Shown piece after piece: positions 1 through 64,000 of a DNA stretch of 64,000 bases. The notes under the pieces were generated by a model. It saw only the letters and a program-made list of their open reading frames with translations, ran no database searches and was not told where the DNA came from. Both the position numbers and the translations under genes were made by a program. This DNA comes from an uncultured virus (IMG/VR IMGVR_UViG_3300031519_004497) (taxonomy: Duplodnaviria > Heunggongvirae > Uroviricota > Caudoviricetes): the IMG/VR virus record IMGVR_UViG_3300031519_004497. One strand, written 5' to 3'. Position 1 is the stretch's first letter. The number at the start of each line of letters is the position of its first letter.

Positions 1-174
1 GGCACATTTTGCCTATGCCTTGCTCCATTTATCATTGATACACCAGCGGGTAAAATGCTGGCAATGCTAGGGCTTACGCTACTATGTTTGCAGGCAGCGC
101 ATAAATCGTGCTATAATCTGCTAATCTTAAACACAATTGGAATAATAGGATATACATATGCTTTATATATTTGA
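1..174 (+). CDS. Partial small membrane protein (5' end outside window)
   Basis: Frame +1 is open from base 1: GTFCLCLAPFIIDTPAGKMLAMLGLTLLCLQ...LLILNTIGIIGYTYALYI*. Hydrophobic, and its stop overlaps the start of the next gene. Not in the ORF track. Confidence 0.55.
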   Translation, partial: GTFCLCLAPFIIDTPAGKMLAMLGLTLLCLQAAHKSCYNLLILNTIGIIGYTYALYI

Positions 175-643
175 TCTTGATCACACTACCATTGACAGCT
201 CCCACCGTTCGCATACGCTGGACGGCGGCGCTCTTAACCTTGACGCATGGCGCGAGAATTCAACGCCTGAGATGATAGCGCGTGATTCGCTGCTACCGCT
301 CGGCGAACAATGGCGCGACATGGTAGCGCGAGGGCTGGAAGGAACTCACGTTAAGATTGCCATCATTACCGCTCGCGTAATGGGCGCTGCTGATTTGCAA
401 TATCTGGATGATAACGGGCTGGCTTACGATTATATCTATTCGCGTAACGAAGGCGATAGCACTCCAGATTATGAACTCAAGAGAATCGCCCTGTATAAGC
501 TGGCGCGGGATATGGGGCGCTCTATGAGATGGCTTCAAAATTTCGCATGGTTTTACGATGACAATCTAGGCGTGATCGAAATGGGTTCCAATCTGGGAAT
601 CAACATGGTAAACTCTACTCTTTACAATCAAAAGGCACTATAA
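158..643 (+). CDS. HAD-superfamily phosphatase (PNKP 3'-phosphatase/nucleotidase-like)
   Basis: N-terminal IFDLDHT (DxD motif I), IITAR (motif II), FYDD (motif IV). Confidence 0.75.
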   Translation: MLYIFDLDHTTIDSSHRSHTLDGGALNLDAWRENSTPEMIARDSLLPLGEQWRDMVARGLEGTHVKIAIITARVMGAADLQYLDDNGLAYDYIYSRNEGDSTPDYELKRIALYKLARDMGRSMRWLQNFAWFYDDNLGVIEMGSNLGINMVNSTLYNQKAL

Positions 644-1303
644 ATGAACAAGCATTACTACTTAATCGTTGACACCGAAACAACGCAAAAAAATACGGTA
701 GCTGATTTCGGCGCGGTTATAACTGACCGCTCTGGCGCGATCATCGAACAATTCGGCGTTTTGCTAGACGGGCATTTTGGAAGCATCGATTTATTCGCTG
801 ACTATCGCGCTCCTGCTGATTCGCTTTGGTCTACTCAAGCCGCACATCGCCGCGAAAAAGACTACCGCAAAATGGTAAAACGCGGATCACGCTCTATTGC
901 GTCACCCGCTCACGTTCAGCTCTGGCTGGCTAGAATTCTCGGACAATACAACCCGATTGTCACCGCGTATAATCTAGCATTCGATTTCGGCAAATGCGCG
1001 AATACTGGGATTGATTTGGGCATTTTCTCACAGCGTTTTTGTCTAATGAAAGCCGCATTTAATACAATCTGCGAACTGCCAGAATATGACTATTTTTGCC
1101 GATTGCATCATCACATCACGCCAACAGGTAAACTGAGGCGCTCTGCTGACGCGGTTGCTAAATTTGTAGCGCGAGATTTCCACAACTCGCTACAAGACGA
1201 GCCGCATACTGCTCTGGAAGATGCGCGAGATTATGAGGCGCTTATTTTGCACGAGATTCTAAAAACGCATACGCGCAAGCAACTACTGGAGGCTGGCAAA
1301 TGA
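644..1303 (+). CDS. DEDDh 3'-5' exonuclease
   Basis: IVDTETT (ExoI), AYNLAFD (ExoII), HTALEDARD (ExoIII). Confidence 0.85.
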   Translation: MNKHYYLIVDTETTQKNTVADFGAVITDRSGAIIEQFGVLLDGHFGSIDLFADYRAPADSLWSTQAAHRREKDYRKMVKRGSRSIASPAHVQLWLARILGQYNPIVTAYNLAFDFGKCANTGIDLGIFSQRFCLMKAAFNTICELPEYDYFCRLHHHITPTGKLRRSADAVAKFVARDFHNSLQDEPHTALEDARDYEALILHEILKTHTRKQLLEAGK

Positions 1304-1404
1304 AACAAAAAATTGCACTATATTTATTTCGGGCTTATATGGTATACTCCATTACAGCCGATATACTTTTACTTTCTGGCATAGGATACTTGATATTTAA
1401 ATGA
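1300..1404 (+). CDS. Small hydrophobic protein (34 aa)
   Basis: MKQKIALYLFRAYMVYSITADILLLSGIGYLIFK*; ATGA overlaps with both neighbours. Confidence 0.6.
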   Translation: MKQKIALYLFRAYMVYSITADILLLSGIGYLIFK

Positions 1405-1991
1405 AAAAATTACTAGCAAAATTAAACGAATTCGCATCTTCTAATACTGGCAAAATTGCCATTGTATTAGAGGGGCGCGACACTGCCGGAAAATCTAGCA
1501 CTATTCGGGAATTGACTCACTACCTAAACCCTGCGTGGTATTCGGTTGTCCCCTCAACGAAACCGTCCAAGCGCACCATGAAAAATTGGTTAGGTTTCTG
1601 GACTGGTAAAATGCCATCCGATAACCAAATCGTTTTCTATGATCGAAGCTGGTATTCTCGCGCTATGGTTCAATACGTCAATGGATGGTGCAGCGAAAAG
1701 CAATACCGGAATTTTCTAGCGAACCATCTCGAATGGGAAGCGGCGCAAAATGTCACCTTCCTAAAATTCTGGCTTTCCATTAGTGAAACCGAGCAACGGG
1801 CGCGCATTGTTTCACGTGAAACGTCGCCGCTAACCTATTGGAAATTTTCACAGAATGACAAAAATGCGCTTTCCTATTATGAGAAAATTTCAATCCTAAA
1901 AGAGCGGGTCGTGAATGATGAATGGCACACCATTGATTACAATGATAAGCCTTCTGGGATCGAAAAGTTATTGAGAACCATTCTCATTTAG
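1401..1991 (+). CDS. ppk2: Polyphosphate kinase 2 (compact)
   Basis: Walker A IVLEGRDTAGKSSTIR, Walker B FYDRSWY, FLKFWLSISETEQRAR and PLTYWKFS lid region. Confidence 0.9.
   Translation: MKKLLAKLNEFASSNTGKIAIVLEGRDTAGKSSTIRELTHYLNPAWYSVVPSTKPSKRTMKNWLGFWTGKMPSDNQIVFYDRSWYSRAMVQYVNGWCSEKQYRNFLANHLEWEAAQNVTFLKFWLSISETEQRARIVSRETSPLTYWKFSQNDKNALSYYEKISILKERVVNDEWHTIDYNDKPSGIEKLLRTILI
1808..1823. promoter_or_regulatory. parS-like ParB-binding palindrome inside ppk2
   Basis: TGTTTCACGTGAAACG matches the bacterial parS consensus TGTTTCACGTGAAACA at 15/16. Confidence 0.55.
1970..1988. promoter_or_regulatory. Fur-box-like inverted repeat
   Basis: ATTGAGAACCATTCTCATT; core TGAGAAC-C-ATTCTCA resembles the 7-1-7 TGATAAT-N-ATTATCA. 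Confidence 0.4.
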
Positions 1992-2287
1992 AGAACCTGG
2001 AACTACTATGATTTCAAATGATTATACCCCCATGCCATCATCATTTCAAATGATGACCGGGGTTTTTGGCGCGGGGGCGCCAGTGCGAAAGCGAGAACTT
2101 TTTGCACCCCACCTGCAAATAAAGTTTTAGACAATTTGGACCGAATGTGGTAGTCTTTTCTGAGACAATCGGCGCGGGGGCGCCAGTGCGAAAGCAACCA
2201 CTATTTGCGGCAGGGGTGCAAATAAAGTTTTACACTGTTTGGAGCAAAGGGGCAAGTCTTTCTTGTGAATTTAGGCGCGCCGGCGCC

Positions 2288-2316
2288 AGTATAAAGCCGA
2301 TGAGTATAAATGTCAA
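2288..2316 (-). promoter_or_regulatory. sigma70-like promoter within the repeat (leftward)
   Basis: Reverse strand TTGACA-17nt-TATACT. Confidence 0.6.
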
Positions 2317-2369
2317 GCCTTTTTGTGACCATTGGTGCAAATAATTTAAATTGGGGCAGTCTCTGCGCC

Positions 2370-2398
2370 AGTATAAAGCCGACGAGTATAAAAGTCAA
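2370..2398 (-). promoter_or_regulatory. sigma70-like promoter within the second repeat copy (leftward)
   Basis: Reverse strand TTGACT-17nt-TATACT. Confidence 0.55.
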
Positions 2399-2565
2399 GC
2401 CTTTTCTGCGCATTTGCGCAAATTAAAGAAAACAAAGGATAGTCTTGCGGCGGGGACGCAAATCTGGTATAATTTGGGCAAAGCGAAGAAAATTCTTGAC
2501 ATCGAGACCCCGTCCGGCCCCCCGGAATAACTTTGCGTTTTTTTCACGAAAGGAGCAGAAAGATG

Positions 2566-2594
2566 TTGACAACAAAGGTGAATGCTTGTATAAT
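2566..2594 (+). promoter_or_regulatory. Early sigma70 promoter
   Basis: TTGACA-17-TATAAT. Confidence 0.85.
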
Positions 2595-2632
2595 TATCCC
2601 ATATTCAGAAACAAGACCAAGCAGGAATAAAT

Positions 2633-2881
2633 ATGATCGACCGATATGTACCCTCACAGAAGAGGCAGGAAGAGGTAGCAACGCAGACTGTAAAGCGCCC
2701 AACTTATATGGTTCTATTTGATATTGCTGACGGTGCGTTTGAACTCTATACCAGAGGCGAATGGGCTGTACAATACCTAACATGGGTTAGGGAGCTAGAC
2801 TGGGACGAAGATGCTGACCATAGCGACGAAGAAGTAGTCGAAGCGATTGGTGGGGACGAATGGTTTATAACGCAGGTATAG
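2633..2881 (+). CDS. Hypothetical protein
   Basis: ORF with AGGA RBS directly downstream of the promoter. Confidence 0.65.
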   Translation: MIDRYVPSQKRQEEVATQTVKRPTYMVLFDIADGAFELYTRGEWAVQYLTWVRELDWDEDADHSDEEVVEAIGGDEWFITQV

Positions 2882-2882
2882 C

Positions 2883-3311
2883 ATGAGAGTAAAGGTAAAA
2901 AGATCACTAACGCCGTGGACTAAGAAGCGTAAAGCATTAGTACAAGATGCCCTAAAGTGGGGCATTGCGTACTTGGGCGATACTGAAGGTGTGCGGCTAA
3001 ATGTAATCCTAACCGGCGAGTGTAGCGATACGCTTGGGGACGCTTACTATGACGACGTAAGTACCTGTACTATAAGGTTAAACGACCACTCTAAAGAAAG
3101 TAGAAATAGGGTTCTTAGAACCTTATTCCATGAGATGTGGCACATAAGGCAGTACCTACACGAAGGACTTAGTGTGGAAGCTGGAGGGGCAGAGTTTAAA
3201 GGTAAAACGTGGAAAAGCGATTACTGGGACGCACCTTGGGAAGTAGACGCACGAAGAATGGAAAAGAAATTAGTAGCAAAGTACAACAAATATCTTGACA
3301 ATAATGGCTAA
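2883..3311 (+). CDS. Putative zinc metallopeptidase-like protein
   Basis: TLFHEMWHIRQY (HExxH) followed by YWDAPWEVDAR. Confidence 0.7.
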   Translation: MRVKVKRSLTPWTKKRKALVQDALKWGIAYLGDTEGVRLNVILTGECSDTLGDAYYDDVSTCTIRLNDHSKESRNRVLRTLFHEMWHIRQYLHEGLSVEAGGAEFKGKTWKSDYWDAPWEVDARRMEKKLVAKYNKYLDNNG

Positions 3312-3323
3312 AGCCGATATAAT
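3295..3323 (+). promoter_or_regulatory. Early sigma70 promoter
   Basis: TTGACA-17-TATAAT. Confidence 0.85.
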
Positions 3324-3370
3324 ATACACATACGCGAAACAACGAACTAACAACTTTTAAGGGAAATTTT

Positions 3371-3709
3371 ATGACTACGACTATGACAGCAACACAAAGC
3401 AACAACTATCCACAAGCTATGATCGACACTATGGTAGCACGCTATACAGAAACTCCTGTGCGAGCTACAGTTGACACTCTCGCAGTAGAGTTCGACAAGA
3501 CTCCACGCAGCGTTATAGCTAAGCTATCTGCACTCGGTGTATATGTAGCGGCAGCTAAGCCTACAAAGCGACCTGCTAAAGTGACCAAGGCAGACTTGGT
3601 AGCTACCATCGAGCAAGGGCTTGGTATCGAGTTCCAAAGCCTCGGCAAAGCTGGGTTTGGTGACCTGACAGCACTTGTGCTGGCAATCGAGACGCTCAAA
3701 GCGTCCTAG
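3371..3709 (+). CDS. T5 A2/D3-like HTH DNA-binding protein
   Basis: TVDTLAVEFDKTPRSVIAKLSALGVY, paralogous to 5546-5860 and 16658-17089. Confidence 0.6.
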   Translation: MTTTMTATQSNNYPQAMIDTMVARYTETPVRATVDTLAVEFDKTPRSVIAKLSALGVYVAAAKPTKRPAKVTKADLVATIEQGLGIEFQSLGKAGFGDLTALVLAIETLKAS

Positions 3710-3722
3710 TAGGAATGATGAT

Positions 3723-3738
3723 GGGAGCTTCGGCTCCC
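3723..3738 (+). terminator. Stable hairpin (terminator or processing site) before the tRNA
   Basis: GGGAGC-TTCG-GCTCCC; weak U tract. Confidence 0.45.
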
Positions 3739-3752
3739 TAAGTCAGTGAAGA

Positions 3753-3826
3753 AGGTCAGTGATGTAAAGGTAGCATAACGATTTCCAAAGTCGTTTGTTG
3801 GGGTTCGAATCCCTACTGGCCTGCCA
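3753..3826 (+). tRNA. trnW: tRNA-Trp(CCA)
   Basis: Acceptor stem AGGTCAG/CTGGCCT, anticodon arm ACGAT-TTCCAAA-GTCGT, T-loop TTCGAAT, G discriminator, encoded CCA. Confidence 0.93.
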
Positions 3827-3850
3827 ATTAATTAAAAGAGGAACATACTT

Positions 3851-4258
3851 ATGATCTCGCAAGGTGCTAAAGCTGTACAATCAGGGCAAAAGCTCGAAGT
3901 ATTAGTTGAATATATTATAGCAGAGGAGGGGTATACCTCTGAGCAGCAAGTTAAGTTTACAGACTGTTACAACAATTCTAGGTCGAAAATGGACTTCTAT
4001 GTCCCAGAATTAGACTTAGCTATTGAGTGTAAAAGACAAATGGTTAGCGGTACAGCCGACCAGAAACTACCCTTTGTAGTAGCAAATCTTGCTATGTTTC
4101 CCTCGCAGAAAGGGCTACTGGTTCTCGATGGAGACCACTACCACAAGCGTGCTGGTATAGCTATGTACTTAAACAGTCAAATTTCGGAGACTTTCGACTG
4201 GTGTTTTGCAGAGGACTTTGCAGAGAAGATAGGAGGTGCAGATGTACTGGGAAAATAA
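3851..4258 (+). CDS. PD-(D/E)XK nuclease family protein
   Basis: GQKLE...MDFYVP...AIECKRQ..SGTADQK. Confidence 0.7.
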   Translation: MISQGAKAVQSGQKLEVLVEYIIAEEGYTSEQQVKFTDCYNNSRSKMDFYVPELDLAIECKRQMVSGTADQKLPFVVANLAMFPSQKGLLVLDGDHYHKRAGIAMYLNSQISETFDWCFAEDFAEKIGGADVLGK

Positions 4259-4586
4259 TAAAATTAGGGAAGTGTTCGGCACAGAAATAGCGGGCGTTGT
4301 GAGAGCATTAGAAGGCGCGTGTGCGGAACCTATCTACGGAAAAACCCGTGAAGGTATTGACAGTACCGCATCTACCATGTACCAAGTCGACACTGAAATG
4401 AACGTAGGCTTGGTTGACGTTCAAGCGATAGTACGGGAAGCATTTGGTAGGCCGGTAGGCTGTAACCATTCGTATGACTGTTGTGGATGCTGGTTTAGGC
4501 TGAGCATCGAAGTAGTAGAACGAGAAAAGGAGCGTAGTAGAGCTAGGTCGTTCTATATCATAGAAACGTGGGCTAGAAACGTATAG
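4242..4586 (+). CDS. Hypothetical protein with Cys/His cluster
   Basis: AGGAGG RBS; CNHSYDCCGCW motif. Confidence 0.6.
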   Translation: MYWENNKIREVFGTEIAGVVRALEGACAEPIYGKTREGIDSTASTMYQVDTEMNVGLVDVQAIVREAFGRPVGCNHSYDCCGCWFRLSIEVVEREKERSRARSFYIIETWARNV

Positions 4587-4606
4587 TACCTAACCGAAAA
4601 TAATTC

Positions 4607-4635
4607 TTGACATTTTGGTAAAGTACTGATATAAT
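4607..4635 (+). promoter_or_regulatory. Early sigma70 promoter
   Basis: AAATAATTC-TTGACA-17-TATAAT. Confidence 0.85.
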
Positions 4636-4641
4636 ATCTTT

Positions 4642-4945
4642 TCAAATTTAGTAAGAAACCGATCCCCGTCAAGGGGCGACCCTACCCTTTCAGGGGTCAT
4701 AAAAGTGTATGGTGAAAGGGAGATTGAGTCCATCTGATTGAGACTTGGGGCCAGTTTAGTTCGCTAACGTGGAGTTCACCCCCTGACGGTATTTAAAGAG
4801 CTATCATGCACAAGCGAATTCTTTATACCCGATACAACGAACCACTAGAGGGACTGCCGGGTATCAGGCAGAGTTAAGGAGCGCAGGAGGGGCGAATTAA
4901 CACCATCCAAAACCACTACTTGAGCAATTGAGTAGTGGTTTTTTT
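4642..4945 (+). ncRNA. Candidate structured non-coding RNA
   Basis: ORF-free unit bounded by a promoter and a terminator; long-range pairing 4666-4676 with 4779-4789 and several internal hairpins. Confidence 0.55.
4909..4945 (+). terminator. Intrinsic terminator
   Basis: AAAACCACTACT...AGTAGTGGTTTT followed by a T run. Confidence 0.85.
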
Positions 4946-4966
4946 ATGGGTGAGCCAAAATAATTC

Positions 4967-4995
4967 TTGACAAATGTGGTATTTCGTGAGATAAT
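4967..4995 (+). promoter_or_regulatory. Early sigma70 promoter
   Basis: TTGACA-17-GATAAT. Confidence 0.75.
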
Positions 4996-5133
4996 AATCA
5001 AGATAAAAAAATTAAGAGGAGAATTTTATGCTTAGAAAGACCAAGCACCCTTTTGTACCCACACCTTTTCGCAAGGTAGGTACGATATTTATCGAAACGG
5101 GAATAAGACCTGTACAGAAAAAAGGAGAAAAAG

Positions 5134-5559
5134 ATGTCAAATGTAGTAGAGTTTCCAATTCAACCGAAAGTAGAAGTTTTAGCCGAACAGATAACCACTC
5201 TACAGGAGAGCCTGTTATCGAGGTTTGACCAGCTAACGGATCACTATGTAGCCTCACGACAGTTAGAAACCGAATGTAATGAGCTACAGGAGCGGTATGA
5301 TACGCTGGTAATGAAGTATGCTGCGGCTGTGGGAGAAGAGAATCTACCTCTAGGAATTATGGAATATTGTACTAAAGTGATAGCAAGTTTTGATGCCGAT
5401 ACTAGTGAGATTTCGTTTGCTTTAGAAGACGAAACAGCAATGGCAGGTGAAGACCCCGTGGAGAGACCTAAGACGGGAGATAAGGCTGTGGACGACATAA
5501 CTGAGTTCATGGATTCTATAACTAACTTTTTAAGGAAAAAGATGGATGAACTACACTGA
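5134..5559 (+). CDS. Hypothetical acidic coiled-coil protein
   Basis: AGGAG RBS; 141-aa ORF. Confidence 0.7.
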   Translation: MSNVVEFPIQPKVEVLAEQITTLQESLLSRFDQLTDHYVASRQLETECNELQERYDTLVMKYAAAVGEENLPLGIMEYCTKVIASFDADTSEISFALEDETAMAGEDPVERPKTGDKAVDDITEFMDSITNFLRKKMDELH

Positions 5560-5860
5560 GTTAAGCACTAAGTACATGGTGCAGGAGTATACAGCTGACC
5601 CTAGTAGGGAAACAGTTGAAAAACTAGCCGAAGAGCTAGATAAGAGTATAAAATCGGTGATAGGTAAACTCTCCAGAGAAGGAGTATATCGCCGTGAAAT
5701 CTATAAAACTAAGTCAGGTGAGACTCCTGTAACCAAAGTAGAAATTGTATCAAGTATAGCAGAATCGCTGGGTCTCGACGGGGATACACTCCTTGGGCTA
5801 GACAAAGCACCTAAAAACACACTTAAATTATTGGAAAAGGGTATCAATGGAGTCGTTTAA
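5546..5860 (+). CDS. T5 A2/D3-like HTH DNA-binding protein
   Basis: ETVEKLAEELDKSIKSVIGKLSREGVY motif shared with its paralogs. Confidence 0.65.
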   Translation: MNYTELSTKYMVQEYTADPSRETVEKLAEELDKSIKSVIGKLSREGVYRREIYKTKSGETPVTKVEIVSSIAESLGLDGDTLLGLDKAPKNTLKLLEKGINGVV

Positions 5861-6101
5861 TTTGTACGTCAAACTCATGGAAGAGTGCGGTGAGGTAGTA
5901 AGAGCAGCTTCTAAAGTCTTAAAGCGGGGTCGCCACGGGGTTGAAAAGCAACAATTATCAGAAGAGATAGGAGATGTGGCAGCTTGTATAGAGTTATTAC
6001 AGCAGCGAGATCTACTTGATGGGCCATCTATGAGAAGAAAACAGCTAAGGACGTTAAGTAAGTACTCAAACTACTTTGACGAAAATGGCTCAGTAAAGTA
6101 A
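5847..6101 (+). CDS. MazG-like NTP pyrophosphohydrolase
   Basis: KLMEECGEV...EEIGDV (ExxE...ExxD). Confidence 0.7.
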   Translation: MESFNLYVKLMEECGEVVRAASKVLKRGRHGVEKQQLSEEIGDVAACIELLQQRDLLDGPSMRRKQLRTLSKYSNYFDENGSVK

Positions 6102-6103
6102 CT

Positions 6104-6374
6104 ATGTGGCAAAAAATCCTAGACTGCTTCTTTGTAGTCGTAATCCTAATCTACTTTGGCTGTATAGCAGCAGTCTTAGTAGGTTCACTATTGAGTTTAA
6201 TACTATGAACATTGATTATTGTATACTAGCACTTTTCTTCCTATTTCCAGTTGCAACCCTTATAATGGGAGTAGTATTATGAACGAATTTCTAGAAACTT
6301 TTCTAATGAGTTTAACTCTAATAATCCTGGGTTCTCTAATACTTGTCCCTATCCTAGTCCTGTTCACGCTCTAG
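6104..6374 (+). CDS. Three tandem tiny transmembrane peptides (6104-6208, 6205-6282, 6279-6374)
   Basis: Hydrophobic ORFs of 34, 25 and 31 aa linked by ATGA overlaps; below the ORF-track cutoff. Confidence 0.6.
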
Positions 6375-6727
6375 TCCCAATCTTCGCAAATTAACCCAAA
6401 GGAATAAGGTCAAAGAGAGGCTTTTTCATCGCGGGTTTGGCATAATTAAAACGAATTCCCAGAAACATCGTTTGTTCTTTTGTATATAGCAAAGTATTTG
6501 ATTTATCCGGTGCATAACGATTTGTCGAAAGTTCATTACCGGTTTTAGTACAATAGTTATTGGGATTATGCTGACTCAATAGAAACTTCAATAATCTTAT
6601 GGAGTCGTAGATAGGAAGCTCCCTTAATTCCGCTTCCCCTACAATTGCATAAATATTTCAATCTATTCTCTTCAGCATTGGTTGTAATAATTGTCGTTTG
6701 ACTTGATTGCTTATCAATTTAGTGTTT

Positions 6728-6756
6728 ATTTTATCACACTTTTTGGCATCCGTAAA
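6728..6756 (-). promoter_or_regulatory. Leftward sigma70-like promoter
   Basis: Reverse strand AAATAGTAC-TTTACG-17-TAAAAT. Confidence 0.5.
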
Positions 6757-6855
6757 GTACTATTTTTGCTTACCTATATGACTTCTCTTGAGTGGTCGGC
6801 TTATAGCTAACGTAAATTAATTTCATATTTCTATGTAGGAGACGGAAAAAAGTGC

Positions 6856-6884
6856 TTGACAGAAATGTCAAAAGCCGATATAAT
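6856..6884 (+). promoter_or_regulatory. Early sigma70 promoter
   Basis: TTGACA-17-TATAAT. Confidence 0.85.
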
Positions 6885-6891
6885 AATTCCC

Positions 6892-7173
6892 ATGAAAAAG
6901 AAATTTATACTAGACAATGTAGAAGTTAGTAGTGACACTATGGATGAGCTTATGGCCAATGCACAAGGTTTAGCTGCGGGATTAATGACTAAGTACGATG
7001 CAAATCCTCTCGTTATAGCCGGAACCTTTGCTGCCCTCGCCCTGCAGATCTATAGAAGTTCACTCACTCGCGAAGACTACGACAGTCTTGTAGATGCTAT
7101 ATCAGAACACAGAGACGAAGTAAAGACCTTTCCAGTTTTTCTGGAAGACGATGACGACCGAGTAGTACACTAA
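6892..7173 (+). CDS. Hypothetical protein (probably leaderless)
   Basis: The ORF-track TTG start lies inside the -35 box; the ATG at 6892 is 7 nt after the -10. Confidence 0.7.
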   Translation: MKKKFILDNVEVSSDTMDELMANAQGLAAGLMTKYDANPLVIAGTFAALALQIYRSSLTREDYDSLVDAISEHRDEVKTFPVFLEDDDDRVVH

Positions 7174-7186
7174 CTAGGAGTATACA

Positions 7187-7324
7187 GTGAAAAAGCAACG
7201 ACAAAAGACGCGAGCACACTTTATTCTTTTTGCTAAGGATACGCCTTACCGCTCACGTACAGAAATAGATCAAAAAAGGAAGTGCAAAAATGGGTATAGG
7301 AAACACAGGGGTAGATTTGAGTAG
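7187..7324 (+). CDS. Small basic protein, ArfA-like candidate (45 aa)
   Basis: AGGAG RBS plus GTG; MKKQRQKTRAHFILFAKDTPYRSRTEIDQKRKCKNGYRKHRGRFE. Confidence 0.5.
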   Translation: MKKQRQKTRAHFILFAKDTPYRSRTEIDQKRKCKNGYRKHRGRFE

Positions 7325-7325
7325 T

Positions 7326-7496
7326 ATGAATCTGCAGCAAATAAAGGATTATCTGCACAGCACAGATGCAGAGTACAGACGTTCGTCTGCTTCCATTAAA
7401 CGAAATGTCTACGGTAGGTGGCAAGCAGAAGCTGCTGCTGCCGAGGCAGAGATAGCTCGTAGAGAGCTAGAGGCAATGGTAGGTAGAAATAGATGA
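7326..7496 (+). CDS. Hypothetical protein
   Basis: In-frame ATG just after the previous stop; tight gene packing. Confidence 0.55.
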   Translation: MNLQQIKDYLHSTDAEYRRSSASIKRNVYGRWQAEAAAAEAEIARRELEAMVGRNR

Positions 7497-7687
7497 CTGA
7501 GTATGAACCTTATCAAGGCTCACACGAAGACGAGTTCTTTGACTGGTACATTACAGCGACTGGCATGATGCAGGACGGATGTACAGACAAGGAAGCTATA
7601 GAACATTTAAGGGTTATGGAGGCTCCAATATGGGTAATAAACCGATTAGAAGCTGGAAACAGGAATTCAGTAGAGCCTGGAATATGA
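7493..7687 (+). CDS. Hypothetical protein
   Basis: ATGA-type overlaps with neighbours. Confidence 0.55.
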   Translation: MTEYEPYQGSHEDEFFDWYITATGMMQDGCTDKEAIEHLRVMEAPIWVINRLEAGNRNSVEPGI

Positions 7688-7872
7688 GCGAAATAGCCCC
7701 AGTATCACCAACCAGTACTAGCTATACCCAAACTGTCACACGAGTGCACAATGCGGGTGGCGAAGACAACCAGAGAAGAGTAGTGGAGACAACATACGAA
7801 GTTACTCTGTACACAAGCGATGGAGGTATACAAACCTCAACGAATTCACACCAAGTAAACTATCTAATATAG
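7684..7872 (+). CDS. Hypothetical protein
   Basis: Start MSEIAP overlaps the previous stop. Confidence 0.5.
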   Translation: MSEIAPVSPTSTSYTQTVTRVHNAGGEDNQRRVVETTYEVTLYTSDGGIQTSTNSHQVNYLI

Positions 7873-7879
7873 GAATATT

Positions 7880-8020
7880 ATGAGTAAAAGAGCGATACGA
7901 GAAAACATGACAAGGGACGAAACCCAAGCTATGCGACGCGCTGGCCGAAAGACTGTATCCCACGGAAGCTATAGAGCTAAAAGGAAACCAAACTCACCAA
8001 AGGTACGCAATGCGCGATAG
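7880..8020 (+). CDS. Small basic protein (46 aa)
   Basis: AGGA RBS; MSKRAIRENMTRDETQAMRRAGRKTVSHGSYRAKRKPNSPKVRNAR. Confidence 0.5.
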   Translation: MSKRAIRENMTRDETQAMRRAGRKTVSHGSYRAKRKPNSPKVRNAR

Positions 8021-8276
8021 ACTATATTTACTAGAGATGCAGGAAATGAAGGAAAGTGATGCTAGCGGTAGCTATCAGCACAGCGACTTCTCCTACGTTG
8101 TAGGAGTATACGAATCACAGGAGTTAGCCGCCTTCGCGGCTGGCATAGAAAAGGAACGACGTCGTGTAGAGCCTTATACAGGCTCATACACAGGCAGAGT
8201 AACAGAATTAGTAGTAAACGCAACCCCAAGTTGGGATATTGAAACATTATGGAGGTTTTTCAAATCGGAAAAGTAA
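8010..8276 (+). CDS. Hypothetical protein
   Basis: ORF with a VVGVYES motif common in small phage proteins. Confidence 0.55.
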   Translation: MRDRLYLLEMQEMKESDASGSYQHSDFSYVVGVYESQELAAFAAGIEKERRRVEPYTGSYTGRVTELVVNATPSWDIETLWRFFKSEK

Positions 8277-8288
8277 TGGAGTATTTAG

Positions 8289-8741
8289 ATGAGGAATTGT
8301 ATTGGTACTATAATAATTTTTATGTGCAGCTCCCTAGCGATAGCAGACGAAATGGATTGTCTAGCAAAGAACATCTACTGGGAAGCACGGAATCAACAAT
8401 TGACTGGGATGTACGCGGTAGCAGAAGTCACCCTCAACAGAGTGAAGGATCGTAGGTGGCCGAACTCAGTTTGCGAAGTAGTAAAACAACGTAAACTAGT
8501 ACGAAAACAATGGATCTGTCAATTCAGTTGGTTTTGTGATGGACTAAGTGACAAACCGAGGGATGAGTACAATTGGAATGTATGTGTTACTATAGCATAC
8601 ATTGCACTCTCAAAGAGAGTAGCTGATACTGTGCCCTCAGACACTTATTGGTATCATAGTTACAAAGTGAAACCGTACTGGGCTTCCGCCTACCACCGCA
8701 CAGCGGTAATAGGCGATCACATATTCTATTCAGACGGCTAG
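8289..8741 (+). CDS. SleB-like cell wall hydrolase (Hydrolase_2)
   Basis: Signal peptide; CLAKNIYWEARNQ, AVAEVTLNRV, CQFSWFCDG, IGDHIFY. Confidence 0.9.
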   Translation: MRNCIGTIIIFMCSSLAIADEMDCLAKNIYWEARNQQLTGMYAVAEVTLNRVKDRRWPNSVCEVVKQRKLVRKQWICQFSWFCDGLSDKPRDEYNWNVCVTIAYIALSKRVADTVPSDTYWYHSYKVKPYWASAYHRTAVIGDHIFYSDG

Positions 8742-9119
8742 TACACTTGCAATATCGGGAGGGAAGTATGTGTTGGGTTTAAGAACCTTACCATCTTCCC
8801 TTTTTATTACTCTCCCATCTTGCCCTAATTTACTCATATTGCTACAGTGTACTTCCTGGAAGCACTCATCCAAGTCTATTCCAAACGCTTGCCCTGCTCC
8901 GTAAATTACATAAAGTAAATCCGTCAGTGCGTCAGCTACTTCAACTATGTCCTGATTGTCTATTCCTAATTGCAGTTCATCAAGTTCTTCTTCAATCAGG
9001 TCAACTCTGAGCTTTTGGATATGTTCTTCTGGAAAGACTGGATAGATTTGTATTTCCTGATCCATTGCTTCCATAAAGTCTCCGACCAATTCGAAGTTAG
9101 TCCCTTGTAGTTGTGTCAT
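8730..9119 (-). CDS. MazG-like/PRA-PH NTP pyrophosphohydrolase
   Basis: LIEEELDEL...EVADALTDLLYV...EVHCSNMSK. Confidence 0.85.
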   Translation of the reverse strand: MTQLQGTNFELVGDFMEAMDQEIQIYPVFPEEHIQKLRVDLIEEELDELQLGIDNQDIVEVADALTDLLYVIYGAGQAFGIDLDECFQEVHCSNMSKLGQDGRVIKREDGKVLKPNTYFPPDIASVLAV

Positions 9120-9319
9120 TAGTATTTCCTTGTGGGTTGTGTTTCTTGAGCTTGGCGTCTTTTCTCTCTGGTCTTAGCAGCCTTCTTAGCTCTATGGCGT
9201 TCTGCAGCAGGCCCTTCGTAGTACTGACGTTCTCTGTACTCGAATATTGTCTCGCTACTCCTTTTCTTAAACACACGAAGTGCGCTCTCTATATTATTAT
9301 TTCTAACTTTCACTTTCAC
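9119..9319 (-). CDS. rpsU: Ribosomal protein bS21
   Basis: VKVRNNNIESALRVFKKR...EYRERQYYEGP...AKKAA. Confidence 0.85.
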   Translation of the reverse strand: MKVKVRNNNIESALRVFKKRSSETIFEYRERQYYEGPAAERHRAKKAAKTREKRRQAQETQPTRKY

Positions 9320-9488
9320 GTTTAAACGGCCACCTCTTAGCCTTTAAGTATAATACTTGCTTTCTTATTGAGTTTGGAGTCCGGTCAGGAAGTAGTGCAT
9401 ACATTTCCTCTGTTGGTATGAGATAGTAGTTACTAACCAATGTGACCTTCTCTTTCTTGCTCCATGGTTTCTTTTTATATATTCTCAT
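9303..9488 (-). CDS. Small HTH/Myb-like protein
   Basis: PWSKKE...LPDRTPNSIRKQ; ATG 6 nt after a -10 box. Confidence 0.55.
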   Translation of the reverse strand: MRIYKKKPWSKKEKVTLVSNYYLIPTEEMYALLPDRTPNSIRKQVLYLKAKRWPFKRESES

Positions 9489-9494
9489 GGGATT

Positions 9495-9523
9495 ATTATA
9501 CTAAAGAATAACGTTGATGTCAA
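9495..9523 (-). promoter_or_regulatory. Leftward sigma70 promoter for the bS21 operon
   Basis: Reverse strand AAAATAGTTC-TTGACA-17-TATAAT. Confidence 0.85.
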
Positions 9524-9558
9524 GAACTATTTTTTACTGCACATTGTAAAAATGTTTC

Positions 9559-9587
9559 TTGACACGGAAGTTGTTTTCCGATATAAT
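9559..9587 (+). promoter_or_regulatory. Rightward sigma70 promoter (divergent pair)
   Basis: TTGACA-17-TATAAT. Confidence 0.85.
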
Positions 9588-9625
9588 ATACACTTCTGAA
9601 AATAACAATCGTACGGAGACCCAAC

Positions 9626-9772
9626 ATGGAAACCACAATAGCAGGCTTTATAATATTTACTTTCTGTATGATAGGAAGTAGTCTTACCTGCTGGCATTTA
9701 GGAAAAAAAGTTGGAATAGAGGGCGCAGTCGACTATCTAATAGCAAAAGGAATGATAGAAGTTGACGACTAA
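9626..9772 (+). CDS. Small membrane protein (48 aa)
   Basis: GGAG RBS; one TM segment; immediately upstream of the spanin genes. Confidence 0.6.
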   Translation: METTIAGFIIFTFCMIGSSLTCWHLGKKVGIEGAVDYLIAKGMIEVDD

Positions 9773-9817
9773 GTGCCAAGCTAGAAACATAAAGGTTTCT
9801 ACTAACTGGATTATAGT

Positions 9818-10270
9818 ATGTTTGGAATGATTAAAATGTTGCCTGTTCTCATTATCGCTGGTGGTGTAGCTTATGGATATCACACTCTAGTAGTAAAAGA
9901 AAAAGATAACCGCATTAACCAACAGCAGATGGAAATAGCCTCAGCAACCCAACAGAATGTAGCCCTTCAAACGGCTGCAGCTACCAATGAGAGTACTATT
10001 GTTAGAATGGAGAAGCAGATGAAGGAGCAAGCACAAGCCTTCGCTGACCTTACCCAGAAGAATAGCTCATTGGAGAAGGATAAGACACAGTACCTTAGCA
10101 TCTTTAAGAGGCACAACCTCACTAAGACTGCGAGAGCTAGGCCGGGGTATATGGAACCAAAGATTAACAGTGGGACGGCGAAAGTATTCCGTCAAGTGGA
10201 AGCAGATAGCAGGGAATTAGATGAAGCAGACGATACTAGCGACGAGTTGTCTTACGATACTACTAAGTAG
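9818..10270 (+). CDS. Inner-membrane spanin (Rz-like)
   Basis: N-terminal TM helix plus coiled coil; overlaps a lipoprotein gene. Confidence 0.7.
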   Translation: MFGMIKMLPVLIIAGGVAYGYHTLVVKEKDNRINQQQMEIASATQQNVALQTAAATNESTIVRMEKQMKEQAQAFADLTQKNSSLEKDKTQYLSIFKRHNLTKTARARPGYMEPKINSGTAKVFRQVEADSRELDEADDTSDELSYDTTK

Positions 10271-10730
10271 TGGATGCAGTGTTCTACCTAAGATAGATTT
10301 TACACCTCCCCCTCCTGTTCAAGTAATAACAACAGAGGTAAAGTTGGATATCTACCAACCGCCCCTGCCCCAAGAGATATCCATGCAGGATGTAACTTGG
10401 TTCGTTATCACCAAAGAGAACTATGAGGAGGCAGTAGAGAAAGTAGAAGAGCTATTAGGTGGAGACTTCGTAGTTATAGCTCTCACTCCCACAGGATATG
10501 AGAGTATGGCCTATAACCTTCAAGAAATCCGTAGGTTTATAAGGCAGCAAAAAGAAATAATTCTGTATTACAGAGCTGCCACAGATGCAGCAGACGATGC
10601 AGAGGAGTGGCTTGAGAAGAATGATGAGCTACAGGCTGATCAGAGTACTGCCCCTAATCAAGAAGAGTTCAAGGAAGCAATAGAGAAGCCAAGCAGGTTT
10701 AAGATGCCTAAGTTTCTTGGAGGTGAGTAA
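10221..10730 (+). CDS. Outer-membrane lipoprotein spanin (Rz1-like)
   Basis: Lipobox LSSGC and a Pro-rich segment. Confidence 0.7.
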   Translation: MKQTILATSCLTILLSSGCSVLPKIDFTPPPPVQVITTEVKLDIYQPPLPQEISMQDVTWFVITKENYEEAVEKVEELLGGDFVVIALTPTGYESMAYNLQEIRRFIRQQKEIILYYRAATDAADDAEEWLEKNDELQADQSTAPNQEEFKEAIEKPSRFKMPKFLGGE

Positions 10731-11026
10731 TGGGCGGAGGAGTACCTATACACGAAGACGAAATAGTAGTACCAAAAGAAAGTAGAATACTGAAGTGGTG
10801 GAAGACGTTAATATACGAAGAGTATCACTTAACTATCTGGTTTGTAGAAGGAAAAGTAGTAGATGGAAACGGAAATGCTAGTTATAAGAGAGTAGAGAAG
10901 TTTTATAAAGCTACAAAGATAAGTAAGATTACTCCTAAGTTTATAAAGTTTACCAACATGGATAAGCAACCCGTACAGATACGGTCAGAAGAACCCATGA
11001 ACTGGGATTTAGTAAAGGTATATTAA
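10730..11026 (+). CDS. Hypothetical protein
   Basis: TAATG-coupled ORF with GGAGG RBS. Confidence 0.6.
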   Translation: MGGGVPIHEDEIVVPKESRILKWWKTLIYEEYHLTIWFVEGKVVDGNGNASYKRVEKFYKATKISKITPKFIKFTNMDKQPVQIRSEEPMNWDLVKVY

Positions 11027-11340
11027 TGGTAACAGACACAGCAAAACAGAAGATCAAACATCATTTGTCCAAACGTGGCAAGGGTGTAGGTATTCGTATA
11101 GGTGTAGAAACTACTGGATGCAGCGGCTATGCTTATAAGCTGGAGTTTGCAGATACCGTTAATGACGAAGACACTGTAAATAAGTACGATGATTTTTCAG
11201 TACTAATGGATCCGAAGGCTAAAGCCTTACTGGAAGGAATCACACTAGACTATCAAAAGCAGGGACTTAATGAAGGTTTTGAGTTCATTAACCCGTTAGA
11301 GAAATCACGTTGTGGTTGTGGGAAAACTTTTTCAATATGA
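11026..11340 (+). CDS. iscA: A-type Fe-S carrier protein IscA
   Basis: TTGCSGYAY, F.FINP, C-terminal RCGCG. Confidence 0.93.
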   Translation: MVTDTAKQKIKHHLSKRGKGVGIRIGVETTGCSGYAYKLEFADTVNDEDTVNKYDDFSVLMDPKAKALLEGITLDYQKQGLNEGFEFINPLEKSRCGCGKTFSI

Positions 11341-11780
11341 TAACAGAAAACTTAAAAGCTCAAATCACCTCAGATGAAGGTGTAGTGTATGAAATCTACA
11401 AGGATCATCTGGGCTACCCCACTTTCGGGGTTGGACACCTTATACTAAGGACAGACCCAGAGTTCCATATGGACATAGGGGCTAGTGTATCTAAGGAAAG
11501 AGTCGAGGAATGTTTAGAGCAGGACTTACAGACAGCGTCTGATGAGTGCCTTATTCTCTATCCTTGGTTCGATAGCGCACCACAGGAAGTGCGAGAGATA
11601 CTGATTAATATGATGTTCAACATGGGCAGGCCTCGCCTGTCGAAGTTCAAGAACTTCAGTCGGGCGTTGTATGAACAAGATTGGAAACAAGCAGCAGTAG
11701 AGGGGCGAGATTCACGTTGGCATAAGCAAGTCACGAATCGCGCTGAAAGATTAATGATTAGAATGGAGAATATAGCCTAA
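11337..11780 (+). CDS. Endolysin (T4-type lysozyme, GH24)
   Basis: DEG..YEIYKDHLGYPTFGVGHL; NMMFNMG; SRWHKQVTNRA. Confidence 0.9.
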   Translation: MITENLKAQITSDEGVVYEIYKDHLGYPTFGVGHLILRTDPEFHMDIGASVSKERVEECLEQDLQTASDECLILYPWFDSAPQEVREILINMMFNMGRPRLSKFKNFSRALYEQDWKQAAVEGRDSRWHKQVTNRAERLMIRMENIA

Positions 11781-12446
11781 GTGAAAGTACAATTAGTTTC
11801 TTTAAGTACACCATCAGCAAGTACAGGAACACATGGAGCAGACGAGTTTGTAGCCTACTGTGCTAGAGTAAGTAACCCTGGAAATCAGAATAATTCTAAA
11901 ACCGCAGCGGGGTTGCTCAAGTACCTAATCAAGAATGACCACTGGAGTCCCTTCGAAATGGTATCTATTACTATGGAGATCCAGACAACCAGAGACATCT
12001 CCCATCAGATAGTACGTCACCGTAGCTTTTCCTATCAGGAGTTCAGCCAACGGTATGCAGTGTCGGACACATTTCAGACAAGGGAGACAAGACTGCAAGA
12101 CCCTAAGAACCGGCAGAACAGTATAGAAATTGACATCTCTAACATAGAGTCTAAGAAGCTGGCCGACCTTTGGTACTTGAAGCAGCAGGAAGTTCTGCGG
12201 AAGTCAAGAGAAGTGTACGAGTGGGCTTTGGGACGTGGCATTGCAAAGGAGCAAGCACGAGCAGCTCTTCCCGAAGGGCTAACAGGTACTACACTGTACA
12301 TGGCCGGAACTCTACGTAGTTGGATACACTACTGCCAATTGCGTATGGCAAACGGCACACAGAAGGAGCACCAGGAGATAGCAGAACTGTGCTGGGACAT
12401 AATAGGAACACACTTTCCAAGTGTAATAAAAGCGTTCGAGGCTTAG
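11781..12446 (+). CDS. thyX: Flavin-dependent thymidylate synthase
   Basis: HWSPFE and the RHRSFSYQEFSQRY ThyX motif. Confidence 0.95.
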   Translation: MKVQLVSLSTPSASTGTHGADEFVAYCARVSNPGNQNNSKTAAGLLKYLIKNDHWSPFEMVSITMEIQTTRDISHQIVRHRSFSYQEFSQRYAVSDTFQTRETRLQDPKNRQNSIEIDISNIESKKLADLWYLKQQEVLRKSREVYEWALGRGIAKEQARAALPEGLTGTTLYMAGTLRSWIHYCQLRMANGTQKEHQEIAELCWDIIGTHFPSVIKAFEA

Positions 12447-12447
12447 T

Positions 12448-13587
12448 TTGTTAGACAAAAGAATAAGGGAAATACTAGACAAAGAGATACATAGGCAAAA
12501 CACTACAATAGAGCTTATAGCAAGTGAGAACTATGCAAGTGATGCAGTAATGTACCTATGTGGTAGTGTGTTTACGAATAAGTATGCAGAAGGTTATCCA
12601 GGCAAACGCTACTACAATGGTTGCGGGAACATGGATGACATCGAGCAGCTCGCAATAGATACAGTATGTAAACTATACGGAGCTGAGTATGCAAACGTAC
12701 AGCCTCATAGCGGGGCTAATGCAAACACGGCAGTGTACCAAGCATTCCTAGAGCCGGGAGATACAATTCTCGGTATGGACTTAGCAAGTGGTGGACATTT
12801 GTCACACGGTAGCCCGCCCAACATCTCAGGAAAGCTATACAATGCATACTCTTATGGTGTAAACGATTCTGGCTACCTAGACTATAACGATATACTTTAC
12901 AAAGCAATTGCAGTACAGCCTAAGATGATTATTGCTGGTGCAAGTGCGTATCCGAGAGTAATAGATTGGGAGAAGTTTAGAGATATTGCAGATGAAGTAG
13001 GAGCCTTGTTGCTGGTCGATATGGCACACTATAGTGGGCTTATTGCTGGGAAGGCTTACCCTAACCCGATGCCTTACGCGGATGTAGTGACAAGTACAAC
13101 ACATAAGACATTGCGTGGGCCTAGAGGCGGTATTATACTTTGGAACAATCCTGAGTACTCTAAACGTATTAACAGTGCAATCTTCCCAGGTACACAGGGT
13201 GGGCCTCTAATGAATACAATTGCCGCAAAAGCACAATGTTTTATAGAAGCAATTGATAGTTCATTTACTAAGTATGCAATTAACGTAGTTCTAAACGCTA
13301 CAGCGTTCTCAGATCGGCTTACTGCAAATGGGTTTACTTGTTTAACCGGCGGAACCGATTCACATATAATACTACTTGATTTAACCAATAGAAATATAAG
13401 CGGCAAAGACGCAGCGAATGCACTAGAGGCTAAAGGTATTACTGTAAACAAGAACGGCATTCCAAACGACCCGAGAAGCTTTGTAGAGACAAGTGGTATT
13501 AGGTTAGGTACTGCTGCGGAAACAACCAAGGGACGGGATAGAAAATGGTTCAGAAACTTAGCCGATACCCTAGCAAATATTATATAA
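12448..13587 (+). CDS. glyA: Serine hydroxymethyltransferase
   Basis: LIASEN, NKYAEGYPGKRYY, GGHLSHG, TTHKTLRGPRGG (PLP lysine). Confidence 0.97.
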   Translation: MLDKRIREILDKEIHRQNTTIELIASENYASDAVMYLCGSVFTNKYAEGYPGKRYYNGCGNMDDIEQLAIDTVCKLYGAEYANVQPHSGANANTAVYQAFLEPGDTILGMDLASGGHLSHGSPPNISGKLYNAYSYGVNDSGYLDYNDILYKAIAVQPKMIIAGASAYPRVIDWEKFRDIADEVGALLLVDMAHYSGLIAGKAYPNPMPYADVVTSTTHKTLRGPRGGIILWNNPEYSKRINSAIFPGTQGGPLMNTIAAKAQCFIEAIDSSFTKYAINVVLNATAFSDRLTANGFTCLTGGTDSHIILLDLTNRNISGKDAANALEAKGITVNKNGIPNDPRSFVETSGIRLGTAAETTKGRDRKWFRNLADTLANII

Positions 13588-13606
13588 CAGAAGGACTAAA
13601 TAATTC

Positions 13607-13635
13607 TTGACATATTTACTGAATGTGAGTATAAT
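13607..13635 (+). promoter_or_regulatory. Early sigma70 promoter
   Basis: TTGACA-17-TATAAT. Confidence 0.85.
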
Positions 13636-13641
13636 ACGCCC

Positions 13642-14214
13642 ATGAATATTTTTATACTAGACAAAAACTTAGACAGATGTGCGGAGTATCATGTTGATAA
13701 GCATATTGTAAAAATGCCACTAGAAGCGGCACAGATGCTTTGCACAAATCATTGGATAGAGAAATACCTTGGGCATGTTCCACAAAAACTTACAAAAGAA
13801 GAGTGGGCAGTCATTAAAGAAGCCAAGAAAAATCCTGTCCGAGACTTTCCTTATTTACCTACTATGTACAATCACCCTTGTACCATTTGGGCTAGAGCTA
13901 CTCTGGATAACTACGAGTGGTTATTCGGCTATGCACTTTCCCTTAATGAAGAGTACAGATATAGATACGGCAAATCGCACAAAAGCGTGCATGAAGTTAT
14001 ACTTAACTTACCTGAACCCGTATCCTTACCACGAGACGGACTCACTGATTTTGCACAAGCCATGCCCGATGAACTCAAAGGAGAAGACACAGTAGAAGCA
14101 TATAGAAAGTTTTACCATAAAGATAAAGCGACCTTTGCTTCCTGGAAGTATAGGGATAAGCCACCTTGGTGGTCTGAAGAAGAGGCAGAGTATGAGCAAA
14201 GAATCACACGGTAA
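13642..14214 (+). CDS. Pyrimidine-dimer DNA glycosylase/DenV-like family protein
   Basis: MNIFILD..HVDKHIVKMPLEAAQML, NHPCTIWAR, YRYGKSH, AQAMPD. Confidence 0.75.
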   Translation: MNIFILDKNLDRCAEYHVDKHIVKMPLEAAQMLCTNHWIEKYLGHVPQKLTKEEWAVIKEAKKNPVRDFPYLPTMYNHPCTIWARATLDNYEWLFGYALSLNEEYRYRYGKSHKSVHEVILNLPEPVSLPRDGLTDFAQAMPDELKGEDTVEAYRKFYHKDKATFASWKYRDKPPWWSEEEAEYEQRITR

Positions 14215-14587
14215 GAAGTACGATAGTGGTAAACCTAAACTGTATCTGCTTCCGCCTAAGTCTATAAATGAAGTAGGAAAAGTACTTACATTTGGAGCAG
14301 AAAAATACGACCCTCATAACTGGAGGAAAGTAGATGATTTACAGAACCGATACAGTAGTGCAGCGTTGCGTCACATATTCGCTCACATAGATGGGGAAGA
14401 CGCAGATGAAGAGACAGGACTGTCTCACCTAGCACATGCTATATGTTGTTTAATGTTTAAATTGGAGGATGAATTAATTGGCGAGAGTGAAGAAGAAGGA
14501 CTACGAGAACCTAACGAACACAAACATAGAGAAAGTAATAGAGCTGCTCTCACAAGAGAAAGCCATCACGAAAAAGGAAGCATGTGA
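14192..14587 (+). CDS. dATP/dGTP diphosphohydrolase (DUF5664-like)
   Basis: GKKYDSGKP..LLP, VLTFGAEKY..NW, ETGLSHLAHAICCLMF. Confidence 0.8.
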   Translation: MSKESHGKKYDSGKPKLYLLPPKSINEVGKVLTFGAEKYDPHNWRKVDDLQNRYSSAALRHIFAHIDGEDADEETGLSHLAHAICCLMFKLEDELIGESEEEGLREPNEHKHRESNRAALTRESHHEKGSM

Positions 14588-15116
14588 AATGCTAAACATC
14601 TCGTACAATACTACGAGATTAAATAAGATCATAGCAGAGTACCAAGAACGTAAGCAGTATGTAGCAGAACGAAAGGCTACAAACAAAGGTAAGAAAGCTC
14701 AGACATACGAGATAACTGAAGCTATAACAAACTATTTGCAAGGAGACTCTATCTCCCAAATAGCAGCGGGGTTGTATCGGTCGTCTGGGTTTGTGCGTGC
14801 CATACTCGATAGAGTAGGAGTACCACAACGACCTGTGAGCGTAGAAGAGCGTACAGAGCCTTCTATCATCCCCGATAGTTGTGTTTCTACAGAGTTCTTT
14901 GCTGGAGAAAAAGTATGGTCAGCAGCCTACCACGCTCCCGCAATAGTAGATGAGGAAGTAGAAGTAAAGAACAAGTATGAAAGCAAAGGCTACAGAGTAT
15001 ATATCCTAGAGAAATCAGAGGAAACTGTAGGCGGCTTTTACGCATATGTACTAGCCTGTGAGCTAGGGAGGCTTTCTCACTTAGAGGAGCATGGAGTTAA
15101 CTTAAGCAAGATATAA
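14478..15116 (+). CDS. D2: T5 D2-like protein
   Basis: TKKEACEML, YLQGDSIS.IA..YRS pattern; T5 synteny. Confidence 0.75.
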   Translation: MARVKKKDYENLTNTNIEKVIELLSQEKAITKKEACEMLNISYNTTRLNKIIAEYQERKQYVAERKATNKGKKAQTYEITEAITNYLQGDSISQIAAGLYRSSGFVRAILDRVGVPQRPVSVEERTEPSIIPDSCVSTEFFAGEKVWSAAYHAPAIVDEEVEVKNKYESKGYRVYILEKSEETVGGFYAYVLACELGRLSHLEEHGVNLSKI

Positions 15117-15256
15117 AGGGTAGAATGGAAGAGTTTAGAATCATAAAAACAATATTGATGCTCCTGTACTTAGAGGTGGGGCTTCATATAGCAGAAATTT
15201 TATTTGATATGCACCAGTCACATATGTTTGATTGGCTACTATAAAAGGAAAAGCAA

Positions 15257-15973
15257 ATGCAAGGATCTAGTTACCCACAAGAAGTGAAAGATTTTTATTG
15301 GAAAAATGTTATAGACGCAGGAATACCAGGAACAGGAGCGCAAGCCAGAGCTATTATGGTAGCAGAGTATGGAAACTCTCCCGCTAAAGCAACTTTCTAT
15401 TACTGGATGAAAGGCGATTATGCCCGTGAGCAAAATAAGGCCCGAGCTGCAAGGCTTAGAAAAGAAAGCCCGATTGTTATAGTAGGAAAACGTTTAGATA
15501 AATTTAAACTGAAACAGCCAAGAATAGAGCAAGGACGTTCGATCTGGGAGCAATACGAGCACCATAACCGAGGCACCAGAATCAGATTTGCCTCTATTGA
15601 ACCAGCTATTTTATGGGTAATAAATGGTAGAATTTCTAAATTTCACGCAAAAGGAACAGGGAAAAAAAGTATGAAAATAGATGAGGGTACTTTTTACGCA
15701 AAAGACGTATTAAAATTATGGGAAGATACACAAGGATACAATCCGGATACTTATGACTTAGACTGTACTATTTGTGGAGAGCAGCTAAATGTTGTACATA
15801 GCATATGGCAGATGGATCATATAGATCCTTCAGCGGGAAACCATTTAGAAAATACTAGCTGTACCCATAAAGAGTGTAATCAGTCAAAGTCTTCAATGCA
15901 GATGGAGGACTATCTGGTACATTGTGAAAAAGTACTTAGGAATTATAACAGACTTCCTAAAAATAATTCTTGA
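15257..15973 (+). CDS. HNH endonuclease
   Basis: CTICG...MDHIDP...N...HKECNQSK. Confidence 0.8.
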   Translation: MQGSSYPQEVKDFYWKNVIDAGIPGTGAQARAIMVAEYGNSPAKATFYYWMKGDYAREQNKARAARLRKESPIVIVGKRLDKFKLKQPRIEQGRSIWEQYEHHNRGTRIRFASIEPAILWVINGRISKFHAKGTGKKSMKIDEGTFYAKDVLKLWEDTQGYNPDTYDLDCTICGEQLNVVHSIWQMDHIDPSAGNHLENTSCTHKECNQSKSSMQMEDYLVHCEKVLRNYNRLPKNNS

Positions 15974-15998
15974 CATCGATCTTAGATCCGTGTATAAT
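15970..15998 (+). promoter_or_regulatory. Early sigma70 promoter
   Basis: TTGACA-17-TATAAT. Confidence 0.85.
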
Positions 15999-16028
15999 AT
16001 ATTTTACAAAGTGAGGAAAATATACTAT

Positions 16029-16595
16029 ATGAGCAGACAGAAAGCGGGACAGCGGCTAAATAAAACAGACTTTTACCCTACACCGCCTTGGTGCTACGAG
16101 AACTTAGACATCGATTGGTCTATGTTCTCGTCTGCCCATGAGCCGTGTAGAGGTGATGGTAGAATACAATTCTTCTTGGAAGAGGAGCAAGGAATCCCTT
16201 GTACTTATTCGGAGATTATGGAGGATAAAGACTTCTTTGACTACACAGACAAAGTAGACCTAATACTCACGAACCCACCTTTTAGTCTGGCTAAGGAGTT
16301 TATAGATCACTCTATTACTCTTTCAAACACTTGTATAATGCTACTAAGACTAAACTATTTAGGTAGTATAACTAGACATCCTTGGTGGAAAGAAAATACT
16401 CCTACAGCCTTACACATCCTTAGTAAAAGACCTAGTTTTACAGGTAAAGGCACAGATGCTACTGAGTATGCTTGGTTTGTATGGGATAAAAGTGATAGAT
16501 TAGATAAAGGTGTGTTTTTCGCAACACTGCCAACAAAAGAACAGAATGCCTTAGCAAAAGAGCTAGCTGAAGAAGTAGTTCTTGAACTTACCTAA
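16029..16595 (+). CDS. Amino (N6-A/N4-C) DNA methyltransferase
   Basis: DFYPTP, EPCRGDG (SAM motif I), TNPPF; start moved downstream of the promoter. Confidence 0.85.
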   Translation: MSRQKAGQRLNKTDFYPTPPWCYENLDIDWSMFSSAHEPCRGDGRIQFFLEEEQGIPCTYSEIMEDKDFFDYTDKVDLILTNPPFSLAKEFIDHSITLSNTCIMLLRLNYLGSITRHPWWKENTPTALHILSKRPSFTGKGTDATEYAWFVWDKSDRLDKGVFFATLPTKEQNALAKELAEEVVLELT

Positions 16596-16604
16596 AAATA
16601 ATTC

Positions 16605-16633
16605 TTGACAGAAATGTTATTTCGCGATATAAT
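16605..16633 (+). promoter_or_regulatory. Early sigma70 promoter
   Basis: TTGACA-17-TATAAT. Confidence 0.85.
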
Positions 16634-16657
16634 ATCATTTCAAATTTAAGGAAACCG

Positions 16658-17089
16658 ATGGGCGACCGATTTTACCAACAGCAACTAGACAAGCTGGGCA
16701 CTTGCCCAGGAATGAAAACTAAAACAAGGAACCGCAGAATGGCGTGGGACGACGACAAGAAAGCACAAGCAGTAGAAATGTACGAAGCAGAGAACCCAAC
16801 CTCCGAGAATTCAATGGAGATTGTAAAAGATATAGCTGATGAGTTAAATGAAAGCCCTAACGGGGTTCGCATGATTCTTAGCAAAGCTGGTGTCTATATC
16901 AAGAAAGCTCCAGCCGCAGCAGCCTCTGGTGGTAACGCTAAAGCCCCTAGTACAAGAGTATCTAAGCAAGACGCTCAGGACGCACTTGTAGAAGCTATTA
17001 GAGCCGCAGAGAAAGAAGTAGACATGGATATCGTATCCAAGTTGACTGGCAAAGCTGCACAGTACTTCACCACACTAATCACAGACTAG
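16658..17089 (+). CDS. D3: T5 D3-like DNA-binding protein (start could be 16739)
   Basis: WDDDKK...IADELNESPNGVRMILSKAGVYIKK; synteny. Confidence 0.75.
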   Translation: MGDRFYQQQLDKLGTCPGMKTKTRNRRMAWDDDKKAQAVEMYEAENPTSENSMEIVKDIADELNESPNGVRMILSKAGVYIKKAPAAAASGGNAKAPSTRVSKQDAQDALVEAIRAAEKEVDMDIVSKLTGKAAQYFTTLITD

Positions 17090-17174
17090 TACCACCCGCC
17101 CCTTCGGGGGCACTACCACCCTTTAGAGTATAGGAATGTAAAAGATTTTACCCACCTAAACCTAAGGAGTCTTA

Positions 17175-17441
17175 GTGAAAAAGGAAGAACTAGCCTCTCT
17201 TGTGACGGAGTATGGCGACGCTATCATTACTTATCGTAGTGAGAACTCAAAAAAACTAAAGTACAATGTTTGCACGTTGGACTTTAGTACGCCTTATATT
17301 CAGAGCAAGAAAAATAGAGCGAAAGAATCCAGCAGTACGTTACTACTGTTCTGTTGGGATACAGACTCATACCGTCTGTTGAAACCTTTTAATATCACAA
17401 GCGTAGTACCTTTATCATCCATCTTAAAGAACGACATATGA
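17175..17441 (+). CDS. Conserved T5-like hypothetical protein
   Basis: AGGAG RBS; position between D3 and the PC4-like gene. Confidence 0.7.
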   Translation: MKKEELASLVTEYGDAIITYRSENSKKLKYNVCTLDFSTPYIQSKKNRAKESSSTLLLFCWDTDSYRLLKPFNITSVVPLSSILKNDI

Positions 17442-17755
17442 TTGACTTAACAGAGCCTGTTGAGGTATATGAGCATGTAATTCATTATGATGAGGTGAAA
17501 CAGGAGCAAGTTAGAGTCACTGTTAATACCTTTCGGGGGGTAGAATATCTACACGTTCGTAAGTACTACATGGACTTTACAGAGGAATGGAAGCCTACTC
17601 CGAAAGGAATAGCTTTCCCTCTTGACTTCAACAATTCTAAAGAGCTATTCCGCGCTTTAACAGAAATAATATCGTTAGCCGAGTCTCGCCAAATCATTGA
17701 AGAAAACTTCGGTGATCTCATTAGAGAGATTTATCCGGAAGATAGTTCGAAATAG
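17438..17755 (+). CDS. PC4/p15-like ssDNA-binding protein
   Basis: VTVNTFRGVEYLHVRKYY...WKPTPKGI. Confidence 0.85.
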   Translation: MIDLTEPVEVYEHVIHYDEVKQEQVRVTVNTFRGVEYLHVRKYYMDFTEEWKPTPKGIAFPLDFNNSKELFRALTEIISLAESRQIIEENFGDLIREIYPEDSSK

Positions 17756-17758
17756 TTC

Positions 17759-17787
17759 TTGACTTTTTCCCTATTCTTCTGTATAAT
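17759..17787 (+). promoter_or_regulatory. Early sigma70 promoter
   Basis: TTGACT-17-TATAAT. Confidence 0.8.
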
Positions 17788-17815
17788 ATCTTTAAATAAA
17801 TGAGAGAAAGAACAA

Positions 17816-18766
17816 ATGAGCGACATCGGTGAAGACTACCGCAATAAGATAGCAAAACTCTACTACGAAGAAGGCACAAGCCCTCTCGATGACTATGAGT
17901 GGGATCTTCTTGATGACAATCAGACCGTAGGCTACACTCCTAAAGAGAGTGTTAGGCATCTCTATCAATTGTTCTCCCTTCAAAAATCTTTCTCAGAGCA
18001 AGAAGTCTGGGACTGGATGGAGGATAAAGAAGTTGTAGAGACACCTAAGCTAGACGGTGCTGCTATATCTCTTGTTTATAACAATGGAGTACTCGTTCGA
18101 GCTACTAGCCGTGGCGATGGAGTGCGAGGTGTGGACATAACAGCAAATGTATGTCATCTAGTACCTAAGCGAATCGACTTCGAGTCTCTCTGTCAGATTG
18201 ATGGTGAAGTCGTAGCGCCCAGTAGTATTCCGAATGCAAGAAACTTTGCAGCAGGTGCGTTAAACCTCAAAAGTGTAGAAGAGTTCAAGCAACGAGTACC
18301 TAACTTATTCTTTGTAGTGCATGATATGCGACCAAACTATGACTTTAAGTACTGGAGTGATAAACTGAACTTTTGTTACACTCTTGGATTCCATACGGAC
18401 ATTACGTTCATTGATACCAATGCGGATGAGTTCCCCACGGATGGCCTAGTCTACAGACTTGATAGTCTAAAAGAATGGGAAGATGCAGGATTTACTGCAC
18501 ACCACCCACGGGGTTCGATAGCTCTCAAAGAGCAGAAAGCCGGAGTAACTACTACTCTATTGGATGTTGTATGGCAGACTGGTAAGTCTGGGGTAGTCAC
18601 TCCAGTAGCTCACCTAGAGCCTATTATGATAGGTGAAGCAAAAGTTTCTAGAGCTACGTTGCATAATATGGAATATATCAACGAGCTAGGCTTAGAAATT
18701 GGTTGCGAAGTCGAGGTCATACGCAGTGGTGAAATTATCCCTCGTATAGTACGACGACTTAACTAA
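17816..18766 (+). CDS. ligA: NAD-dependent DNA ligase subunit A (adenylation + OB domains)
   Basis: KLDG, RGDG, DGLV, TPVA, RSGEIIP. Confidence 0.93.
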   Translation: MSDIGEDYRNKIAKLYYEEGTSPLDDYEWDLLDDNQTVGYTPKESVRHLYQLFSLQKSFSEQEVWDWMEDKEVVETPKLDGAAISLVYNNGVLVRATSRGDGVRGVDITANVCHLVPKRIDFESLCQIDGEVVAPSSIPNARNFAAGALNLKSVEEFKQRVPNLFFVVHDMRPNYDFKYWSDKLNFCYTLGFHTDITFIDTNADEFPTDGLVYRLDSLKEWEDAGFTAHHPRGSIALKEQKAGVTTTLLDVVWQTGKSGVVTPVAHLEPIMIGEAKVSRATLHNMEYINELGLEIGCEVEVIRSGEIIPRIVRRLN

Positions 18767-18775
18767 AAATAGTTC

Positions 18776-18804
18776 TTGACAATAACGTCAAAATTCTATA
18801 TAAT
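18776..18804 (+). promoter_or_regulatory. Early sigma70 promoter
   Basis: TTGACA-17-TATAAT. Confidence 0.85.
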
Positions 18805-18830
18805 ATACTTTCAATTCAAGAGGAGTCCCA

Positions 18831-19607
18831 ATGCAAGCGATACTAGCCCCCACTATTTGTGGTTCATGCGGTACTGTCCTTGTGTGGAGAAATGATTTAC
18901 TATTCTGTAATGAGCCATACTGCCCTGCTCAGATTAGTAAACAGATAGAGCATTTTGCTAAGACCTTGAAGATCAAAGGGCTAGGCCCGAAGACTATAGA
19001 AAAGCTGCATCTTTCGTCTATACATGAAATTTACTCGCTTGACTATGATCTTACTATGCTAGCCTTATCTTCTAAGCCTCTTACAGAGAAGCTACTCATT
19101 GAGATTGATAATAGTAAGAAAGCAACACTAAACCAATTACTACCCGCTTTCAGTATACCCTTAGTAGGAAAGACTGCAACAGAGAAATTGTCTGCAACTG
19201 TACTCAGTATCGCTGAGATTACACCAGACAAATGTCAAGAAGCAGGTCTGGGCGCTAAGACAACTGAAAGTTTGATGGATTGGTTAGAAGACGAGTGGCT
19301 CTTCGGTGATGTAGGAAAGCTACCGTTTTCTTTTGAGTTTGAGCAGAAAGCTCCACAACAGGAGGCACACGGTACAGTATGTATTAGTGGTAAGCTGAAA
19401 AGTTTTCCTACTAAGAACGCTGCAACAGCCGCTCTCTGCTTACACGGTTATGATGTCAAAAGCAGCGTAACCAAGGATGTAACCATTCTAGTGAATGAGA
19501 GTGGCATAGAGAGTGCAAAAACAAAGAAAGCCAGAGACTCTGGCATAACAATAGTAACCAATCTATTAAACTTTTTAGGAGAAGCAACCAATGGCAACAC
19601 TGCCTAA
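18831..19607 (+). CDS. NAD-dependent DNA ligase subunit B (Zn finger, HhH, BRCT)
   Basis: CGSCG...C..C, IKGLGPK HhH, C-terminal BRCT; the split ligase is typical of T5. Confidence 0.9.
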   Translation: MQAILAPTICGSCGTVLVWRNDLLFCNEPYCPAQISKQIEHFAKTLKIKGLGPKTIEKLHLSSIHEIYSLDYDLTMLALSSKPLTEKLLIEIDNSKKATLNQLLPAFSIPLVGKTATEKLSATVLSIAEITPDKCQEAGLGAKTTESLMDWLEDEWLFGDVGKLPFSFEFEQKAPQQEAHGTVCISGKLKSFPTKNAATAALCLHGYDVKSSVTKDVTILVNESGIESAKTKKARDSGITIVTNLLNFLGEATNGNTA

Positions 19608-20319
19608 GTGGACTGATGAGCGTACCGACACGCTTACTAATTTTGTCGGCGATGAGACACCTGTCTCTCAAGCCTCTGTAGCAGAAGCCGCAGAACAGCT
19701 TGAAACAACAACACGGTCAGTTTCTAGTAAACTGCGTAAAATGGGATTCGAAGTAGAGCTTGCCTCTGCGAAAGCCACACGCGCTTTCAGCGAGTCTCAA
19801 GAAGCTACTCTCTCGTCTTTTGTCGAAGACAACAGCGGCGAGTACACCTACGCAGAGATCGCATCTCACTTTGAAGACGGGGCTTTTAGTCCTAAGTCTA
19901 TCCAAGGTAAGATTCTTTCTATGGAACTTACTGACCACGTTAAGCCAGCTCCCAAAGTGGAGACTGTAAGGACTTATTCCCCAGCGGAAGAGAAGACCTT
20001 CGTATCTATGGTTAATGATGGCGCATTTGTGGAAGCAATTGCAGAGTCCTTAGACCGTACTGTAAACAGTGTTCGAGGCAAGGCGCTCAGCCTTCTTCGT
20101 TCTGGCGAAATTGAGGCCATTCCCCGTCAGGAATTCACTAAAGGCTCAGCTAAGGATGATCCTTTGGCCGACCTCGGTGATGTATCTGACATGACAGTTG
20201 AGTCGATTGCAGAGCAAATCGGTAAGACTGCCAGAGGCGTCAAAACTATGTTGACTCGTCGTGGTCTGACAGCGTCAGATTATGATGGGGCTGCAAAGAA
20301 AGAGAAAGCTGCTTCCTAG
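19591..20319 (+). CDS. D5: T5 D5-like DNA-binding/transcription regulator
   Basis: Repeated HTH units (RSVSSKLRKMG, NSVRGKALS, RGVKTMLTRRGL); synteny. Confidence 0.85.
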   Translation: MATLPKWTDERTDTLTNFVGDETPVSQASVAEAAEQLETTTRSVSSKLRKMGFEVELASAKATRAFSESQEATLSSFVEDNSGEYTYAEIASHFEDGAFSPKSIQGKILSMELTDHVKPAPKVETVRTYSPAEEKTFVSMVNDGAFVEAIAESLDRTVNSVRGKALSLLRSGEIEAIPRQEFTKGSAKDDPLADLGDVSDMTVESIAEQIGKTARGVKTMLTRRGLTASDYDGAAKKEKAAS

Positions 20320-20336
20320 TAAGTAGTTAAAAATCT

Positions 20337-20375
20337 GTGTAGTCAGGGCAAGGGGTTGTTCTGGCTGCATTTTTT
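20337..20375 (+). terminator. Intrinsic terminator
   Basis: GTGTAGTCAGGGCAA/TTGTTCTGGCTGCAT stem plus T tract. Confidence 0.7.
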
Positions 20376-20390
20376 CATTCGGGGGATTCA

Positions 20391-21743
20391 TTGAATATAG
20401 CTAGTGCTTTTATAAAGCAAGTTTTGGATGCGCGAGACTTCGAGTCTTGGTCATCCGTGCGTAAGCACTACTTGCCTTCAGCCTATCACAGATTGTTTTC
20501 TGAGATAGACAAGCACTGTGAAAAATTCCATGAACTCCCTACGTTTGAAGACCTCAAGTTTGAACTAAGAGACGGTGCGACTAAGGAACTACTCTTTGCT
20601 GTTGACGCAGTGGAAGTAGATGCTGATGCGTACATGCTCTTACAGTACCTAAAGAATGAGTACACTCAGAAAGAGATACTGAATTCACTTGAGGACTATG
20701 TTGACCACTCTATATCCTTTGAGGATGCAGAGGAGTCAGTAGCACACCTACATCAGATCGTTCTTGATATCGAAGAAAAAGTAGAGCTTCAAGAACCTCA
20801 AGAGAGTATGCAACGTATTCCCTTGTTCGAACCTGATGAGGAGTTAGGAAAGTACCTACCTCTCGGCTTAAATACCGATAATGACTACGAAATCTCGTTC
20901 TCCCCCCGAGACTTGATTCTTGTAGGCGGTCGCCGAGGGGCAGGGAAATCTATTACTTGTTCAAACATTGCTAATAATGTCTATGAATCTGGTAAGTCTG
21001 CAATCTATTTCACTATTGAGATGGACAGTCGAGCAATCCTTCAGAGGTGTTGTTCTATTGCAACTGAGATACCTTTCTCACGCCTACGCGCTAAAAATCT
21101 TAACGTAACGGAATGGGAGAAGGTTGCTAGTTGGTGGGCCGGCCGATATCAAGACAGTCAAGAGCGACTGGCAGAGTATCAAGAACACCGAAACTTTGAG
21201 CAGTTCCACGATAAACTAAAGTCTACTTGCGAGTTACACCCCACTCAACAGTTGGACGTGGTTTATGACCCCTCTCTTACTGTCTCTAAGATAAGAGCCG
21301 AACTTGATAAGAAAGTCAAAAGTAAGATGGACGTTGGCGTAGTAATCGTTGACTACATCAATCAAGTTAAGCGGTCTAGTATGCCTTCTCGTGGAGGGCA
21401 GTATGACTGGACAGAACAAATAGAAGTTAGCAAGGCTTTGAAGAGTATGGCGCAGGAATTTGAAACCCCAATATTCTCGCCCTATCAGACAGACGCTAGC
21501 GGTGAAGCTCGATTCGCAAAAGGTATTCTTGATGCTGCTGATGCAGCGTACTCTATGGAACCTTGGAGCCAAGAAGATGGTTGTATGACGTTTACTTGCG
21601 TAAAGATGAGAGCAGCCGCTATGCGTTCTTTTACTTCTACAATGGACTGGGAGACTCTTAAGATTGGCCCTGAGTCAGCTTTGACTCCGACAGAGAAAGA
21701 GGATAACGACCAAAAAACTGGAGAAGACATAGACGATCTCTAA
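20391..21743 (+). CDS. D6: DnaB-like replicative helicase (T5 D6)
   Basis: GGRRGAGKS Walker A, FTIEM, IVDYIN. Confidence 0.9.
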   Translation: MNIASAFIKQVLDARDFESWSSVRKHYLPSAYHRLFSEIDKHCEKFHELPTFEDLKFELRDGATKELLFAVDAVEVDADAYMLLQYLKNEYTQKEILNSLEDYVDHSISFEDAEESVAHLHQIVLDIEEKVELQEPQESMQRIPLFEPDEELGKYLPLGLNTDNDYEISFSPRDLILVGGRRGAGKSITCSNIANNVYESGKSAIYFTIEMDSRAILQRCCSIATEIPFSRLRAKNLNVTEWEKVASWWAGRYQDSQERLAEYQEHRNFEQFHDKLKSTCELHPTQQLDVVYDPSLTVSKIRAELDKKVKSKMDVGVVIVDYINQVKRSSMPSRGGQYDWTEQIEVSKALKSMAQEFETPIFSPYQTDASGEARFAKGILDAADAAYSMEPWSQEDGCMTFTCVKMRAAAMRSFTSTMDWETLKIGPESALTPTEKEDNDQKTGEDIDDL

Positions 21744-21751
21744 AATATATC

Positions 21752-21780
21752 TTGACAGTCACCTTAAAATCGAGTATAAT
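21752..21780 (+). promoter_or_regulatory. Early sigma70 promoter
   Basis: TTGACA-17-TATAAT. Confidence 0.85.
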
Positions 21781-21806
21781 ATACTTTCAAATTCAACGGA
21801 GCTGGC

Positions 21807-22094
21807 ATGGCTATAATCAGAGGGAGTATGAAACATACATTCAGTGGTAGAAAACGTAAACAAATTTCCAGAGCGAAACAAGTACAGAAAGTACAGTTCT
21901 ATACCCTCAATAGAGAGGAACCGGTACGACGAGAAACTAAACAGTATCCGTCTGCTCCGATGACCCCCTATAAACCAGCTAAAGACGAGACGTACAAGCA
22001 AGAGATATCCGCTGAATATACTATAGCCCCCGCTTATAACAAGGGAGCTTATCAAGTCATAGCCAAGGACGATATCGTAAACATAGGAAAGTAA
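21807..22094 (+). CDS. Conserved phage hypothetical protein
   Basis: YTIAPAYNKGAYQVI motif; GGAG RBS. Confidence 0.7.
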   Translation: MAIIRGSMKHTFSGRKRKQISRAKQVQKVQFYTLNREEPVRRETKQYPSAPMTPYKPAKDETYKQEISAEYTIAPAYNKGAYQVIAKDDIVNIGK

Positions 22095-22095
22095 A

Positions 22096-22314
22096 GTGTT
22101 AATGGCTTTCCTGCTAGTAGTTATTGTGGAGGGGGTTGCCCAAGATACTGAAGATATGTACTTCAGAGATATAGACAGGTGCAACTACTTCTCCTATAAA
22201 ATAGGCACTGGCGACAGTGATGAAGATGAGCATCGTTACTATAATTATCAACGCAACGTAACATCATACTGTCTACCTAAAATGGTAGAAGAAACTACTA
22301 AGTTTTGGGACTGA
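22096..22314 (+). CDS. Hypothetical protein
   Basis: ORF with hydrophobic N-terminus and two Cys. Confidence 0.55.
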   Translation: MLMAFLLVVIVEGVAQDTEDMYFRDIDRCNYFSYKIGTGDSDEDEHRYYNYQRNVTSYCLPKMVEETTKFWD

Positions 22315-22461
22315 TACAATGGAAGACGAGACCAAGGAGATTCTTCAATGGTTAGATAAGATACAAGGAGCTGACTACAGAAGGAAAGTAAGAGAGATGC
22401 TTGACCTTAACTTCGACGGTCAAGAAGAAGAATCAGATTATAAGCCACACGAAAGAGACTA

Positions 22462-23289
22462 ATGGATATAGAAAGAATATTAAAAGAGCATGATGTATAC
22501 TTTATGCAGAAGGGTGCAGACTTTCTAGTAAAGTGTCTAAGCCCTGAGCATGAGGATAGAAATCCTAGTATGCGGATTGATCAGATTACTGGTATCTTTC
22601 AGTGCTTTTCGTGTGGATTTAAGGGTAACTTATTTAATCATTTTGGGGAAAGGGCAAATCAGCTACAACAACAGAGAGACCTTTTTAAGAAGAAGCTTAC
22701 ACAAAAGCGCTCCGAAAGTGTTGGTTTGTCCTTTCCCCAAAATACTTTGCCGTATGTAGGAAACTGGAGAGGTATACGTCCAGAAACTTATAGGAAGTTT
22801 GAGGCCTTCCAGCACGCTGCGGCAGATTATGTAGGTAGAATAGTATTTCCCATACGGGATATATCAGGTAATATAGTTGCGTTTCAAGGTAGGCATACTG
22901 GTAATGGTATACCTAAGTACAAGTTTACTCCCCCTGGGGCTAGACTACCTTTCTTTCCTATAGTGGAGTTTATACAAAGCTCTGTTATACTTGTAGAAGG
23001 TATCTACGATATGATAAACTTGCACGATAAAGGTTTGACTAATGCTGTATGTTGTTTTGGAACGAACAATTATAATGAGAGTAAGCTCTCAATGCTGCGT
23101 GTACAAGGCGCAGAGTATGTAGAAATATTCTTTGACGGGGACGACGCAGGTCAGACAGCGGCAGAGAAATTAAAGAGTGAGTGTGAGAAATCTGGTCTCG
23201 TAGCTAGGAATATCCACTTCAAGGATACTGATCCTGGTGCACTTACTCAAACTTCAGTAGATAAATTAAAGAGGAAGTTATATGGCTAG
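22462..23289 (+). CDS. DNA primase
   Basis: CHC2-like Zn finger (CLSPEH...CFSC), TOPRIM LVEG..D, FDGDDAG. Confidence 0.92.
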   Translation: MDIERILKEHDVYFMQKGADFLVKCLSPEHEDRNPSMRIDQITGIFQCFSCGFKGNLFNHFGERANQLQQQRDLFKKKLTQKRSESVGLSFPQNTLPYVGNWRGIRPETYRKFEAFQHAAADYVGRIVFPIRDISGNIVAFQGRHTGNGIPKYKFTPPGARLPFFPIVEFIQSSVILVEGIYDMINLHDKGLTNAVCCFGTNNYNESKLSMLRVQGAEYVEIFFDGDDAGQTAAEKLKSECEKSGLVARNIHFKDTDPGALTQTSVDKLKRKLYG

Positions 23290-25564
23290 AGTTGCCTTAG
23301 TAGAAACTAAAAAGGGTAGAACTGATTACAGACGAGAATTCGATGACGAGTTCGACTTTGATCAATATCAGCTATGCTCTGATCCAACTATCAAGAAAGT
23401 ACTAAAACGAGACTGTGATATTGATATAAACACAGACCACTACGACTGGGTTATACTAGTAGGTAGTGACGCGCTTAAGTACTTTACCAAAATTAATTCA
23501 GTGACGGAGTACTCCGGCAAGAAAGTAGAAAAGAAATTTTTACCTGTAATTAACCCTGCGATGCTCACATTCAAACCTGAGGCTCGTAAGACGTGGGAGA
23601 CTTCTAAAGAAAGTATCATTAACCATATTAAAGGCTTAGTCGAGGAGGTAATAATAGATGAAACAGTTGCTATCGGAATCGAAGATACTACCCAGTGTAA
23701 TCGCTTTATACAAGCGGCTATTGACCATGAAACTACTTATGTGGCGCTCGATTCGGAGACGACTGGGTTATATCCTAGGGACGGTCATATACTCGGTATA
23801 TCATTATGTTTTGATGGTGTCCAAGGTGCTTATATTAATACCGAGTGCTTTGATGAGACTACTGAAGCGTTACTGCAAGAACTATTTACGAAAAAGACAG
23901 TAATATTCCATAACGCAAAGTTTGACGTAGCGTTCTTTGAGTACCATTTTAACTTTAACTTTCCATCTATAGAAGACACAATGCTGCTCCATTACCTCAT
24001 AGACGAGAACCCTGGAGGGCACGGCCTTAAGCCTCTGTCTATTAAGTATACAGTCTATGGCGACTACGAGAAGCCAATGTACGAGTGGATGGATAACTAT
24101 AGAAAAGAGCATGGCATACTAAAGGCTGACTTCCAGTGGGCGTCTATTCCTTTTGATGTGATGAAAACATATGCGGCTATGGATGCTTTATGTACGTTCA
24201 TTCTTTTTGAGAAGTTCGTAAAAATTAAGCAGAACCCAAAGCTCAAAAAAGTATATGACAACTTACTTATTCCAGGTACTAGGTTTCTTATAAGTGTACA
24301 AGATAATGGCGTACCCTTTGACAGGGAGAGGCTTCAGGTCTCTCAAGACCTTATGCAAACGCAGATTGATGAAGCTATTAGTACACTGTATAGTGACCCT
24401 GCAATTAACAAATTCGAGAAGATAAATGGAAAAGATTTTAATCCTAACAGCACTGTCCAGCTTCGTAGCCTCCTTTTTGATTTTCTCGGTCTACGTCCTA
24501 CTGGTAAGAAAACAGGAACAGGAGCTAACTCAACGGATGCAGAAGTACTCGGAGAACTTGCATCCCAATCTGAAGTTCCTGGACTTATCCTTAACATACG
24601 TCAACGATCCAAAATTAAGAATACTTACTTGGACAAAATCATACCGCAGCTGGATAGAGATAGTCGGTTACGCACAGGCTTCAATCTCCACAGTACTACT
24701 AGTGGCCGTCTTAGCTCTAGTGGTAAACTTAATATGCAACAACTACCTAGGGATAACCCTATTGTAAAAGGTTGTATCAGAGCTGCGGAAGGTCACAAGA
24801 TAGTAGCAATGGACTTAACAACTGCAGAAGTATATGTAGCTGCAGTTCTCGCAGAGGACAAGGCTCTTATAGAAGTATTTCGCTCAGGCGGTAACTTTCA
24901 TAGTTCAATTGCGAAGACAGTATTCAAACTAAACTGTGAGGTAGAGGACGTTGCAAGTTTATTTTCAAAGGAACGACAGGCTGCTAAAGCTGTTACCTTT
25001 GGTATTATGTACGGCGCTGGCCCTAAGAAGATCAGTGAGCAAGTCACAAAAGACTCTGGCTCTTATTTTAGCCAGCAAGAGGCAAAAGAAGTTATTGATG
25101 ATTACTTTCAGTCTTTCTTTCAACTAAAGAACTGGATACAGAATAATCATAAATTTATAGAGCAGAATGGCTTTGTATATAGTTTCTTTGGTCGAAAAAG
25201 GAGACTACCAAATGTCAAGTCCTCAGACGCGGGCATCAAAAGTCATAGCATTCGTTCTGGTCTTAACTTTCTGGTGCAGTCTACTGCTAGTGACATTAAC
25301 CTTCTTGGGGCTATAGATATGCAAGCATACCTAAAAGCCACTAAGTCTAAGGCAAGAATCTTTGCTTTAGTGCACGACTCGATATTGGCAGAAGTACCAA
25401 TCTCAGAGGTAGATGGATATTGTGAGCAATTAGAGCAATATATACAAATGGACAGAGGAATATCAATTCCTGGAGCACCTGTAGGTTGTGACTTCGATGT
25501 TGGAGACGACTACTCTATGGGTAAATTCGAGAAACAATATGGAGGAACTTTGGGCATTAGCTAG
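23282..25564 (+). CDS. polA: Family A DNA polymerase with 3'-5' exonuclease
   Basis: DSETTGL, HNAKFD, SGRLSS, RQAAKAVTFGIMYG, VHDS. Confidence 0.95.
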   Translation: MARVALVETKKGRTDYRREFDDEFDFDQYQLCSDPTIKKVLKRDCDIDINTDHYDWVILVGSDALKYFTKINSVTEYSGKKVEKKFLPVINPAMLTFKPEARKTWETSKESIINHIKGLVEEVIIDETVAIGIEDTTQCNRFIQAAIDHETTYVALDSETTGLYPRDGHILGISLCFDGVQGAYINTECFDETTEALLQELFTKKTVIFHNAKFDVAFFEYHFNFNFPSIEDTMLLHYLIDENPGGHGLKPLSIKYTVYGDYEKPMYEWMDNYRKEHGILKADFQWASIPFDVMKTYAAMDALCTFILFEKFVKIKQNPKLKKVYDNLLIPGTRFLISVQDNGVPFDRERLQVSQDLMQTQIDEAISTLYSDPAINKFEKINGKDFNPNSTVQLRSLLFDFLGLRPTGKKTGTGANSTDAEVLGELASQSEVPGLILNIRQRSKIKNTYLDKIIPQLDRDSRLRTGFNLHSTTSGRLSSSGKLNMQQLPRDNPIVKGCIRAAEGHKIVAMDLTTAEVYVAAVLAEDKALIEVFRSGGNFHSSIAKTVFKLNCEVEDVASLFSKERQAAKAVTFGIMYGAGPKKISEQVTKDSGSYFSQQEAKEVIDDYFQSFFQLKNWIQNNHKFIEQNGFVYSFFGRKRRLPNVKSSDAGIKSHSIRSGLNFLVQSTASDINLLGAIDMQAYLKATKSKARIFALVHDSILAEVPISEVDGYCEQLEQYIQMDRGISIPGAPVGCDFDVGDDYSMGKFEKQYGGTLGIS

Positions 25565-26129
25565 TACGTTCTGGCAATGGACTATATTAATTATACTGGT
25601 ACTAACAGGCTTCTTAATCAATGTATTTGACAAAAGACCAAGAGAAAACAGAGTTAACTTCACATACGAGGATATGCCCAGTATGAGACCTTTGCCTATT
25701 AAAACAGGTGAGAAAGGCTTTTGGGGTGCTATTTGGATGTGGTTAACTGGAACAAGAAAGTGGGAGCTAGCAGAAGACTTCAACTATACGCTTAATGATG
25801 ATGAGTTTGTAGTTCCTGAAGGTTTTGTTTTTGACGGAGCTTCTGTCCCTAAGTTTCTTGCAATCTGGCTGTCCCCCGTAGGAGTTCTATTGATGGGAGG
25901 TCTTGTGCATGACTATGGGTATAAGTACTCTAGGTTAAAGAAGCGTAATAGTCATTTTCGTGTAGAAGATGCTCAAGAGCAGAAGTACATGGATCAGTTG
26001 TTTAGAGATATATGTATAGAAGTGAATGGCTTTAGGTTGTTAAACTACTTAGCCTACTATGCGCTTCGTATCTGTGGCTTTCTTGCTTGGAATAAACATA
26101 AGAAAAGCGGTAGTCACGATGAGCTATAG
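25539..26129 (+). CDS. DUF1353-like membrane-anchored protein
   Basis: VPEGFVFDGASVP, GGLVHDYGY; N-terminal TM. Confidence 0.7.
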   Translation: MEELWALASTFWQWTILIILVLTGFLINVFDKRPRENRVNFTYEDMPSMRPLPIKTGEKGFWGAIWMWLTGTRKWELAEDFNYTLNDDEFVVPEGFVFDGASVPKFLAIWLSPVGVLLMGGLVHDYGYKYSRLKKRNSHFRVEDAQEQKYMDQLFRDICIEVNGFRLLNYLAYYALRICGFLAWNKHKKSGSHDEL

Positions 26130-26490
26130 TAAACAAGTACTCGACCATTATCAAAACCCACGTAATGTGGGTAAGATGGAGATTACTGATAAGGTTGGCA
26201 CAGGTATGGTGGGAGCACCAGCCTGTGGTGACGTTATGAGATTACAGATAGAAGTGGAGGACGGTATCATTACAGATGCAGTGTTCAAAACCTATGGGTG
26301 TGGTAGTGCTATAGCGTCTTCTTCTCTTCTAACAGAGTGGGTTAAAGGGCGAACTTTAGAGTCTGCTAATAGTATAAAAAATGTAGAGATAGTAGAAGAG
26401 TTAGCCCTTCCTCCTGTAAAGATACATTGTAGCGTACTTGCGGAAGACGCAATTAAAGCTGCAATCAAAGACTACAGAGGTAAGCACTAA
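26119..26490 (+). CDS. iscU: Fe-S cluster scaffold IscU
   Basis: YSKQVLDHYQNPRNVG, GAPACGD, YGCGSAIAS, LPPVKIHC. Confidence 0.96.
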   Translation: MSYSKQVLDHYQNPRNVGKMEITDKVGTGMVGAPACGDVMRLQIEVEDGIITDAVFKTYGCGSAIASSSLLTEWVKGRTLESANSIKNVEIVEELALPPVKIHCSVLAEDAIKAAIKDYRGKH

Positions 26491-26598
26491 GATGAACCTT
26501 CATGGCTGGCTTGCACAGCTCGTGAAGTGCCTTATGGGGCTATCTTTTATATATCTTTTAACGGAAACCGCAGTACTAATGACCAATTAGGGGGTTCA

Positions 26599-26823
26599 AT
26601 GACTTATAGCATAAAGTGGACAAGTAAGACAGGGGAAGACCTATCTTACTCATATAGTTTAAACAGCAGCGTATACGGAATGGCTCAAGCACTAGACAAC
26701 AGCGGTTCCACAGATATAAAAATTTACAACAATGGAGTTTTAATTGATCATTACATACAGGGATGTACAACACGTAACCTTCCCGGTATATCAGATCCCG
26801 TCAAACAACTGGACTTATTCTGA
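26599..26823 (+). CDS. Hypothetical protein
   Basis: ATG after an AGGGGG RBS. Confidence 0.45.
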   Translation: MTYSIKWTSKTGEDLSYSYSLNSSVYGMAQALDNSGSTDIKIYNNGVLIDHYIQGCTTRNLPGISDPVKQLDLF

Positions 26824-27238
26824 TGGGCTACTTTTTGTAGATGATCTGTTAGTAGACGATACTAATCAGCCAGGAGAAACTCTAGGCTTACGAAGACTGC
26901 AGACCCCCTTCAGGGATATAATGCGTCTTAGTCGAGCTCTTATTAACCATGTAGGGGTTATAAAACAAACTAACAAAACTTTTATAGATTCAAGAGGCAT
27001 GCCTTTCATATATGAGAAAACCCAGTTCTGTAAGTTAAAATACTACAAGATTCGTAGGGTTGAACATAGAGAGGTAGCTTCTTTATTGTGGGTGCATAAA
27101 GTTACTATTCCCTTTACTATTCCACGGCCTCCTTATGAGGGAAGGTCATGGGCGGGAATACTACATCAAGGAGATGCACCTTGGATGTTGTACGAGTACG
27201 CCGAAGAAAAAATAAAGGACACTCGAAGAAAGGTATAG
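26744..27238 (+). CDS. Conserved T5-like hypothetical protein
   Basis: ORF between pol and D10 as in T5-like phages. Confidence 0.65.
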   Translation: MIITYRDVQHVTFPVYQIPSNNWTYSDGLLFVDDLLVDDTNQPGETLGLRRLQTPFRDIMRLSRALINHVGVIKQTNKTFIDSRGMPFIYEKTQFCKLKYYKIRRVEHREVASLLWVHKVTIPFTIPRPPYEGRSWAGILHQGDAPWMLYEYAEEKIKDTRRKV

Positions 27239-27245
27239 GAATTAT

Positions 27246-27905
27246 ATGGGTAACAAGCGTAAAACTTTAAACGGCTCAGGTCTTCAGCTAGAAGAGATAG
27301 AGCCTTTAACCAAGAATCAATTAATAGCATTTGAGTCCGAGAAGAACTTAGTTCTCCACGGGGTCGCAGGTACAGGAAAGACTTTTATCTCCTGTTACTT
27401 AGCTTTTGATGATATGATTAAAGGGTATTATAGTAACTTAGTCTTAATCCGTAGTGCAGTACCAACAAGGGACATTGGATTCCTTCCTGGTAATGAGAAG
27501 GAGAAAGCCTCTGTATATGAAGAACCGTATAAAGAAGTTGCAAACGAGCTATTTAACCGTGGAGACGCGTACCAAATACTTAAAACTAAGGGTCTAGTAC
27601 ACTTTATGACTACTTCTTACATAAGAGGTATAACTTTAAAGGACTCTGTTATACTTATAGATGAGTGTCAGAATATGACATTCCATGAGTTAGATTCTAT
27701 AATCACCCGAGTGGGTAAGTACTGTAGAGTTATTTTCTGTGGAGACTTTGAACAGTCTGATCTGAAGAATAATGGATTAAAAGAATTCTTGAAGATACTG
27801 GAAACAATGGGCGCTTTTGATATGGTTAACTTCGAAGTGCAGGATATTGTGCGAAGTGACTTTGTGAAAGAATACTTAACTGCTAAAAATCGTTTAGGAA
27901 TGTAG
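27246..27905 (+). CDS. phoH: PhoH-like ATPase
   Basis: GVAGTGKT, IGFLPG, RGIT, IDECQN, GDFEQSD. Confidence 0.93.
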   Translation: MGNKRKTLNGSGLQLEEIEPLTKNQLIAFESEKNLVLHGVAGTGKTFISCYLAFDDMIKGYYSNLVLIRSAVPTRDIGFLPGNEKEKASVYEEPYKEVANELFNRGDAYQILKTKGLVHFMTTSYIRGITLKDSVILIDECQNMTFHELDSIITRVGKYCRVIFCGDFEQSDLKNNGLKEFLKILETMGAFDMVNFEVQDIVRSDFVKEYLTAKNRLGM

Positions 27906-27908
27906 GTA

Positions 27909-28592
27909 GTGTATTTTATATCCGCCCCTTTTGGGAACTATATAAACACAAAGAGTACAACTAGCGTTACAGGCAGTTGGACGCTTGCTCCTCGGCCTGG
28001 GCTAGTAAAGCAAATAGTTAAAACACTACGCTATACTAGAACAGGTTGGAGGAATAAACTAGGTCTACGTAATAAAGGCGTAGACCACGGGTGTAGGAAG
28101 CATCGTGGCTATAATATAATGAGTCTTGCAGCAATCGAGAAGGATGATTGGCCGCAGCTACACAGTATTGTAGACGAGTATACTAGTGTTGAAATAAACA
28201 TTAGTTGCCCTAACCTAGGTAAGCAAGTAGACCAGTTGTACCCTGGCTTTGATCTTTGGACACAAGCAAACCGTAAGTGGTGTATTGCTAAAATATCTCC
28301 TACAGCGGACGAGAAACTTGTTGACAAATTAGTAGAATCAGGGTATAATAGTATTCATGCAAGCAACACATTAGACTCAGAAAAAGGAGGACTTAGTGGT
28401 AAAGTACTTATACCTTACACTATGAAGTTAATATCTTACATAAAGAAAACACACCCCCATGTGCAAGTTATTGCAGGTGGCGGTGTAACGTGTAAGCAAG
28501 ATGCTGAAGAGTATCTAAACGTAGGAGCAGACCATATTAGCTTAGGTAGTGTATGCTTCACACCATGGAAATTAAAAGGTATTTTACAATAA
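27909..28592 (+). CDS. pyrD: Dihydroorotate dehydrogenase-like FMN enzyme (short)
   Basis: WRNKLGLRNKG, EINISCPN, AKISP, SNT, GGLSGK, IAGGGV. Confidence 0.8.
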   Translation: MYFISAPFGNYINTKSTTSVTGSWTLAPRPGLVKQIVKTLRYTRTGWRNKLGLRNKGVDHGCRKHRGYNIMSLAAIEKDDWPQLHSIVDEYTSVEINISCPNLGKQVDQLYPGFDLWTQANRKWCIAKISPTADEKLVDKLVESGYNSIHASNTLDSEKGGLSGKVLIPYTMKLISYIKKTHPHVQVIAGGGVTCKQDAEEYLNVGADHISLGSVCFTPWKLKGILQ

Positions 28593-29875
28593 TGAAAGCA
28601 CTAATCAGCAATCGCATTTACCTTGAGGTAACGCAGGAATATAAGGAGTTTTTAAGTAAAGAGCTTACCTATACTATTCCTTCGTTCAATCCGAAAGACC
28701 CTCCCTTTGTCATAAAGAATATGGCAAGGGTACGTGATACGCTGGTTAGTATACCAATAGGAAGAACGGATCTGATACCCTCTGACTACGAAGTAGTTGA
28801 TAAGCGTATCAATATACCAGTAGACTTTCCAGAGTTTAAGCTGCCCCTACGACCAAGCCAACAAGAGGTCTACGACGAACTCGAAGACAACTGTATAATA
28901 AACGCTTGGGTCAGTTGGGGAAAGACTTTTACAGGTCTTGCCATTGCTGGTAAGCTGGGACAGAAAACACTCATCATAGTACACACAGTACCTCTAAGAA
29001 ACCAGTGGGCAAAGGAAGTACAAAAAGTGTATGGAATTACTCCTGGTATCATAGGCAGTGGAAAGTTTGAAATTGATGCTCCAATTGTAATTGGGAATAC
29101 TCAAAGTTTATACAGAAACATTCTGAAAATAAACAAACAGTTCGGCACTATCATACTAGATGAGATGCATCACGTATCCTCTCCTACATTTTCCAAAGTG
29201 ATAGACACAAACTATGCTAGGTATAAGATAGGCTTGTCTGGAACTATTGAGAGAAAGGACGGTAAGCATGTTGTATTCAGGGATTACTTTGGAAGTAAGG
29301 TTTTTAAGCCACCAAAGGAGAACTACATGGTTCCTTCTATAACTGTATACCCTTCGGAGATACGGTTCATGGATGGCCAGAGGACTCCTTGGGCTAACAA
29401 AGTAACTCACCTGTGTAACCAGGAAGAGTATAGACACAGTGTATCTCTCATAGCGGCAGCCTACGCTGCAAAGGGGCATAAGGTTCTGGTAGTATCTGAC
29501 CGTGTGCATTTTCTAAAAGCATGTGCAGAACTGACAGGAGACAGAGCAATCTGTGTCACTGGAGATGTAGCACACGAAGATAGAGAGACCCTGATAGATG
29601 AGATGCGTAGTGGACGGAAGGACGTACTATACGGAACTCAAGCTATATTCTCAGAAGGTATCTCTGTAGATAACCTGAGCTGTTTGATACTAGCAACTCC
29701 TGTTAATAACGAGCCTCTGCTCACTCAGCTAATAGGGCGTATCATACGCAAAAAAGAGGGTAAAAAACCTCCTGTAGTAATAGATATACACTTAAAGGGG
29801 AATACTGCACGTCGGCAAGCTTCCAATAGGATGGGGTACTATATCAAAGAGGGATATAAAATAAACCAACTATAA
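28592..29875 (+). CDS. D10: SF2 helicase (T5 D10)
   Basis: WGKT, DEMHH, GLSGT, QLIGRIIR. Confidence 0.9.
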   Translation: MKALISNRIYLEVTQEYKEFLSKELTYTIPSFNPKDPPFVIKNMARVRDTLVSIPIGRTDLIPSDYEVVDKRINIPVDFPEFKLPLRPSQQEVYDELEDNCIINAWVSWGKTFTGLAIAGKLGQKTLIIVHTVPLRNQWAKEVQKVYGITPGIIGSGKFEIDAPIVIGNTQSLYRNILKINKQFGTIILDEMHHVSSPTFSKVIDTNYARYKIGLSGTIERKDGKHVVFRDYFGSKVFKPPKENYMVPSITVYPSEIRFMDGQRTPWANKVTHLCNQEEYRHSVSLIAAAYAAKGHKVLVVSDRVHFLKACAELTGDRAICVTGDVAHEDRETLIDEMRSGRKDVLYGTQAIFSEGISVDNLSCLILATPVNNEPLLTQLIGRIIRKKEGKKPPVVIDIHLKGNTARRQASNRMGYYIKEGYKINQL

Positions 29876-29886
29876 AAAAATAGTTC

Positions 29887-29915
29887 TTGACATTAGTAAC
29901 ATTTTAAGGTATAAT
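29887..29915 (+). promoter_or_regulatory. Early sigma70 promoter
   Basis: TTGACA-17-TATAAT. Confidence 0.8.
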
Positions 29916-30317
29916 ATGCTCTTATATAATTGGAATAAAGTATTTAAAACTTGCAAAGCGAATCCACCCGAAATCATCCGAGTGTTCAAAATGTTAGTTG
30001 ACAAGGAGCTACCTTTAAATAAGTATGACCCTGTGTACAAGTACTCAAACATAGATTTTTCTGGGCAGAGCTTCTTAGTTCACCCTGACGTTCTACTGTA
30101 CCAACTGTATAAATATTCTTACCGAGATGTTTGCATATACATCGCTTTTGCAGCTTTACGCTCATATGGCGAATATCAAGCGTCAGGTAAAATAACCTTG
30201 GATCTACTGCACTTGCAACTAGATCCTGAAATCTTTATAAACAATAATAGACTACTTTGGTTAGAAGGTGATGATATCCATTTCCTTCACGAAGAAGTCC
30301 CAATGGAGAAAAACTAG
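29916..30317 (+). CDS. Conserved T5-like hypothetical protein
   Basis: ORF between D10 and D11. Confidence 0.65.
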   Translation: MLLYNWNKVFKTCKANPPEIIRVFKMLVDKELPLNKYDPVYKYSNIDFSGQSFLVHPDVLLYQLYKYSYRDVCIYIAFAALRSYGEYQASGKITLDLLHLQLDPEIFINNNRLLWLEGDDIHFLHEEVPMEKN

Positions 30318-30319
30318 AT

Positions 30320-30946
30320 ATGGCTATATCATTTAACAAACAAAAAGGTTCTGCACAGAAAACTTCCATCAGTACTTTTCAGTACAAAGACGGTGACAAC
30401 CGCATGCGTATTTGTGGCGATATTCTCGCTCGCTATGTGTACTGGGTGAAAGGTGAGAACGACAAGAACATTCCTCTGGAGTGTCTGTCTTTTGATCGAG
30501 ATGCAGAAGCCTTTACAAATCAAGAAAAAGATTGGGTTCGTGAGTACTATCCCGACCTCAAGTGTGGCTGGAGCTACGCTACACAGTGTATTGACAACGG
30601 CGAAATCAAAGTTGTGAATCTCAAGAAGAAGCTCTGGGAATCAATCATCAGTGCCGCTGAAGACCTCGGCGACCCTACTGACCCAGTTACTGGTTGGGAT
30701 ATTATCTTCAAGCGAGTAAAGACTGGCCCTCTGCCCTATAATGTAGAGTACCAGCTTCAAGCTCTGAAGTGCAAGCCCAAAGCTCTCAGCGATGCTGACA
30801 TGGCTCTAGTAGCTGAGATCAAGTCTATGGACGAAGTAATGTCTCGCCCGACTCCTGATGCTCAGAAAGAGTTGTTGGATCGTGTACGACAGGCTAGTAC
30901 ATCCGAAGTTGATGACACTCTTGAAGCAGAATTCAACGTAGGATGA
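30320..30946 (+). CDS. D11: T5 D11-like ssDNA-binding protein
   Basis: GDILARYVYW, LGDPTDP..GWD, KTGPLPYNVEY; synteny. Confidence 0.8.
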   Translation: MAISFNKQKGSAQKTSISTFQYKDGDNRMRICGDILARYVYWVKGENDKNIPLECLSFDRDAEAFTNQEKDWVREYYPDLKCGWSYATQCIDNGEIKVVNLKKKLWESIISAAEDLGDPTDPVTGWDIIFKRVKTGPLPYNVEYQLQALKCKPKALSDADMALVAEIKSMDEVMSRPTPDAQKELLDRVRQASTSEVDDTLEAEFNVG

Positions 30947-31902
30947 TTCTATTCACCGCAGACTGGCACTTGAAACTGGGACAGAAGAATGTCCCAGTTG
31001 ACTGGGCAAGGAAAAGATATGAGTCTTTCTTTGCTCAAATTCACGAGATAGAGAACGAGTGTAGTATGCACATAATTGGGGGCGATCTCTTTGATCGTCT
31101 TCCAACTATGGAAGAGTTGGAGTTGTACTTCACATTCATAAGGCAAGTAGGAATACCTACTCTAATTTATGATGGGAACCACGAAGCCACGAAGAAGAAC
31201 AAAACCTTTTTTAGTCAACTAAAGCAAGTGAGTAGGGATATTAATCCTTTCATTCACATTGTAGACTTGTCCTATGTGGACAAAGATAGAGGGTTCAATG
31301 TTCTACCTTACGCAGACTTACATAGAAATAATAGTATAGAAGCCTTCAATACTCAGTGGCCTCTGTTTACCCATGTACGTGGAGAGATACCACCGCATGT
31401 AAAGCCAGAAGTTGAACTAGAAAGATTTGAAGACTTCCCTGTAGTATTTGCAGGAGACTTACACGCTCATAGTAATACGCAGCAAAACATTGTGTACCCA
31501 GGAAGTCCCATGACTACTTCGTTTCATAGAAACATAGTAGAGACAGGGTATTTACTAATAAATGACTTAGACTGGTCTTGGATGTGGGAGAGGTTTGAGC
31601 TACCACAACTGTTAAGAAAGACAGTGCAAAACCCAGATGATATGATACCTAGTGACTATCATCACACAATATATGAATTGGAGGGCGACATACAAGACCT
31701 TTCAAAAGTTAAGAACTCGGAGTTGTTAGATAAGAAAGTAGTAAAACGTAGTACGGAAGCAACGCTTGTTCTCACTAAAGACATGACTGTCGGAGACGAG
31801 CTAGCAGAGTACTTAACCTACATTCTAGAACTCCCAGATGAAAAGATATCAAGTATTATAGGAACTTATAATGATTACTCTCAAACAGCTACAGTGGAAT
31901 AA
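30943..31902 (+). CDS. D12: SbcD/Mre11-like nuclease (T5 D12)
   Basis: ADWH, GGDLFD, GNHE, GDLH, YPGSP. Confidence 0.9.
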   Translation: MILFTADWHLKLGQKNVPVDWARKRYESFFAQIHEIENECSMHIIGGDLFDRLPTMEELELYFTFIRQVGIPTLIYDGNHEATKKNKTFFSQLKQVSRDINPFIHIVDLSYVDKDRGFNVLPYADLHRNNSIEAFNTQWPLFTHVRGEIPPHVKPEVELERFEDFPVVFAGDLHAHSNTQQNIVYPGSPMTTSFHRNIVETGYLLINDLDWSWMWERFELPQLLRKTVQNPDDMIPSDYHHTIYELEGDIQDLSKVKNSELLDKKVVKRSTEATLVLTKDMTVGDELAEYLTYILELPDEKISSIIGTYNDYSQTATVE

Positions 31903-33664
31903 TTGTTTTAGCTACGGCTCTAACAATGAGTTACTACTTGATGAGAATACTGTAACTCAGATTATAGGAACAAATGGCACTGGAAAGTCGTCAATACCTC
32001 TAATCATTGAGGAAGCTCTCTATAATAAGAACTCAAAGGGTATAAAGAAAGCTGACATTCCTAACAGGTATCAGGGTGACGGCTATAATATTAAACTTAC
32101 GTTCACCAAGGATACAGACAGCTACACAGTAAGTATAGATAGAAAGACTACAGTTAAGGTAAAGCTAGAAAAGAATGGCGAGGATATATCCAGCCACACT
32201 GCTACTAATACCTATAAAACAATACAGGAGATAATTGGAGTAGACTTCAAGACTTTCTCTCAGTTGGTTTATCAAAGTACAAATGCAAGCCTACAGTTTC
32301 TAACTGCTACGGATACAAACCGTAAGAAGTTCTTGATTGATCTATTACACCTTGAAGGGTATGTAGAGCTGTTTGATGTATTTAAAGAAGAGTCTAGAAA
32401 GCTGACAGTAGAAATTAGTGGAGCACAAGCCGCCGTTGATACAGTACAAAAATGGCTCTCAGATAATAAATTGAGTGATAGTAACATACTTCCCATGTTG
32501 GATTTACGAATAAACACGGAAGAAGAAGAGAAAGAGTTCCGTCACTTGACGAAGGAAATTGAAAATATCTTAGAGCGGAACAAAAAAATCTCTAAGAATA
32601 ATCAATTAATTGAGCTACTGGGGCAGATTGATTTACAGGATATACAAAATCCTTCAGTAACGGAACGAAAGTCTTATGATGCGCTACAAGAAGAAGTAGG
32701 AAACTTTACGCAAATCGCAGCGGGGTCAAAACGACTTCTAACAAAGTTAAACCAATTAGGGGATACTTGCCCTACTTGCGAGCAGTCGGTAGACGGTACG
32801 TTTGTAGAGGAACTAAAGAAGGAAGAAACTGATAAGATATCAGTATCGGAGAGAGAAATTGGGAACATTGAAGCAGAAATTAAAAGCATTAAAAGAGATA
32901 ATAATGAGTTCACGCGTCTTCAAACTCTTGAAGCAGATTGGAAAGAGATTTATCGGAGTGTGGACAGGAATCTTCCTACGTCTCTCTTGGACAAGAACGA
33001 GCTTGAGTTACGGCTGGAGAGCGTTCGAGCTGAGTTACTTCAACGCAAGGAGCAGTTGGAAAGCACAGCAAAGGAAAACGAAAAAAGAACGAAGCATAAC
33101 ACCAGAATCCAAGTAATACAGGAGCAGACAGACTCCTTTCTAAAGCAGTCAGCAGAGCTACAGGAAGTACTTGAAAAACAACAAGGACTCGCCTCTAACT
33201 TGGATGTACTAAAGAAAGCATTTAGTACAAATGGACTACTTGCTTACAAGATTGAAAACCTTGTAAAAGAATTAGAAGAAATGGCGAATACTTATCTAGC
33301 AGAGCTATCTGATGGTAGGTTTACTTTAGAGTTTGTAGTATCAAATGATAAGCTAAACGTGCAAGTCACAGACGACGGCAAAATAGTAGATATTCTCGCA
33401 CTTTCTTCAGGAGAGCTAGCTAGAGTAAACACAGCGACTCTTATAGCTATTCGTAAGCTAATGAGTAGTATATCTAAGTCTAAGTTAAACATACTTTTCT
33501 TAGATGAAGTTATTGCAGTATTAGACGACACGGGTCGCGAGAAGCTGGTAGAGGTTCTTATCGAGGAAGATTTGAACACATACATAGTATCTCACGGTTG
33601 GACTCACCCACTCCTCGATAAGATCGAAGTAGTGAAAGAAGAAAATATTAGTAGATTGGAGTAA
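31871..33664 (+). CDS. D13: SbcC/Rad50-like ATPase (T5 D13)
   Basis: GTNGTGKS, CPTC zinc hook, LSSGE, LDE. Confidence 0.92.
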   Translation: MITLKQLQWNNCFSYGSNNELLLDENTVTQIIGTNGTGKSSIPLIIEEALYNKNSKGIKKADIPNRYQGDGYNIKLTFTKDTDSYTVSIDRKTTVKVKLEKNGEDISSHTATNTYKTIQEIIGVDFKTFSQLVYQSTNASLQFLTATDTNRKKFLIDLLHLEGYVELFDVFKEESRKLTVEISGAQAAVDTVQKWLSDNKLSDSNILPMLDLRINTEEEEKEFRHLTKEIENILERNKKISKNNQLIELLGQIDLQDIQNPSVTERKSYDALQEEVGNFTQIAAGSKRLLTKLNQLGDTCPTCEQSVDGTFVEELKKEETDKISVSEREIGNIEAEIKSIKRDNNEFTRLQTLEADWKEIYRSVDRNLPTSLLDKNELELRLESVRAELLQRKEQLESTAKENEKRTKHNTRIQVIQEQTDSFLKQSAELQEVLEKQQGLASNLDVLKKAFSTNGLLAYKIENLVKELEEMANTYLAELSDGRFTLEFVVSNDKLNVQVTDDGKIVDILALSSGELARVNTATLIAIRKLMSSISKSKLNILFLDEVIAVLDDTGREKLVEVLIEEDLNTYIVSHGWTHPLLDKIEVVKEENISRLE

Positions 33665-33665
33665 A

Positions 33666-34109
33666 ATGGTTGATAGTAGAGCAAAGGGAGCTAGAGGAGA
33701 GTATCTAGTACGCGACTTATTACGAGAGCATACTAATCTTCAGTTCGAGAGAGTACCGATGTCAGGTGCTTTGGAGTACTTAAAAGGAGATTTGTATGTT
33801 CCAAATGAGAAAAACTTCTTTTGTATAGAGGTAAAAAATTATGCTGAGTCGCCACTCACTGATAAAATACTTACACAAAAGAAGACAAACCATCTAACCC
33901 AGTGGTGGAAAAAGTTACTTATACAAGCAGAAGGAGGAGGCCAAAAGCCTCTTCTCTTCTTTAAGTATAACAGATCAAAGGTATATGTAGGTACGGCAGT
34001 ATGTCCTCTACATATATCTTATCTGTATGTAAGTGACTTGGACTGCTACGTTTCTCTTGCAGAAGAGTGGTTAGATAAAGAAGAGGTAGAATTCATAAAT
34101 GGCAATTAG
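33666..34109 (+). CDS. D14: Holliday-junction resolvase-like nuclease (T5 D14)
   Basis: SRAKGARGE, KGDL, IEVK. Confidence 0.85.
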   Translation: MVDSRAKGARGEYLVRDLLREHTNLQFERVPMSGALEYLKGDLYVPNEKNFFCIEVKNYAESPLTDKILTQKKTNHLTQWWKKLLIQAEGGGQKPLLFFKYNRSKVYVGTAVCPLHISYLYVSDLDCYVSLAEEWLDKEEVEFINGN

Positions 34110-34917
34110 TTTTAACGACCAGAGAAAGACGGGTACACTTGTAGTAGACGCTCTTAACTTAGCATTTCGTTGGAAGCATGCAGGAAGGTCAGACTTTAGA
34201 TACGACTATATTAAGACAGTACAGTCGTTCGCTGACTCATACAAGTGTAAAGATATAATTATTACAGCAGACGGAGGTGCTTCTAGTTATAGAAAGGGCA
34301 TACGATCTGACTATAAAGGGAACAGAAAAGAGAAGTACGCAACCCAAACGGAAGAAGAAAAAATTGCGTTTGAAGAGTTCTTTGAAGAGTACCAAGCTAC
34401 TTTAGATATGATAGAGTGGCCTGTGTTACAATACGCTGGAGTAGAGGCTGATGATATAGCAGCACATCTAGTAAAGAACAAAGAGGAGTTTGGGTTCGAG
34501 AATATGTGGTTAATCTCTAGTGATAGAGACTGGGACTTGCTTATACAAGAGGGTGTAAATAGGTTCTCATATGTAAATAGAAAAGAAGTAACTATAAACA
34601 ATTGGTACGATCATTATGAAGTTACTCCAGAGGAGTTCATCTCTCTCAAGTGCTTAACCGGAGATAAGGGCGATAACGTCCCTGGTATTCCTGGCATTGG
34701 CCCAAAGAGAGCTTATGTACTTATAAAAGAGTATGGAGATGCCTTCAGTATATACGACGCAGCACCTATTGCAGGCAAGTATAAATATATAGAGTCTCTC
34801 AATGAGAACTATGAACAAATATTACAGAACTATGAATTAATGGATTTGATTACTTACTGTGATGAAGCTATCGGTAAAAATAATGTTGCCGAGATAAAGG
34901 AGAGGTTTGCGTGTTAA
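34099..34917 (+). CDS. D15: Flap endonuclease/5'-3' exonuclease (T5 D15)
   Basis: YKGNR, EADD, SDRD, GDKGDNVPGIPGIGPK. Confidence 0.93.
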   Translation: MAISFNDQRKTGTLVVDALNLAFRWKHAGRSDFRYDYIKTVQSFADSYKCKDIIITADGGASSYRKGIRSDYKGNRKEKYATQTEEEKIAFEEFFEEYQATLDMIEWPVLQYAGVEADDIAAHLVKNKEEFGFENMWLISSDRDWDLLIQEGVNRFSYVNRKEVTINNWYDHYEVTPEEFISLKCLTGDKGDNVPGIPGIGPKRAYVLIKEYGDAFSIYDAAPIAGKYKYIESLNENYEQILQNYELMDLITYCDEAIGKNNVAEIKERFAC

Positions 34918-36680
34918 TAAATTATGATAGAGATAATTATCTATCGGAGTTCAGTCATAAAACTTTACAAGACAGGTACTTAATAGAGGGCGAAACTTCT
35001 CCTCAAGATGCGTTTGCAAGAGCTGCTAAAGCTTTTTCAGATGATGATGCTCATGCACAGAGGCTATACGATTATGCTAGTAAACTTTGGTTCATGTTTT
35101 CTACTCCTATACTTTCTAATGGTGGGACATCCCGTGGGCTGCCTATTAGTTGCTTTCTTAATTATGTTGAGGACAGCAGACAAGGACTTACCGGGCATTA
35201 CACTGAGAATGCCTTCTTATCTAGTGTGGGTGGTGGCGTTGGGGGCTCTTGGAGCGCTGTACGCTCAGTAGGGTCTACAACCTCTAATGGATCAGAAAGT
35301 ACTGGTGTTATACCATTCATGAAAGTCGTGGACGCTGAGATGTTAGCGTTCTCTCAAGGAGTCACAAGACGAGGTAGTTATGCAGCATATTTGGACATAT
35401 CACATCCAGAAGTTGAAGAGTTTCTGGATGTTCGCAAGCCTACAGGCGGCGATGTTAACCGAAAATCAGTTAATTTACATCATGGTGTCCTTATTGATGA
35501 TAGATTCATGGATATCATAGAGCAGGCTACGCGAGTAGAAGGCTTTGATGACTCTTGGGACTTGATTGACCCACATAGTAAGAAAGTTATTAAGACTGTG
35601 TCTGCTAAAACTCTATGGGTGAAGCTCATACAGAACCGAGTTGAGACAGGCGAACCGTACATTATGTTTAAAGACACTGTACAAGCTGCGTTACCTCAGT
35701 TCCAGAAAGACTTAGGGCTGCAGGTAAATCACTCTAACTTATGCTCTGAGATTACGCTTGCAACAAACGCGAATCGTACAGCAGTATGTTGTCTATCTAG
35801 TGTAAACTTGGAAGAGTATGATGAGTGGAAAGATAATCCACAGTTTATAAATGATCTAGTAAGAATGCTAGATAATGTGATAACTCATTTTTGCGAGGCT
35901 GCTCCTGCACAGCTATATAGAGCAGTAGCAAGTGCAAAAGCAGAAAGAAGTATAGGTCTGGGGGCTATGGGCTTTCATGCTTATTTACAACGCCACAACA
36001 TTCCTTTTGAGAGTGCGATGGCAAAAAGCAGGAACAATAAAATGTTCGGCTTTATAAAAGGAGAGGCTGAAAATGCTACAAGAGAACTGGCTGTGGAACG
36101 TGGCCCGTGCCCTGATGGGGCTAGTGCTGGGGTTCGGAATGCTCATTTGTTGGCTGTGGCTCCTAATGCTAGCAGCAGTATTATCTGTGGTAATACTTCT
36201 CCCAGTATTGAGCCTTACAGGGCTAACGCATTTACTCAAAAAACTAAATCTGGATCTTCCTTACTGAAGAACGAGTACTTAGAACATGCTCTACAAGAGA
36301 TAGGGCAGGACACGGATGACGTTTGGAAAAGTATTATTACGAACGGAGGCTCAGTACAACACTTAGAGTTTCTCGACGACTATACAAAGGACGTATTCAA
36401 GACTGCTGTAGAGATAGACCAACGTTGGGTTATCGAGATGGCAGCGGATAGACAGGAGAAGATATGCCAGAGCCAGTCTCTAAATATATTCTTTCCGTCT
36501 AATGTATCAAAACAAGAACTCCACGCTATACATATGATGGCATGGAAAAAGAAAGTAAAAACTTTATACTATCTAAGAAGTGAGGCATCAAAGCGCGCAG
36601 AGACGGTTTCCGATGAAGCGCTACGTCAGTACATATTTGACAGTATAGACGACGAAGGCTGTTTAGCTTGTGAAGGGTAA
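34911..36680 (+). CDS. nrdA: Ribonucleotide reductase class I alpha subunit (no ATP cone apparent)
   Basis: PISCF, SNLCSEI, APNASSS, TLYYLR, C-terminal CLACEG. Confidence 0.95.
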   Translation: MLINYDRDNYLSEFSHKTLQDRYLIEGETSPQDAFARAAKAFSDDDAHAQRLYDYASKLWFMFSTPILSNGGTSRGLPISCFLNYVEDSRQGLTGHYTENAFLSSVGGGVGGSWSAVRSVGSTTSNGSESTGVIPFMKVVDAEMLAFSQGVTRRGSYAAYLDISHPEVEEFLDVRKPTGGDVNRKSVNLHHGVLIDDRFMDIIEQATRVEGFDDSWDLIDPHSKKVIKTVSAKTLWVKLIQNRVETGEPYIMFKDTVQAALPQFQKDLGLQVNHSNLCSEITLATNANRTAVCCLSSVNLEEYDEWKDNPQFINDLVRMLDNVITHFCEAAPAQLYRAVASAKAERSIGLGAMGFHAYLQRHNIPFESAMAKSRNNKMFGFIKGEAENATRELAVERGPCPDGASAGVRNAHLLAVAPNASSSIICGNTSPSIEPYRANAFTQKTKSGSSLLKNEYLEHALQEIGQDTDDVWKSIITNGGSVQHLEFLDDYTKDVFKTAVEIDQRWVIEMAADRQEKICQSQSLNIFFPSNVSKQELHAIHMMAWKKKVKTLYYLRSEASKRAETVSDEALRQYIFDSIDDEGCLACEG

Positions 36681-36834
36681 AGTCTGGTTAATTTGGAAGT
36701 ATACTATTGGCAGTTTCAGTGATGATAAGACACTAGAGTATGACAATATTATTGCAGGTATTAGAAGTATAATAGTAATAATAAATGTTGTAACCTGTTT
36801 GTTTATCACATCAAACATAGTACATAATTGGTGA
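36670..36834 (+). CDS. Small membrane protein (54 aa)
   Basis: MKGKVWLIWKYTIGSFSDDKT...NIVHNW fills the nrdA-nrdB gap. Confidence 0.6.
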   Translation: MKGKVWLIWKYTIGSFSDDKTLEYDNIIAGIRSIIVIINVVTCLFITSNIVHNW

Positions 36835-36837
36835 AAA

Positions 36838-37800
36838 ATGAGTGATTTATTAGTAGAAAGAGAGTATTATAAGCCTTTCAATTACCCTTGGGCATTTGAG
36901 TATTATAAGCAACAGCAACACATGCACTGGTTACCTGATGAAGTTAACCTTGCAGACGATCTGCGTGACTATAGAGAAAAAATGACTGAAGGTAACAAAA
37001 GGTTACTAGGACAGATTTTTAGGTTTTTTACACAGGCTGATGTAGATGTATGCTGTGGATATGCAAAGCACTATCTACCTACATTTAAGCAGCCTGAAGT
37101 AAGAATGATGCTATCCGCTTTTGCAGCAATGGAAGCAGTGCATCAAGAAGCGTATTCGTTGTTGCTGGAGACCCTAGGTTTCCGCGATGATGAATACCAG
37201 AAGTTTTTCGAACATAAAGAAATGTTGGATAAACATGAGTACTTGGGAAATTTTGGTATGGAAACTCCGATGGATATCGCTAAGACACTGGCTATCTATT
37301 CAGGGTTTACCGAGGGAGTTCAGCTATTTAGTAGTTTTGCTATCTTGTTGAACTTTCCGAGACATAACCTTATGAAAGGTATGGGTCAAATCGTCACATG
37401 GTCTGTACGAGATGAAACTTTGCATGTTGAAGGAATGTCACATCTGTTCCGAGCATTTGTAAAGGAGAACCCTGACATATGGAATGATGATCTAAAGTAT
37501 GAAATCTATTGTGCAGCAGAACGCACAGTGGAACTAGAAGATGCTTTTATTGATTTGTGTTTTGAAGGTGCGGAAGTACCCAATCTAACACCTGATGAGA
37601 TAAAAGGCTATATTCGTTATATTGCAGATCGCAGACTATTAGGACTGGGACTAAAGAAAATATTTAAGAGTACAGAGAACCCGCTAGGCTGGTTGGATTA
37701 CATGCTCAACGGGGTTGAACACACTAACTTCTTCGAGAATAGGTCTACAGAATATTCAAGAGCAAGTACAACTGGTAACTGGCAGGACATTTTTAAATGA
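36838..37800 (+). CDS. nrdB: Ribonucleotide reductase class I beta subunit
   Basis: FFTQAD, EAVHQEAY, EG..LFSSF, RDETLH, NFFE. Confidence 0.95.
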   Translation: MSDLLVEREYYKPFNYPWAFEYYKQQQHMHWLPDEVNLADDLRDYREKMTEGNKRLLGQIFRFFTQADVDVCCGYAKHYLPTFKQPEVRMMLSAFAAMEAVHQEAYSLLLETLGFRDDEYQKFFEHKEMLDKHEYLGNFGMETPMDIAKTLAIYSGFTEGVQLFSSFAILLNFPRHNLMKGMGQIVTWSVRDETLHVEGMSHLFRAFVKENPDIWNDDLKYEIYCAAERTVELEDAFIDLCFEGAEVPNLTPDEIKGYIRYIADRRLLGLGLKKIFKSTENPLGWLDYMLNGVEHTNFFENRSTEYSRASTTGNWQDIFK

Positions 37801-37964
37801 ATGAAAAAATAAATTTGCAACTAACTATAGAAGAGATAAATGCGGTCATATCAGGTTTAGCAGAACTTCCAGCTAAAGTAAGTATGAACCTTATAACTTC
37901 TATACAAAACCAAGCGGCTGCACAAATGCAGCCTACCGTAGGAGAAGCACCACTTGAAGATTAA
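37797..37964 (+). CDS. Small hypothetical protein (55 aa)
   Basis: MNEKINLQLTIEEINAVISGLAELP...; overlaps both the nrdB stop and the TBDR start. Confidence 0.6.
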   Translation: MNEKINLQLTIEEINAVISGLAELPAKVSMNLITSIQNQAAAQMQPTVGEAPLED

Positions 37965-40398
37965 GATAGTAACGTGTCTACTTGCCATTCTTATACTAGG
38001 AATGAGCGCACGATCGGCAGCAATGGAAGAAATAGTAGTACTAGGAGACCTAGGTAGCTTGCCAGGGGAGAGTGTAAAGTCAGTATTTGGCTTTAACAAA
38101 TCCCTATTAGAGACTCCCCGTTCTGCTTCCACTATCTCGGAAGAGATGATGGAAAGGTTTAACATGCATGATATTGATGAGTTAATTGCCTTAGCACCGG
38201 GTAGTTTTACGCAGTCTTTTTTCGGAGTAGCAGGAGGTCTTGATGTTAGAGGGACTCCTGGAGAAACTTACTTTAGGGGTGTGAGACGTCTTGACAACCC
38301 AGGTAACTATCCAACTCCTATAGGTGCGTCCGATAGAGTTGACATAGTAAGAGGTCCAGCATCTCCTATCTATGGCCCCTCTAAGATCGGAGGTTATCTA
38401 AACTTTAACCCTAAGTCTGCACGAATTGAAGAAACTGGTCAGTTCATAACGGAGACAGAGGGTGCTATATCCTACACAACTGGAAGCTGGGGCAAGAGTA
38501 CGCTAACAGCAGAAGTTGGAGGTCCGGCCACTGTTTTTGGTAAAGACCTAGGATACTATGTGTATACTGAGCTAGAAGACTCTGATAGTTATTATGATAA
38601 CTCAGGAGTGGAGCAAAATCTTTTCCAGACTTCTTTCGATATGGATATCACGGATAATGTTAGAATACAGTTCGGGGGAATGTATCATGACTATTCGGGT
38701 AATCAGATAGCAGGTTGGAATAGAGTTACACAGGATTTGATTGATGATGGAACATACATCACGGGGTCTCCCGCCTCGCTAGATGTTAATGGGGATGGTA
38801 GAGTATCTCATCAAGAGTACGATACCGATGGAGATGGGTTCACTAACTACAATCCTTTTAGGTTTGATTTCTTAAGTGGTGCTTCAGGAGGTGCCCTTAC
38901 AGCGGGGTCGAACGAGACCTTAGCAGACTTAGAAGTATTTGTAGGCGACCTATCATATATGGCACTCATAAATCCAGGGCTTACTAAGCTGGATGGAAGT
39001 AATGTTCTAGTAGACCCAGAAGATGTCCTAGAGAATCAAGTAACTACGTTGTACTTTGACGTAATTATTGCACTCGGGAGTGACTGGGAGCTGAAGAACC
39101 AACTGTTCTTTGAAGAATACGATAACATTAATGAAAATGCTTATGGTTTCTCACAATTTCATAAGAGTTGGGTAGTAGAGGATAAAATCATACTATCTAA
39201 GACATATGACTTTGAGAGCATGTCTGCATCTTTTCAAATATCTCCATCTATACGTCACACTGATTTCGAACACGGTGATGACTATACAAATGAGTATTTT
39301 GGAAGACGCGATCTAAGCCAGCCTCTTAACACTTCAGTTGCAAAACGATTGTTATCCACCAAAATTGATACTGATTACACAGAGTATTACATTGGTGAGT
39401 ATACAAACTTAGGATTTGCCGTAATGACAGATTTGGTTTGGAACAATGGTTTAGGCATTCTCGCAGGTGTACGGTATGATACAATTGATATGGAAAGCAG
39501 CCAGCCAGAGGGACAGCTTCTCTTTGCTAGTTCTAATAACTTCTGCCCAGTTGCAGGTTGTGCGGACTTAGATGCCGAAGATACAGTTGATGGAATATCG
39601 TGGACTGCTAGTATTAGTTATGATTCTCCAATAGGGCTAATTCCTTACATTACGGCCTCTACACAGTCAACTATGATTGTTGGGCAGGGTGCAGAAGTCA
39701 CCGTTAAAAATATTCTGAAAGGAAGAGCTTTTGACGAGTCAGAACTGCTGGAAGTAGGAATAAAAGGAAGCTTTCTCGATGATAGCCTCTACTTTGCTAT
39801 TTCTAACTACAGGCAGGAACGTACTGATTTTTCCGCACAAGCAATTGTAACGAATCAAGCCACAGAGACTAAGGGTACAGAAGTAGAAGTACGCTGGGTT
39901 GCTACTGAGAAGCTACTGCTAACGCTAGGCTACTCAAATATCAAAGTAGTAAACATAAATACTTTGGATGATGGGTACCGTTACAGTTTCATTGGGTGTG
40001 AAGACTTACCGAATATTCCATGTAGTGCGCTATTAGGCGGACAACTTGGTGGTAATGTCTCTGTAGGAGATAGCGGAGCCAGAAGAGCTGGTATGCCAGA
40101 GAACATAATCTCAGCTACTGGTACTTATGACTTCGGTAATGGGTGGACTGTAAACGGTAGTATTATCGACGTAGAGAGTACTTTCTCTGGGTTCTCTAAT
40201 AGTATCGAACTACCTGCTTACACCTTGGTAAATCTAGGCTTTTCCTATGCTAGGAATGACTGGATGCTTAGCGTAAGTGGAAAGAACCTGACGGACGAGA
40301 AATACTTCCGAGCAAACTTTCCAAACTTATTCGGAAGTACAATCGTACTGCCCGAGTTACCACGAAACTATACTGCTAGAGTACAGTATACTTTCTAA
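37954..40398 (+). CDS. TonB-dependent outer-membrane receptor
   Basis: Signal peptide, TonB box EEIVVLG, plug motifs ETPRSASTIS and RVDIVRGPASPIYG, barrel end KNLTDEKY...PRNYTARVQYTF with terminal Phe. Confidence 0.95.
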   Translation: MKIKIVTCLLAILILGMSARSAAMEEIVVLGDLGSLPGESVKSVFGFNKSLLETPRSASTISEEMMERFNMHDIDELIALAPGSFTQSFFGVAGGLDVRGTPGETYFRGVRRLDNPGNYPTPIGASDRVDIVRGPASPIYGPSKIGGYLNFNPKSARIEETGQFITETEGAISYTTGSWGKSTLTAEVGGPATVFGKDLGYYVYTELEDSDSYYDNSGVEQNLFQTSFDMDITDNVRIQFGGMYHDYSGNQIAGWNRVTQDLIDDGTYITGSPASLDVNGDGRVSHQEYDTDGDGFTNYNPFRFDFLSGASGGALTAGSNETLADLEVFVGDLSYMALINPGLTKLDGSNVLVDPEDVLENQVTTLYFDVIIALGSDWELKNQLFFEEYDNINENAYGFSQFHKSWVVEDKIILSKTYDFESMSASFQISPSIRHTDFEHGDDYTNEYFGRRDLSQPLNTSVAKRLLSTKIDTDYTEYYIGEYTNLGFAVMTDLVWNNGLGILAGVRYDTIDMESSQPEGQLLFASSNNFCPVAGCADLDAEDTVDGISWTASISYDSPIGLIPYITASTQSTMIVGQGAEVTVKNILKGRAFDESELLEVGIKGSFLDDSLYFAISNYRQERTDFSAQAIVTNQATETKGTEVEVRWVATEKLLLTLGYSNIKVVNINTLDDGYRYSFIGCEDLPNIPCSALLGGQLGGNVSVGDSGARRAGMPENIISATGTYDFGNGWTVNGSIIDVESTFSGFSNSIELPAYTLVNLGFSYARNDWMLSVSGKNLTDEKYFRANFPNLFGSTIVLPELPRNYTARVQYTF

Positions 40399-40399
40399 G

Positions 40400-40696
40400 C
40401 TACCATTTGACCTTGTCCGCCCAGTACGCGGCGGACATTTTACCTCTTGCAATATTCTTTGCATGCCGCGCTTTAAAACTATTTCTCTTAGCCTTCATAG
40501 CAGCAGACTCTCCCGCCTTGGGTTTACCTGCGGTTTTAGCACCTTGCTCTCCAAAACGAATAGTCTTGATCTTACTTCCAACTTTTGCTACAACTATATG
40601 TGACTTTTTCTTGTGACTAGGAGTACGCTTAGGTTTATTAAACCCTTTCACACCTGCACGTTTCAGCCTAGAACTCCCTTTCTTCTTAACAGCCAT
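40400..40696 (-). CDS. Highly basic conserved phage protein
   Basis: MAVKKKG...KTIRFG...SFKARH...SAAYWADKVKW; GAGGA RBS. Confidence 0.7.
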   Translation of the reverse strand: MAVKKKGSSRLKRAGVKGFNKPKRTPSHKKKSHIVVAKVGSKIKTIRFGEQGAKTAGKPKAGESAAMKAKRNSFKARHAKNIARGKMSAAYWADKVKW

Positions 40697-40766
40697 TGGA
40701 TTCCTCACACTGACACGGGTCACATTTGCATATATAGCATGCACAGCTCTCTTCTTGATCTTCCAT
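40686..40766 (-). CDS. Cys-rich metallothionein-like peptide (26 aa)
   Basis: MEDQEESCACYICKCDPCQCEESNGC; TAATG-coupled to the upstream gene. Confidence 0.5.
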   Translation of the reverse strand: MEDQEESCACYICKCDPCQCEESNGC

Positions 40767-41347
40767 TATATTGCCTCCCCCGGCCAGTTCTGAGCGCCCA
40801 TAACAACTGCTAGAGCATCAATATCTGCCGCACCTGTGATAGCTGCTTTAAGCCTATCATATTCTGTTATTACTGCCGCACGATAAGTTACAGTTGCAGC
40901 AGGTATCTCTACGCTTCTTTCTGCTTTGCGTATAACCATCCAATCTGTATTCGCAAGTGCGCTATTAGCCTGACTCTTGATTCGATTTTTAAAGGTATAC
41001 TTGAGACCCCGAGTTATTAGCTTCTCGCTAGTGTCTGAACCTATGCCATCACTATCATATTCTTGCACATACAACTGGTTGCCATCTGAGTCTACAGCGT
41101 CTACGTCTTCAATAGCCCTAGCAGTGTTAGTATATTGCTGTGTAGGAACACCGTCTACTAAGACGACATCCCCTTGATTGACATAGTAGTAAAGTCGGTC
41201 TTTTCTCTCCGCTTCTACTACATCTTGTATATTATTTTCCGTCAGAAATTGTGAATTAGGCATTCCTGAAAAGGATACGTTTGGGAACATTTTCTGAACT
41301 GAAAAGCCGGTTCTTACTATTGCTCCATCTTGTACTTGTGCGAACAT
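40766..41347 (-). CDS. Tail fibre assembly/chaperone-like protein
   Basis: LANTDWMVIR...TYRAAV...WP C-terminus; follows a fibre gene. Confidence 0.65.
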   Translation of the reverse strand: MFAQVQDGAIVRTGFSVQKMFPNVSFSGMPNSQFLTENNIQDVVEAERKDRLYYYVNQGDVVLVDGVPTQQYTNTARAIEDVDAVDSDGNQLYVQEYDSDGIGSDTSEKLITRGLKYTFKNRIKSQANSALANTDWMVIRKAERSVEIPAATVTYRAAVITEYDRLKAAITGAADIDALAVVMGAQNWPGEAI

Positions 41348-41359
41348 TTATTTCTCCTA

Positions 41360-44128
41360 TTATCTTGCGTTTGCGTATTTGAAGGGTGACTCTGCGAAAG
41401 CCATGTAGACGTAGGCTCCAAAGCCAGTAGCATCAGTATTATTTAAATGGTTATATGAGCCTCTTATCTTAAACCCGTTTGACAAAAAATCGCAGCTAAC
41501 AAGGGTATATTCAGCGTTAGTTCCCTGTGGCTGTAAAAATTCATCCACCACATTGTCAGGACTTATTTTGCTATCGTATAATGTCCAAGCATAACCCTGA
41601 TGAGGTCTATATTGGGCAGCCACATCATTATACCTCTTGATCAGTACCCAAGCAGGCTTGAAACCTAAATTAACAAATGGCCCATTTGTAGATCCATTGC
41701 CTTGGTAAGTGCCAATTTTGCTGAAGCCGGGTTTTGAGGCGAAGCAGTAAGCAACTACAGGCTGAGAAGTAGTATGGGCATTATTGCTAATCATTGTTGA
41801 TGTAGCTATTTCTCCGTTTAAAAGGTAATCGGTGTTAATGCTGCTTGCATGGAGAGTAGATTGAAGAAGCAACCGCATGTTACCACTAACGATGCTAGAA
41901 TGAATCCAATTTTCCCAGCTACTGCCTACTCTTGACTTGTACCACACAAAATCTGGAACAACGCCTAAACCATGAGGAACTGTGGCATTGCGATTTGGTG
42001 CTCCTGTCCCTGTCCCTGTCCAAGTAACAATACTAAAACCAGCCGCTTGATTAGCAGATACCGTACTTTTTATATCACCATCAAAATAACTTGAGCCATG
42101 GGTACTATTTGTATTTATCTGCCCTCCCATCCCGGAGTGAACAGTACAGTAGTAATAAAGAGTTGCGGCAGAGGCTGCAACAGTAATTTTTGTATATGCT
42201 CCAGGGCTTCCAGGGCTTCCATAAGTTGTTACGCCTGTAGTATACTCCGAGCCTCCACCATGGCTTCCGTTGGAAGTAGTGGAAAATCTAAGAGGATGCC
42301 CGCTATTAGAAGAGTCGGATTGGTCAAAAGTATAAGTTCCTCCCTCTTGTAAATCAACAGTTTGTGCACTCGCGGCAAAATCATCAAATCTGTATTTGTT
42401 TCCGCTATCACTTACAACTTTAACAACATAAGTTTTTGCAGGTGTAGCACCTCCCGCTTTCCAGTTCCAAGCTGCATAAGTATGGCTGTTTCTATTTACA
42501 AAATAAGTATTATCGGAGTTATCGCCTAACGTAAACCCGTTGGACACAAAACTCGTTAGTTGTGTCGTTTCGCTTGCTGCTTCCGCAACGGCGGCGTTAG
42601 ACGCTAGAACCTTAGCGGAGCCGTTTGTTGCTGTATTAAAACCTCTCACTGCATCAGCTAAGTAATGGTATCCAGTGGTATTTCTTGTTTTTATCCATGT
42701 AAAATCAGGCTGCATACCGACGTCAATTGTTTTAGCTGTTTGGTTACCCGCATACAACACCGTATTAAAATGCTCGCTCGGGGTAATAGCGGGGTCTGGG
42801 AGGTTGGCGGTTGATAAGGCTACATAACCTGATGGTGGTGTATAGGCAAACGCTTTTTGCCCAAAGTTAGCCTCTGCTGTTACACCTGCTGAATTACCAG
42901 AATCACCGGCAGCAAACGTAACATTTGTTAAATCCGCACTTGTTGCGGTGTACTGAAGACTATTATTCTTGTACCACTTAACTGTTGAATTGTCATAGTC
43001 TATTGCAACTGCAATAAGATCATTAGTTGTAAATGTTGCAGGAGCAGAACTAAGGACGTTAGAGCCGTTATAATAAACGTTACCGTTGCTACCTTGGTAC
43101 GCCATGTTTTTAGTTGAACCGGAAGGTAGCCATGTGCTATTTGTTATTGCCGTTGCCGTTGAAACATCTCTAACGCCGTAGTTTCCATTATCTCCGCTTG
43201 TTGTTCCTTTAAACTCTGCGTAGTATTTACCGCTTGTAGGTAAAATTGTGGCAAGAGAAGTGCCGTATCCGCCAGTTGGCGTTACAATTTTTAAGTTCCC
43301 TTCGCTGAAGGTGTTACTTGCTGACCCTGTGTACAACGGATTCAACGTAGCAAAGTTATTCGTAGGCGAATCGGTTACAACGTCAGAGTTGGCGAGGTTA
43401 CTTGCAGTGTAGTTGTTGCCTTGGCCAGAACTATCAGTGCCTAAAGCACCACTTGCAAACTTTAAGTAAAAGCCGTTAGTGCCATAGCTGCCGCTGTATT
43501 TTTTGGGTATCCACTGTCCTGTGTCTTCGTTGGTTTCTCCGAAGGAGCTAGGAGTAAGCGCAGTGCCGTCAATGAGATGATACTCAGCCATGTACCCGTC
43601 CCAATACTTGGCACTTGCATAGCTAACAGACCCTACTGTTTGAGGGTAAGAAACTCTGTTTACAGGGAAATCAAAATTTTGACTTGGGTTATTTCTTACC
43701 GCAAAAGAAGTTTCTTCTACGCCATTAATGTAAATCCTAACTCTGTTATTTGCTGTACCAGATGTAGTATCTACTGCTACAACTACATGATACCAAGCAG
43801 AGTGGTCACGAAATACCCGATTAGTCCTCAACCAATTCTGATTCCAACCGCTAACTCTTAAATCACCGTTATAAAAAATTACAGAAAAAAAGCTATTGTC
43901 ATTATCTTGACCGTTAACATGCGCCCCAAAAAGATAATAACTGTAGTTTGAAACAGCCGCTTCTCCGATCTTAAACCATGCACTAATAGTAAAAGTCCTA
44001 CGGTTTCCTCCGCTAGACGGAGTTCTTTCTAGCTTTGAAGAGCTTGCTTTGTTAAAAATTAGCGACTGCTCTATCTCGTAAGCGCCCGAAGCACCACTGC
44101 CCATCATTATTTTACTTGCATTACTCAT
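41360..44128 (-). CDS. Large virion appendage/tail-fibre protein (LamG/ConA-like, SPRY-like and cupredoxin-like modules)
   Basis: TFTISAW...WYHVVVAVD (LamG), GKYYAEF/IAVAID (SPRY-like), YYYCTVHSGMG; start MSNASK is coupled to the upstream stop. Confidence 0.7.
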   Translation of the reverse strand: MSNASKIMMGSGASGAYEIEQSLIFNKASSSKLERTPSSGGNRRTFTISAWFKIGEAAVSNYSYYLFGAHVNGQDNDNSFFSVIFYNGDLRVSGWNQNWLRTNRVFRDHSAWYHVVVAVDTTSGTANNRVRIYINGVEETSFAVRNNPSQNFDFPVNRVSYPQTVGSVSYASAKYWDGYMAEYHLIDGTALTPSSFGETNEDTGQWIPKKYSGSYGTNGFYLKFASGALGTDSSGQGNNYTASNLANSDVVTDSPTNNFATLNPLYTGSASNTFSEGNLKIVTPTGGYGTSLATILPTSGKYYAEFKGTTSGDNGNYGVRDVSTATAITNSTWLPSGSTKNMAYQGSNGNVYYNGSNVLSSAPATFTTNDLIAVAIDYDNSTVKWYKNNSLQYTATSADLTNVTFAAGDSGNSAGVTAEANFGQKAFAYTPPSGYVALSTANLPDPAITPSEHFNTVLYAGNQTAKTIDVGMQPDFTWIKTRNTTGYHYLADAVRGFNTATNGSAKVLASNAAVAEAASETTQLTSFVSNGFTLGDNSDNTYFVNRNSHTYAAWNWKAGGATPAKTYVVKVVSDSGNKYRFDDFAASAQTVDLQEGGTYTFDQSDSSNSGHPLRFSTTSNGSHGGGSEYTTGVTTYGSPGSPGAYTKITVAASAATLYYYCTVHSGMGGQINTNSTHGSSYFDGDIKSTVSANQAAGFSIVTWTGTGTGAPNRNATVPHGLGVVPDFVWYKSRVGSSWENWIHSSIVSGNMRLLLQSTLHASSINTDYLLNGEIATSTMISNNAHTTSQPVVAYCFASKPGFSKIGTYQGNGSTNGPFVNLGFKPAWVLIKRYNDVAAQYRPHQGYAWTLYDSKISPDNVVDEFLQPQGTNAEYTLVSCDFLSNGFKIRGSYNHLNNTDATGFGAYVYMAFAESPFKYANAR

Positions 44129-45018
44129 TAGCTCAATACCTGCCCTGCTGTGAAGCCGTACCAAGTGGTACCAGCGTCTGAAGTGAAGAAAACAAATACA
44201 TCGACATTACCTGCCGCTGCAGAAAGTGTAGGTGCAGTAGCTGCTGCCCAGTCTACTCCAGAAGGCCATGCAATAGTTCTACCTGCTGTGCCGTCTTGAG
44301 TTACTTTTAGTACAAAGGAAGAAACCGCACCTGAGGCGGCGGGGTTAGTCCAGTTGAAAGTACCTATATTATGTGCTAAAGTGATTGTAAAAGTTGTCGC
44401 TAAATTCAGATCAAGAGCTACTGTAGTACCTGAAGTAAGTGCTGCAGATTTCTCCTGTGTCGCTGCGTCAAACTTAACAACACCAGTCGAAGCCGCTGTC
44501 ACAGCTTTCGACGCGGCAGTAGTACCTAATGTAGCTATATCTAAGTAGTTAAGCTCTGCGGCTGTAGCTGTGACTGTATCAAGAATATTAAGCTCTGCTG
44601 CAGTTGAAGTAACCGCCGCGAGTTTTGTAAAGTCTGCTTGAACTAAGCCAGAAACACCATCTAATAGATTGAGTTCTGCCGCAGTAGAAGTTACACTCAT
44701 AGCTGTCAGACTTGCTGCTGCTATACCCACAGGAGGCTGACTGAAAGTAACAACTTGATTTTCTGCTATAGATATGGCAGGGGTTGTTCCCACTGCCGAA
44801 CCTAAGCCTATTACCAAGTCGTCTGCCGAGTCATCAAGCCCTATATAGAAGTCTTGAGCGTTGCCATCAAATACTATTTTAGTATCTTCTGCACCCGCAT
44901 CTCCAATTGTGAGCGTAGGGGTAGTACCAGATAGAAGTAACCCATCTGCAACTAAAGTATCCCCTGCTTCTATTTCTCTTATTACTCCGCTTACTATAAG
45001 GGGGTATCTATTTGCCAT
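44128..45018 (-). CDS. Tail fibre/structural protein
   Basis: STAAELN repeats; C-terminal QDGTAGRTIAWP...APTLS..DVFVF domain. Confidence 0.65.
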   Translation of the reverse strand: MANRYPLIVSGVIREIEAGDTLVADGLLLSGTTPTLTIGDAGAEDTKIVFDGNAQDFYIGLDDSADDLVIGLGSAVGTTPAISIAENQVVTFSQPPVGIAAASLTAMSVTSTAAELNLLDGVSGLVQADFTKLAAVTSTAAELNILDTVTATAAELNYLDIATLGTTAASKAVTAASTGVVKFDAATQEKSAALTSGTTVALDLNLATTFTITLAHNIGTFNWTNPAASGAVSSFVLKVTQDGTAGRTIAWPSGVDWAAATAPTLSAAAGNVDVFVFFTSDAGTTWYGFTAGQVLS

Positions 45019-45019
45019 G

Positions 45020-45160
45020 TTATGTTACTCCTATCTTGACGGTACCTGAACGAGTCGTTACTGTGAATTCACCAACCGTCACCTCTACTTTAGTAGCTCC
45101 AACTCGAGTCGTTACTACAACGTGTCCTGACTGTGCAGGTTGCTCCCCTATATACGGCAT
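45020..45160 (-). CDS. Small structural-like protein (46 aa)
   Basis: AGGAG RBS; MPYIGEQPAQ...; similar to the MPFLGRSP start of 47782-48216. Confidence 0.5.
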   Translation of the reverse strand: MPYIGEQPAQSGHVVVTTRVGATKVEVTVGEFTVTTRSGTVKIGVT

Positions 45161-45169
45161 TATACTCTC

Positions 45170-45619
45170 CTAAAAGTCTGTTGCGTCGAAGGTGTCCAAG
45201 TCTTCATAAGTAGTAATAGCGTCTAATGCTGTTTCTTTCGTATTAGAGGCCGCACGAATAGCCGCACGTTCTGCGTATACTGCTACTAAAGTAGTACTGC
45301 CTGTTGCTGCATCTACTTCTGTAGCTCGCTCTACTTTCCAATTCGTTGCTTGAATCTGGGTCGCAGCTGCTTCTTTAATAATACGCAGTAGGGGTATTTT
45401 CATACTAGCTATTGTCCATTCGGTGTTGAGGAGGGTGTAAGCTGCCATAAGGTCTACACCTTCTGCTACTCCTGGAAACCCATCTACCCATTCATTCTCT
45501 ACTCTCTTATACCTATATCCGGTATTTTGATCGGCCCCTACGGGCAGCTCGATAGACCCCTCTACCTCAGAGCCGTATATAGTATGTATGTATCCGTGTG
45601 TATTAACTGTTGCAAACAT
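45170..45619 (-). CDS. Tail fibre chaperone-like protein
   Basis: ATNWKVERA...ERAAIRAASN pattern. Confidence 0.55.
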   Translation of the reverse strand: MFATVNTHGYIHTIYGSEVEGSIELPVGADQNTGYRYKRVENEWVDGFPGVAEGVDLMAAYTLLNTEWTIASMKIPLLRIIKEAAATQIQATNWKVERATEVDAATGSTTLVAVYAERAAIRAASNTKETALDAITTYEDLDTFDATDF

Positions 45620-45634
45620 TTCTAATTTCTCCTA

Positions 45635-47227
45635 TTATTGTGCGTCGTATGTGTTGTATGTGTTTTTAGAAGCTAGTACTATGGCTCTGTTATCGTACCT
45701 AACGTTTCTCCATATTGCCGTATAATCAGCGGTCTTGGTGACTGCATTATCCATTATATCACCCTCAGGCCAGTTGATCATAAGTACGTTTTCGTCGCCA
45801 CTATAGTCTCCACTCCCTCCGAAATAACGATCATAGCTTTCCCAGTTTAACTTAAATATACGCTGACCCTGACCATCACTATTTAAATTTCTCTTAATCA
45901 GGAAGTTTCTAGCTCCATAAGCACATACTCCCCAAGAATTAGCGGTATCCTGAGCTGTATGCATCTTAGTTGTCTTTCCTGTTTTTAAATTAATAAGTAC
46001 CATTCTAAGAGCGCCGTGGTACCGATGAGGGCTGCCGTATACACATACAAGCTCTCCATCTAAAGATTGTTGGTACTCGACCTTTCCCTGCCACGTAGCA
46101 TCCCAATCAGAAAAACTTTCAATGCTCCAGGAGTCGGCCTTAGCGTGAACAACTGGCGCAACAAACGCATTAGTACTCGAGTTGAATCCCCATTTATGTA
46201 GAGTCTGTACAGCGGGGGTAGTATTGCTAGCCTCTTGCATGTAATAAATAGTGTTATCATCGCATAATACAGGTCGAGCAAAGATTCCAGCTTCCCCATA
46301 TTCGTAGCCATCCGGACCAGCATTTGCCCCTACTACCCTATTTCCAGAAACTGCCAAAGCTGCAGTAAGAAGAACTTGGTACTCTCTTTCCTTTTCTATG
46401 TAAAGCCCGGGATCAGGAGCGTTCTTACAAATTACTGGCCTCCACCTATTCTCAGTATTATTATTATTGACGTGAAGTTTTTCAAGTATACATAAAGTTT
46501 TTGATCTTTGGTTGTAACAAATACCCCCTATCGCCACCCTGTAGTTGGGTGTCACAAATCCGGATGCGAGCAGGTCTACCCTATTAGCAGTTGCAGTATT
46601 GGCCATGTAGTCCATATCACCATATATATTAACGTTACTGCCTGTTATATCACCGTTTGCACTGTCTTTGTAAGCCATAAGAGCTGAAGCAGGTACGTTT
46701 GGCCTAATATAGAAGCCGGCGGATGTTGTGCCTGCTGTACCATACATTCTGCCATTCCACCGTGTAAAAAGATTATAATGTTGGTCTAATCCAAAAGTAG
46801 AGCCGACGCAAGCATTCTTCCACCCCTCTCTATAAGGAAAAGAGCCAAGAATTGGGTCGCCTCCAGTGGGCTTAAGAGGTACTTGGAATTGTGCATGGCC
46901 TAAAGGCCCGTTAAAGATCGCTGGACTGCCCCCGCCCTGCTCAGGGTACTGGGTGCTTGTTGTAACCAATGCTGCTGTAGTGTTGGCACTTCCAGCAAAG
47001 TCTCCTGCTGCATAGTTGATAAAATTGGTACTATTAGCAGCATTGCTATCACCCCCGATTGTTCCTGGAAAGCGTTCTACTCCCAGACATTGCAAGTTAT
47101 GGTTATACAGTCCGACGGCACTTTGGTTATTATATCCTGCGCCCCAAATGGCAAAGGCTACTTGATTCATAGGGTCTTGTTCTATTTGCTTCTGAGAAGC
47201 TCCAAAAAAGTTCGATAATTTACTCAT
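45635..47227 (-). CDS. Putative receptor-binding/fibre tip protein
   Basis: 530 aa, N/G/Y-rich; MSKLSNFFG start; followed by a chaperone-like gene. Confidence 0.5.
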   Translation of the reverse strand: MSKLSNFFGASQKQIEQDPMNQVAFAIWGAGYNNQSAVGLYNHNLQCLGVERFPGTIGGDSNAANSTNFINYAAGDFAGSANTTAALVTTSTQYPEQGGGSPAIFNGPLGHAQFQVPLKPTGGDPILGSFPYREGWKNACVGSTFGLDQHYNLFTRWNGRMYGTAGTTSAGFYIRPNVPASALMAYKDSANGDITGSNVNIYGDMDYMANTATANRVDLLASGFVTPNYRVAIGGICYNQRSKTLCILEKLHVNNNNTENRWRPVICKNAPDPGLYIEKEREYQVLLTAALAVSGNRVVGANAGPDGYEYGEAGIFARPVLCDDNTIYYMQEASNTTPAVQTLHKWGFNSSTNAFVAPVVHAKADSWSIESFSDWDATWQGKVEYQQSLDGELVCVYGSPHRYHGALRMVLINLKTGKTTKMHTAQDTANSWGVCAYGARNFLIKRNLNSDGQGQRIFKLNWESYDRYFGGSGDYSGDENVLMINWPEGDIMDNAVTKTADYTAIWRNVRYDNRAIVLASKNTYNTYDAQ

Positions 47228-47229
47228 GG

Positions 47230-47781
47230 TTAAAAGGCCCTCCAGCCGTACGTTGCACTATGGTACATAAATGTGATTGTTGTGTGGGTGCTGTCTATAG
47301 TCATTGGCTCTGCAAGCCCCATAATTTTTTCCGAACCATTTGGAGCTACTACTGTATCTGCAAAGCTTCCTACAGAAACATAAATTCTGCTTTGGCCTGC
47401 CACGCCTGCGGGTAGAGTCATTGTTTTTCCTGCTGCAGTCACCAGTACAAACTCATTATTAACTAGTGTCTTATTGACCGCTGTTACTGTGCCCGAAGGG
47501 TGTTGAGTATAACTAGAAGCTTGGTTAGATACTGCTGTTACTTGAGTACTCCCTGCGGAGTTCACAGCAGCAACACTAGTATTTCCTTGTGTCACTACTC
47601 TAGCTTCTTGAGTGTCTCCTTCCGCAATTATTTCACTAACTGTGCTAGGAACTGTGAGAGCTTCGAGTGCTTTTCCAAGAAAAACTAGATCCTTAGGATC
47701 AGTTGTACTCGCGGCAAGCGTAGAAGCCTTAGATTGAATCGCAGTTATCTGCGCTGAAAAGTCTGTATTAGTAGTCGGCAT
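47230..47781 (-). CDS. Fibre adaptor/structural protein
   Basis: TMTLPAG...YGWR C-terminal domain, shared with 55185-56720. Confidence 0.55.
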   Translation of the reverse strand: MPTTNTDFSAQITAIQSKASTLAASTTDPKDLVFLGKALEALTVPSTVSEIIAEGDTQEARVVTQGNTSVAAVNSAGSTQVTAVSNQASSYTQHPSGTVTAVNKTLVNNEFVLVTAAGKTMTLPAGVAGQSRIYVSVGSFADTVVAPNGSEKIMGLAEPMTIDSTHTTITFMYHSATYGWRAF

Positions 47782-48216
47782 TTATAGCACCCCCAGGTTT
47801 AATAAATTTTCGTCTTCTAGCGCGATTATCCTAGTAGCTAGAGCAGCGCTAGAAGAAGCAGCTGTCTCTAGTGTAGTTATCCTATTGGCTAGCGTGGTAG
47901 ATAGTTTAGAATTTGTAACGACACCATCGGGCACTGCTACAGTTTTAGTTATTGCTTCACTTGATATAATATAATCTATTACGTCGTTACTTGTTAGAGC
48001 ACTGGCAAATATAAGCTGTGTTCCGGATACGGTATAACCGTTAATTGGTGCTTGGGTTACTCCGTTTAAAGATACTATTAAAGAAGCGGCCCCTACGGGA
48101 GCGTAGGCAACCGAGTCTTTTGTTAAATTGTATGTTGCTGTAGCAGAGGCAGAGATAGCGTCTAATAAGACATTATTCTTTCCTGCTACATCTGGTGATC
48201 TTCCTAAAAATGGCAT
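47782..48216 (-). CDS. Structural protein
   Basis: VSLNGVTQ.P..YTVSGTQLIF module. Confidence 0.55.
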   Translation of the reverse strand: MPFLGRSPDVAGKNNVLLDAISASATATYNLTKDSVAYAPVGAASLIVSLNGVTQAPINGYTVSGTQLIFASALTSNDVIDYIISSEAITKTVAVPDGVVTNSKLSTTLANRITTLETAASSSAALATRIIALEDENLLNLGVL

Positions 48217-48228
48217 TCTATTCTCCTA

Positions 48229-49803
48229 TTATACTGCATATCTTATGATTACTATTCCTGAACCGCCTGCTGCACCATAGTTGCCAGTGTATCCACCAGC
48301 ACCACCACCACCTCCAGTGTTAACCGTTCCTGCAACAGGTGTTGTGGGAGATAAAGAAGTATCAGGGCCTCCTCTGCCTCCTCCACCATTGCCTCCTGCC
48401 CCTTGTTGACCATTTGTTCCATCAGGGAAGCCACCGCCTGCTCCCCCACCACCAGCGTAATAAATACCATTCAGCCAAGCAGCGCCTACACCTCCATCAC
48501 CTCCCTGATGGTTTGATCCTCCATCACCCCCTACAGCGCCTTTTCCTCCTCCACCGCCAGAGCCTGAGTATGTGCTACCACTTATATGACATAATCCGCC
48601 TCCGTTACCTTGTCCTGAAGTGCCGTTGCTTCTGTTGGGATTGTATGATGAGCCTCCTCCAGAGCCCCCATCTCGTCCTAGACCTACCCTATCTGGAAAA
48701 CCCCCACCTCCGCCTCCACCGATACAAGTAGTTTGGCCTGTTGCGGTAGTATTACTTCCGCTGTTACCACTATAAGCACCGGTTATTGCAGCACCTCCTG
48801 CACCTATGACAATACTAACTGTTCCATTTAAATTGGGGGTTGAGGCTATCATACCTCCTGCACCTCCGCCCCCTCGATTACCACTACCGGTAGTATTAGC
48901 ACTAGGGCCTCCGCCTCCGCCTGCTACCATAAGCATCTGCACCGCCCCTGACATATTAGCAACAAAGTTACCTGAGGAAGTAAATGTATGATATCTATAA
49001 CCTCCAGCAGTAGTTATAGTTCCTCCAGTAGGATCGAACACTTGAGTAATTGTCTGTGTATACGCTTGAGTTGCAAAAGCGCCTCCAGCATCTGATGCTC
49101 TAATAACAAAGTTATAGGTAGCATTTGCTTGGTTAGTAGCAGTACCTGTAAGAGTAGTATTTCCTGCAGTAGGAAGTACTGCCCCAGCTGGAAGAGTGCC
49201 CGACTGTAAAGTATAAATTAGATTAGCATCAACACTCTCAACATCAGCAAAGTTAAGCCCTAGATTATAGCTAAAAGTGCTGAACCCTAATTGGGTTGGA
49301 ATAGTAACTGTTCCACCTGTAGGAACCGGAGGTGTATTAGTGTCTAGTGGCAGCCATGCTGTACCATTACTAAGATAAAGCTTATCTGTAGTAGTATTAT
49401 AGTATAAAGTGCCTTCAGAAGCCACAGAAGGAACGGAGGAAAGCTTTTGTATTGTTGCAGGAGTAATAAAGGACATAGCTCCTGAACCATCAGTAGAGAG
49501 TACCTGACCTGCGCTACCGTCTGTGACGGCTAACTTTGCTATGTTAACAGCATTAGTTGCTATAGTAAGAGCAGCCGCGCCTGTTACGTCGCCGGTATGC
49601 GTAGCGTTAGTCACCTTCGCAGTATTAGCAGTTATAGCACTGTTAATAGAGTTAGCTAACTGGTCTGCAGTAACAGCATCGTCTGCGATCTTAGCTGTCG
49701 TAACCGCATCGTCCGCAAGAACAGTGTTAACCTTAGACGCAGGAACAGTGTCGGAAGCAGTACTCATTAAATTGGCAAGCCTACGGGCTTTAGAAAATGC
49801 CAT
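48229..49803 (-). CDS. Glycine-rich fibre protein, paralog 1
   Basis: ADDAVT repeats, Ig-like module, YHTFTSSG + Gly-rich domain, GSGIVIIRYAV end. Confidence 0.7.
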   Translation of the reverse strand: MAFSKARRLANLMSTASDTVPASKVNTVLADDAVTTAKIADDAVTADQLANSINSAITANTAKVTNATHTGDVTGAAALTIATNAVNIAKLAVTDGSAGQVLSTDGSGAMSFITPATIQKLSSVPSVASEGTLYYNTTTDKLYLSNGTAWLPLDTNTPPVPTGGTVTIPTQLGFSTFSYNLGLNFADVESVDANLIYTLQSGTLPAGAVLPTAGNTTLTGTATNQANATYNFVIRASDAGGAFATQAYTQTITQVFDPTGGTITTAGGYRYHTFTSSGNFVANMSGAVQMLMVAGGGGGPSANTTGSGNRGGGGAGGMIASTPNLNGTVSIVIGAGGAAITGAYSGNSGSNTTATGQTTCIGGGGGGGFPDRVGLGRDGGSGGGSSYNPNRSNGTSGQGNGGGLCHISGSTYSGSGGGGGKGAVGGDGGSNHQGGDGGVGAAWLNGIYYAGGGGAGGGFPDGTNGQQGAGGNGGGGRGGPDTSLSPTTPVAGTVNTGGGGGAGGYTGNYGAAGGSGIVIIRYAV

Positions 49804-50138
49804 TAGGTTATCTCCATAATTCCAAGTGTTACATCAAGTGCGGTTGCAGTACCCGACTTAACTCTTAACACGTCTGTAGCTTCTAGTATATATTTTTGCC
49901 CTGCTAATACTTCCAAGGTGGTACGTCCAGGTATACTCACAGTATCAAGAATTTGAAAGTCTGCACTTGAAGCTGAAGTATCTTGCATTTGGACAGTTGC
50001 ATCAACAGCATTTGCTGTCTTATTACAAATTGCCATGCCAAGAATTACCGTAGTTGTACCAGACGCAACAGTATACAAATCAACATATGCTGAATGGTTT
50101 ACGTTTGCTGCGAAAGCATTTTTGAAAGTATTAGCCAT
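49803..50138 (-). CDS. Conserved phage structural protein
   Basis: MANTFKN...LYTV...KYILEATD...IMEIT. Confidence 0.6.
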   Translation of the reverse strand: MANTFKNAFAANVNHSAYVDLYTVASGTTTVILGMAICNKTANAVDATVQMQDTSASSADFQILDTVSIPGRTTLEVLAGQKYILEATDVLRVKSGTATALDVTLGIMEIT

Positions 50139-50142
50139 AGTT

Positions 50143-50499
50143 TTATCCTAATGCGATTGCCAGTGCTGTGGCGTCGTCTACTGTTGCCCGTGATGTCAAA
50201 TCGCTCTGTGTTGCGAAGTTAGTAGCGGTAGTTGTTGTAAAGGTCACTTTTCCTGTATCTGTAGTAAGTACATCATCTGTTGCAGCACCATTTGTCAGCA
50301 CTACAGAAGTTCCGTTGCTTGCTGCGTAGTCTACGCCGTTATCTAGTAGTATTCCGTTTAAAAATACTAGTATATCCCCTACCGTGTAACTGACAGAGAA
50401 TGTAGTCTGATTATTTGTACACACAAATTCCGTAACGGAAGTCGAGGATACATGCCCCGTTATAGCGGCGATACTTGATGCTATAGGGGAAGAACTCAT
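50143..50499 (-). CDS. Structural protein
   Basis: VFLNGILL...DY.ASNGTSVVL; ALAIALG C-terminus. Confidence 0.6.
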   Translation of the reverse strand: MSSSPIASSIAAITGHVSSTSVTEFVCTNNQTTFSVSYTVGDILVFLNGILLDNGVDYAASNGTSVVLTNGAATDDVLTTDTGKVTFTTTTATNFATQSDLTSRATVDDATALAIALG

Positions 50500-50846
50500 T
50501 CTGGAGCGTCTACTGCATCCCAGGATGTAGTATCTTCATTCCACCCATAAGATTTACCATCATCTGGGTAAGCTGTAGGAGCTTCCCACAGATAAGTATC
50601 TGCATTCTTTGTCCAGCTAGCGAAAGGCTGTGCTGAGTAGAAACCAGTTCCATCATATAGCGAGCCAATTCCTGCATAGTTCTTTCTCAGAGGTGTTTCT
50701 CCGTTCGCGTGAACATTTCCGTATGTGTTATACGAGGTCTGAACCCACTCTCCAGGAGAGGAGTCTACGAACGTATCAAAGAACTCTGCCTCTGCTACGA
50801 TTACCTGCTCTACTATTCCATTGTTTACTTTTGCATAATGTGCCAT
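50496..50846 (-). CDS. Conserved phage protein accompanying Gly-rich fibres
   Basis: MAHYAKV, WVQTSYN, RKNYAGIG, WNEDTTSW. Confidence 0.65.
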   Translation of the reverse strand: MAHYAKVNNGIVEQVIVAEAEFFDTFVDSSPGEWVQTSYNTYGNVHANGETPLRKNYAGIGSLYDGTGFYSAQPFASWTKNADTYLWEAPTAYPDDGKSYGWNEDTTSWDAVDAPE

Positions 50847-50858
50847 TTTTTGTCTCCT

Positions 50859-52304
50859 TTAGACTGCGTATCTTATAATTACTATTCCTGATGCACCTGA
50901 ACCTGCGTTAGTATTTTTATTACCCCCGCCACCGCCTCCAGTATTTACAGCGCCAGCGGTGTTGGAATCTCCCCCACCTCCGTTACCTCCTGTAGAGGCG
51001 GATACGTTTCCGCCATTACCACCACCACCACCTGCGAAGTAACCACTATCACCCGTACTTGTAGCACTCGCCCAAGTAGCATAAGTATTAGTTCCAATAC
51101 CTCCTTCGCCAGTTCCTACATTTCTACCAGCAGCACCAACAGCGCCTTTACCGCCACCACCACCACCGCCGAAAGCTGAGGACCCCGAGCCTTGGCCACC
51201 AGCATTACCTTGGCCTGCTGTACCGCTCCCGCCAAGCTCCACTTGTGGGCCTCCACCACCAGAACCTCCACTACCTGCGTTAGCATAAACATAACCAGAA
51301 ATACTGCCGCTAGGGTGTGAACCACCACCACCACCACCGATAGCAGTTGTAAGCCCTGTAACTGTAGTATTACCCCCTTGTGTACCAGGTGCACCGTTGG
51401 CCCCTGATTGACTACCACCTGCTCCAACAGCAATAGTTTTGTTAGAGCTTAGGGTGAAAGCTTCATAAATAAACCCTCCAGCTCCGCCGCCACCTGCTCC
51501 CCGGCCACCACTATACTGGTCTCGGCCCCCGCCACCGCCTCCAGCTAAAATAATAGCTTGTGCGCTTTCAGTTTTATTACCGAAAGTTAAAGTTCCTGAT
51601 GAAGTAAAAGTATGATATCTATAACCTCCAGAGGTAGTAATTGTACCTCCTGTAGTAGCGACAAAAGCTGTGATTGTCTGTGTATACGCTTGAGTTACAA
51701 AAGCGCCTCCAGCATCTGATGCTCTAATAACAAAGTTATAGGTAGCAGTTGCTTGGTTAGTAGCAGTACCTGTAAGAGTAGTACTTCCTACTGCAGGAAG
51801 TACTGCTCCTGCTGGAAGAGTTCCCGACTCTAAAGTATAAACTAGATTAGCATCAACACTCTCAACATCAGTAAAGTTAAGCCCTAGATTATAACTAAAA
51901 GTGCTTAGCCCTAATTGGGTTGGAATAGTAACTGTTCCACCTGTAGGAACCGGAGGTGAATTAGTATCTAGAGGAAGCCATGCTGTACCATTACTAAGAT
52001 AAAGCTTATCTGTAGTAGTATTATAGTATAAAGTGCCTTCAGAGCCTACAGAAGGAGCAGAGGAAAGTTTTGCTATTGTGGCATCTGCTGCTAATTTAGC
52101 TGCGGTTATGGCTCCGTCCGCTACCTTAACTGTAGTAACTGCATTCGCCGCCAGCTCAGACACTGTGATTGCATTTGCGGCGATGTCTTCGGCCACAATA
52201 ACATCTACACCAATTTTTGCAGTGGTTACAGCATTGGAAGCTAACAGGTCTGTTGTAACAGCTCCGCTACTTAATGATCTACTATTTAATTTAGTTATTG
52301 CCAC
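50859..52304 (-). CDS. Glycine-rich fibre protein, paralog 2
   Basis: Same architecture; ends GASGIVIIRYAV. Confidence 0.7.
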   Translation of the reverse strand: MAITKLNSRSLSSGAVTTDLLASNAVTTAKIGVDVIVAEDIAANAITVSELAANAVTTVKVADGAITAAKLAADATIAKLSSAPSVGSEGTLYYNTTTDKLYLSNGTAWLPLDTNSPPVPTGGTVTIPTQLGLSTFSYNLGLNFTDVESVDANLVYTLESGTLPAGAVLPAVGSTTLTGTATNQATATYNFVIRASDAGGAFVTQAYTQTITAFVATTGGTITTSGGYRYHTFTSSGTLTFGNKTESAQAIILAGGGGGGRDQYSGGRGAGGGGAGGFIYEAFTLSSNKTIAVGAGGSQSGANGAPGTQGGNTTVTGLTTAIGGGGGGSHPSGSISGYVYANAGSGGSGGGGPQVELGGSGTAGQGNAGGQGSGSSAFGGGGGGGKGAVGAAGRNVGTGEGGIGTNTYATWASATSTGDSGYFAGGGGGNGGNVSASTGGNGGGGDSNTAGAVNTGGGGGGNKNTNAGSGASGIVIIRYAV

Positions 52305-52316
52305 TGTGTGCCTCCC

Positions 52317-53840
52317 TTAGACTGCGTATCTTATGATTACTATACCGCTAGAACCGTTTCCACCCCCGGTGTACCCACCAGTCGGGTAACCTCCCCCACC
52401 GCCTGAACCTCTGTTTGCGGGGGTTGCGTTATGGCCTGCTCTATTGCTGCTTGTTTCTCCATATCCCCCACTGCCTCCAACACCACTGCCTCCCACGCCT
52501 TGCGCGTTGCTATTATTTCTATAAGAGGCACCTCCACCACCTCCTGCATAAAAGTTACCTAAAGATTTCCAGTTTAATCCTATACCCCCACCTCCAGCTA
52601 CTGCACTAGTACTACCTGCACTTCCATTACCTCCTACACCTGCCTTGCCTCCGCCGCCTCCGGCGTCTCCATAAGATGTTCCAACCCCTGTTCCTCCCGC
52701 ATTTCCTTGCCCAGAAGTTCCAGCACCTCCGGCAGTACTATTAGCGTCTCTTCCTGAACCTCCACCTGACCCTCCTGCCACGCCGCCTCCATTACCTCCT
52801 GCACCTGCACCTCCTCCAATAGCTGTAGCAGAAAAAGCGACTGTATTTGAACCGCTTGCTCCGTTTCCTCCGGTTCCATTAGTAGTAGTATCAGAACCTG
52901 CACCGCCTGCCCCTATTGTAATTGTGTAGGATGTTGCTGATACTGTAGAGCTATTAGTCTCAATTAAGCCTCCCGCACCACCACCTCCACCTGCGAAGTA
53001 ACCAGATCCTCCGCCCGCACCACCTGCTAATGTCATGATATCAACAGAACCTGACGTATTACCTACAAAAGCACCAGAAGATGTAAACGTGTGGTACTTA
53101 TATCCTCCAGCAGTAGTTATAGTTCCTCCTGTACCTACAAAGGTAAGAGCAATTACCTGAGTATAGGCTTGGGTAGCAGAAGCTCCTTCGCTGTCAGTTG
53201 CTCTAATAACAAAGTTATAGGTAGCTGCGGTATTAGTAGCAGTACCTGTAAGAGCAGTATTTCCTGATGTAGGAAGTACCGCTCCAGCTGGTAAAGTGCC
53301 TGAGGCAAGTGTATAAGTTAGGTTTGCATCAGGACTATCGGCATCTGAAAAGTTAAGCCCTAGATTATAGCTAAAAGTGCTGAACCCTAGCTGAGACGAA
53401 ATAGTAACAGTTCCTCCTGTCGCTGCTGGAGGGAGGTTACCGACAACCTGCCATGCGGTGCCATCGCTAGCATGAAGTAAGTTGCTAGTAGTATTATAGT
53501 ATAAAGACCCTTCCGAAGCTACAGAAGGCGCTGAAGACTGAATATCAACACCTGCAGGTACTGCGGCCCAAGCGTTATCGCCCCGAAGGAAAGTTGTATT
53601 TGAAGGACTACCTGTAGCACTTAGCATAGGAATATCTACAGCATCAACGGCTATAGTAAGAGCCGTCCCACCTGTTACATCACCTGTATGTGTAGCATTT
53701 GTTACTTTAGCCGTGTTAGCAGTTATAGCACTGTTAATAGAGTTAGCTAACTGGTCTGCAGTAACTGCATCGTCTGCTATAAGTGCAGTAGTAACTGCAT
53801 CATCAGCAATCATATCCCCTGTTATTTTAGTTTGTGCCAT
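52317..53840 (-). CDS. Glycine-rich fibre protein, paralog 3
   Basis: Same architecture; ends GSSGIVIIRYAV. Confidence 0.7.
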   Translation of the reverse strand: MAQTKITGDMIADDAVTTALIADDAVTADQLANSINSAITANTAKVTNATHTGDVTGGTALTIAVDAVDIPMLSATGSPSNTTFLRGDNAWAAVPAGVDIQSSAPSVASEGSLYYNTTSNLLHASDGTAWQVVGNLPPAATGGTVTISSQLGFSTFSYNLGLNFSDADSPDANLTYTLASGTLPAGAVLPTSGNTALTGTATNTAATYNFVIRATDSEGASATQAYTQVIALTFVGTGGTITTAGGYKYHTFTSSGAFVGNTSGSVDIMTLAGGAGGGSGYFAGGGGGAGGLIETNSSTVSATSYTITIGAGGAGSDTTTNGTGGNGASGSNTVAFSATAIGGGAGAGGNGGGVAGGSGGGSGRDANSTAGGAGTSGQGNAGGTGVGTSYGDAGGGGGKAGVGGNGSAGSTSAVAGGGGIGLNWKSLGNFYAGGGGGASYRNNSNAQGVGGSGVGGSGGYGETSSNRAGHNATPANRGSGGGGGYPTGGYTGGGNGSSGIVIIRYAV

Positions 53841-53841
53841 T

Positions 53842-54156
53842 CTAGCTTCCTAATACCGGCTTCGTGTCTGGAAAGTCAGAAGTTGAAGGCCAATCTCTGA
53901 GGGCTGCTCTGTAAATAAGTATGTTATCTCGATTAGGCCAATCTGGTGTTTGAGAAGCTGCGTCTGTTCCCTTAAGTTCCTCATCTCTCCACATTCTTGC
54001 TTTTTCTACGTCAGTTAGCATGTCTTCCAACGTAAGTTCGGGGTCTACGATTTCTTCGTACTGATAATTTGGGTAAACGTCTTGTGCAGAGGCTAAATCT
54101 GCGTTTATTTGATTAACATAGTTTCCGTCGAGATCAGTGATTTTTATAATACTCAT
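53842..54156 (-). CDS. Tail fibre assembly chaperone
   Basis: ARMWRDEELKGTD...YRAALRDWP..FP. Confidence 0.75.
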   Translation of the reverse strand: MSIIKITDLDGNYVNQINADLASAQDVYPNYQYEEIVDPELTLEDMLTDVEKARMWRDEELKGTDAASQTPDWPNRDNILIYRAALRDWPSTSDFPDTKPVLGS

Positions 54157-54158
54157 TC

Positions 54159-55181
54159 TTAAGTCCCCACTGTCAAAGGCATAATGATGATTACGCCATT
54201 ACCGCCCACCCCGCCGTAAGCTGCTACCCCAGCATTGTAAAAACTACATGAGCCTCCGCCTCCGCCAGCAACTCCATCGCTACCCCGTCCGGTGTAGCTG
54301 GCTCCAGCAATCTGCATTCCAGCGCCTCCGGTAAAAGGGCTTGAACCTGCCGGATATCGGTATTGAGTTGCGTTAGCTGGTGCCGCGAGTTGTACGGGGC
54401 GACCTGTATAGTTTATCGAGTTGTGCCATCTATTAGGGTGGCTCGCGTAGCCGTTTGCTGAAATATCCCGTACCATTTGCTGAATACCCTTAAAGATGTC
54501 TCCCGTCAAAACTGAGTTGCCTGTTATTCCACCTTCCCCAGTAGGGATACTAGTAATGCCTACATCCCGACTACGAAACGGCCCGCCACCTTGGACTATC
54601 GTGTTGTTGCCGGTAGCCCTTAAATTATCCTCTCCGGCTTCCCAAATACCAACGCCCCCGCCAGAACACGCGTTTGCAAGGTTATAGTAAACCCCTCGGT
54701 TTGGGCCTCCACCTCCAGTGTTATTCGCTATATTTCCTCCCGTTGCTGTTCCTCCCGCTACAGTGCCAGAGACTTGACTTCCACTGCCGGCACCGCCGGA
54801 ACCCGCACCGCCTCCATTCCCCACCATTGTGGTAATTCCGCTACCTGCGAGAGAAGAGCTTCCACCCGCGCCGCCGTCTCCCACGCCAGTATTTTGGCTC
54901 TGTGTTCGGGAGCCGCTGCTCCCGCGTGAGCCTACTACGACCGTGTAGTCTTGTGCAGCGAAAGTCAATTTACTGATCGAACAACCCCCACCCCCACCTC
55001 CATTGGTAATAACTTGACTACCACTGTTTGCAAAACCGCCAGCACCGCCGCCACCTGCTCCGATCACAAAAACCATTGCTTCCATAGCCATTGGACAAGT
55101 CCAAGTTCTGCTAGTTTGAAAAACTATTGTTGGGAATGGAGTATTACCACCGCCACCACCGCCACCTAATTTTACTGGCAT
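54159..55181 (-). CDS. Glycine-rich fibre tip protein
   Basis: FQTSRTWTCP...VIGAGGGG...GGNGVIII. Confidence 0.6.
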   Translation of the reverse strand: MPVKLGGGGGGGNTPFPTIVFQTSRTWTCPMAMEAMVFVIGAGGGGAGGFANSGSQVITNGGGGGGCSISKLTFAAQDYTVVVGSRGSSGSRTQSQNTGVGDGGAGGSSSLAGSGITTMVGNGGGAGSGGAGSGSQVSGTVAGGTATGGNIANNTGGGGPNRGVYYNLANACSGGGVGIWEAGEDNLRATGNNTIVQGGGPFRSRDVGITSIPTGEGGITGNSVLTGDIFKGIQQMVRDISANGYASHPNRWHNSINYTGRPVQLAAPANATQYRYPAGSSPFTGGAGMQIAGASYTGRGSDGVAGGGGGSCSFYNAGVAAYGGVGGNGVIIIMPLTVGT

Positions 55182-55184
55182 CTT

Positions 55185-56720
55185 TTAAACCTCCATCCAG
55201 CCGAGCGTTGAGTTTGCATACACAAGCTGAGAGCCAGCACTTGCAGCAATTTCACCGTTATCGGCAGTGCTATTAATTTTATCTGAACCATTGCGAGCGA
55301 TTGTGACTGTCGCACTGGAATTGTTTCTTACTGATACACTGTGTCCTGCTACTCCGGCGGGGAGCGTAATTGTTACTGCGCTTGTCCCCGTCACCATAAT
55401 TTGCGAACCGTTGACAGCAGTGACAGCAGTGGCAGTGATAACCCATGCGTTGTATGACAAAACTGGAGCCGCTACTGTTCCAAAACTTAATACATTGTTG
55501 CCATCGGTTTTTAGAAACTGACCCGCAGTTCCGTCAGTAACAGCTAACTTTGCTATATCAACAGCATTGTTGGCTATAGTAAGGGCTGCCCCTCCTGTTA
55601 CATCACCGGTATGTGTAGTGATAGCATTTGTTACTTTAGCAGTATTAGCAGTTATAGCACTGTTAATAGAGTTTGCTAGTTTATCAGCAGTAACTGCGTC
55701 GTCTGCTATAAGTGCAGTAGTAACTGCATCGTCTGCTATAAGTGCAGTAGTAACTGCATCGTCTGCTATAAGTGCAGTTGTAATCTGGGCATCTGCTATC
55801 TTGGCTGTAGTAACTGCATCATCTGCAAGGTCAACCGTTATAATAGTACCATTCACTAGTTTAGCAGTAGTAATACTGTTATCAGGAATACTTGCGTTAC
55901 TTATAGCACCCGCTGCGAACTTGGCTGCGGTTATAGAACCGTCTGCTATTTTTGCAGTAGTAACACTATTATTATCTGGTGTTCCTATTGTTACTGCACT
56001 TGCTGCGTATCTTACTACTTCTACGCTTGTAGAATTTGCTGGTGCAGTAGAAAATGTAAGAGTAGTACCACTAATACTATATGTTGCTTTCTCCTGATAC
56101 ACACCGTTTAAGTATACTTGTGTGTTTACTTCTAAGCCAGGATCTCCGCCCATTGTGAAAGTAGTATCGCTTCCATCACCTGTAAACTCGTCTACAAATA
56201 TGCCCAGAGGCGTAGCACTTGTTAATATTTGAGTAGGACGATAAGGGTAAACGAATACGTGACTACTGCTTTCTACATATACTAAAGGCTGTGATATGCC
56301 TGGCTCTGTTGCTGTGAGAGCACCCGCTGTAGTAGCGTCTAGGTAATACCACTGCCCTACTGTTAAACCATGTGAAGTTAACTCAAATCTTCCTGACTGA
56401 GCTACTGTAAATGTGTTACTGTTTGCTACCTCTACTACCACACCAAGTGCGAGAGTAGTGCCGCCACTGGCTACTGCTTTTACCCATGCTGTACCATTAT
56501 GACGAATTCCATCTTTTACTGCAAGTCCATGACTACTTTGAGTGACTTCAGTAGTAGAACCACCAGAGCCTCCTCCTCCAATCTCAATTATAGTATTCGC
56601 ATTGTCCCGAACATATAACTTCTTATCAGCGGTGTTGATTGCAATTTCGCCCTCAACAAGATCACCTGTTCCCGGAGCGCCAGCAGTAAACTTCCGCTTT
56701 GGCCTAATTACCATTGCCAT
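55185..56720 (-). CDS. Modular tail fibre protein
   Basis: GEIAINTADKKLY N-terminal module, 10-aa LIADDAVTTA repeats, C-terminal TITLPAG domain. Confidence 0.7.
   Translation of the reverse strand: MAMVIRPKRKFTAGAPGTGDLVEGEIAINTADKKLYVRDNANTIIEIGGGGSGGSTTEVTQSSHGLAVKDGIRHNGTAWVKAVASGGTTLALGVVVEVANSNTFTVAQSGRFELTSHGLTVGQWYYLDATTAGALTATEPGISQPLVYVESSSHVFVYPYRPTQILTSATPLGIFVDEFTGDGSDTTFTMGGDPGLEVNTQVYLNGVYQEKATYSISGTTLTFSTAPANSTSVEVVRYAASAVTIGTPDNNSVTTAKIADGSITAAKFAAGAISNASIPDNSITTAKLVNGTIITVDLADDAVTTAKIADAQITTALIADDAVTTALIADDAVTTALIADDAVTADKLANSINSAITANTAKVTNAITTHTGDVTGGAALTIANNAVDIAKLAVTDGTAGQFLKTDGNNVLSFGTVAAPVLSYNAWVITATAVTAVNGSQIMVTGTSAVTITLPAGVAGHSVSVRNNSSATVTIARNGSDKINSTADNGEIAASAGSQLVYANSTLGWMEV
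55690..55826. repeat. 30-bp tandem repeat (LIADDAVTTA units)
   Basis: GTAACTGCATCGTCTGCTATAAGTGCAGTA near-perfect x3 plus degenerate copies. Confidence 0.85.
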
Positions 56721-56732
56721 CGCTATCTCCTA

Positions 56733-57857
56733 TTAAGTATATGTTCCGCCGTCTAAGGAATTCGTCCATGAAACTGTGTCTGAGGATGCAGTGTAGAGAA
56801 GTACCTTATCTGAAGTTCCGCCGCCGTCTAAAGCGGAAAGAGTATCTGCTGTGTTTGCTACAAGTACTGAACCTTTAGGTGCTGCTCCTAACCCCGTTCC
56901 ACCGTCTGCTACTGCAAGGTCTGTGATACCCGAGATTGATCCGCCCGTGATTGCTACAGAAGCACTTTCTAAGTTTGCTACAAGAGTTGCTACTGCGTAC
57001 CCTGCTCCGCTTGTATTTACTGTGGTAGTTGGAGCTACTTGAAGACTATTAAACAATCTCCATTTCTGATCTGTTGCATCTCGGAAAAGACCTGTATACT
57101 CGTCTTGTGAGCCACTATCATCATATAGGCCATAGAATCCAATGTCTAAAGCATCCGAGGAATTATTACCTGTGGCAAGAGACAGCATAGAGTCAGCTAC
57201 ATTAACAGTAGTAGATGAAACAGTGGTAGTTGAACCGCTTACCGTAAGGTTTCCTGAGATTGTAACGTTAGTAGGAAGTCCAAAAGTAATTTTATTATTA
57301 GATACAACTGTCTCTATTTCGTTTGCTGTACCTTCGAAAGTAAGCGTGTCTGTGCCTACTGCAACCACATCTGCAGTACCGCTATCTGCTCCTACAGTAA
57401 GCGAACTGGCTTGAACTATCCAACTTAAAACACCAGAGCCATCTGTAGACAGTACTCTGCCTGATACAGGACTTTGTGGCAAAGTATAAGTTAAATCAGA
57501 AGAAACTGCGGCAGGTGATTGCAGCTTTATAGAGTTTGTACCGTTATTAGAACCCTCAAAAAACATTATAGATGCTGGAGTATTTGTATTTCCAATTTTT
57601 AATGCGTCAATTTTAGAATTGGAATCAACAAGTATAGCACTACTAGCAGTAAGAGTACCTGCGGTATGGTCTAGCATATTCGTAAAGAATGAGCCACCTA
57701 CAAGTTCGGGGGTATTACCTCCACCATTAAGATGACCTATAGCAAGCTTTTTACCATGAGTCCCACCACTACCGTAAGCATAGAATAGCTCGCCTTGTGC
57801 TACATCGGTAGGCTTACCATTACCGGTACTTCGTTTTATTTTAATTGTTTGAGCCAT
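56733..57857 (-). CDS. Tail fibre protein
   Basis: MAQTIKIKRS...GELFY start, GNLTVSG, DLAVADGGTG, LDGGTY end. Confidence 0.7.
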   Translation of the reverse strand: MAQTIKIKRSTGNGKPTDVAQGELFYAYGSGGTHGKKLAIGHLNGGGNTPELVGGSFFTNMLDHTAGTLTASSAILVDSNSKIDALKIGNTNTPASIMFFEGSNNGTNSIKLQSPAAVSSDLTYTLPQSPVSGRVLSTDGSGVLSWIVQASSLTVGADSGTADVVAVGTDTLTFEGTANEIETVVSNNKITFGLPTNVTISGNLTVSGSTTTVSSTTVNVADSMLSLATGNNSSDALDIGFYGLYDDSGSQDEYTGLFRDATDQKWRLFNSLQVAPTTTVNTSGAGYAVATLVANLESASVAITGGSISGITDLAVADGGTGLGAAPKGSVLVANTADTLSALDGGGTSDKVLLYTASSDTVSWTNSLDGGTYT

Positions 57858-57874
57858 TGGAACTCCGAGTTATC

Positions 57875-58288
57875 CTAGTAGGATCCTGCGTCTACTGTAT
57901 CCGAATCACCTCCAGCTGCTCCCACTATTATGGGAACCCACTGAAATGTGCCTGTACTTGTTTCTCTATAGACTTTTAATTGATCATCATCTGTGTCGTA
58001 CCATGTGTCTCCTTCCTGTACCGTTGAGCCAGTAGGAGCTGAAGCACTTCTAAAATCTTGGTCTGCTAATTGCTTAAGAGCATCTGTTAAATTAGTCGCT
58101 GTGATTGTGTTGTAAGGAACAACAGTAACATTAGAAGAGGTAATTTGCCCTGGTACTTCAAAAGGTATTGCTAAAGTATATGCTTGTACTGTAGTGACAT
58201 CATCGACAAGGTTAACGCTTATTACATCTCCTGAAGTAGTCACATCTGTAACGGCTTCAGTAATTTCCAAAGTAGTTTGACTGCTCAT
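57875..58288 (-). CDS. Fibre adaptor/structural protein
   Basis: APTG..EGDTWYDT...LKVY, DAGSY end. Confidence 0.55.
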   Translation of the reverse strand: MSSQTTLEITEAVTDVTTSGDVISVNLVDDVTTVQAYTLAIPFEVPGQITSSNVTVVPYNTITATNLTDALKQLADQDFRSASAPTGSTVQEGDTWYDTDDDQLKVYRETSTGTFQWVPIIVGAAGGDSDTVDAGSY

Positions 58289-58623
58289 CTTGTAACCTCT
58301 GGAGTCAGAGTCACATCTCCTTGTATTATGCGTTTGACAATAGAGTCACTAGCAGTGAAAATTTCTAAGTCGTATATGTACTGTCCTGCTGCCACATTCT
58401 TACTAGTACTCCCTGGGAGTTGCATTTTTAAAGCTCCCTGAACTGCATTAGTAACAGTAACAGTAAACGTAGCAGATACAGACGCAGCACTATGGGCTGT
58501 ACGCATCTGTGCCCTGCCTGAGTAATTAGTCAGATTTAGGGCCGTACCTGCCTGCTTAATCACCAAGTCAAGAGCAAAGTCGGAGCCTTGGTCGATCACT
58601 AAGTTGTATGTTCCTGCACTCAT
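58285..58623 (-). CDS. Tail collar/fibre-attachment protein (BppU-N/T5 p132-like)
   Basis: YNLVIDQGSDF...YIYDLEI...RIIQG.VTLTPEVTR; downstream of the central fibre. Confidence 0.6.
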   Translation of the reverse strand: MSAGTYNLVIDQGSDFALDLVIKQAGTALNLTNYSGRAQMRTAHSAASVSATFTVTVTNAVQGALKMQLPGSTSKNVAAGQYIYDLEIFTASDSIVKRIIQGDVTLTPEVTR

Positions 58624-58643
58624 GTCTTTTTCTCCATTGTGAA

Positions 58644-58672
58644 ATTATATCCCAAAGGACATACTTAGTCAA
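58644..58672 (-). promoter_or_regulatory. sigma70 promoter driving the fibre array
   Basis: Reverse strand TTGACT-17-TATAAT upstream of a GGAG RBS. Confidence 0.75.
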
Positions 58673-58693
58673 GTTTTATTTTTTAGGTGGTTC

Positions 58694-61600
58694 CTAAGAT
58701 AGTTTACCTATTACTACTCTAGGAGTACCGCTGTCATAAATGGTAATTTTATTAGTGCCTCCAGTTGTTTGTAATACAATAGCATTAGTAACAGTACCTC
58801 CATTACCCGTACCCGTATTAGTAGGAGTGCCTGTGCCAGTTTTTATACTGCCTCCAGTTCCTGTACCATCTGCGCTAGTTGTTCTTAGGGAAATAAATCC
58901 TGCCCCTACTACTGTATCAGATAAGCTGTCTCCTCCAACAGCTGCCAAAAAAGCATTAGCGCCCGTAGAGTTGCCTAGGTCATAAGTATCTGTAGGTCTA
59001 GTACCGCTCCCAGTTATTGTCAGTTTACCTTTAAATTCTGCATCACTAGATGATACTCTAAACGTAGGAGTAGCGATATAACCCCCTATCAAATTAAAGT
59101 AAGATCCTGCAGTAGTAAAAACGGAGCCGGTGGCATTAGAATCGCTTATAGCACTTCCTGATATATTTGCATTATTAGACGTTAATACACCTGTTTTAAT
59201 GTGGTCTCCATCAATAGTAGTACTGCCGTCGCTGAAAGTTCCAGTACCATTCTGAAACCTTACGACTCCATTAAAAGTTGTAAACCTAACAACAGAAGAG
59301 AATGTTACATCTGCTATAGTCGACGCGCCTGCCGTTGCTTCTTCGCCATAATACCTAACAGTATAATGTATATTATCACTCGCAACCACTTGAGGTCGTG
59401 GAATATTACTCCATACATTTAAGCCTCCACTACCAGAACCGGCATAGTCAGTAATACCCGTACCTGATACTAGCCCCGTACCAAATGTATACGGGTGCAC
59501 TCCACTACTTGGAGCAGCTGGAGCAGTTGCGGGAGATGAAGACTTCTCATAATACAGATAACCTTGTATACTTCTTTTCCCTGCGGCACCTGCACCTCCT
59601 GGGTCTCCATCTGCTCCTGGGTTCCCTTGGTCTCCTTGTGGCCCGGGCCCTCCCTCCTTAATCTTACCGATAGTATAGGTGGTTGTTTTCTGTTTTTCTG
59701 TGTTATCAGGATCTAACCTTTCCCTAGCCTTTATAGTAAATACTAAAGGAGTTGTACTATAAGAGATTGCAGCACTACTGTTATGTACTACTTTAGAAAG
59801 AGCACCTGATGTAGAAGCAGTATAAGCAGTAGAACTATCTGCCGTTTGGTTTGTTTGTGAAAACCCTGCGCCTGTTACATTAAATTCTGCATCAGTATAC
59901 CCAAGCCCCGCTATATCTAAGCTGATGTTACTATAACTAGTCGTCTGTGTACCACTTGAATTATAATTAATTATAGTAGTATCAGATTTAACAGCTACTT
60001 GTCTAATAGAGTTATTTAAGTCAGGTGTTATATCTAAGAAAGTCATTACACCTTTAGTGCCCCCTAATTTATACGTGCCCGACCCCGTAGAGTCGTAACT
60101 GACAGGCGCTATTAAGAAATCGTCTTCGTAGTCTATATCTAATTCTTGCTTTTTCAGAGCCTGACCTGTAGCACTAGCAGTAGTCCACGGTCTATCTAAA
60201 TACATCTTAGTATCACTAAGTATAAGGGCTATTTTTCCTGCAAAAGCAGTACCAATAGTTACTACATCAGGTATTTTTAGGTTTAGAAACCCAGAACCTA
60301 CAATTAGTGAACTGCCTTGAGTAACGCTAACATTACCAGCACTAGTCCAAATACTAGCTGCATTAGCTGTATACTTTATAGCGTCGTACCAGTAGTCTAT
60401 GCTACTTCCAAAGGTAGTAGTATCAGTTTTTCGCACTACTAATCTAAGGGCATTAGCATTAGGAGACGCTAAGTCCACCTTACTAAAGTCTAACATTAGA
60501 TAAGCATTTGCCCCCGACGGCCAGCTTGCATTAGCTAGAGCAGTACAGGAAAGAGAGTAACTATCCGCGTCGGCTATAGTGTTCTGCTTAGCTGCTTGAG
60601 ACTTACCAAAAGGAGCAATAATATAAGAGCTTGCCGCAAAAGTAACTAGCCCCTTAGTACTGCCAGAATTAACAGGAGGGGCTAAATCTACTGTAGATGA
60701 TCCTCCTTTTAACATACCCCCTAACCTACCGTTAGGCCCTTGCTGTTCAAATATATCATCAATTTCAAGGTTAACGCGTGCAGGAGCAGAACGCCGCCCT
60801 TTAGAACTAATTGTTGTGACCGTTACAATATGAGACCCTTCTCTAACCTTTGTATAAATATGGGAAGTTTCCTCTGAAGAAACCCTTTGTCCTGAAGTAA
60901 GTCCTATTGCTTCGTCTCCAAAAGTATGCCCTATCTCATATTCGCCTAAATGCTCATATTCCCCAAATCCCCCACCAGAGCCTTCTGCTGCAGGGTTATC
61001 CCACTCTACAACTAATTCCTCCCCCGGAGTCACATCACTAGGCGTTCTTAACACCCTAAGATTTATAGGCGAAGGAACATCATCAGTAGTATTCTCTTTA
61101 GGGTACAAAGGATCTGGTAGTGCTAATGTAAAGTCTCTGTCTACTAAGTCAAACTTAGTATTATAATGTTCTACTGCTGTTATATCGAACTCGGTAGGGC
61201 CGGACTCATTTATACCCAGTATTTTATATTCCTTGTAGGAGTTAACAGTATTTAAGCCCTCAGAACTAGTTTGTTTTATTGCCCACACTACTCCATTTGT
61301 AGGAGTAACACTAAAAGCAGAAAGAAGTCCAATGGTATCGCGCCCTTCAGAAGTTGATATAGAGCTTATATTTAGTACTTGTTCTTCTACTAAGGTTTCT
61401 TCTATAAGCTGTAGGTTTACAGGGCGATTACTAGTATCAACTGCACTTACTATATTCTTTTGAGTAGTCTCATCGGTAGAGTGAAGGATGGTTGTTGTAG
61501 CTCCTCCTATTGTAGCGGAGACTACTTCATCCCCTCTATTAAACGTTGTTGTGCCTCCTGCTGCATTTGCGAGAGTAGCTACCTCTTGGTTCAATACTAC

Positions 61601-64000
61601 AGTTTTTTTAGGTAATATTACAGCTATAGTATATGTGTACCCTGAAGCAAGATGGCTAGAAACCTCTCTGTCAATAGTTATAGAACTACTGTTACAGCTA
61701 TTTACTCTGCCACTAAAGGGCACTCTGAAGTCTGCCTCATCCTGTAAGTTTATTATGTCTCCTGGGCCTAAGAAAGCTGCATTTATGCCCGTCTTAAAAG
61801 AGACTAACTCTGTTTGGTTAATAGCAGTCCATAATTTCCATCTACCATATCGTATTGCTTGCCCTTCTGAAGTACACCCAAACGCTACAGCTTTCTCACT
61901 TTTAACTGTCCCTGTCTTGAGCTGGTTTTCTCTATCCTCAATTATTATAGGTTCTAACTTATACTCCGCTTCAGGGTTATTCCAGCTAACCACAATCTGA
62001 TTAGCGCGTGTCTTACTCCCTGTAGATTGGTACTCAAAGGTTCCGTCTATAACATTGGATCGGCTAAAAGTATAGATAGGCTCTTTAGGCTCATCTAAAA
62101 TTGCACTGAACTGTGAGTCTGACCAAAATAACATACCTCTAAATACTGTTGCGAAGTCTTTTAGTATTTTATAAGCATCAGTGGCTTTAGTTAAGTATAT
62201 ATTGGATCTGAAACGAGGCTCAGTTCCTCCTTTACCATCAGGAACTAGTTCATCACAGTACTTAGCGACTTTATATAGAGAAAACTTATCAATATCTGTT
62301 GAAAGTAGATAATCTCCTAGACCATACCTATTATTGGTGCATATGTCATAAAAAACCCAAGCAGGATTATCGGTATATACAGGATTGGGTCGAAATGAGC
62401 CATCCCAAAGCTGCGGAGAGTTCATATTACCTACATCACCCGTTTCATTAATTCGAGTATACTTGGCACTTAAGTCACCTGTTTCCTCCCTAGTTATGTA
62501 ATTTGCTGGAACTTGTACTTTTAGTCCATAGCACTCGTAGCCTCTGGTAGGTTGGCTCTGGAACGTCTTAGAACTGAATGAAGTATTCGCATAGGCAGTG
62601 TATGGAAAGCTTAGCTTTTCTTTTACTAGACCTATAGCCTGGGCTACTGAAGAAGGATAAACACCTGAATAATGTTTATCAGGGTCTCCTCCAGACGCTG
62701 CTCTAGCAGCATTACCCTTTGCACTTTCAAAACTGCTTTTTATTCCTCCCGCTCGGTTAGTCGAACTAGAAGTTCTATTCCCACCAAATCTATGTTCAAT
62801 AGTAAAGTCGTCCGGGTCATCTTTAGTAATGCGGCTTATTCGTATTGTAAAACCAGTAAAAGGCTGTAATCCTTCTAAGTTAATCCTAAACTCTGTAGAA
62901 AATTTAGCTGTTTTCTTAAACACTACGCCCCAGCACTGAGTATCTCTTACACCGTTGTTATTAAGGTCTGCTAAGGGGGCCTGATTTCCCGAAGGAGGTA
63001 GTACGGTATTAAATACTAAAGACCCTCCAGTATGAACCGCTAACTCTATATGATAAGCTACGGCTGCTGGATATTTACTACCAGAGCTTGCACTCTGCAA
63101 ATAGCAACCACTAGGGTAAGACATTAGTATTTTTACTTCATCTATTTGAGCTGCCTGTGCCCCTGTAGAGGTTATAGTAGTATAGTTTGAACCTGTAAAC
63201 TTTACTAACCCAGCATTTGATACATTTAAGGATACAGAACTCGTGCCTACACCTTCCAGAGTACTTGAAGGCTCCTGGTCTAAGGTACCTGTTGAGAACT
63301 GGACTGCTGAATTAGTATACTTCTGAGAAGCCGGTATGTCCCCTAGGGCATTTACACTAGCTCCCACTTCTTTAGTTATTGTGAAGTCAAACTCACCTGT
63401 AAGACCTGGGGCATTATATAGTGTTATCTCGTTGCCTGCAATCGCAGATATCTTAAAAAATCTAGATATAATAAGCTCATGCTCGGTAGACCCATCTCTA
63501 TCAGCAGCCGTTATAGTATTATAATTTATTGAGCCCGTCTGCCAAGTGGCTGTAGTACCTCCTGAAGTAATACCGCTAATTGTGCCTTGTTCAAGCACCT
63601 TTCCAGAAGCTAGTCTTAGTTGCGCTAAAGTTTTTCCTTCTGTGACAAAGGCCGAGTTTATAGTAGAGTTAAATGTAGGGTCAAAATTTCCACCACCTAC
63701 TCTACCAATACCAATATTCTCAGGCATTGCGGGTAGACTGATGATATCGGCTGAGATAGCAGGCATATAAGGTCTATAACTAGATATTATAACTTTTATA
63801 ACAGAAATCTTCTCTATAAGTAAGTACTTATCCCCCTCTGATACTTTAGCTTTAAATATTTCACCATTTGTTAGTACTTGAGCGGTAACATCAGTATTAC
63901 TATCAAGCTTTATTTTAGTAGAACTATTGCTATAAATTTGGTCATTTTCATCATCTATAGGATCATTATTTAGGAATACACTTCTACTTCCATTTACCAG
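58694..64000 (-). CDS. Central tail fibre/tip attachment protein (lambda J/T5 pb3-like), 5' partial
   Basis: YTDNPAWVFYD..TNNRYGLG, YCDELVPDGKGGTEPRF, FGCTSEGQAIRYGRW, FNIII-like region; frame stays open from 63766 to the window end (LVNGSRSVFLNNDP...). Confidence 0.9.
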   Translation of the reverse strand: MVNGSRSVFLNNDPIDDENDQIYSNSSTKIKLDSNTDVTAQVLTNGEIFKAKVSEGDKYLLIEKISVIKVIISSYRPYMPAISADIISLPAMPENIGIGRVGGGNFDPTFNSTINSAFVTEGKTLAQLRLASGKVLEQGTISGITSGGTTATWQTGSINYNTITAADRDGSTEHELIISRFFKISAIAGNEITLYNAPGLTGEFDFTITKEVGASVNALGDIPASQKYTNSAVQFSTGTLDQEPSSTLEGVGTSSVSLNVSNAGLVKFTGSNYTTITSTGAQAAQIDEVKILMSYPSGCYLQSASSGSKYPAAVAYHIELAVHTGGSLVFNTVLPPSGNQAPLADLNNNGVRDTQCWGVVFKKTAKFSTEFRINLEGLQPFTGFTIRISRITKDDPDDFTIEHRFGGNRTSSSTNRAGGIKSSFESAKGNAARAASGGDPDKHYSGVYPSSVAQAIGLVKEKLSFPYTAYANTSFSSKTFQSQPTRGYECYGLKVQVPANYITREETGDLSAKYTRINETGDVGNMNSPQLWDGSFRPNPVYTDNPAWVFYDICTNNRYGLGDYLLSTDIDKFSLYKVAKYCDELVPDGKGGTEPRFRSNIYLTKATDAYKILKDFATVFRGMLFWSDSQFSAILDEPKEPIYTFSRSNVIDGTFEYQSTGSKTRANQIVVSWNNPEAEYKLEPIIIEDRENQLKTGTVKSEKAVAFGCTSEGQAIRYGRWKLWTAINQTELVSFKTGINAAFLGPGDIINLQDEADFRVPFSGRVNSCNSSSITIDREVSSHLASGYTYTIAVILPKKTVVLNQEVATLANAAGGTTTFNRGDEVVSATIGGATTTILHSTDETTQKNIVSAVDTSNRPVNLQLIEETLVEEQVLNISSISTSEGRDTIGLLSAFSVTPTNGVVWAIKQTSSEGLNTVNSYKEYKILGINESGPTEFDITAVEHYNTKFDLVDRDFTLALPDPLYPKENTTDDVPSPINLRVLRTPSDVTPGEELVVEWDNPAAEGSGGGFGEYEHLGEYEIGHTFGDEAIGLTSGQRVSSEETSHIYTKVREGSHIVTVTTISSKGRRSAPARVNLEIDDIFEQQGPNGRLGGMLKGGSSTVDLAPPVNSGSTKGLVTFAASSYIIAPFGKSQAAKQNTIADADSYSLSCTALANASWPSGANAYLMLDFSKVDLASPNANALRLVVRKTDTTTFGSSIDYWYDAIKYTANAASIWTSAGNVSVTQGSSLIVGSGFLNLKIPDVVTIGTAFAGKIALILSDTKMYLDRPWTTASATGQALKKQELDIDYEDDFLIAPVSYDSTGSGTYKLGGTKGVMTFLDITPDLNNSIRQVAVKSDTTIINYNSSGTQTTSYSNISLDIAGLGYTDAEFNVTGAGFSQTNQTADSSTAYTASTSGALSKVVHNSSAAISYSTTPLVFTIKARERLDPDNTEKQKTTTYTIGKIKEGGPGPQGDQGNPGADGDPGGAGAAGKRSIQGYLYYEKSSSPATAPAAPSSGVHPYTFGTGLVSGTGITDYAGSGSGGLNVWSNIPRPQVVASDNIHYTVRYYGEEATAGASTIADVTFSSVVRFTTFNGVVRFQNGTGTFSDGSTTIDGDHIKTGVLTSNNANISGSAISDSNATGSVFTTAGSYFNLIGGYIATPTFRVSSSDAEFKGKLTITGSGTRPTDTYDLGNSTGANAFLAAVGGDSLSDTVVGAGFISLRTTSADGTGTGGSIKTGTGTPTNTGTGNGGTVTNAIVLQTTGGTNKITIYDSGTPRVVIGKLS

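Follow-up and report, generated by a model that had tools for sequence, protein, structure and literature searches.

Complete TonB-energised outer-membrane importers are barely documented on phages, and the substrates of those described are only putative. In the accessible parts of two reports, the marine megaphage Mar_Mega_1 carries a SusC-like TonB-dependent receptor (TBDR; PMC9723777) and phages of ammonia-oxidising bacteria (AOB) carry six TBDTs (bioRxiv 10.64898/2026.05.02.722434), which, like the gene presented here, are complete, phage-encoded, and read as auxiliary metabolic genes. A related division of labour is seen with the cyanophage PstS (bioRxiv 10.1101/2021.07.20.453049), where the phage likewise supplies a capture component and the host provides the rest of the uptake route; as far as the available text goes, PstS differs in being a periplasmic binding protein of an ABC transporter for phosphate, for which experimental work exists, whereas the present TBDR is known from sequence. 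Among cellular systems, the ddbABCDEF locus of Bacteroides thetaiotaomicron (PMC12478041) similarly combines a TonB-dependent transporter for nucleic-acid-derived substrates with exported nucleic-acid-processing enzymes but, from the portion of that source available, is of the SusCD type with a lid partner, acts on polymer DNA, and is a cellular system of the Bacteroidota. In T5, the TBDR FhuA belongs to the host and is used as the receptor, via the receptor-binding protein pb5, and then blocked by the exclusion lipoprotein Llp.

The TBDR described here is instead encoded by the phage itself, on an uncultured virus contig of 64,000 nt (the whole of which is referred to as the window). While the published phage TBDRs, so far as the accessible text of those reports extends, are of SusC-, siderophore-, and heme-type subfamilies in other phage groups and hosts, the cellular context of the present TBDR points to purine nucleosides and its carrier is Demerecviridae-like. 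The novelty of a phage-borne TBDR as such had been overrated in the original prediction, with examples from a marine megaphage and AOB phages already in print. In BFVD, a single further TBDR fold turned up, the Mar_Mega_1 SusC (E 4.2e-21, 8% identity), and E. coli FhuA resembles the phage TBDR in fold (Foldseek E about 1e-33, TMt 0.78–0.79) at only 13–14% identity.

The T5-like affiliation of the carrier probably holds at the family level, with the best matches of PolA and FEN being the Demerecviridae members Aeromonas phage AhSzq-1 (45% identity) and Vibrio phage pVp-1 (48% identity), respectively, and the layout agrees with that of T5, where early genes on the forward strand converge on the late genes. 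The 4.6-kb TBDR region gave no megablast match among 50,697 phage records, and the nearest record examined, a 25-kb fragment (G001), is without a TBDR. A tblastn search of phage records with the TBDR returned only five weak N-terminal matches (22–30% identity, ≤32% coverage), which fell in Acinetobacter 'MD-2021a' contigs and Pseudomonas phage Y13. Genes with a nucleotide theme are numerous in the window (PPK2, MazG-like, ThyX, SHMT, dATP/dGTP diphosphohydrolase, PhoH, DHODH-like, and NrdAB), and no purine-salvage gene was seen across its 64 kb. PPK2 was considered as a clue to the host owing to its odd codon usage but was set aside, as its close relatives all lie on phage-sized contigs.

The TBDR gene (nt. 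37954–40398, forward strand, stop codon included) is open for 814 codons from a TTG start and is preceded by an AGGAG ribosome-binding site (nt. 37940–37944, read directly from the sequence) 9 nt 5′ of that start. It is the final gene of the phage replication and nucleotide metabolism operon, where it follows nrdA (nt. 34911–36680; Pfam Ribonuc_red_lgC 1.7e-113, lgN 4.3e-16) and nrdB (nt. 36838–37800; Pfam Ribonuc_red_sm 3.9e-73), encoding the large and small subunits of a class I ribonucleotide reductase (RNR), and a small conserved gene without a Pfam or PHROG family, orf55 (nt. 37797–37964), all on the forward strand. As had been predicted, these reading frames overlap, with orf55 sharing 4 nt with nrdB and 11 nt with the TBDR, and only 1 bp separates the TBDR stop from the end of the convergent orf114 (nt. 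40400–40744, reverse strand), which encodes a very basic small protein (phrog_7595, 4.2e-40) and is the first gene of the late/tail module. A terminator-like hairpin (nt. 40414–40437, forward strand), consisting of an 8-bp stem with six G-C pairs followed by TTTTACCTCT, lies 15 nt past the TBDR stop within the 3′ end of orf114. It was the top forward-strand site of this kind in nt. 34500–41500, where seven were found vs. 3.6 expected from shuffles, and probably marks the end of the operon. Given these overlapping frames and the hairpin, we consider the TBDR to be the last gene of the operon. A promoter scan around the TBDR returned 16 candidates vs. 17.3 expected, which is not above chance. 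Among the ORFs scanned there was no integrase, IS, or host-type flank, and TonB, ExbB, and ExbD were likewise absent, in agreement with the original prediction; TonB_C was also absent from all five related phage records, each a fragment of 25–33% completeness.

Every hallmark of a TBDR that had been predicted was found in the encoded protein by inspection, alignment, Pfam, and structural modelling. By inspection, residues 1–23 (nt. 37954–38022) resemble a Sec signal peptide: the n-region is basic, the hydrophobic core is 13 residues long, and S-A-A precedes M24; an equivalent leader is present in all 16 aligned homologues. The sequence EEIVVLG at residues 25–31 (nt. 38026–38046) is presumably the TonB box, going by the consensus form of this motif, and E26, V28, V29, G31, and D32 are invariant across 16 sequences, as is the terminal F814 (…RVQYTF). 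The Pfam Plug domain (PF07715) was matched at residues 51–147 (46.4 bits, cut-off 23.9); the plug spans approximately residues 51–165 and the barrel residues 166–814. No match to PF00593 at E 0.001 was obtained for the window TBDR, while this domain is precomputed for some cellular orthologues. The AF2 model built from an 85-row alignment (pLDDT 88.9, pTM 0.89; pLDDT was only 46.5 with a shallow 16-row alignment, which was set aside) comprises a plug and 22 long barrel strands past residue 166, and its Foldseek matches in the PDB include PiuA, FoxA, and FhuA (E 2e-35 to 1e-33, TMt 0.75–0.79); a profile search further matched 51 solved TBDR sequences. From these features, the phage TBDR is predicted to be a working outer-membrane transporter, presumably energised by the TonB-ExbBD of the host.

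The same arrangement, with the TBDR after nrdB and orf55 and before the convergent tail genes, was found in 13 records, comprising the window and 12 further phage contigs, so that the syntenic nrdB-TBDR pair sought in related phages does exist. In addition, a single 3722-nt contig from an independent DNA run (X2), unlikely to be the source sample, covers nt. 37494–41125 and bridges both junctions. In a phylogeny, all 23 phage TBDR rows formed one clade (SH-aLRT 100, stem 0.19) nested within the cellular family, whose nearest cellular clade belongs to marine Pseudomonadales-type Gammaproteobacteria at 67–75% identity; near-identity to a host gene, which would have suggested carry-over, was not seen. 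Between phage contigs, the TBDR (85% identity) has diverged in parallel with nrdA (89–90%), nrdB (93%), FEN (84%), and SbcC (82%), which argues for vertical descent, and nrdA identity ranges from 89 to 100% among the TBDR-bearing contigs. The TBDR thus appears to have been captured once, by an ancestor of this Demerecviridae-like lineage, from a marine Pseudomonadales-type gammaproteobacterium and to have been inherited vertically since. Two public MAG labels, 'Rhodobiaceae' for a phage contig (L021) and 'Euryarchaeota archaeon' for a TBDR protein of a second type, show how easily contigs of this kind are misbinned.

Three diverged phage sub-clades have retained the TBDR, and the frame is intact in every full-length copy. 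The dN/dS values for the four computable phage pairs were 0.056, 0.043, 0.032, and 0.053 (dS up to about 2.5–3.3; two L021 pairs were left out due to an N), compared to 0.074 and 0.052 for two cellular pairs, while synonymous sites were saturated between phage and cellular copies. The phage and cellular clades share the same conserved residue at 458 positions, compared to only 16 fixed differences, mostly between similar residues and all within the barrel and loop region (residues 166–814), leaving none in the TonB box or plug. The impression that the codon style of the gene is phage-like was borne out by relative synonymous codon usage, where the TBDR correlated with 17 other phage genes at r = 0.81 (0.55–0.89 for core genes), as opposed to r values of −0.11 to −0.25 for four cellular orthologues. 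Similarly, GC3 was 0.35 in the phage TBDR vs. 0.55–0.60 in the cellular orthologues. The codon usage of the phage TBDR is fully ameliorated. As judged from these comparisons, the TBDR is a real, phage-resident gene of host derivation that is kept by selection and is probably an auxiliary metabolic gene.

The position next to nrdB is less informative of function. Using nrdB as a backbone marker for sibling phages (with 600 or more related stretches among viral contigs), we found the TBDR in only 5 of 54 informative contigs. At the same nrdB-orf55 junction, siblings carry other cargo, including an unrelated TBDR, a TorF-family porin, and a 2OG oxygenase, and a second barrel (the unrelated TBDR or the porin) sometimes occurs in tandem with the purine-type TBDR. 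Since this junction holds other genes in siblings, the adjacency to nrdB is indicative of a cargo hotspot. In contrast, orf55 is phage backbone and not cargo, being 46–70% conserved in TBDR-less siblings as well and having no homologue in the cellular TBDR loci, while orf114 bounds the slot and adjoins it in siblings with different cargo too. Co-capture of TorF with the TBDR was considered and rejected, given no TorF-like gene occurs in the cellular purine loci, and in one phage locus (L004) a terminator lies between the TorF-like gene and the TBDR.

More direct clues to the substrate come from the cellular orthologues, which occur in marine MAGs labelled Pseudomonadales, Ca. Azotimanducaceae, OM182, and K189A (e.g., loci L017, L020, and L025). 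Members of the nearest clade share 67–75% full-length identity with the phage TBDR, and the orthologues match it in signal peptide, TonB box, plug, and 22-strand barrel, in a long loop bearing EF-hand-like motifs, and in the C-terminal Phe. Within 6 kb of the cellular TBDR, a NUP-family lipoprotein gene (PF06516) was present at 40 of 79 loci, a 470-a.a adenosine-deaminase-like gene at 39, and any purine gene at 48, in co-directional and divergent arrangements alike. The cellular NUP has a lipobox and the adenosine-deaminase-like protein a signal peptide, and NUP-linked loci usually add the latter along with an NCS2 permease and purine-catabolism genes. The 31 relatives with no purine gene in this range are mostly distant (58–67% identity), with a few on short contigs, whereas in the cellular clade nearest to the phage TBDRs the linkage is nearly always present; the phage TBDRs fall within a clade whose cellular members link to both the NUP and adenosine-deaminase-like genes. 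Unlike its orthologues, the phage TBDR stands alone in a replication operon, with the NUP lipoprotein, deaminases, and permease absent from the window and from the nine TBDR-bearing phage loci searched (L001–L008 and L021). A search for papers on a characterised member of this purine-locus TBDR group found none. Of the originally suggested import of nucleosides or bases for the adjacent RNR, the first part is favoured by these purine loci, while the functional tie to the RNR is weak because the slot after nrdB-orf55 is variable.

That the phage TBDR is a functional nutrient importer of some substrate is probable. Given that its cellular orthologues adjoin purine-nucleoside genes, we consider purine nucleosides, rather than iron, the likeliest substrate, although a reading that draws on gene neighbourhood stands at about even chances. 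That it imports something else, be it an iron or other metal chelate, a cofactor for the di-iron NrdB and for IscA and IscU, or another scarce nutrient, seems rather unlikely. The phage does encode NrdB, IscA (nt. 11026–11340), and IscU (nt. 26059–26490), and siderophore- and heme-type TBDTs are reported for AOB phages in the accessible text of that work. Among curated families, TIGR01783, the model for TonB-dependent siderophore receptors, fits best (E 2.3e-31), but the score of 109.1 bits is under half of its cut-off of 223.5; similarly, the solved chains that come closest are receptors for pyochelin, ferrioxamine, ferrichrome, and pyoverdine, yet the TBDR is only 12–15% identical to solved siderophore receptors and is without an N-terminal signalling domain. 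The iron or cofactor import raised originally also found no support in the cellular loci, where no iron-uptake, FecIR, or siderophore gene occurred among 36 neighbours in six loci, although purine genes did. With the E. coli Fur-box consensus, the regions upstream of 17 cellular orthologues were scanned, and in 16 of them the matches did not improve on shuffles; Fur-box and sigma-54 scans of these 17 regions rose above shuffles only for a site with five mismatches in L028. Rfam models returned no purine or other riboswitch before the TBDR in eight cellular loci, with the sole match being to a urease-associated sRNA model.

It is also unlikely that the TBDR serves to remodel the cell surface, be it by superinfection exclusion, by competing for TonB, or for BAM and room in the outer membrane, such that receptors used by rival phages are displayed less or function less well, or as a decoy on debris and vesicles. 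Such a role would fit T5-family phages, which use TBDRs as receptors and protect themselves via Llp, and it would also fit a gene that borders the tail-fibre module in a slot where siblings hold other outer-membrane barrels. However, purifying selection acts over the whole TBDR, plug and extracellular loops included, as strongly as in cells, which the TonB titration or decoy roles initially proposed fail to explain, since they would need only part of the protein, and no fixed difference falls in the TonB box or plug; a decoy would, moreover, trap the phage's own progeny. As the adjoining tail fibres vary (50–61% identity) while the TBDR stays constant (85–100% identical), there is no co-variation with a receptor-binding protein. 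An Llp-type exclusion lipoprotein was rejected as well: the TBDR is no lipoprotein, none resembling Llp lies beside it, and neither orf55 nor the neighbouring orf114 has a signal peptide or lipobox. The accessory nature of the TBDR and the variable content of its slot could suggest a neutral or decaying passenger, acquired at a recombination hotspot and idle during infection, but this is very improbable in light of the intact frames, the low dN/dS at high dS, the ameliorated codon usage, and the retention in three diverged sub-clades. An assembly chimera or host contamination, which the original prediction had already deemed unlikely, can be practically dismissed: no support was found beyond the misbinned MAG labels nearby, and against it stand the junctions shared by 12 further phage contigs, the bridging contig of the independent run, nearest cellular proteins at ≤75% identity, and a phage-like composition.

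If the TBDR does import purine nucleosides, it would be transcribed last in the operon, translated from the TTG behind AGGAG, exported via its signal peptide by Sec, and assembled by BAM in the outer membrane of the host via the C-terminal aromatic signal, as in established TBDR biogenesis. Going by orthology and gene context, it would bind a purine nucleoside, or a purine compound close to one, outside the cell, and the host TonB-ExbBD, assumed to be compatible, would power passage to the periplasm through the conserved TonB box. A host NUP-family lipoprotein, exported adenosine-deaminase-like enzyme, and NCS2 base permease, assumed to be present in the host, may then process the substrate, with host salvage feeding the ribonucleotide pool from which the phage NrdAB would make dNTPs. 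The phage would thereby supply the capture step only, plausibly due to receptor number limiting uptake at seawater concentrations. T5 itself, in the accessible part of a recent report, excretes the breakdown products of host DNA and makes nucleotides de novo (bioRxiv 10.64898/2026.04.02.716235).

The phage TBDR offers a testable substrate hypothesis tied to phage DNA synthesis, and siblings with and without it occur naturally and can be compared. It also opens a way into a large family of marine TBDRs that is linked to purine scavenging but uncharacterised. Quite tentatively, a widespread marine lineage of the T5 family may swap host outer-membrane beta-barrels in a cargo slot at the end of the operon and so choose the imports of the infected cell; the purine-type receptor would provide a phage that, like T5, maybe does not recycle host DNA with its own route to purine nucleosides from outside, those of lysed neighbours among them, making infection a marine sink of dissolved purines. 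Were purine import confirmed, infected and uninfected cells would remove different dissolved organic nitrogen and purines from seawater, and phage gene content could indicate which nutrients are limiting.

Contigs over the TBDR were also present in both of the RNA-library runs (X15 and X17, from two studies), though such libraries may contain DNA and the contigs are therefore no proof of transcription. The contigs cannot show transcript end, strand, or level; in X17, depth falls to ~0 past nt. 40496. One RNA-library contig runs from nt. 37010 to 38465, extending from nrdB into the TBDR.

The gene at nt. 37954–40398 (+ strand) is open for 814 codons from a TTG start, with an AGGAG ribosome-binding site 9 nt ahead of it (37940–37944, +), and is predicted to encode a complete TonB-dependent receptor (TBDR). 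The protein displays a signal-peptide-like leader (residues 1–23), the sequence EEIVVLG (residues 25–31), a Plug domain (46.4 bits against the Pfam cut-off of 23.9), and a terminal Phe. A first AlphaFold run with 16 close relatives only was poor (pLDDT 46.5); with 85 diverse relatives aligned, the model (pLDDT 88.9, pTM 0.89) has 22 long strands enclosing the plug and matches solved TonB-dependent receptors via Foldseek, PiuA, FoxA, and FhuA among them (E 2e-35 and weaker; 12–15% identity). The family profile likewise matches 51 solved TBDR sequences. Reading frame, Plug score, strand count, and final Phe all bear out the original prediction of an intact 814-aa TBDR inside a phage replication operon. 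At residues 277–300 (38782–38853), we noted what we take to be two consecutive EF-hand-like motifs (DVNGDGRVSHQE, then DTDGDGFT...), which sit in a long extracellular loop between barrel strands 5 and 6 (residues 293–313 modelled at low confidence); most of their residues do not vary among the phage and cellular proteins, a hint of calcium binding.

Immediately upstream, nrdB (36838–37800, +) overlaps the 55-codon orf55 (37797–37964, +) by 4 nt, and orf55 in turn overlaps the TBDR frame by 11 nt. The convergent orf114 (40400–40744, −) leaves 1 bp between its stop codon and that of the TBDR, and a terminator-like hairpin lies at 40414–40437. These overlapping frames and the hairpin suggest that the TBDR is the end of the + strand operon. 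Words of the TBDR region are present in six RNA-library runs, and contigs cover the gene in both of the runs examined (X15 and X17), one of them running from nrdB into the TBDR (37010–38465), which is compatible with, though no proof of, its transcription. One X15 contig matches the TBDR through its stop (40398) and continues into different sequence with a ribosome-binding site and ATG; its likely source is a variant phage in which a further + strand gene, perhaps of the TorF type described below, follows the TBDR.

Judged from its proteins, the carrier is probably a distant member of the T5 family: its PolA is 45% identical to that of Aeromonas phage AhSzq-1 and its flap endonuclease 48% identical to that of Vibrio phage pVp-1 (both Demerecviridae). 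No DNA-level match to the window region was found among phage records, nor any integrase or transposase among the window ORFs scanned. The + strand encodes replication and repair proteins (DnaB, primase, PolA, helicase, SbcCD-like, PD-(D/E)XK nuclease, flap endonuclease, and DNA ligase), nucleotide metabolism (NrdA/NrdB, ThyX, SHMT, PPK2, a dATP/dGTP diphosphohydrolase domain protein, PhoH, and DHODH-like), and iron-sulfur assembly (IscA and IscU); a MazG-like gene and, from 40.4 kb onward, tail fibres and tail proteins lie on the − strand. The diphosphohydrolase N-terminal domain (PF18909, 2.7e-33) occurs in the protein at 14135–14587 (+); the window ORFs scanned include no adenylosuccinate-synthetase-like gene and thus give no sign of a modified-purine genome. 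A single tRNA gene, tRNA-Trp (CCA), lies at 3753–3826 (+).

The presence of the TBDR in a phage contig is not an artefact. A protein scan of viral contigs returned eight with the TBDR at 82–100% identity, an nrdB scan added three more, and contig L021, from a public MAG bin named 'Rhodobiaceae', is a phage contig (nrdB at 88%, orf55, TBDR, and tail fibre). Gene order is constant as far as the contigs extend (nrdA, orf54, nrdB, orf55, TBDR, convergent orf114, and tail genes). One 3722-nt contig of DNA run X2, a run other than that flagged as a possible source of the window, spans 37494–41125 and bridges both TBDR junctions; together with the 12 phage contigs above, it excludes a chimera or misassembly at the gene.

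Protein searches separated an upper tier of 16 clusters (81–97% identity to the TBDR, contigs of at most 78.5 kb) from a large lower tier at 71–74% identity, on contigs up to 0.25–6.5 Mb, where the source names describe TonB-dependent receptors from MAGs of Pseudomonadales or Gammaproteobacteria. A quick IQ-TREE analysis of 114 rows (LG+G4, SH-aLRT support only) puts all 23 phage rows together in a single clade (support 100, stem 0.19), nested with no resolved sister group among cellular sequences of K189A, OM182, Ca. Azotimanducaceae, and unclassified Pseudomonadales MAGs. Phage pairs gave dN/dS values of 0.056, 0.043, 0.032, and 0.053 (dS up to about 3), comparable to cellular pairs (0.074 and 0.052); phage-versus-cell pairs were saturated. 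Between the 23 phage and 22 nearest cellular sequences, 458 conserved positions are identical and only 16 differences are fixed, mostly to similar residues and all in the barrel/loop region (residues 166–814), with none in the TonB box or plug. The predicted phage-like codon style was confirmed: GC3 is 0.33–0.36 in phage copies against 0.55–0.60 in four cellular copies, and RSCU correlates with the other phage genes at 0.81, whereas cellular orthologues give −0.11 to −0.25. Selection and composition both mark the TBDR as an old capture, maintained in working order. Off-pattern codon usage was seen elsewhere in the window, in PPK2 (1401–1991; RSCU r −0.16, GC3 0.47) and ThyX (11781–12446; r 0.38, GC3 0.48), compared to a GC3 of about 0.36 in the phage remainder; despite its odd codons, PPK2 is a short, phage-type gene present on many phage-sized contigs.

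The nrdB-defined phage group is large (at least 600 stretches), and among the best 80 loci of the nrdB scan, only 5 of the 54 with at least 1500 nt past nrdB carry the TBDR. An nrdB DNA tree (87 rows) places the carriers as two groups within one 23-row sub-branch, requiring at least three state changes. We surveyed 90 rows for cargo in the slot between nrdB-orf55 and the convergent late genes. The window-type TBDR occupies it in 13 (the window and 12 locus rows), and a 756-aa TBDR with Plug and barrel Pfam domains, sharing only short local similarity with the former, in two (L108, 8103–10373, +; L112). Nine rows (L090, 7360–7944, +; L103, L104, L109, L121, L139, L004, L005, and L007) hold a putative porin of the TorF family (about 194 aa, signal peptide, C-terminal Phe), which scores 85.6 bits with TIGR02001, where the cut-off is 47.15. 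Five hold a 2OG-Fe(II) oxygenase (L127; L137, 8102–8746, +; L141–L143). Most remaining rows hold none of the four, many passing directly from nrdB-orf55 to − strand ORFs; orf55 itself belongs to the phage backbone and not to the cargo. In L004 (from 4899), L005, and L007, the porin follows the window-type TBDR in tandem as a cassette with its own ribosome-binding site and terminator, separated from the TBDR by a strong terminator; no TorF-type gene was found in the cellular purine loci. Relatives of the 756-aa TBDR also fall in two tiers (phage, 72–100%; cellular, 61–62%, on 1.2–1.4 Mb contigs labelled Alphaproteobacteria), indicating a second, independent capture. P0273, a database protein akin to this second type and labelled Euryarchaeota archaeon, and L021 are phage-group items filed under unrelated organisms in public bins. 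Given that the slot holds varied cargo in sibling phages, it best explains the adjacency of TBDR and reductase, and the proposed functional tie to the neighbouring RNR is weak.

In six cellular loci, Pfam annotation places the TBDR inside a purine cluster with adenosine deaminases, an NCS2 xanthine/uracil permease, and a polysaccharide-deacetylase-fold gene. A 470-aa adenosine/AMP-deaminase-like gene lies immediately upstream and a 'purine nucleoside permease' family gene (NUP, PF06516) immediately downstream, with allantoicase, ureidoglycolate lyase, and urease accessory genes beyond. The lipobox of NUP and the signal peptide of the deaminase-like protein mean that both act in the envelope. 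Within 6 kb of 79 cellular TBDRs, NUP occurs at 40 loci, the deaminase-like gene at 39, and any of four purine genes at 48; the other 31 are mostly more distant relatives and, in a few cases, short contigs. The linkage is kept in the K189A-type group despite a differing, divergent arrangement. In the cellular locus L022, an island of a HipA-like kinase and an AAA_15/AbiEii-type ATPase (10829–14299) splits the TBDR from NUP, which lies 5 kb downstream. No riboswitch was found in the cellular loci examined, and the literature searched held no paper describing a purine-linked TBDR of such type.

The phage TBDR was originally proposed to be an importer of nucleosides or of iron, and the import part of this claim is supported at the level of sequence. 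An iron importer might be expected from the nearest curated family, the siderophore-receptor subfamily TIGR01783, but the TBDR scores less than half its cut-off and Fur-box matches did not exceed shuffles in 16 of the 17 cellular upstream regions scanned, so iron is disfavoured. Because of that low score, gene context alone is the basis for the substrate, and it favours purine nucleosides, as yet unproven. Alternatively, the TBDR may remodel the cell surface. For a purine importer, the available text of a T5 study (bioRxiv 10.64898/2026.04.02.716235) describes host DNA being broken down to nucleosides that are excreted, with nucleotides made de novo; these habits and the window's many nucleotide-metabolism genes might provide a motive in a T5-family phage. 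Cellular partner genes were absent from the window and from nine TBDR-bearing phage loci searched (L001–L008 and L021), and TonB_C from 5/5 related fragment records; the phage would therefore contribute the TBDR alone and rely on the host for TonB-ExbBD, envelope enzymes, and salvage, the same logic as that of cyanophage PstS, in the accounts available, where the host is relied on for the rest of uptake.

An exact-phrase literature search for phage- or virus-encoded TonB-dependent receptors returned no paper, and an AMG-oriented search made no further additions. Going by the available text of each source, a SusC-like TBDR on a marine megaphage (PMC9723777) and TBDRs on phages of ammonia oxidisers (bioRxiv 10.64898/2026.05.02.722434) are already published; the megaphage protein is the only other viral TBDR fold in BFVD.

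The tail module of the window contains three paralogues of about 480–525 aa, all phrog_2295 (48229–49803, 50859–52304, and 52317–53840, −), adjoined by several tail-fibre-like genes, making for a large and variable host-recognition apparatus. Fibre identity is just 50–61% between phages with TBDRs that are 85–100% identical.
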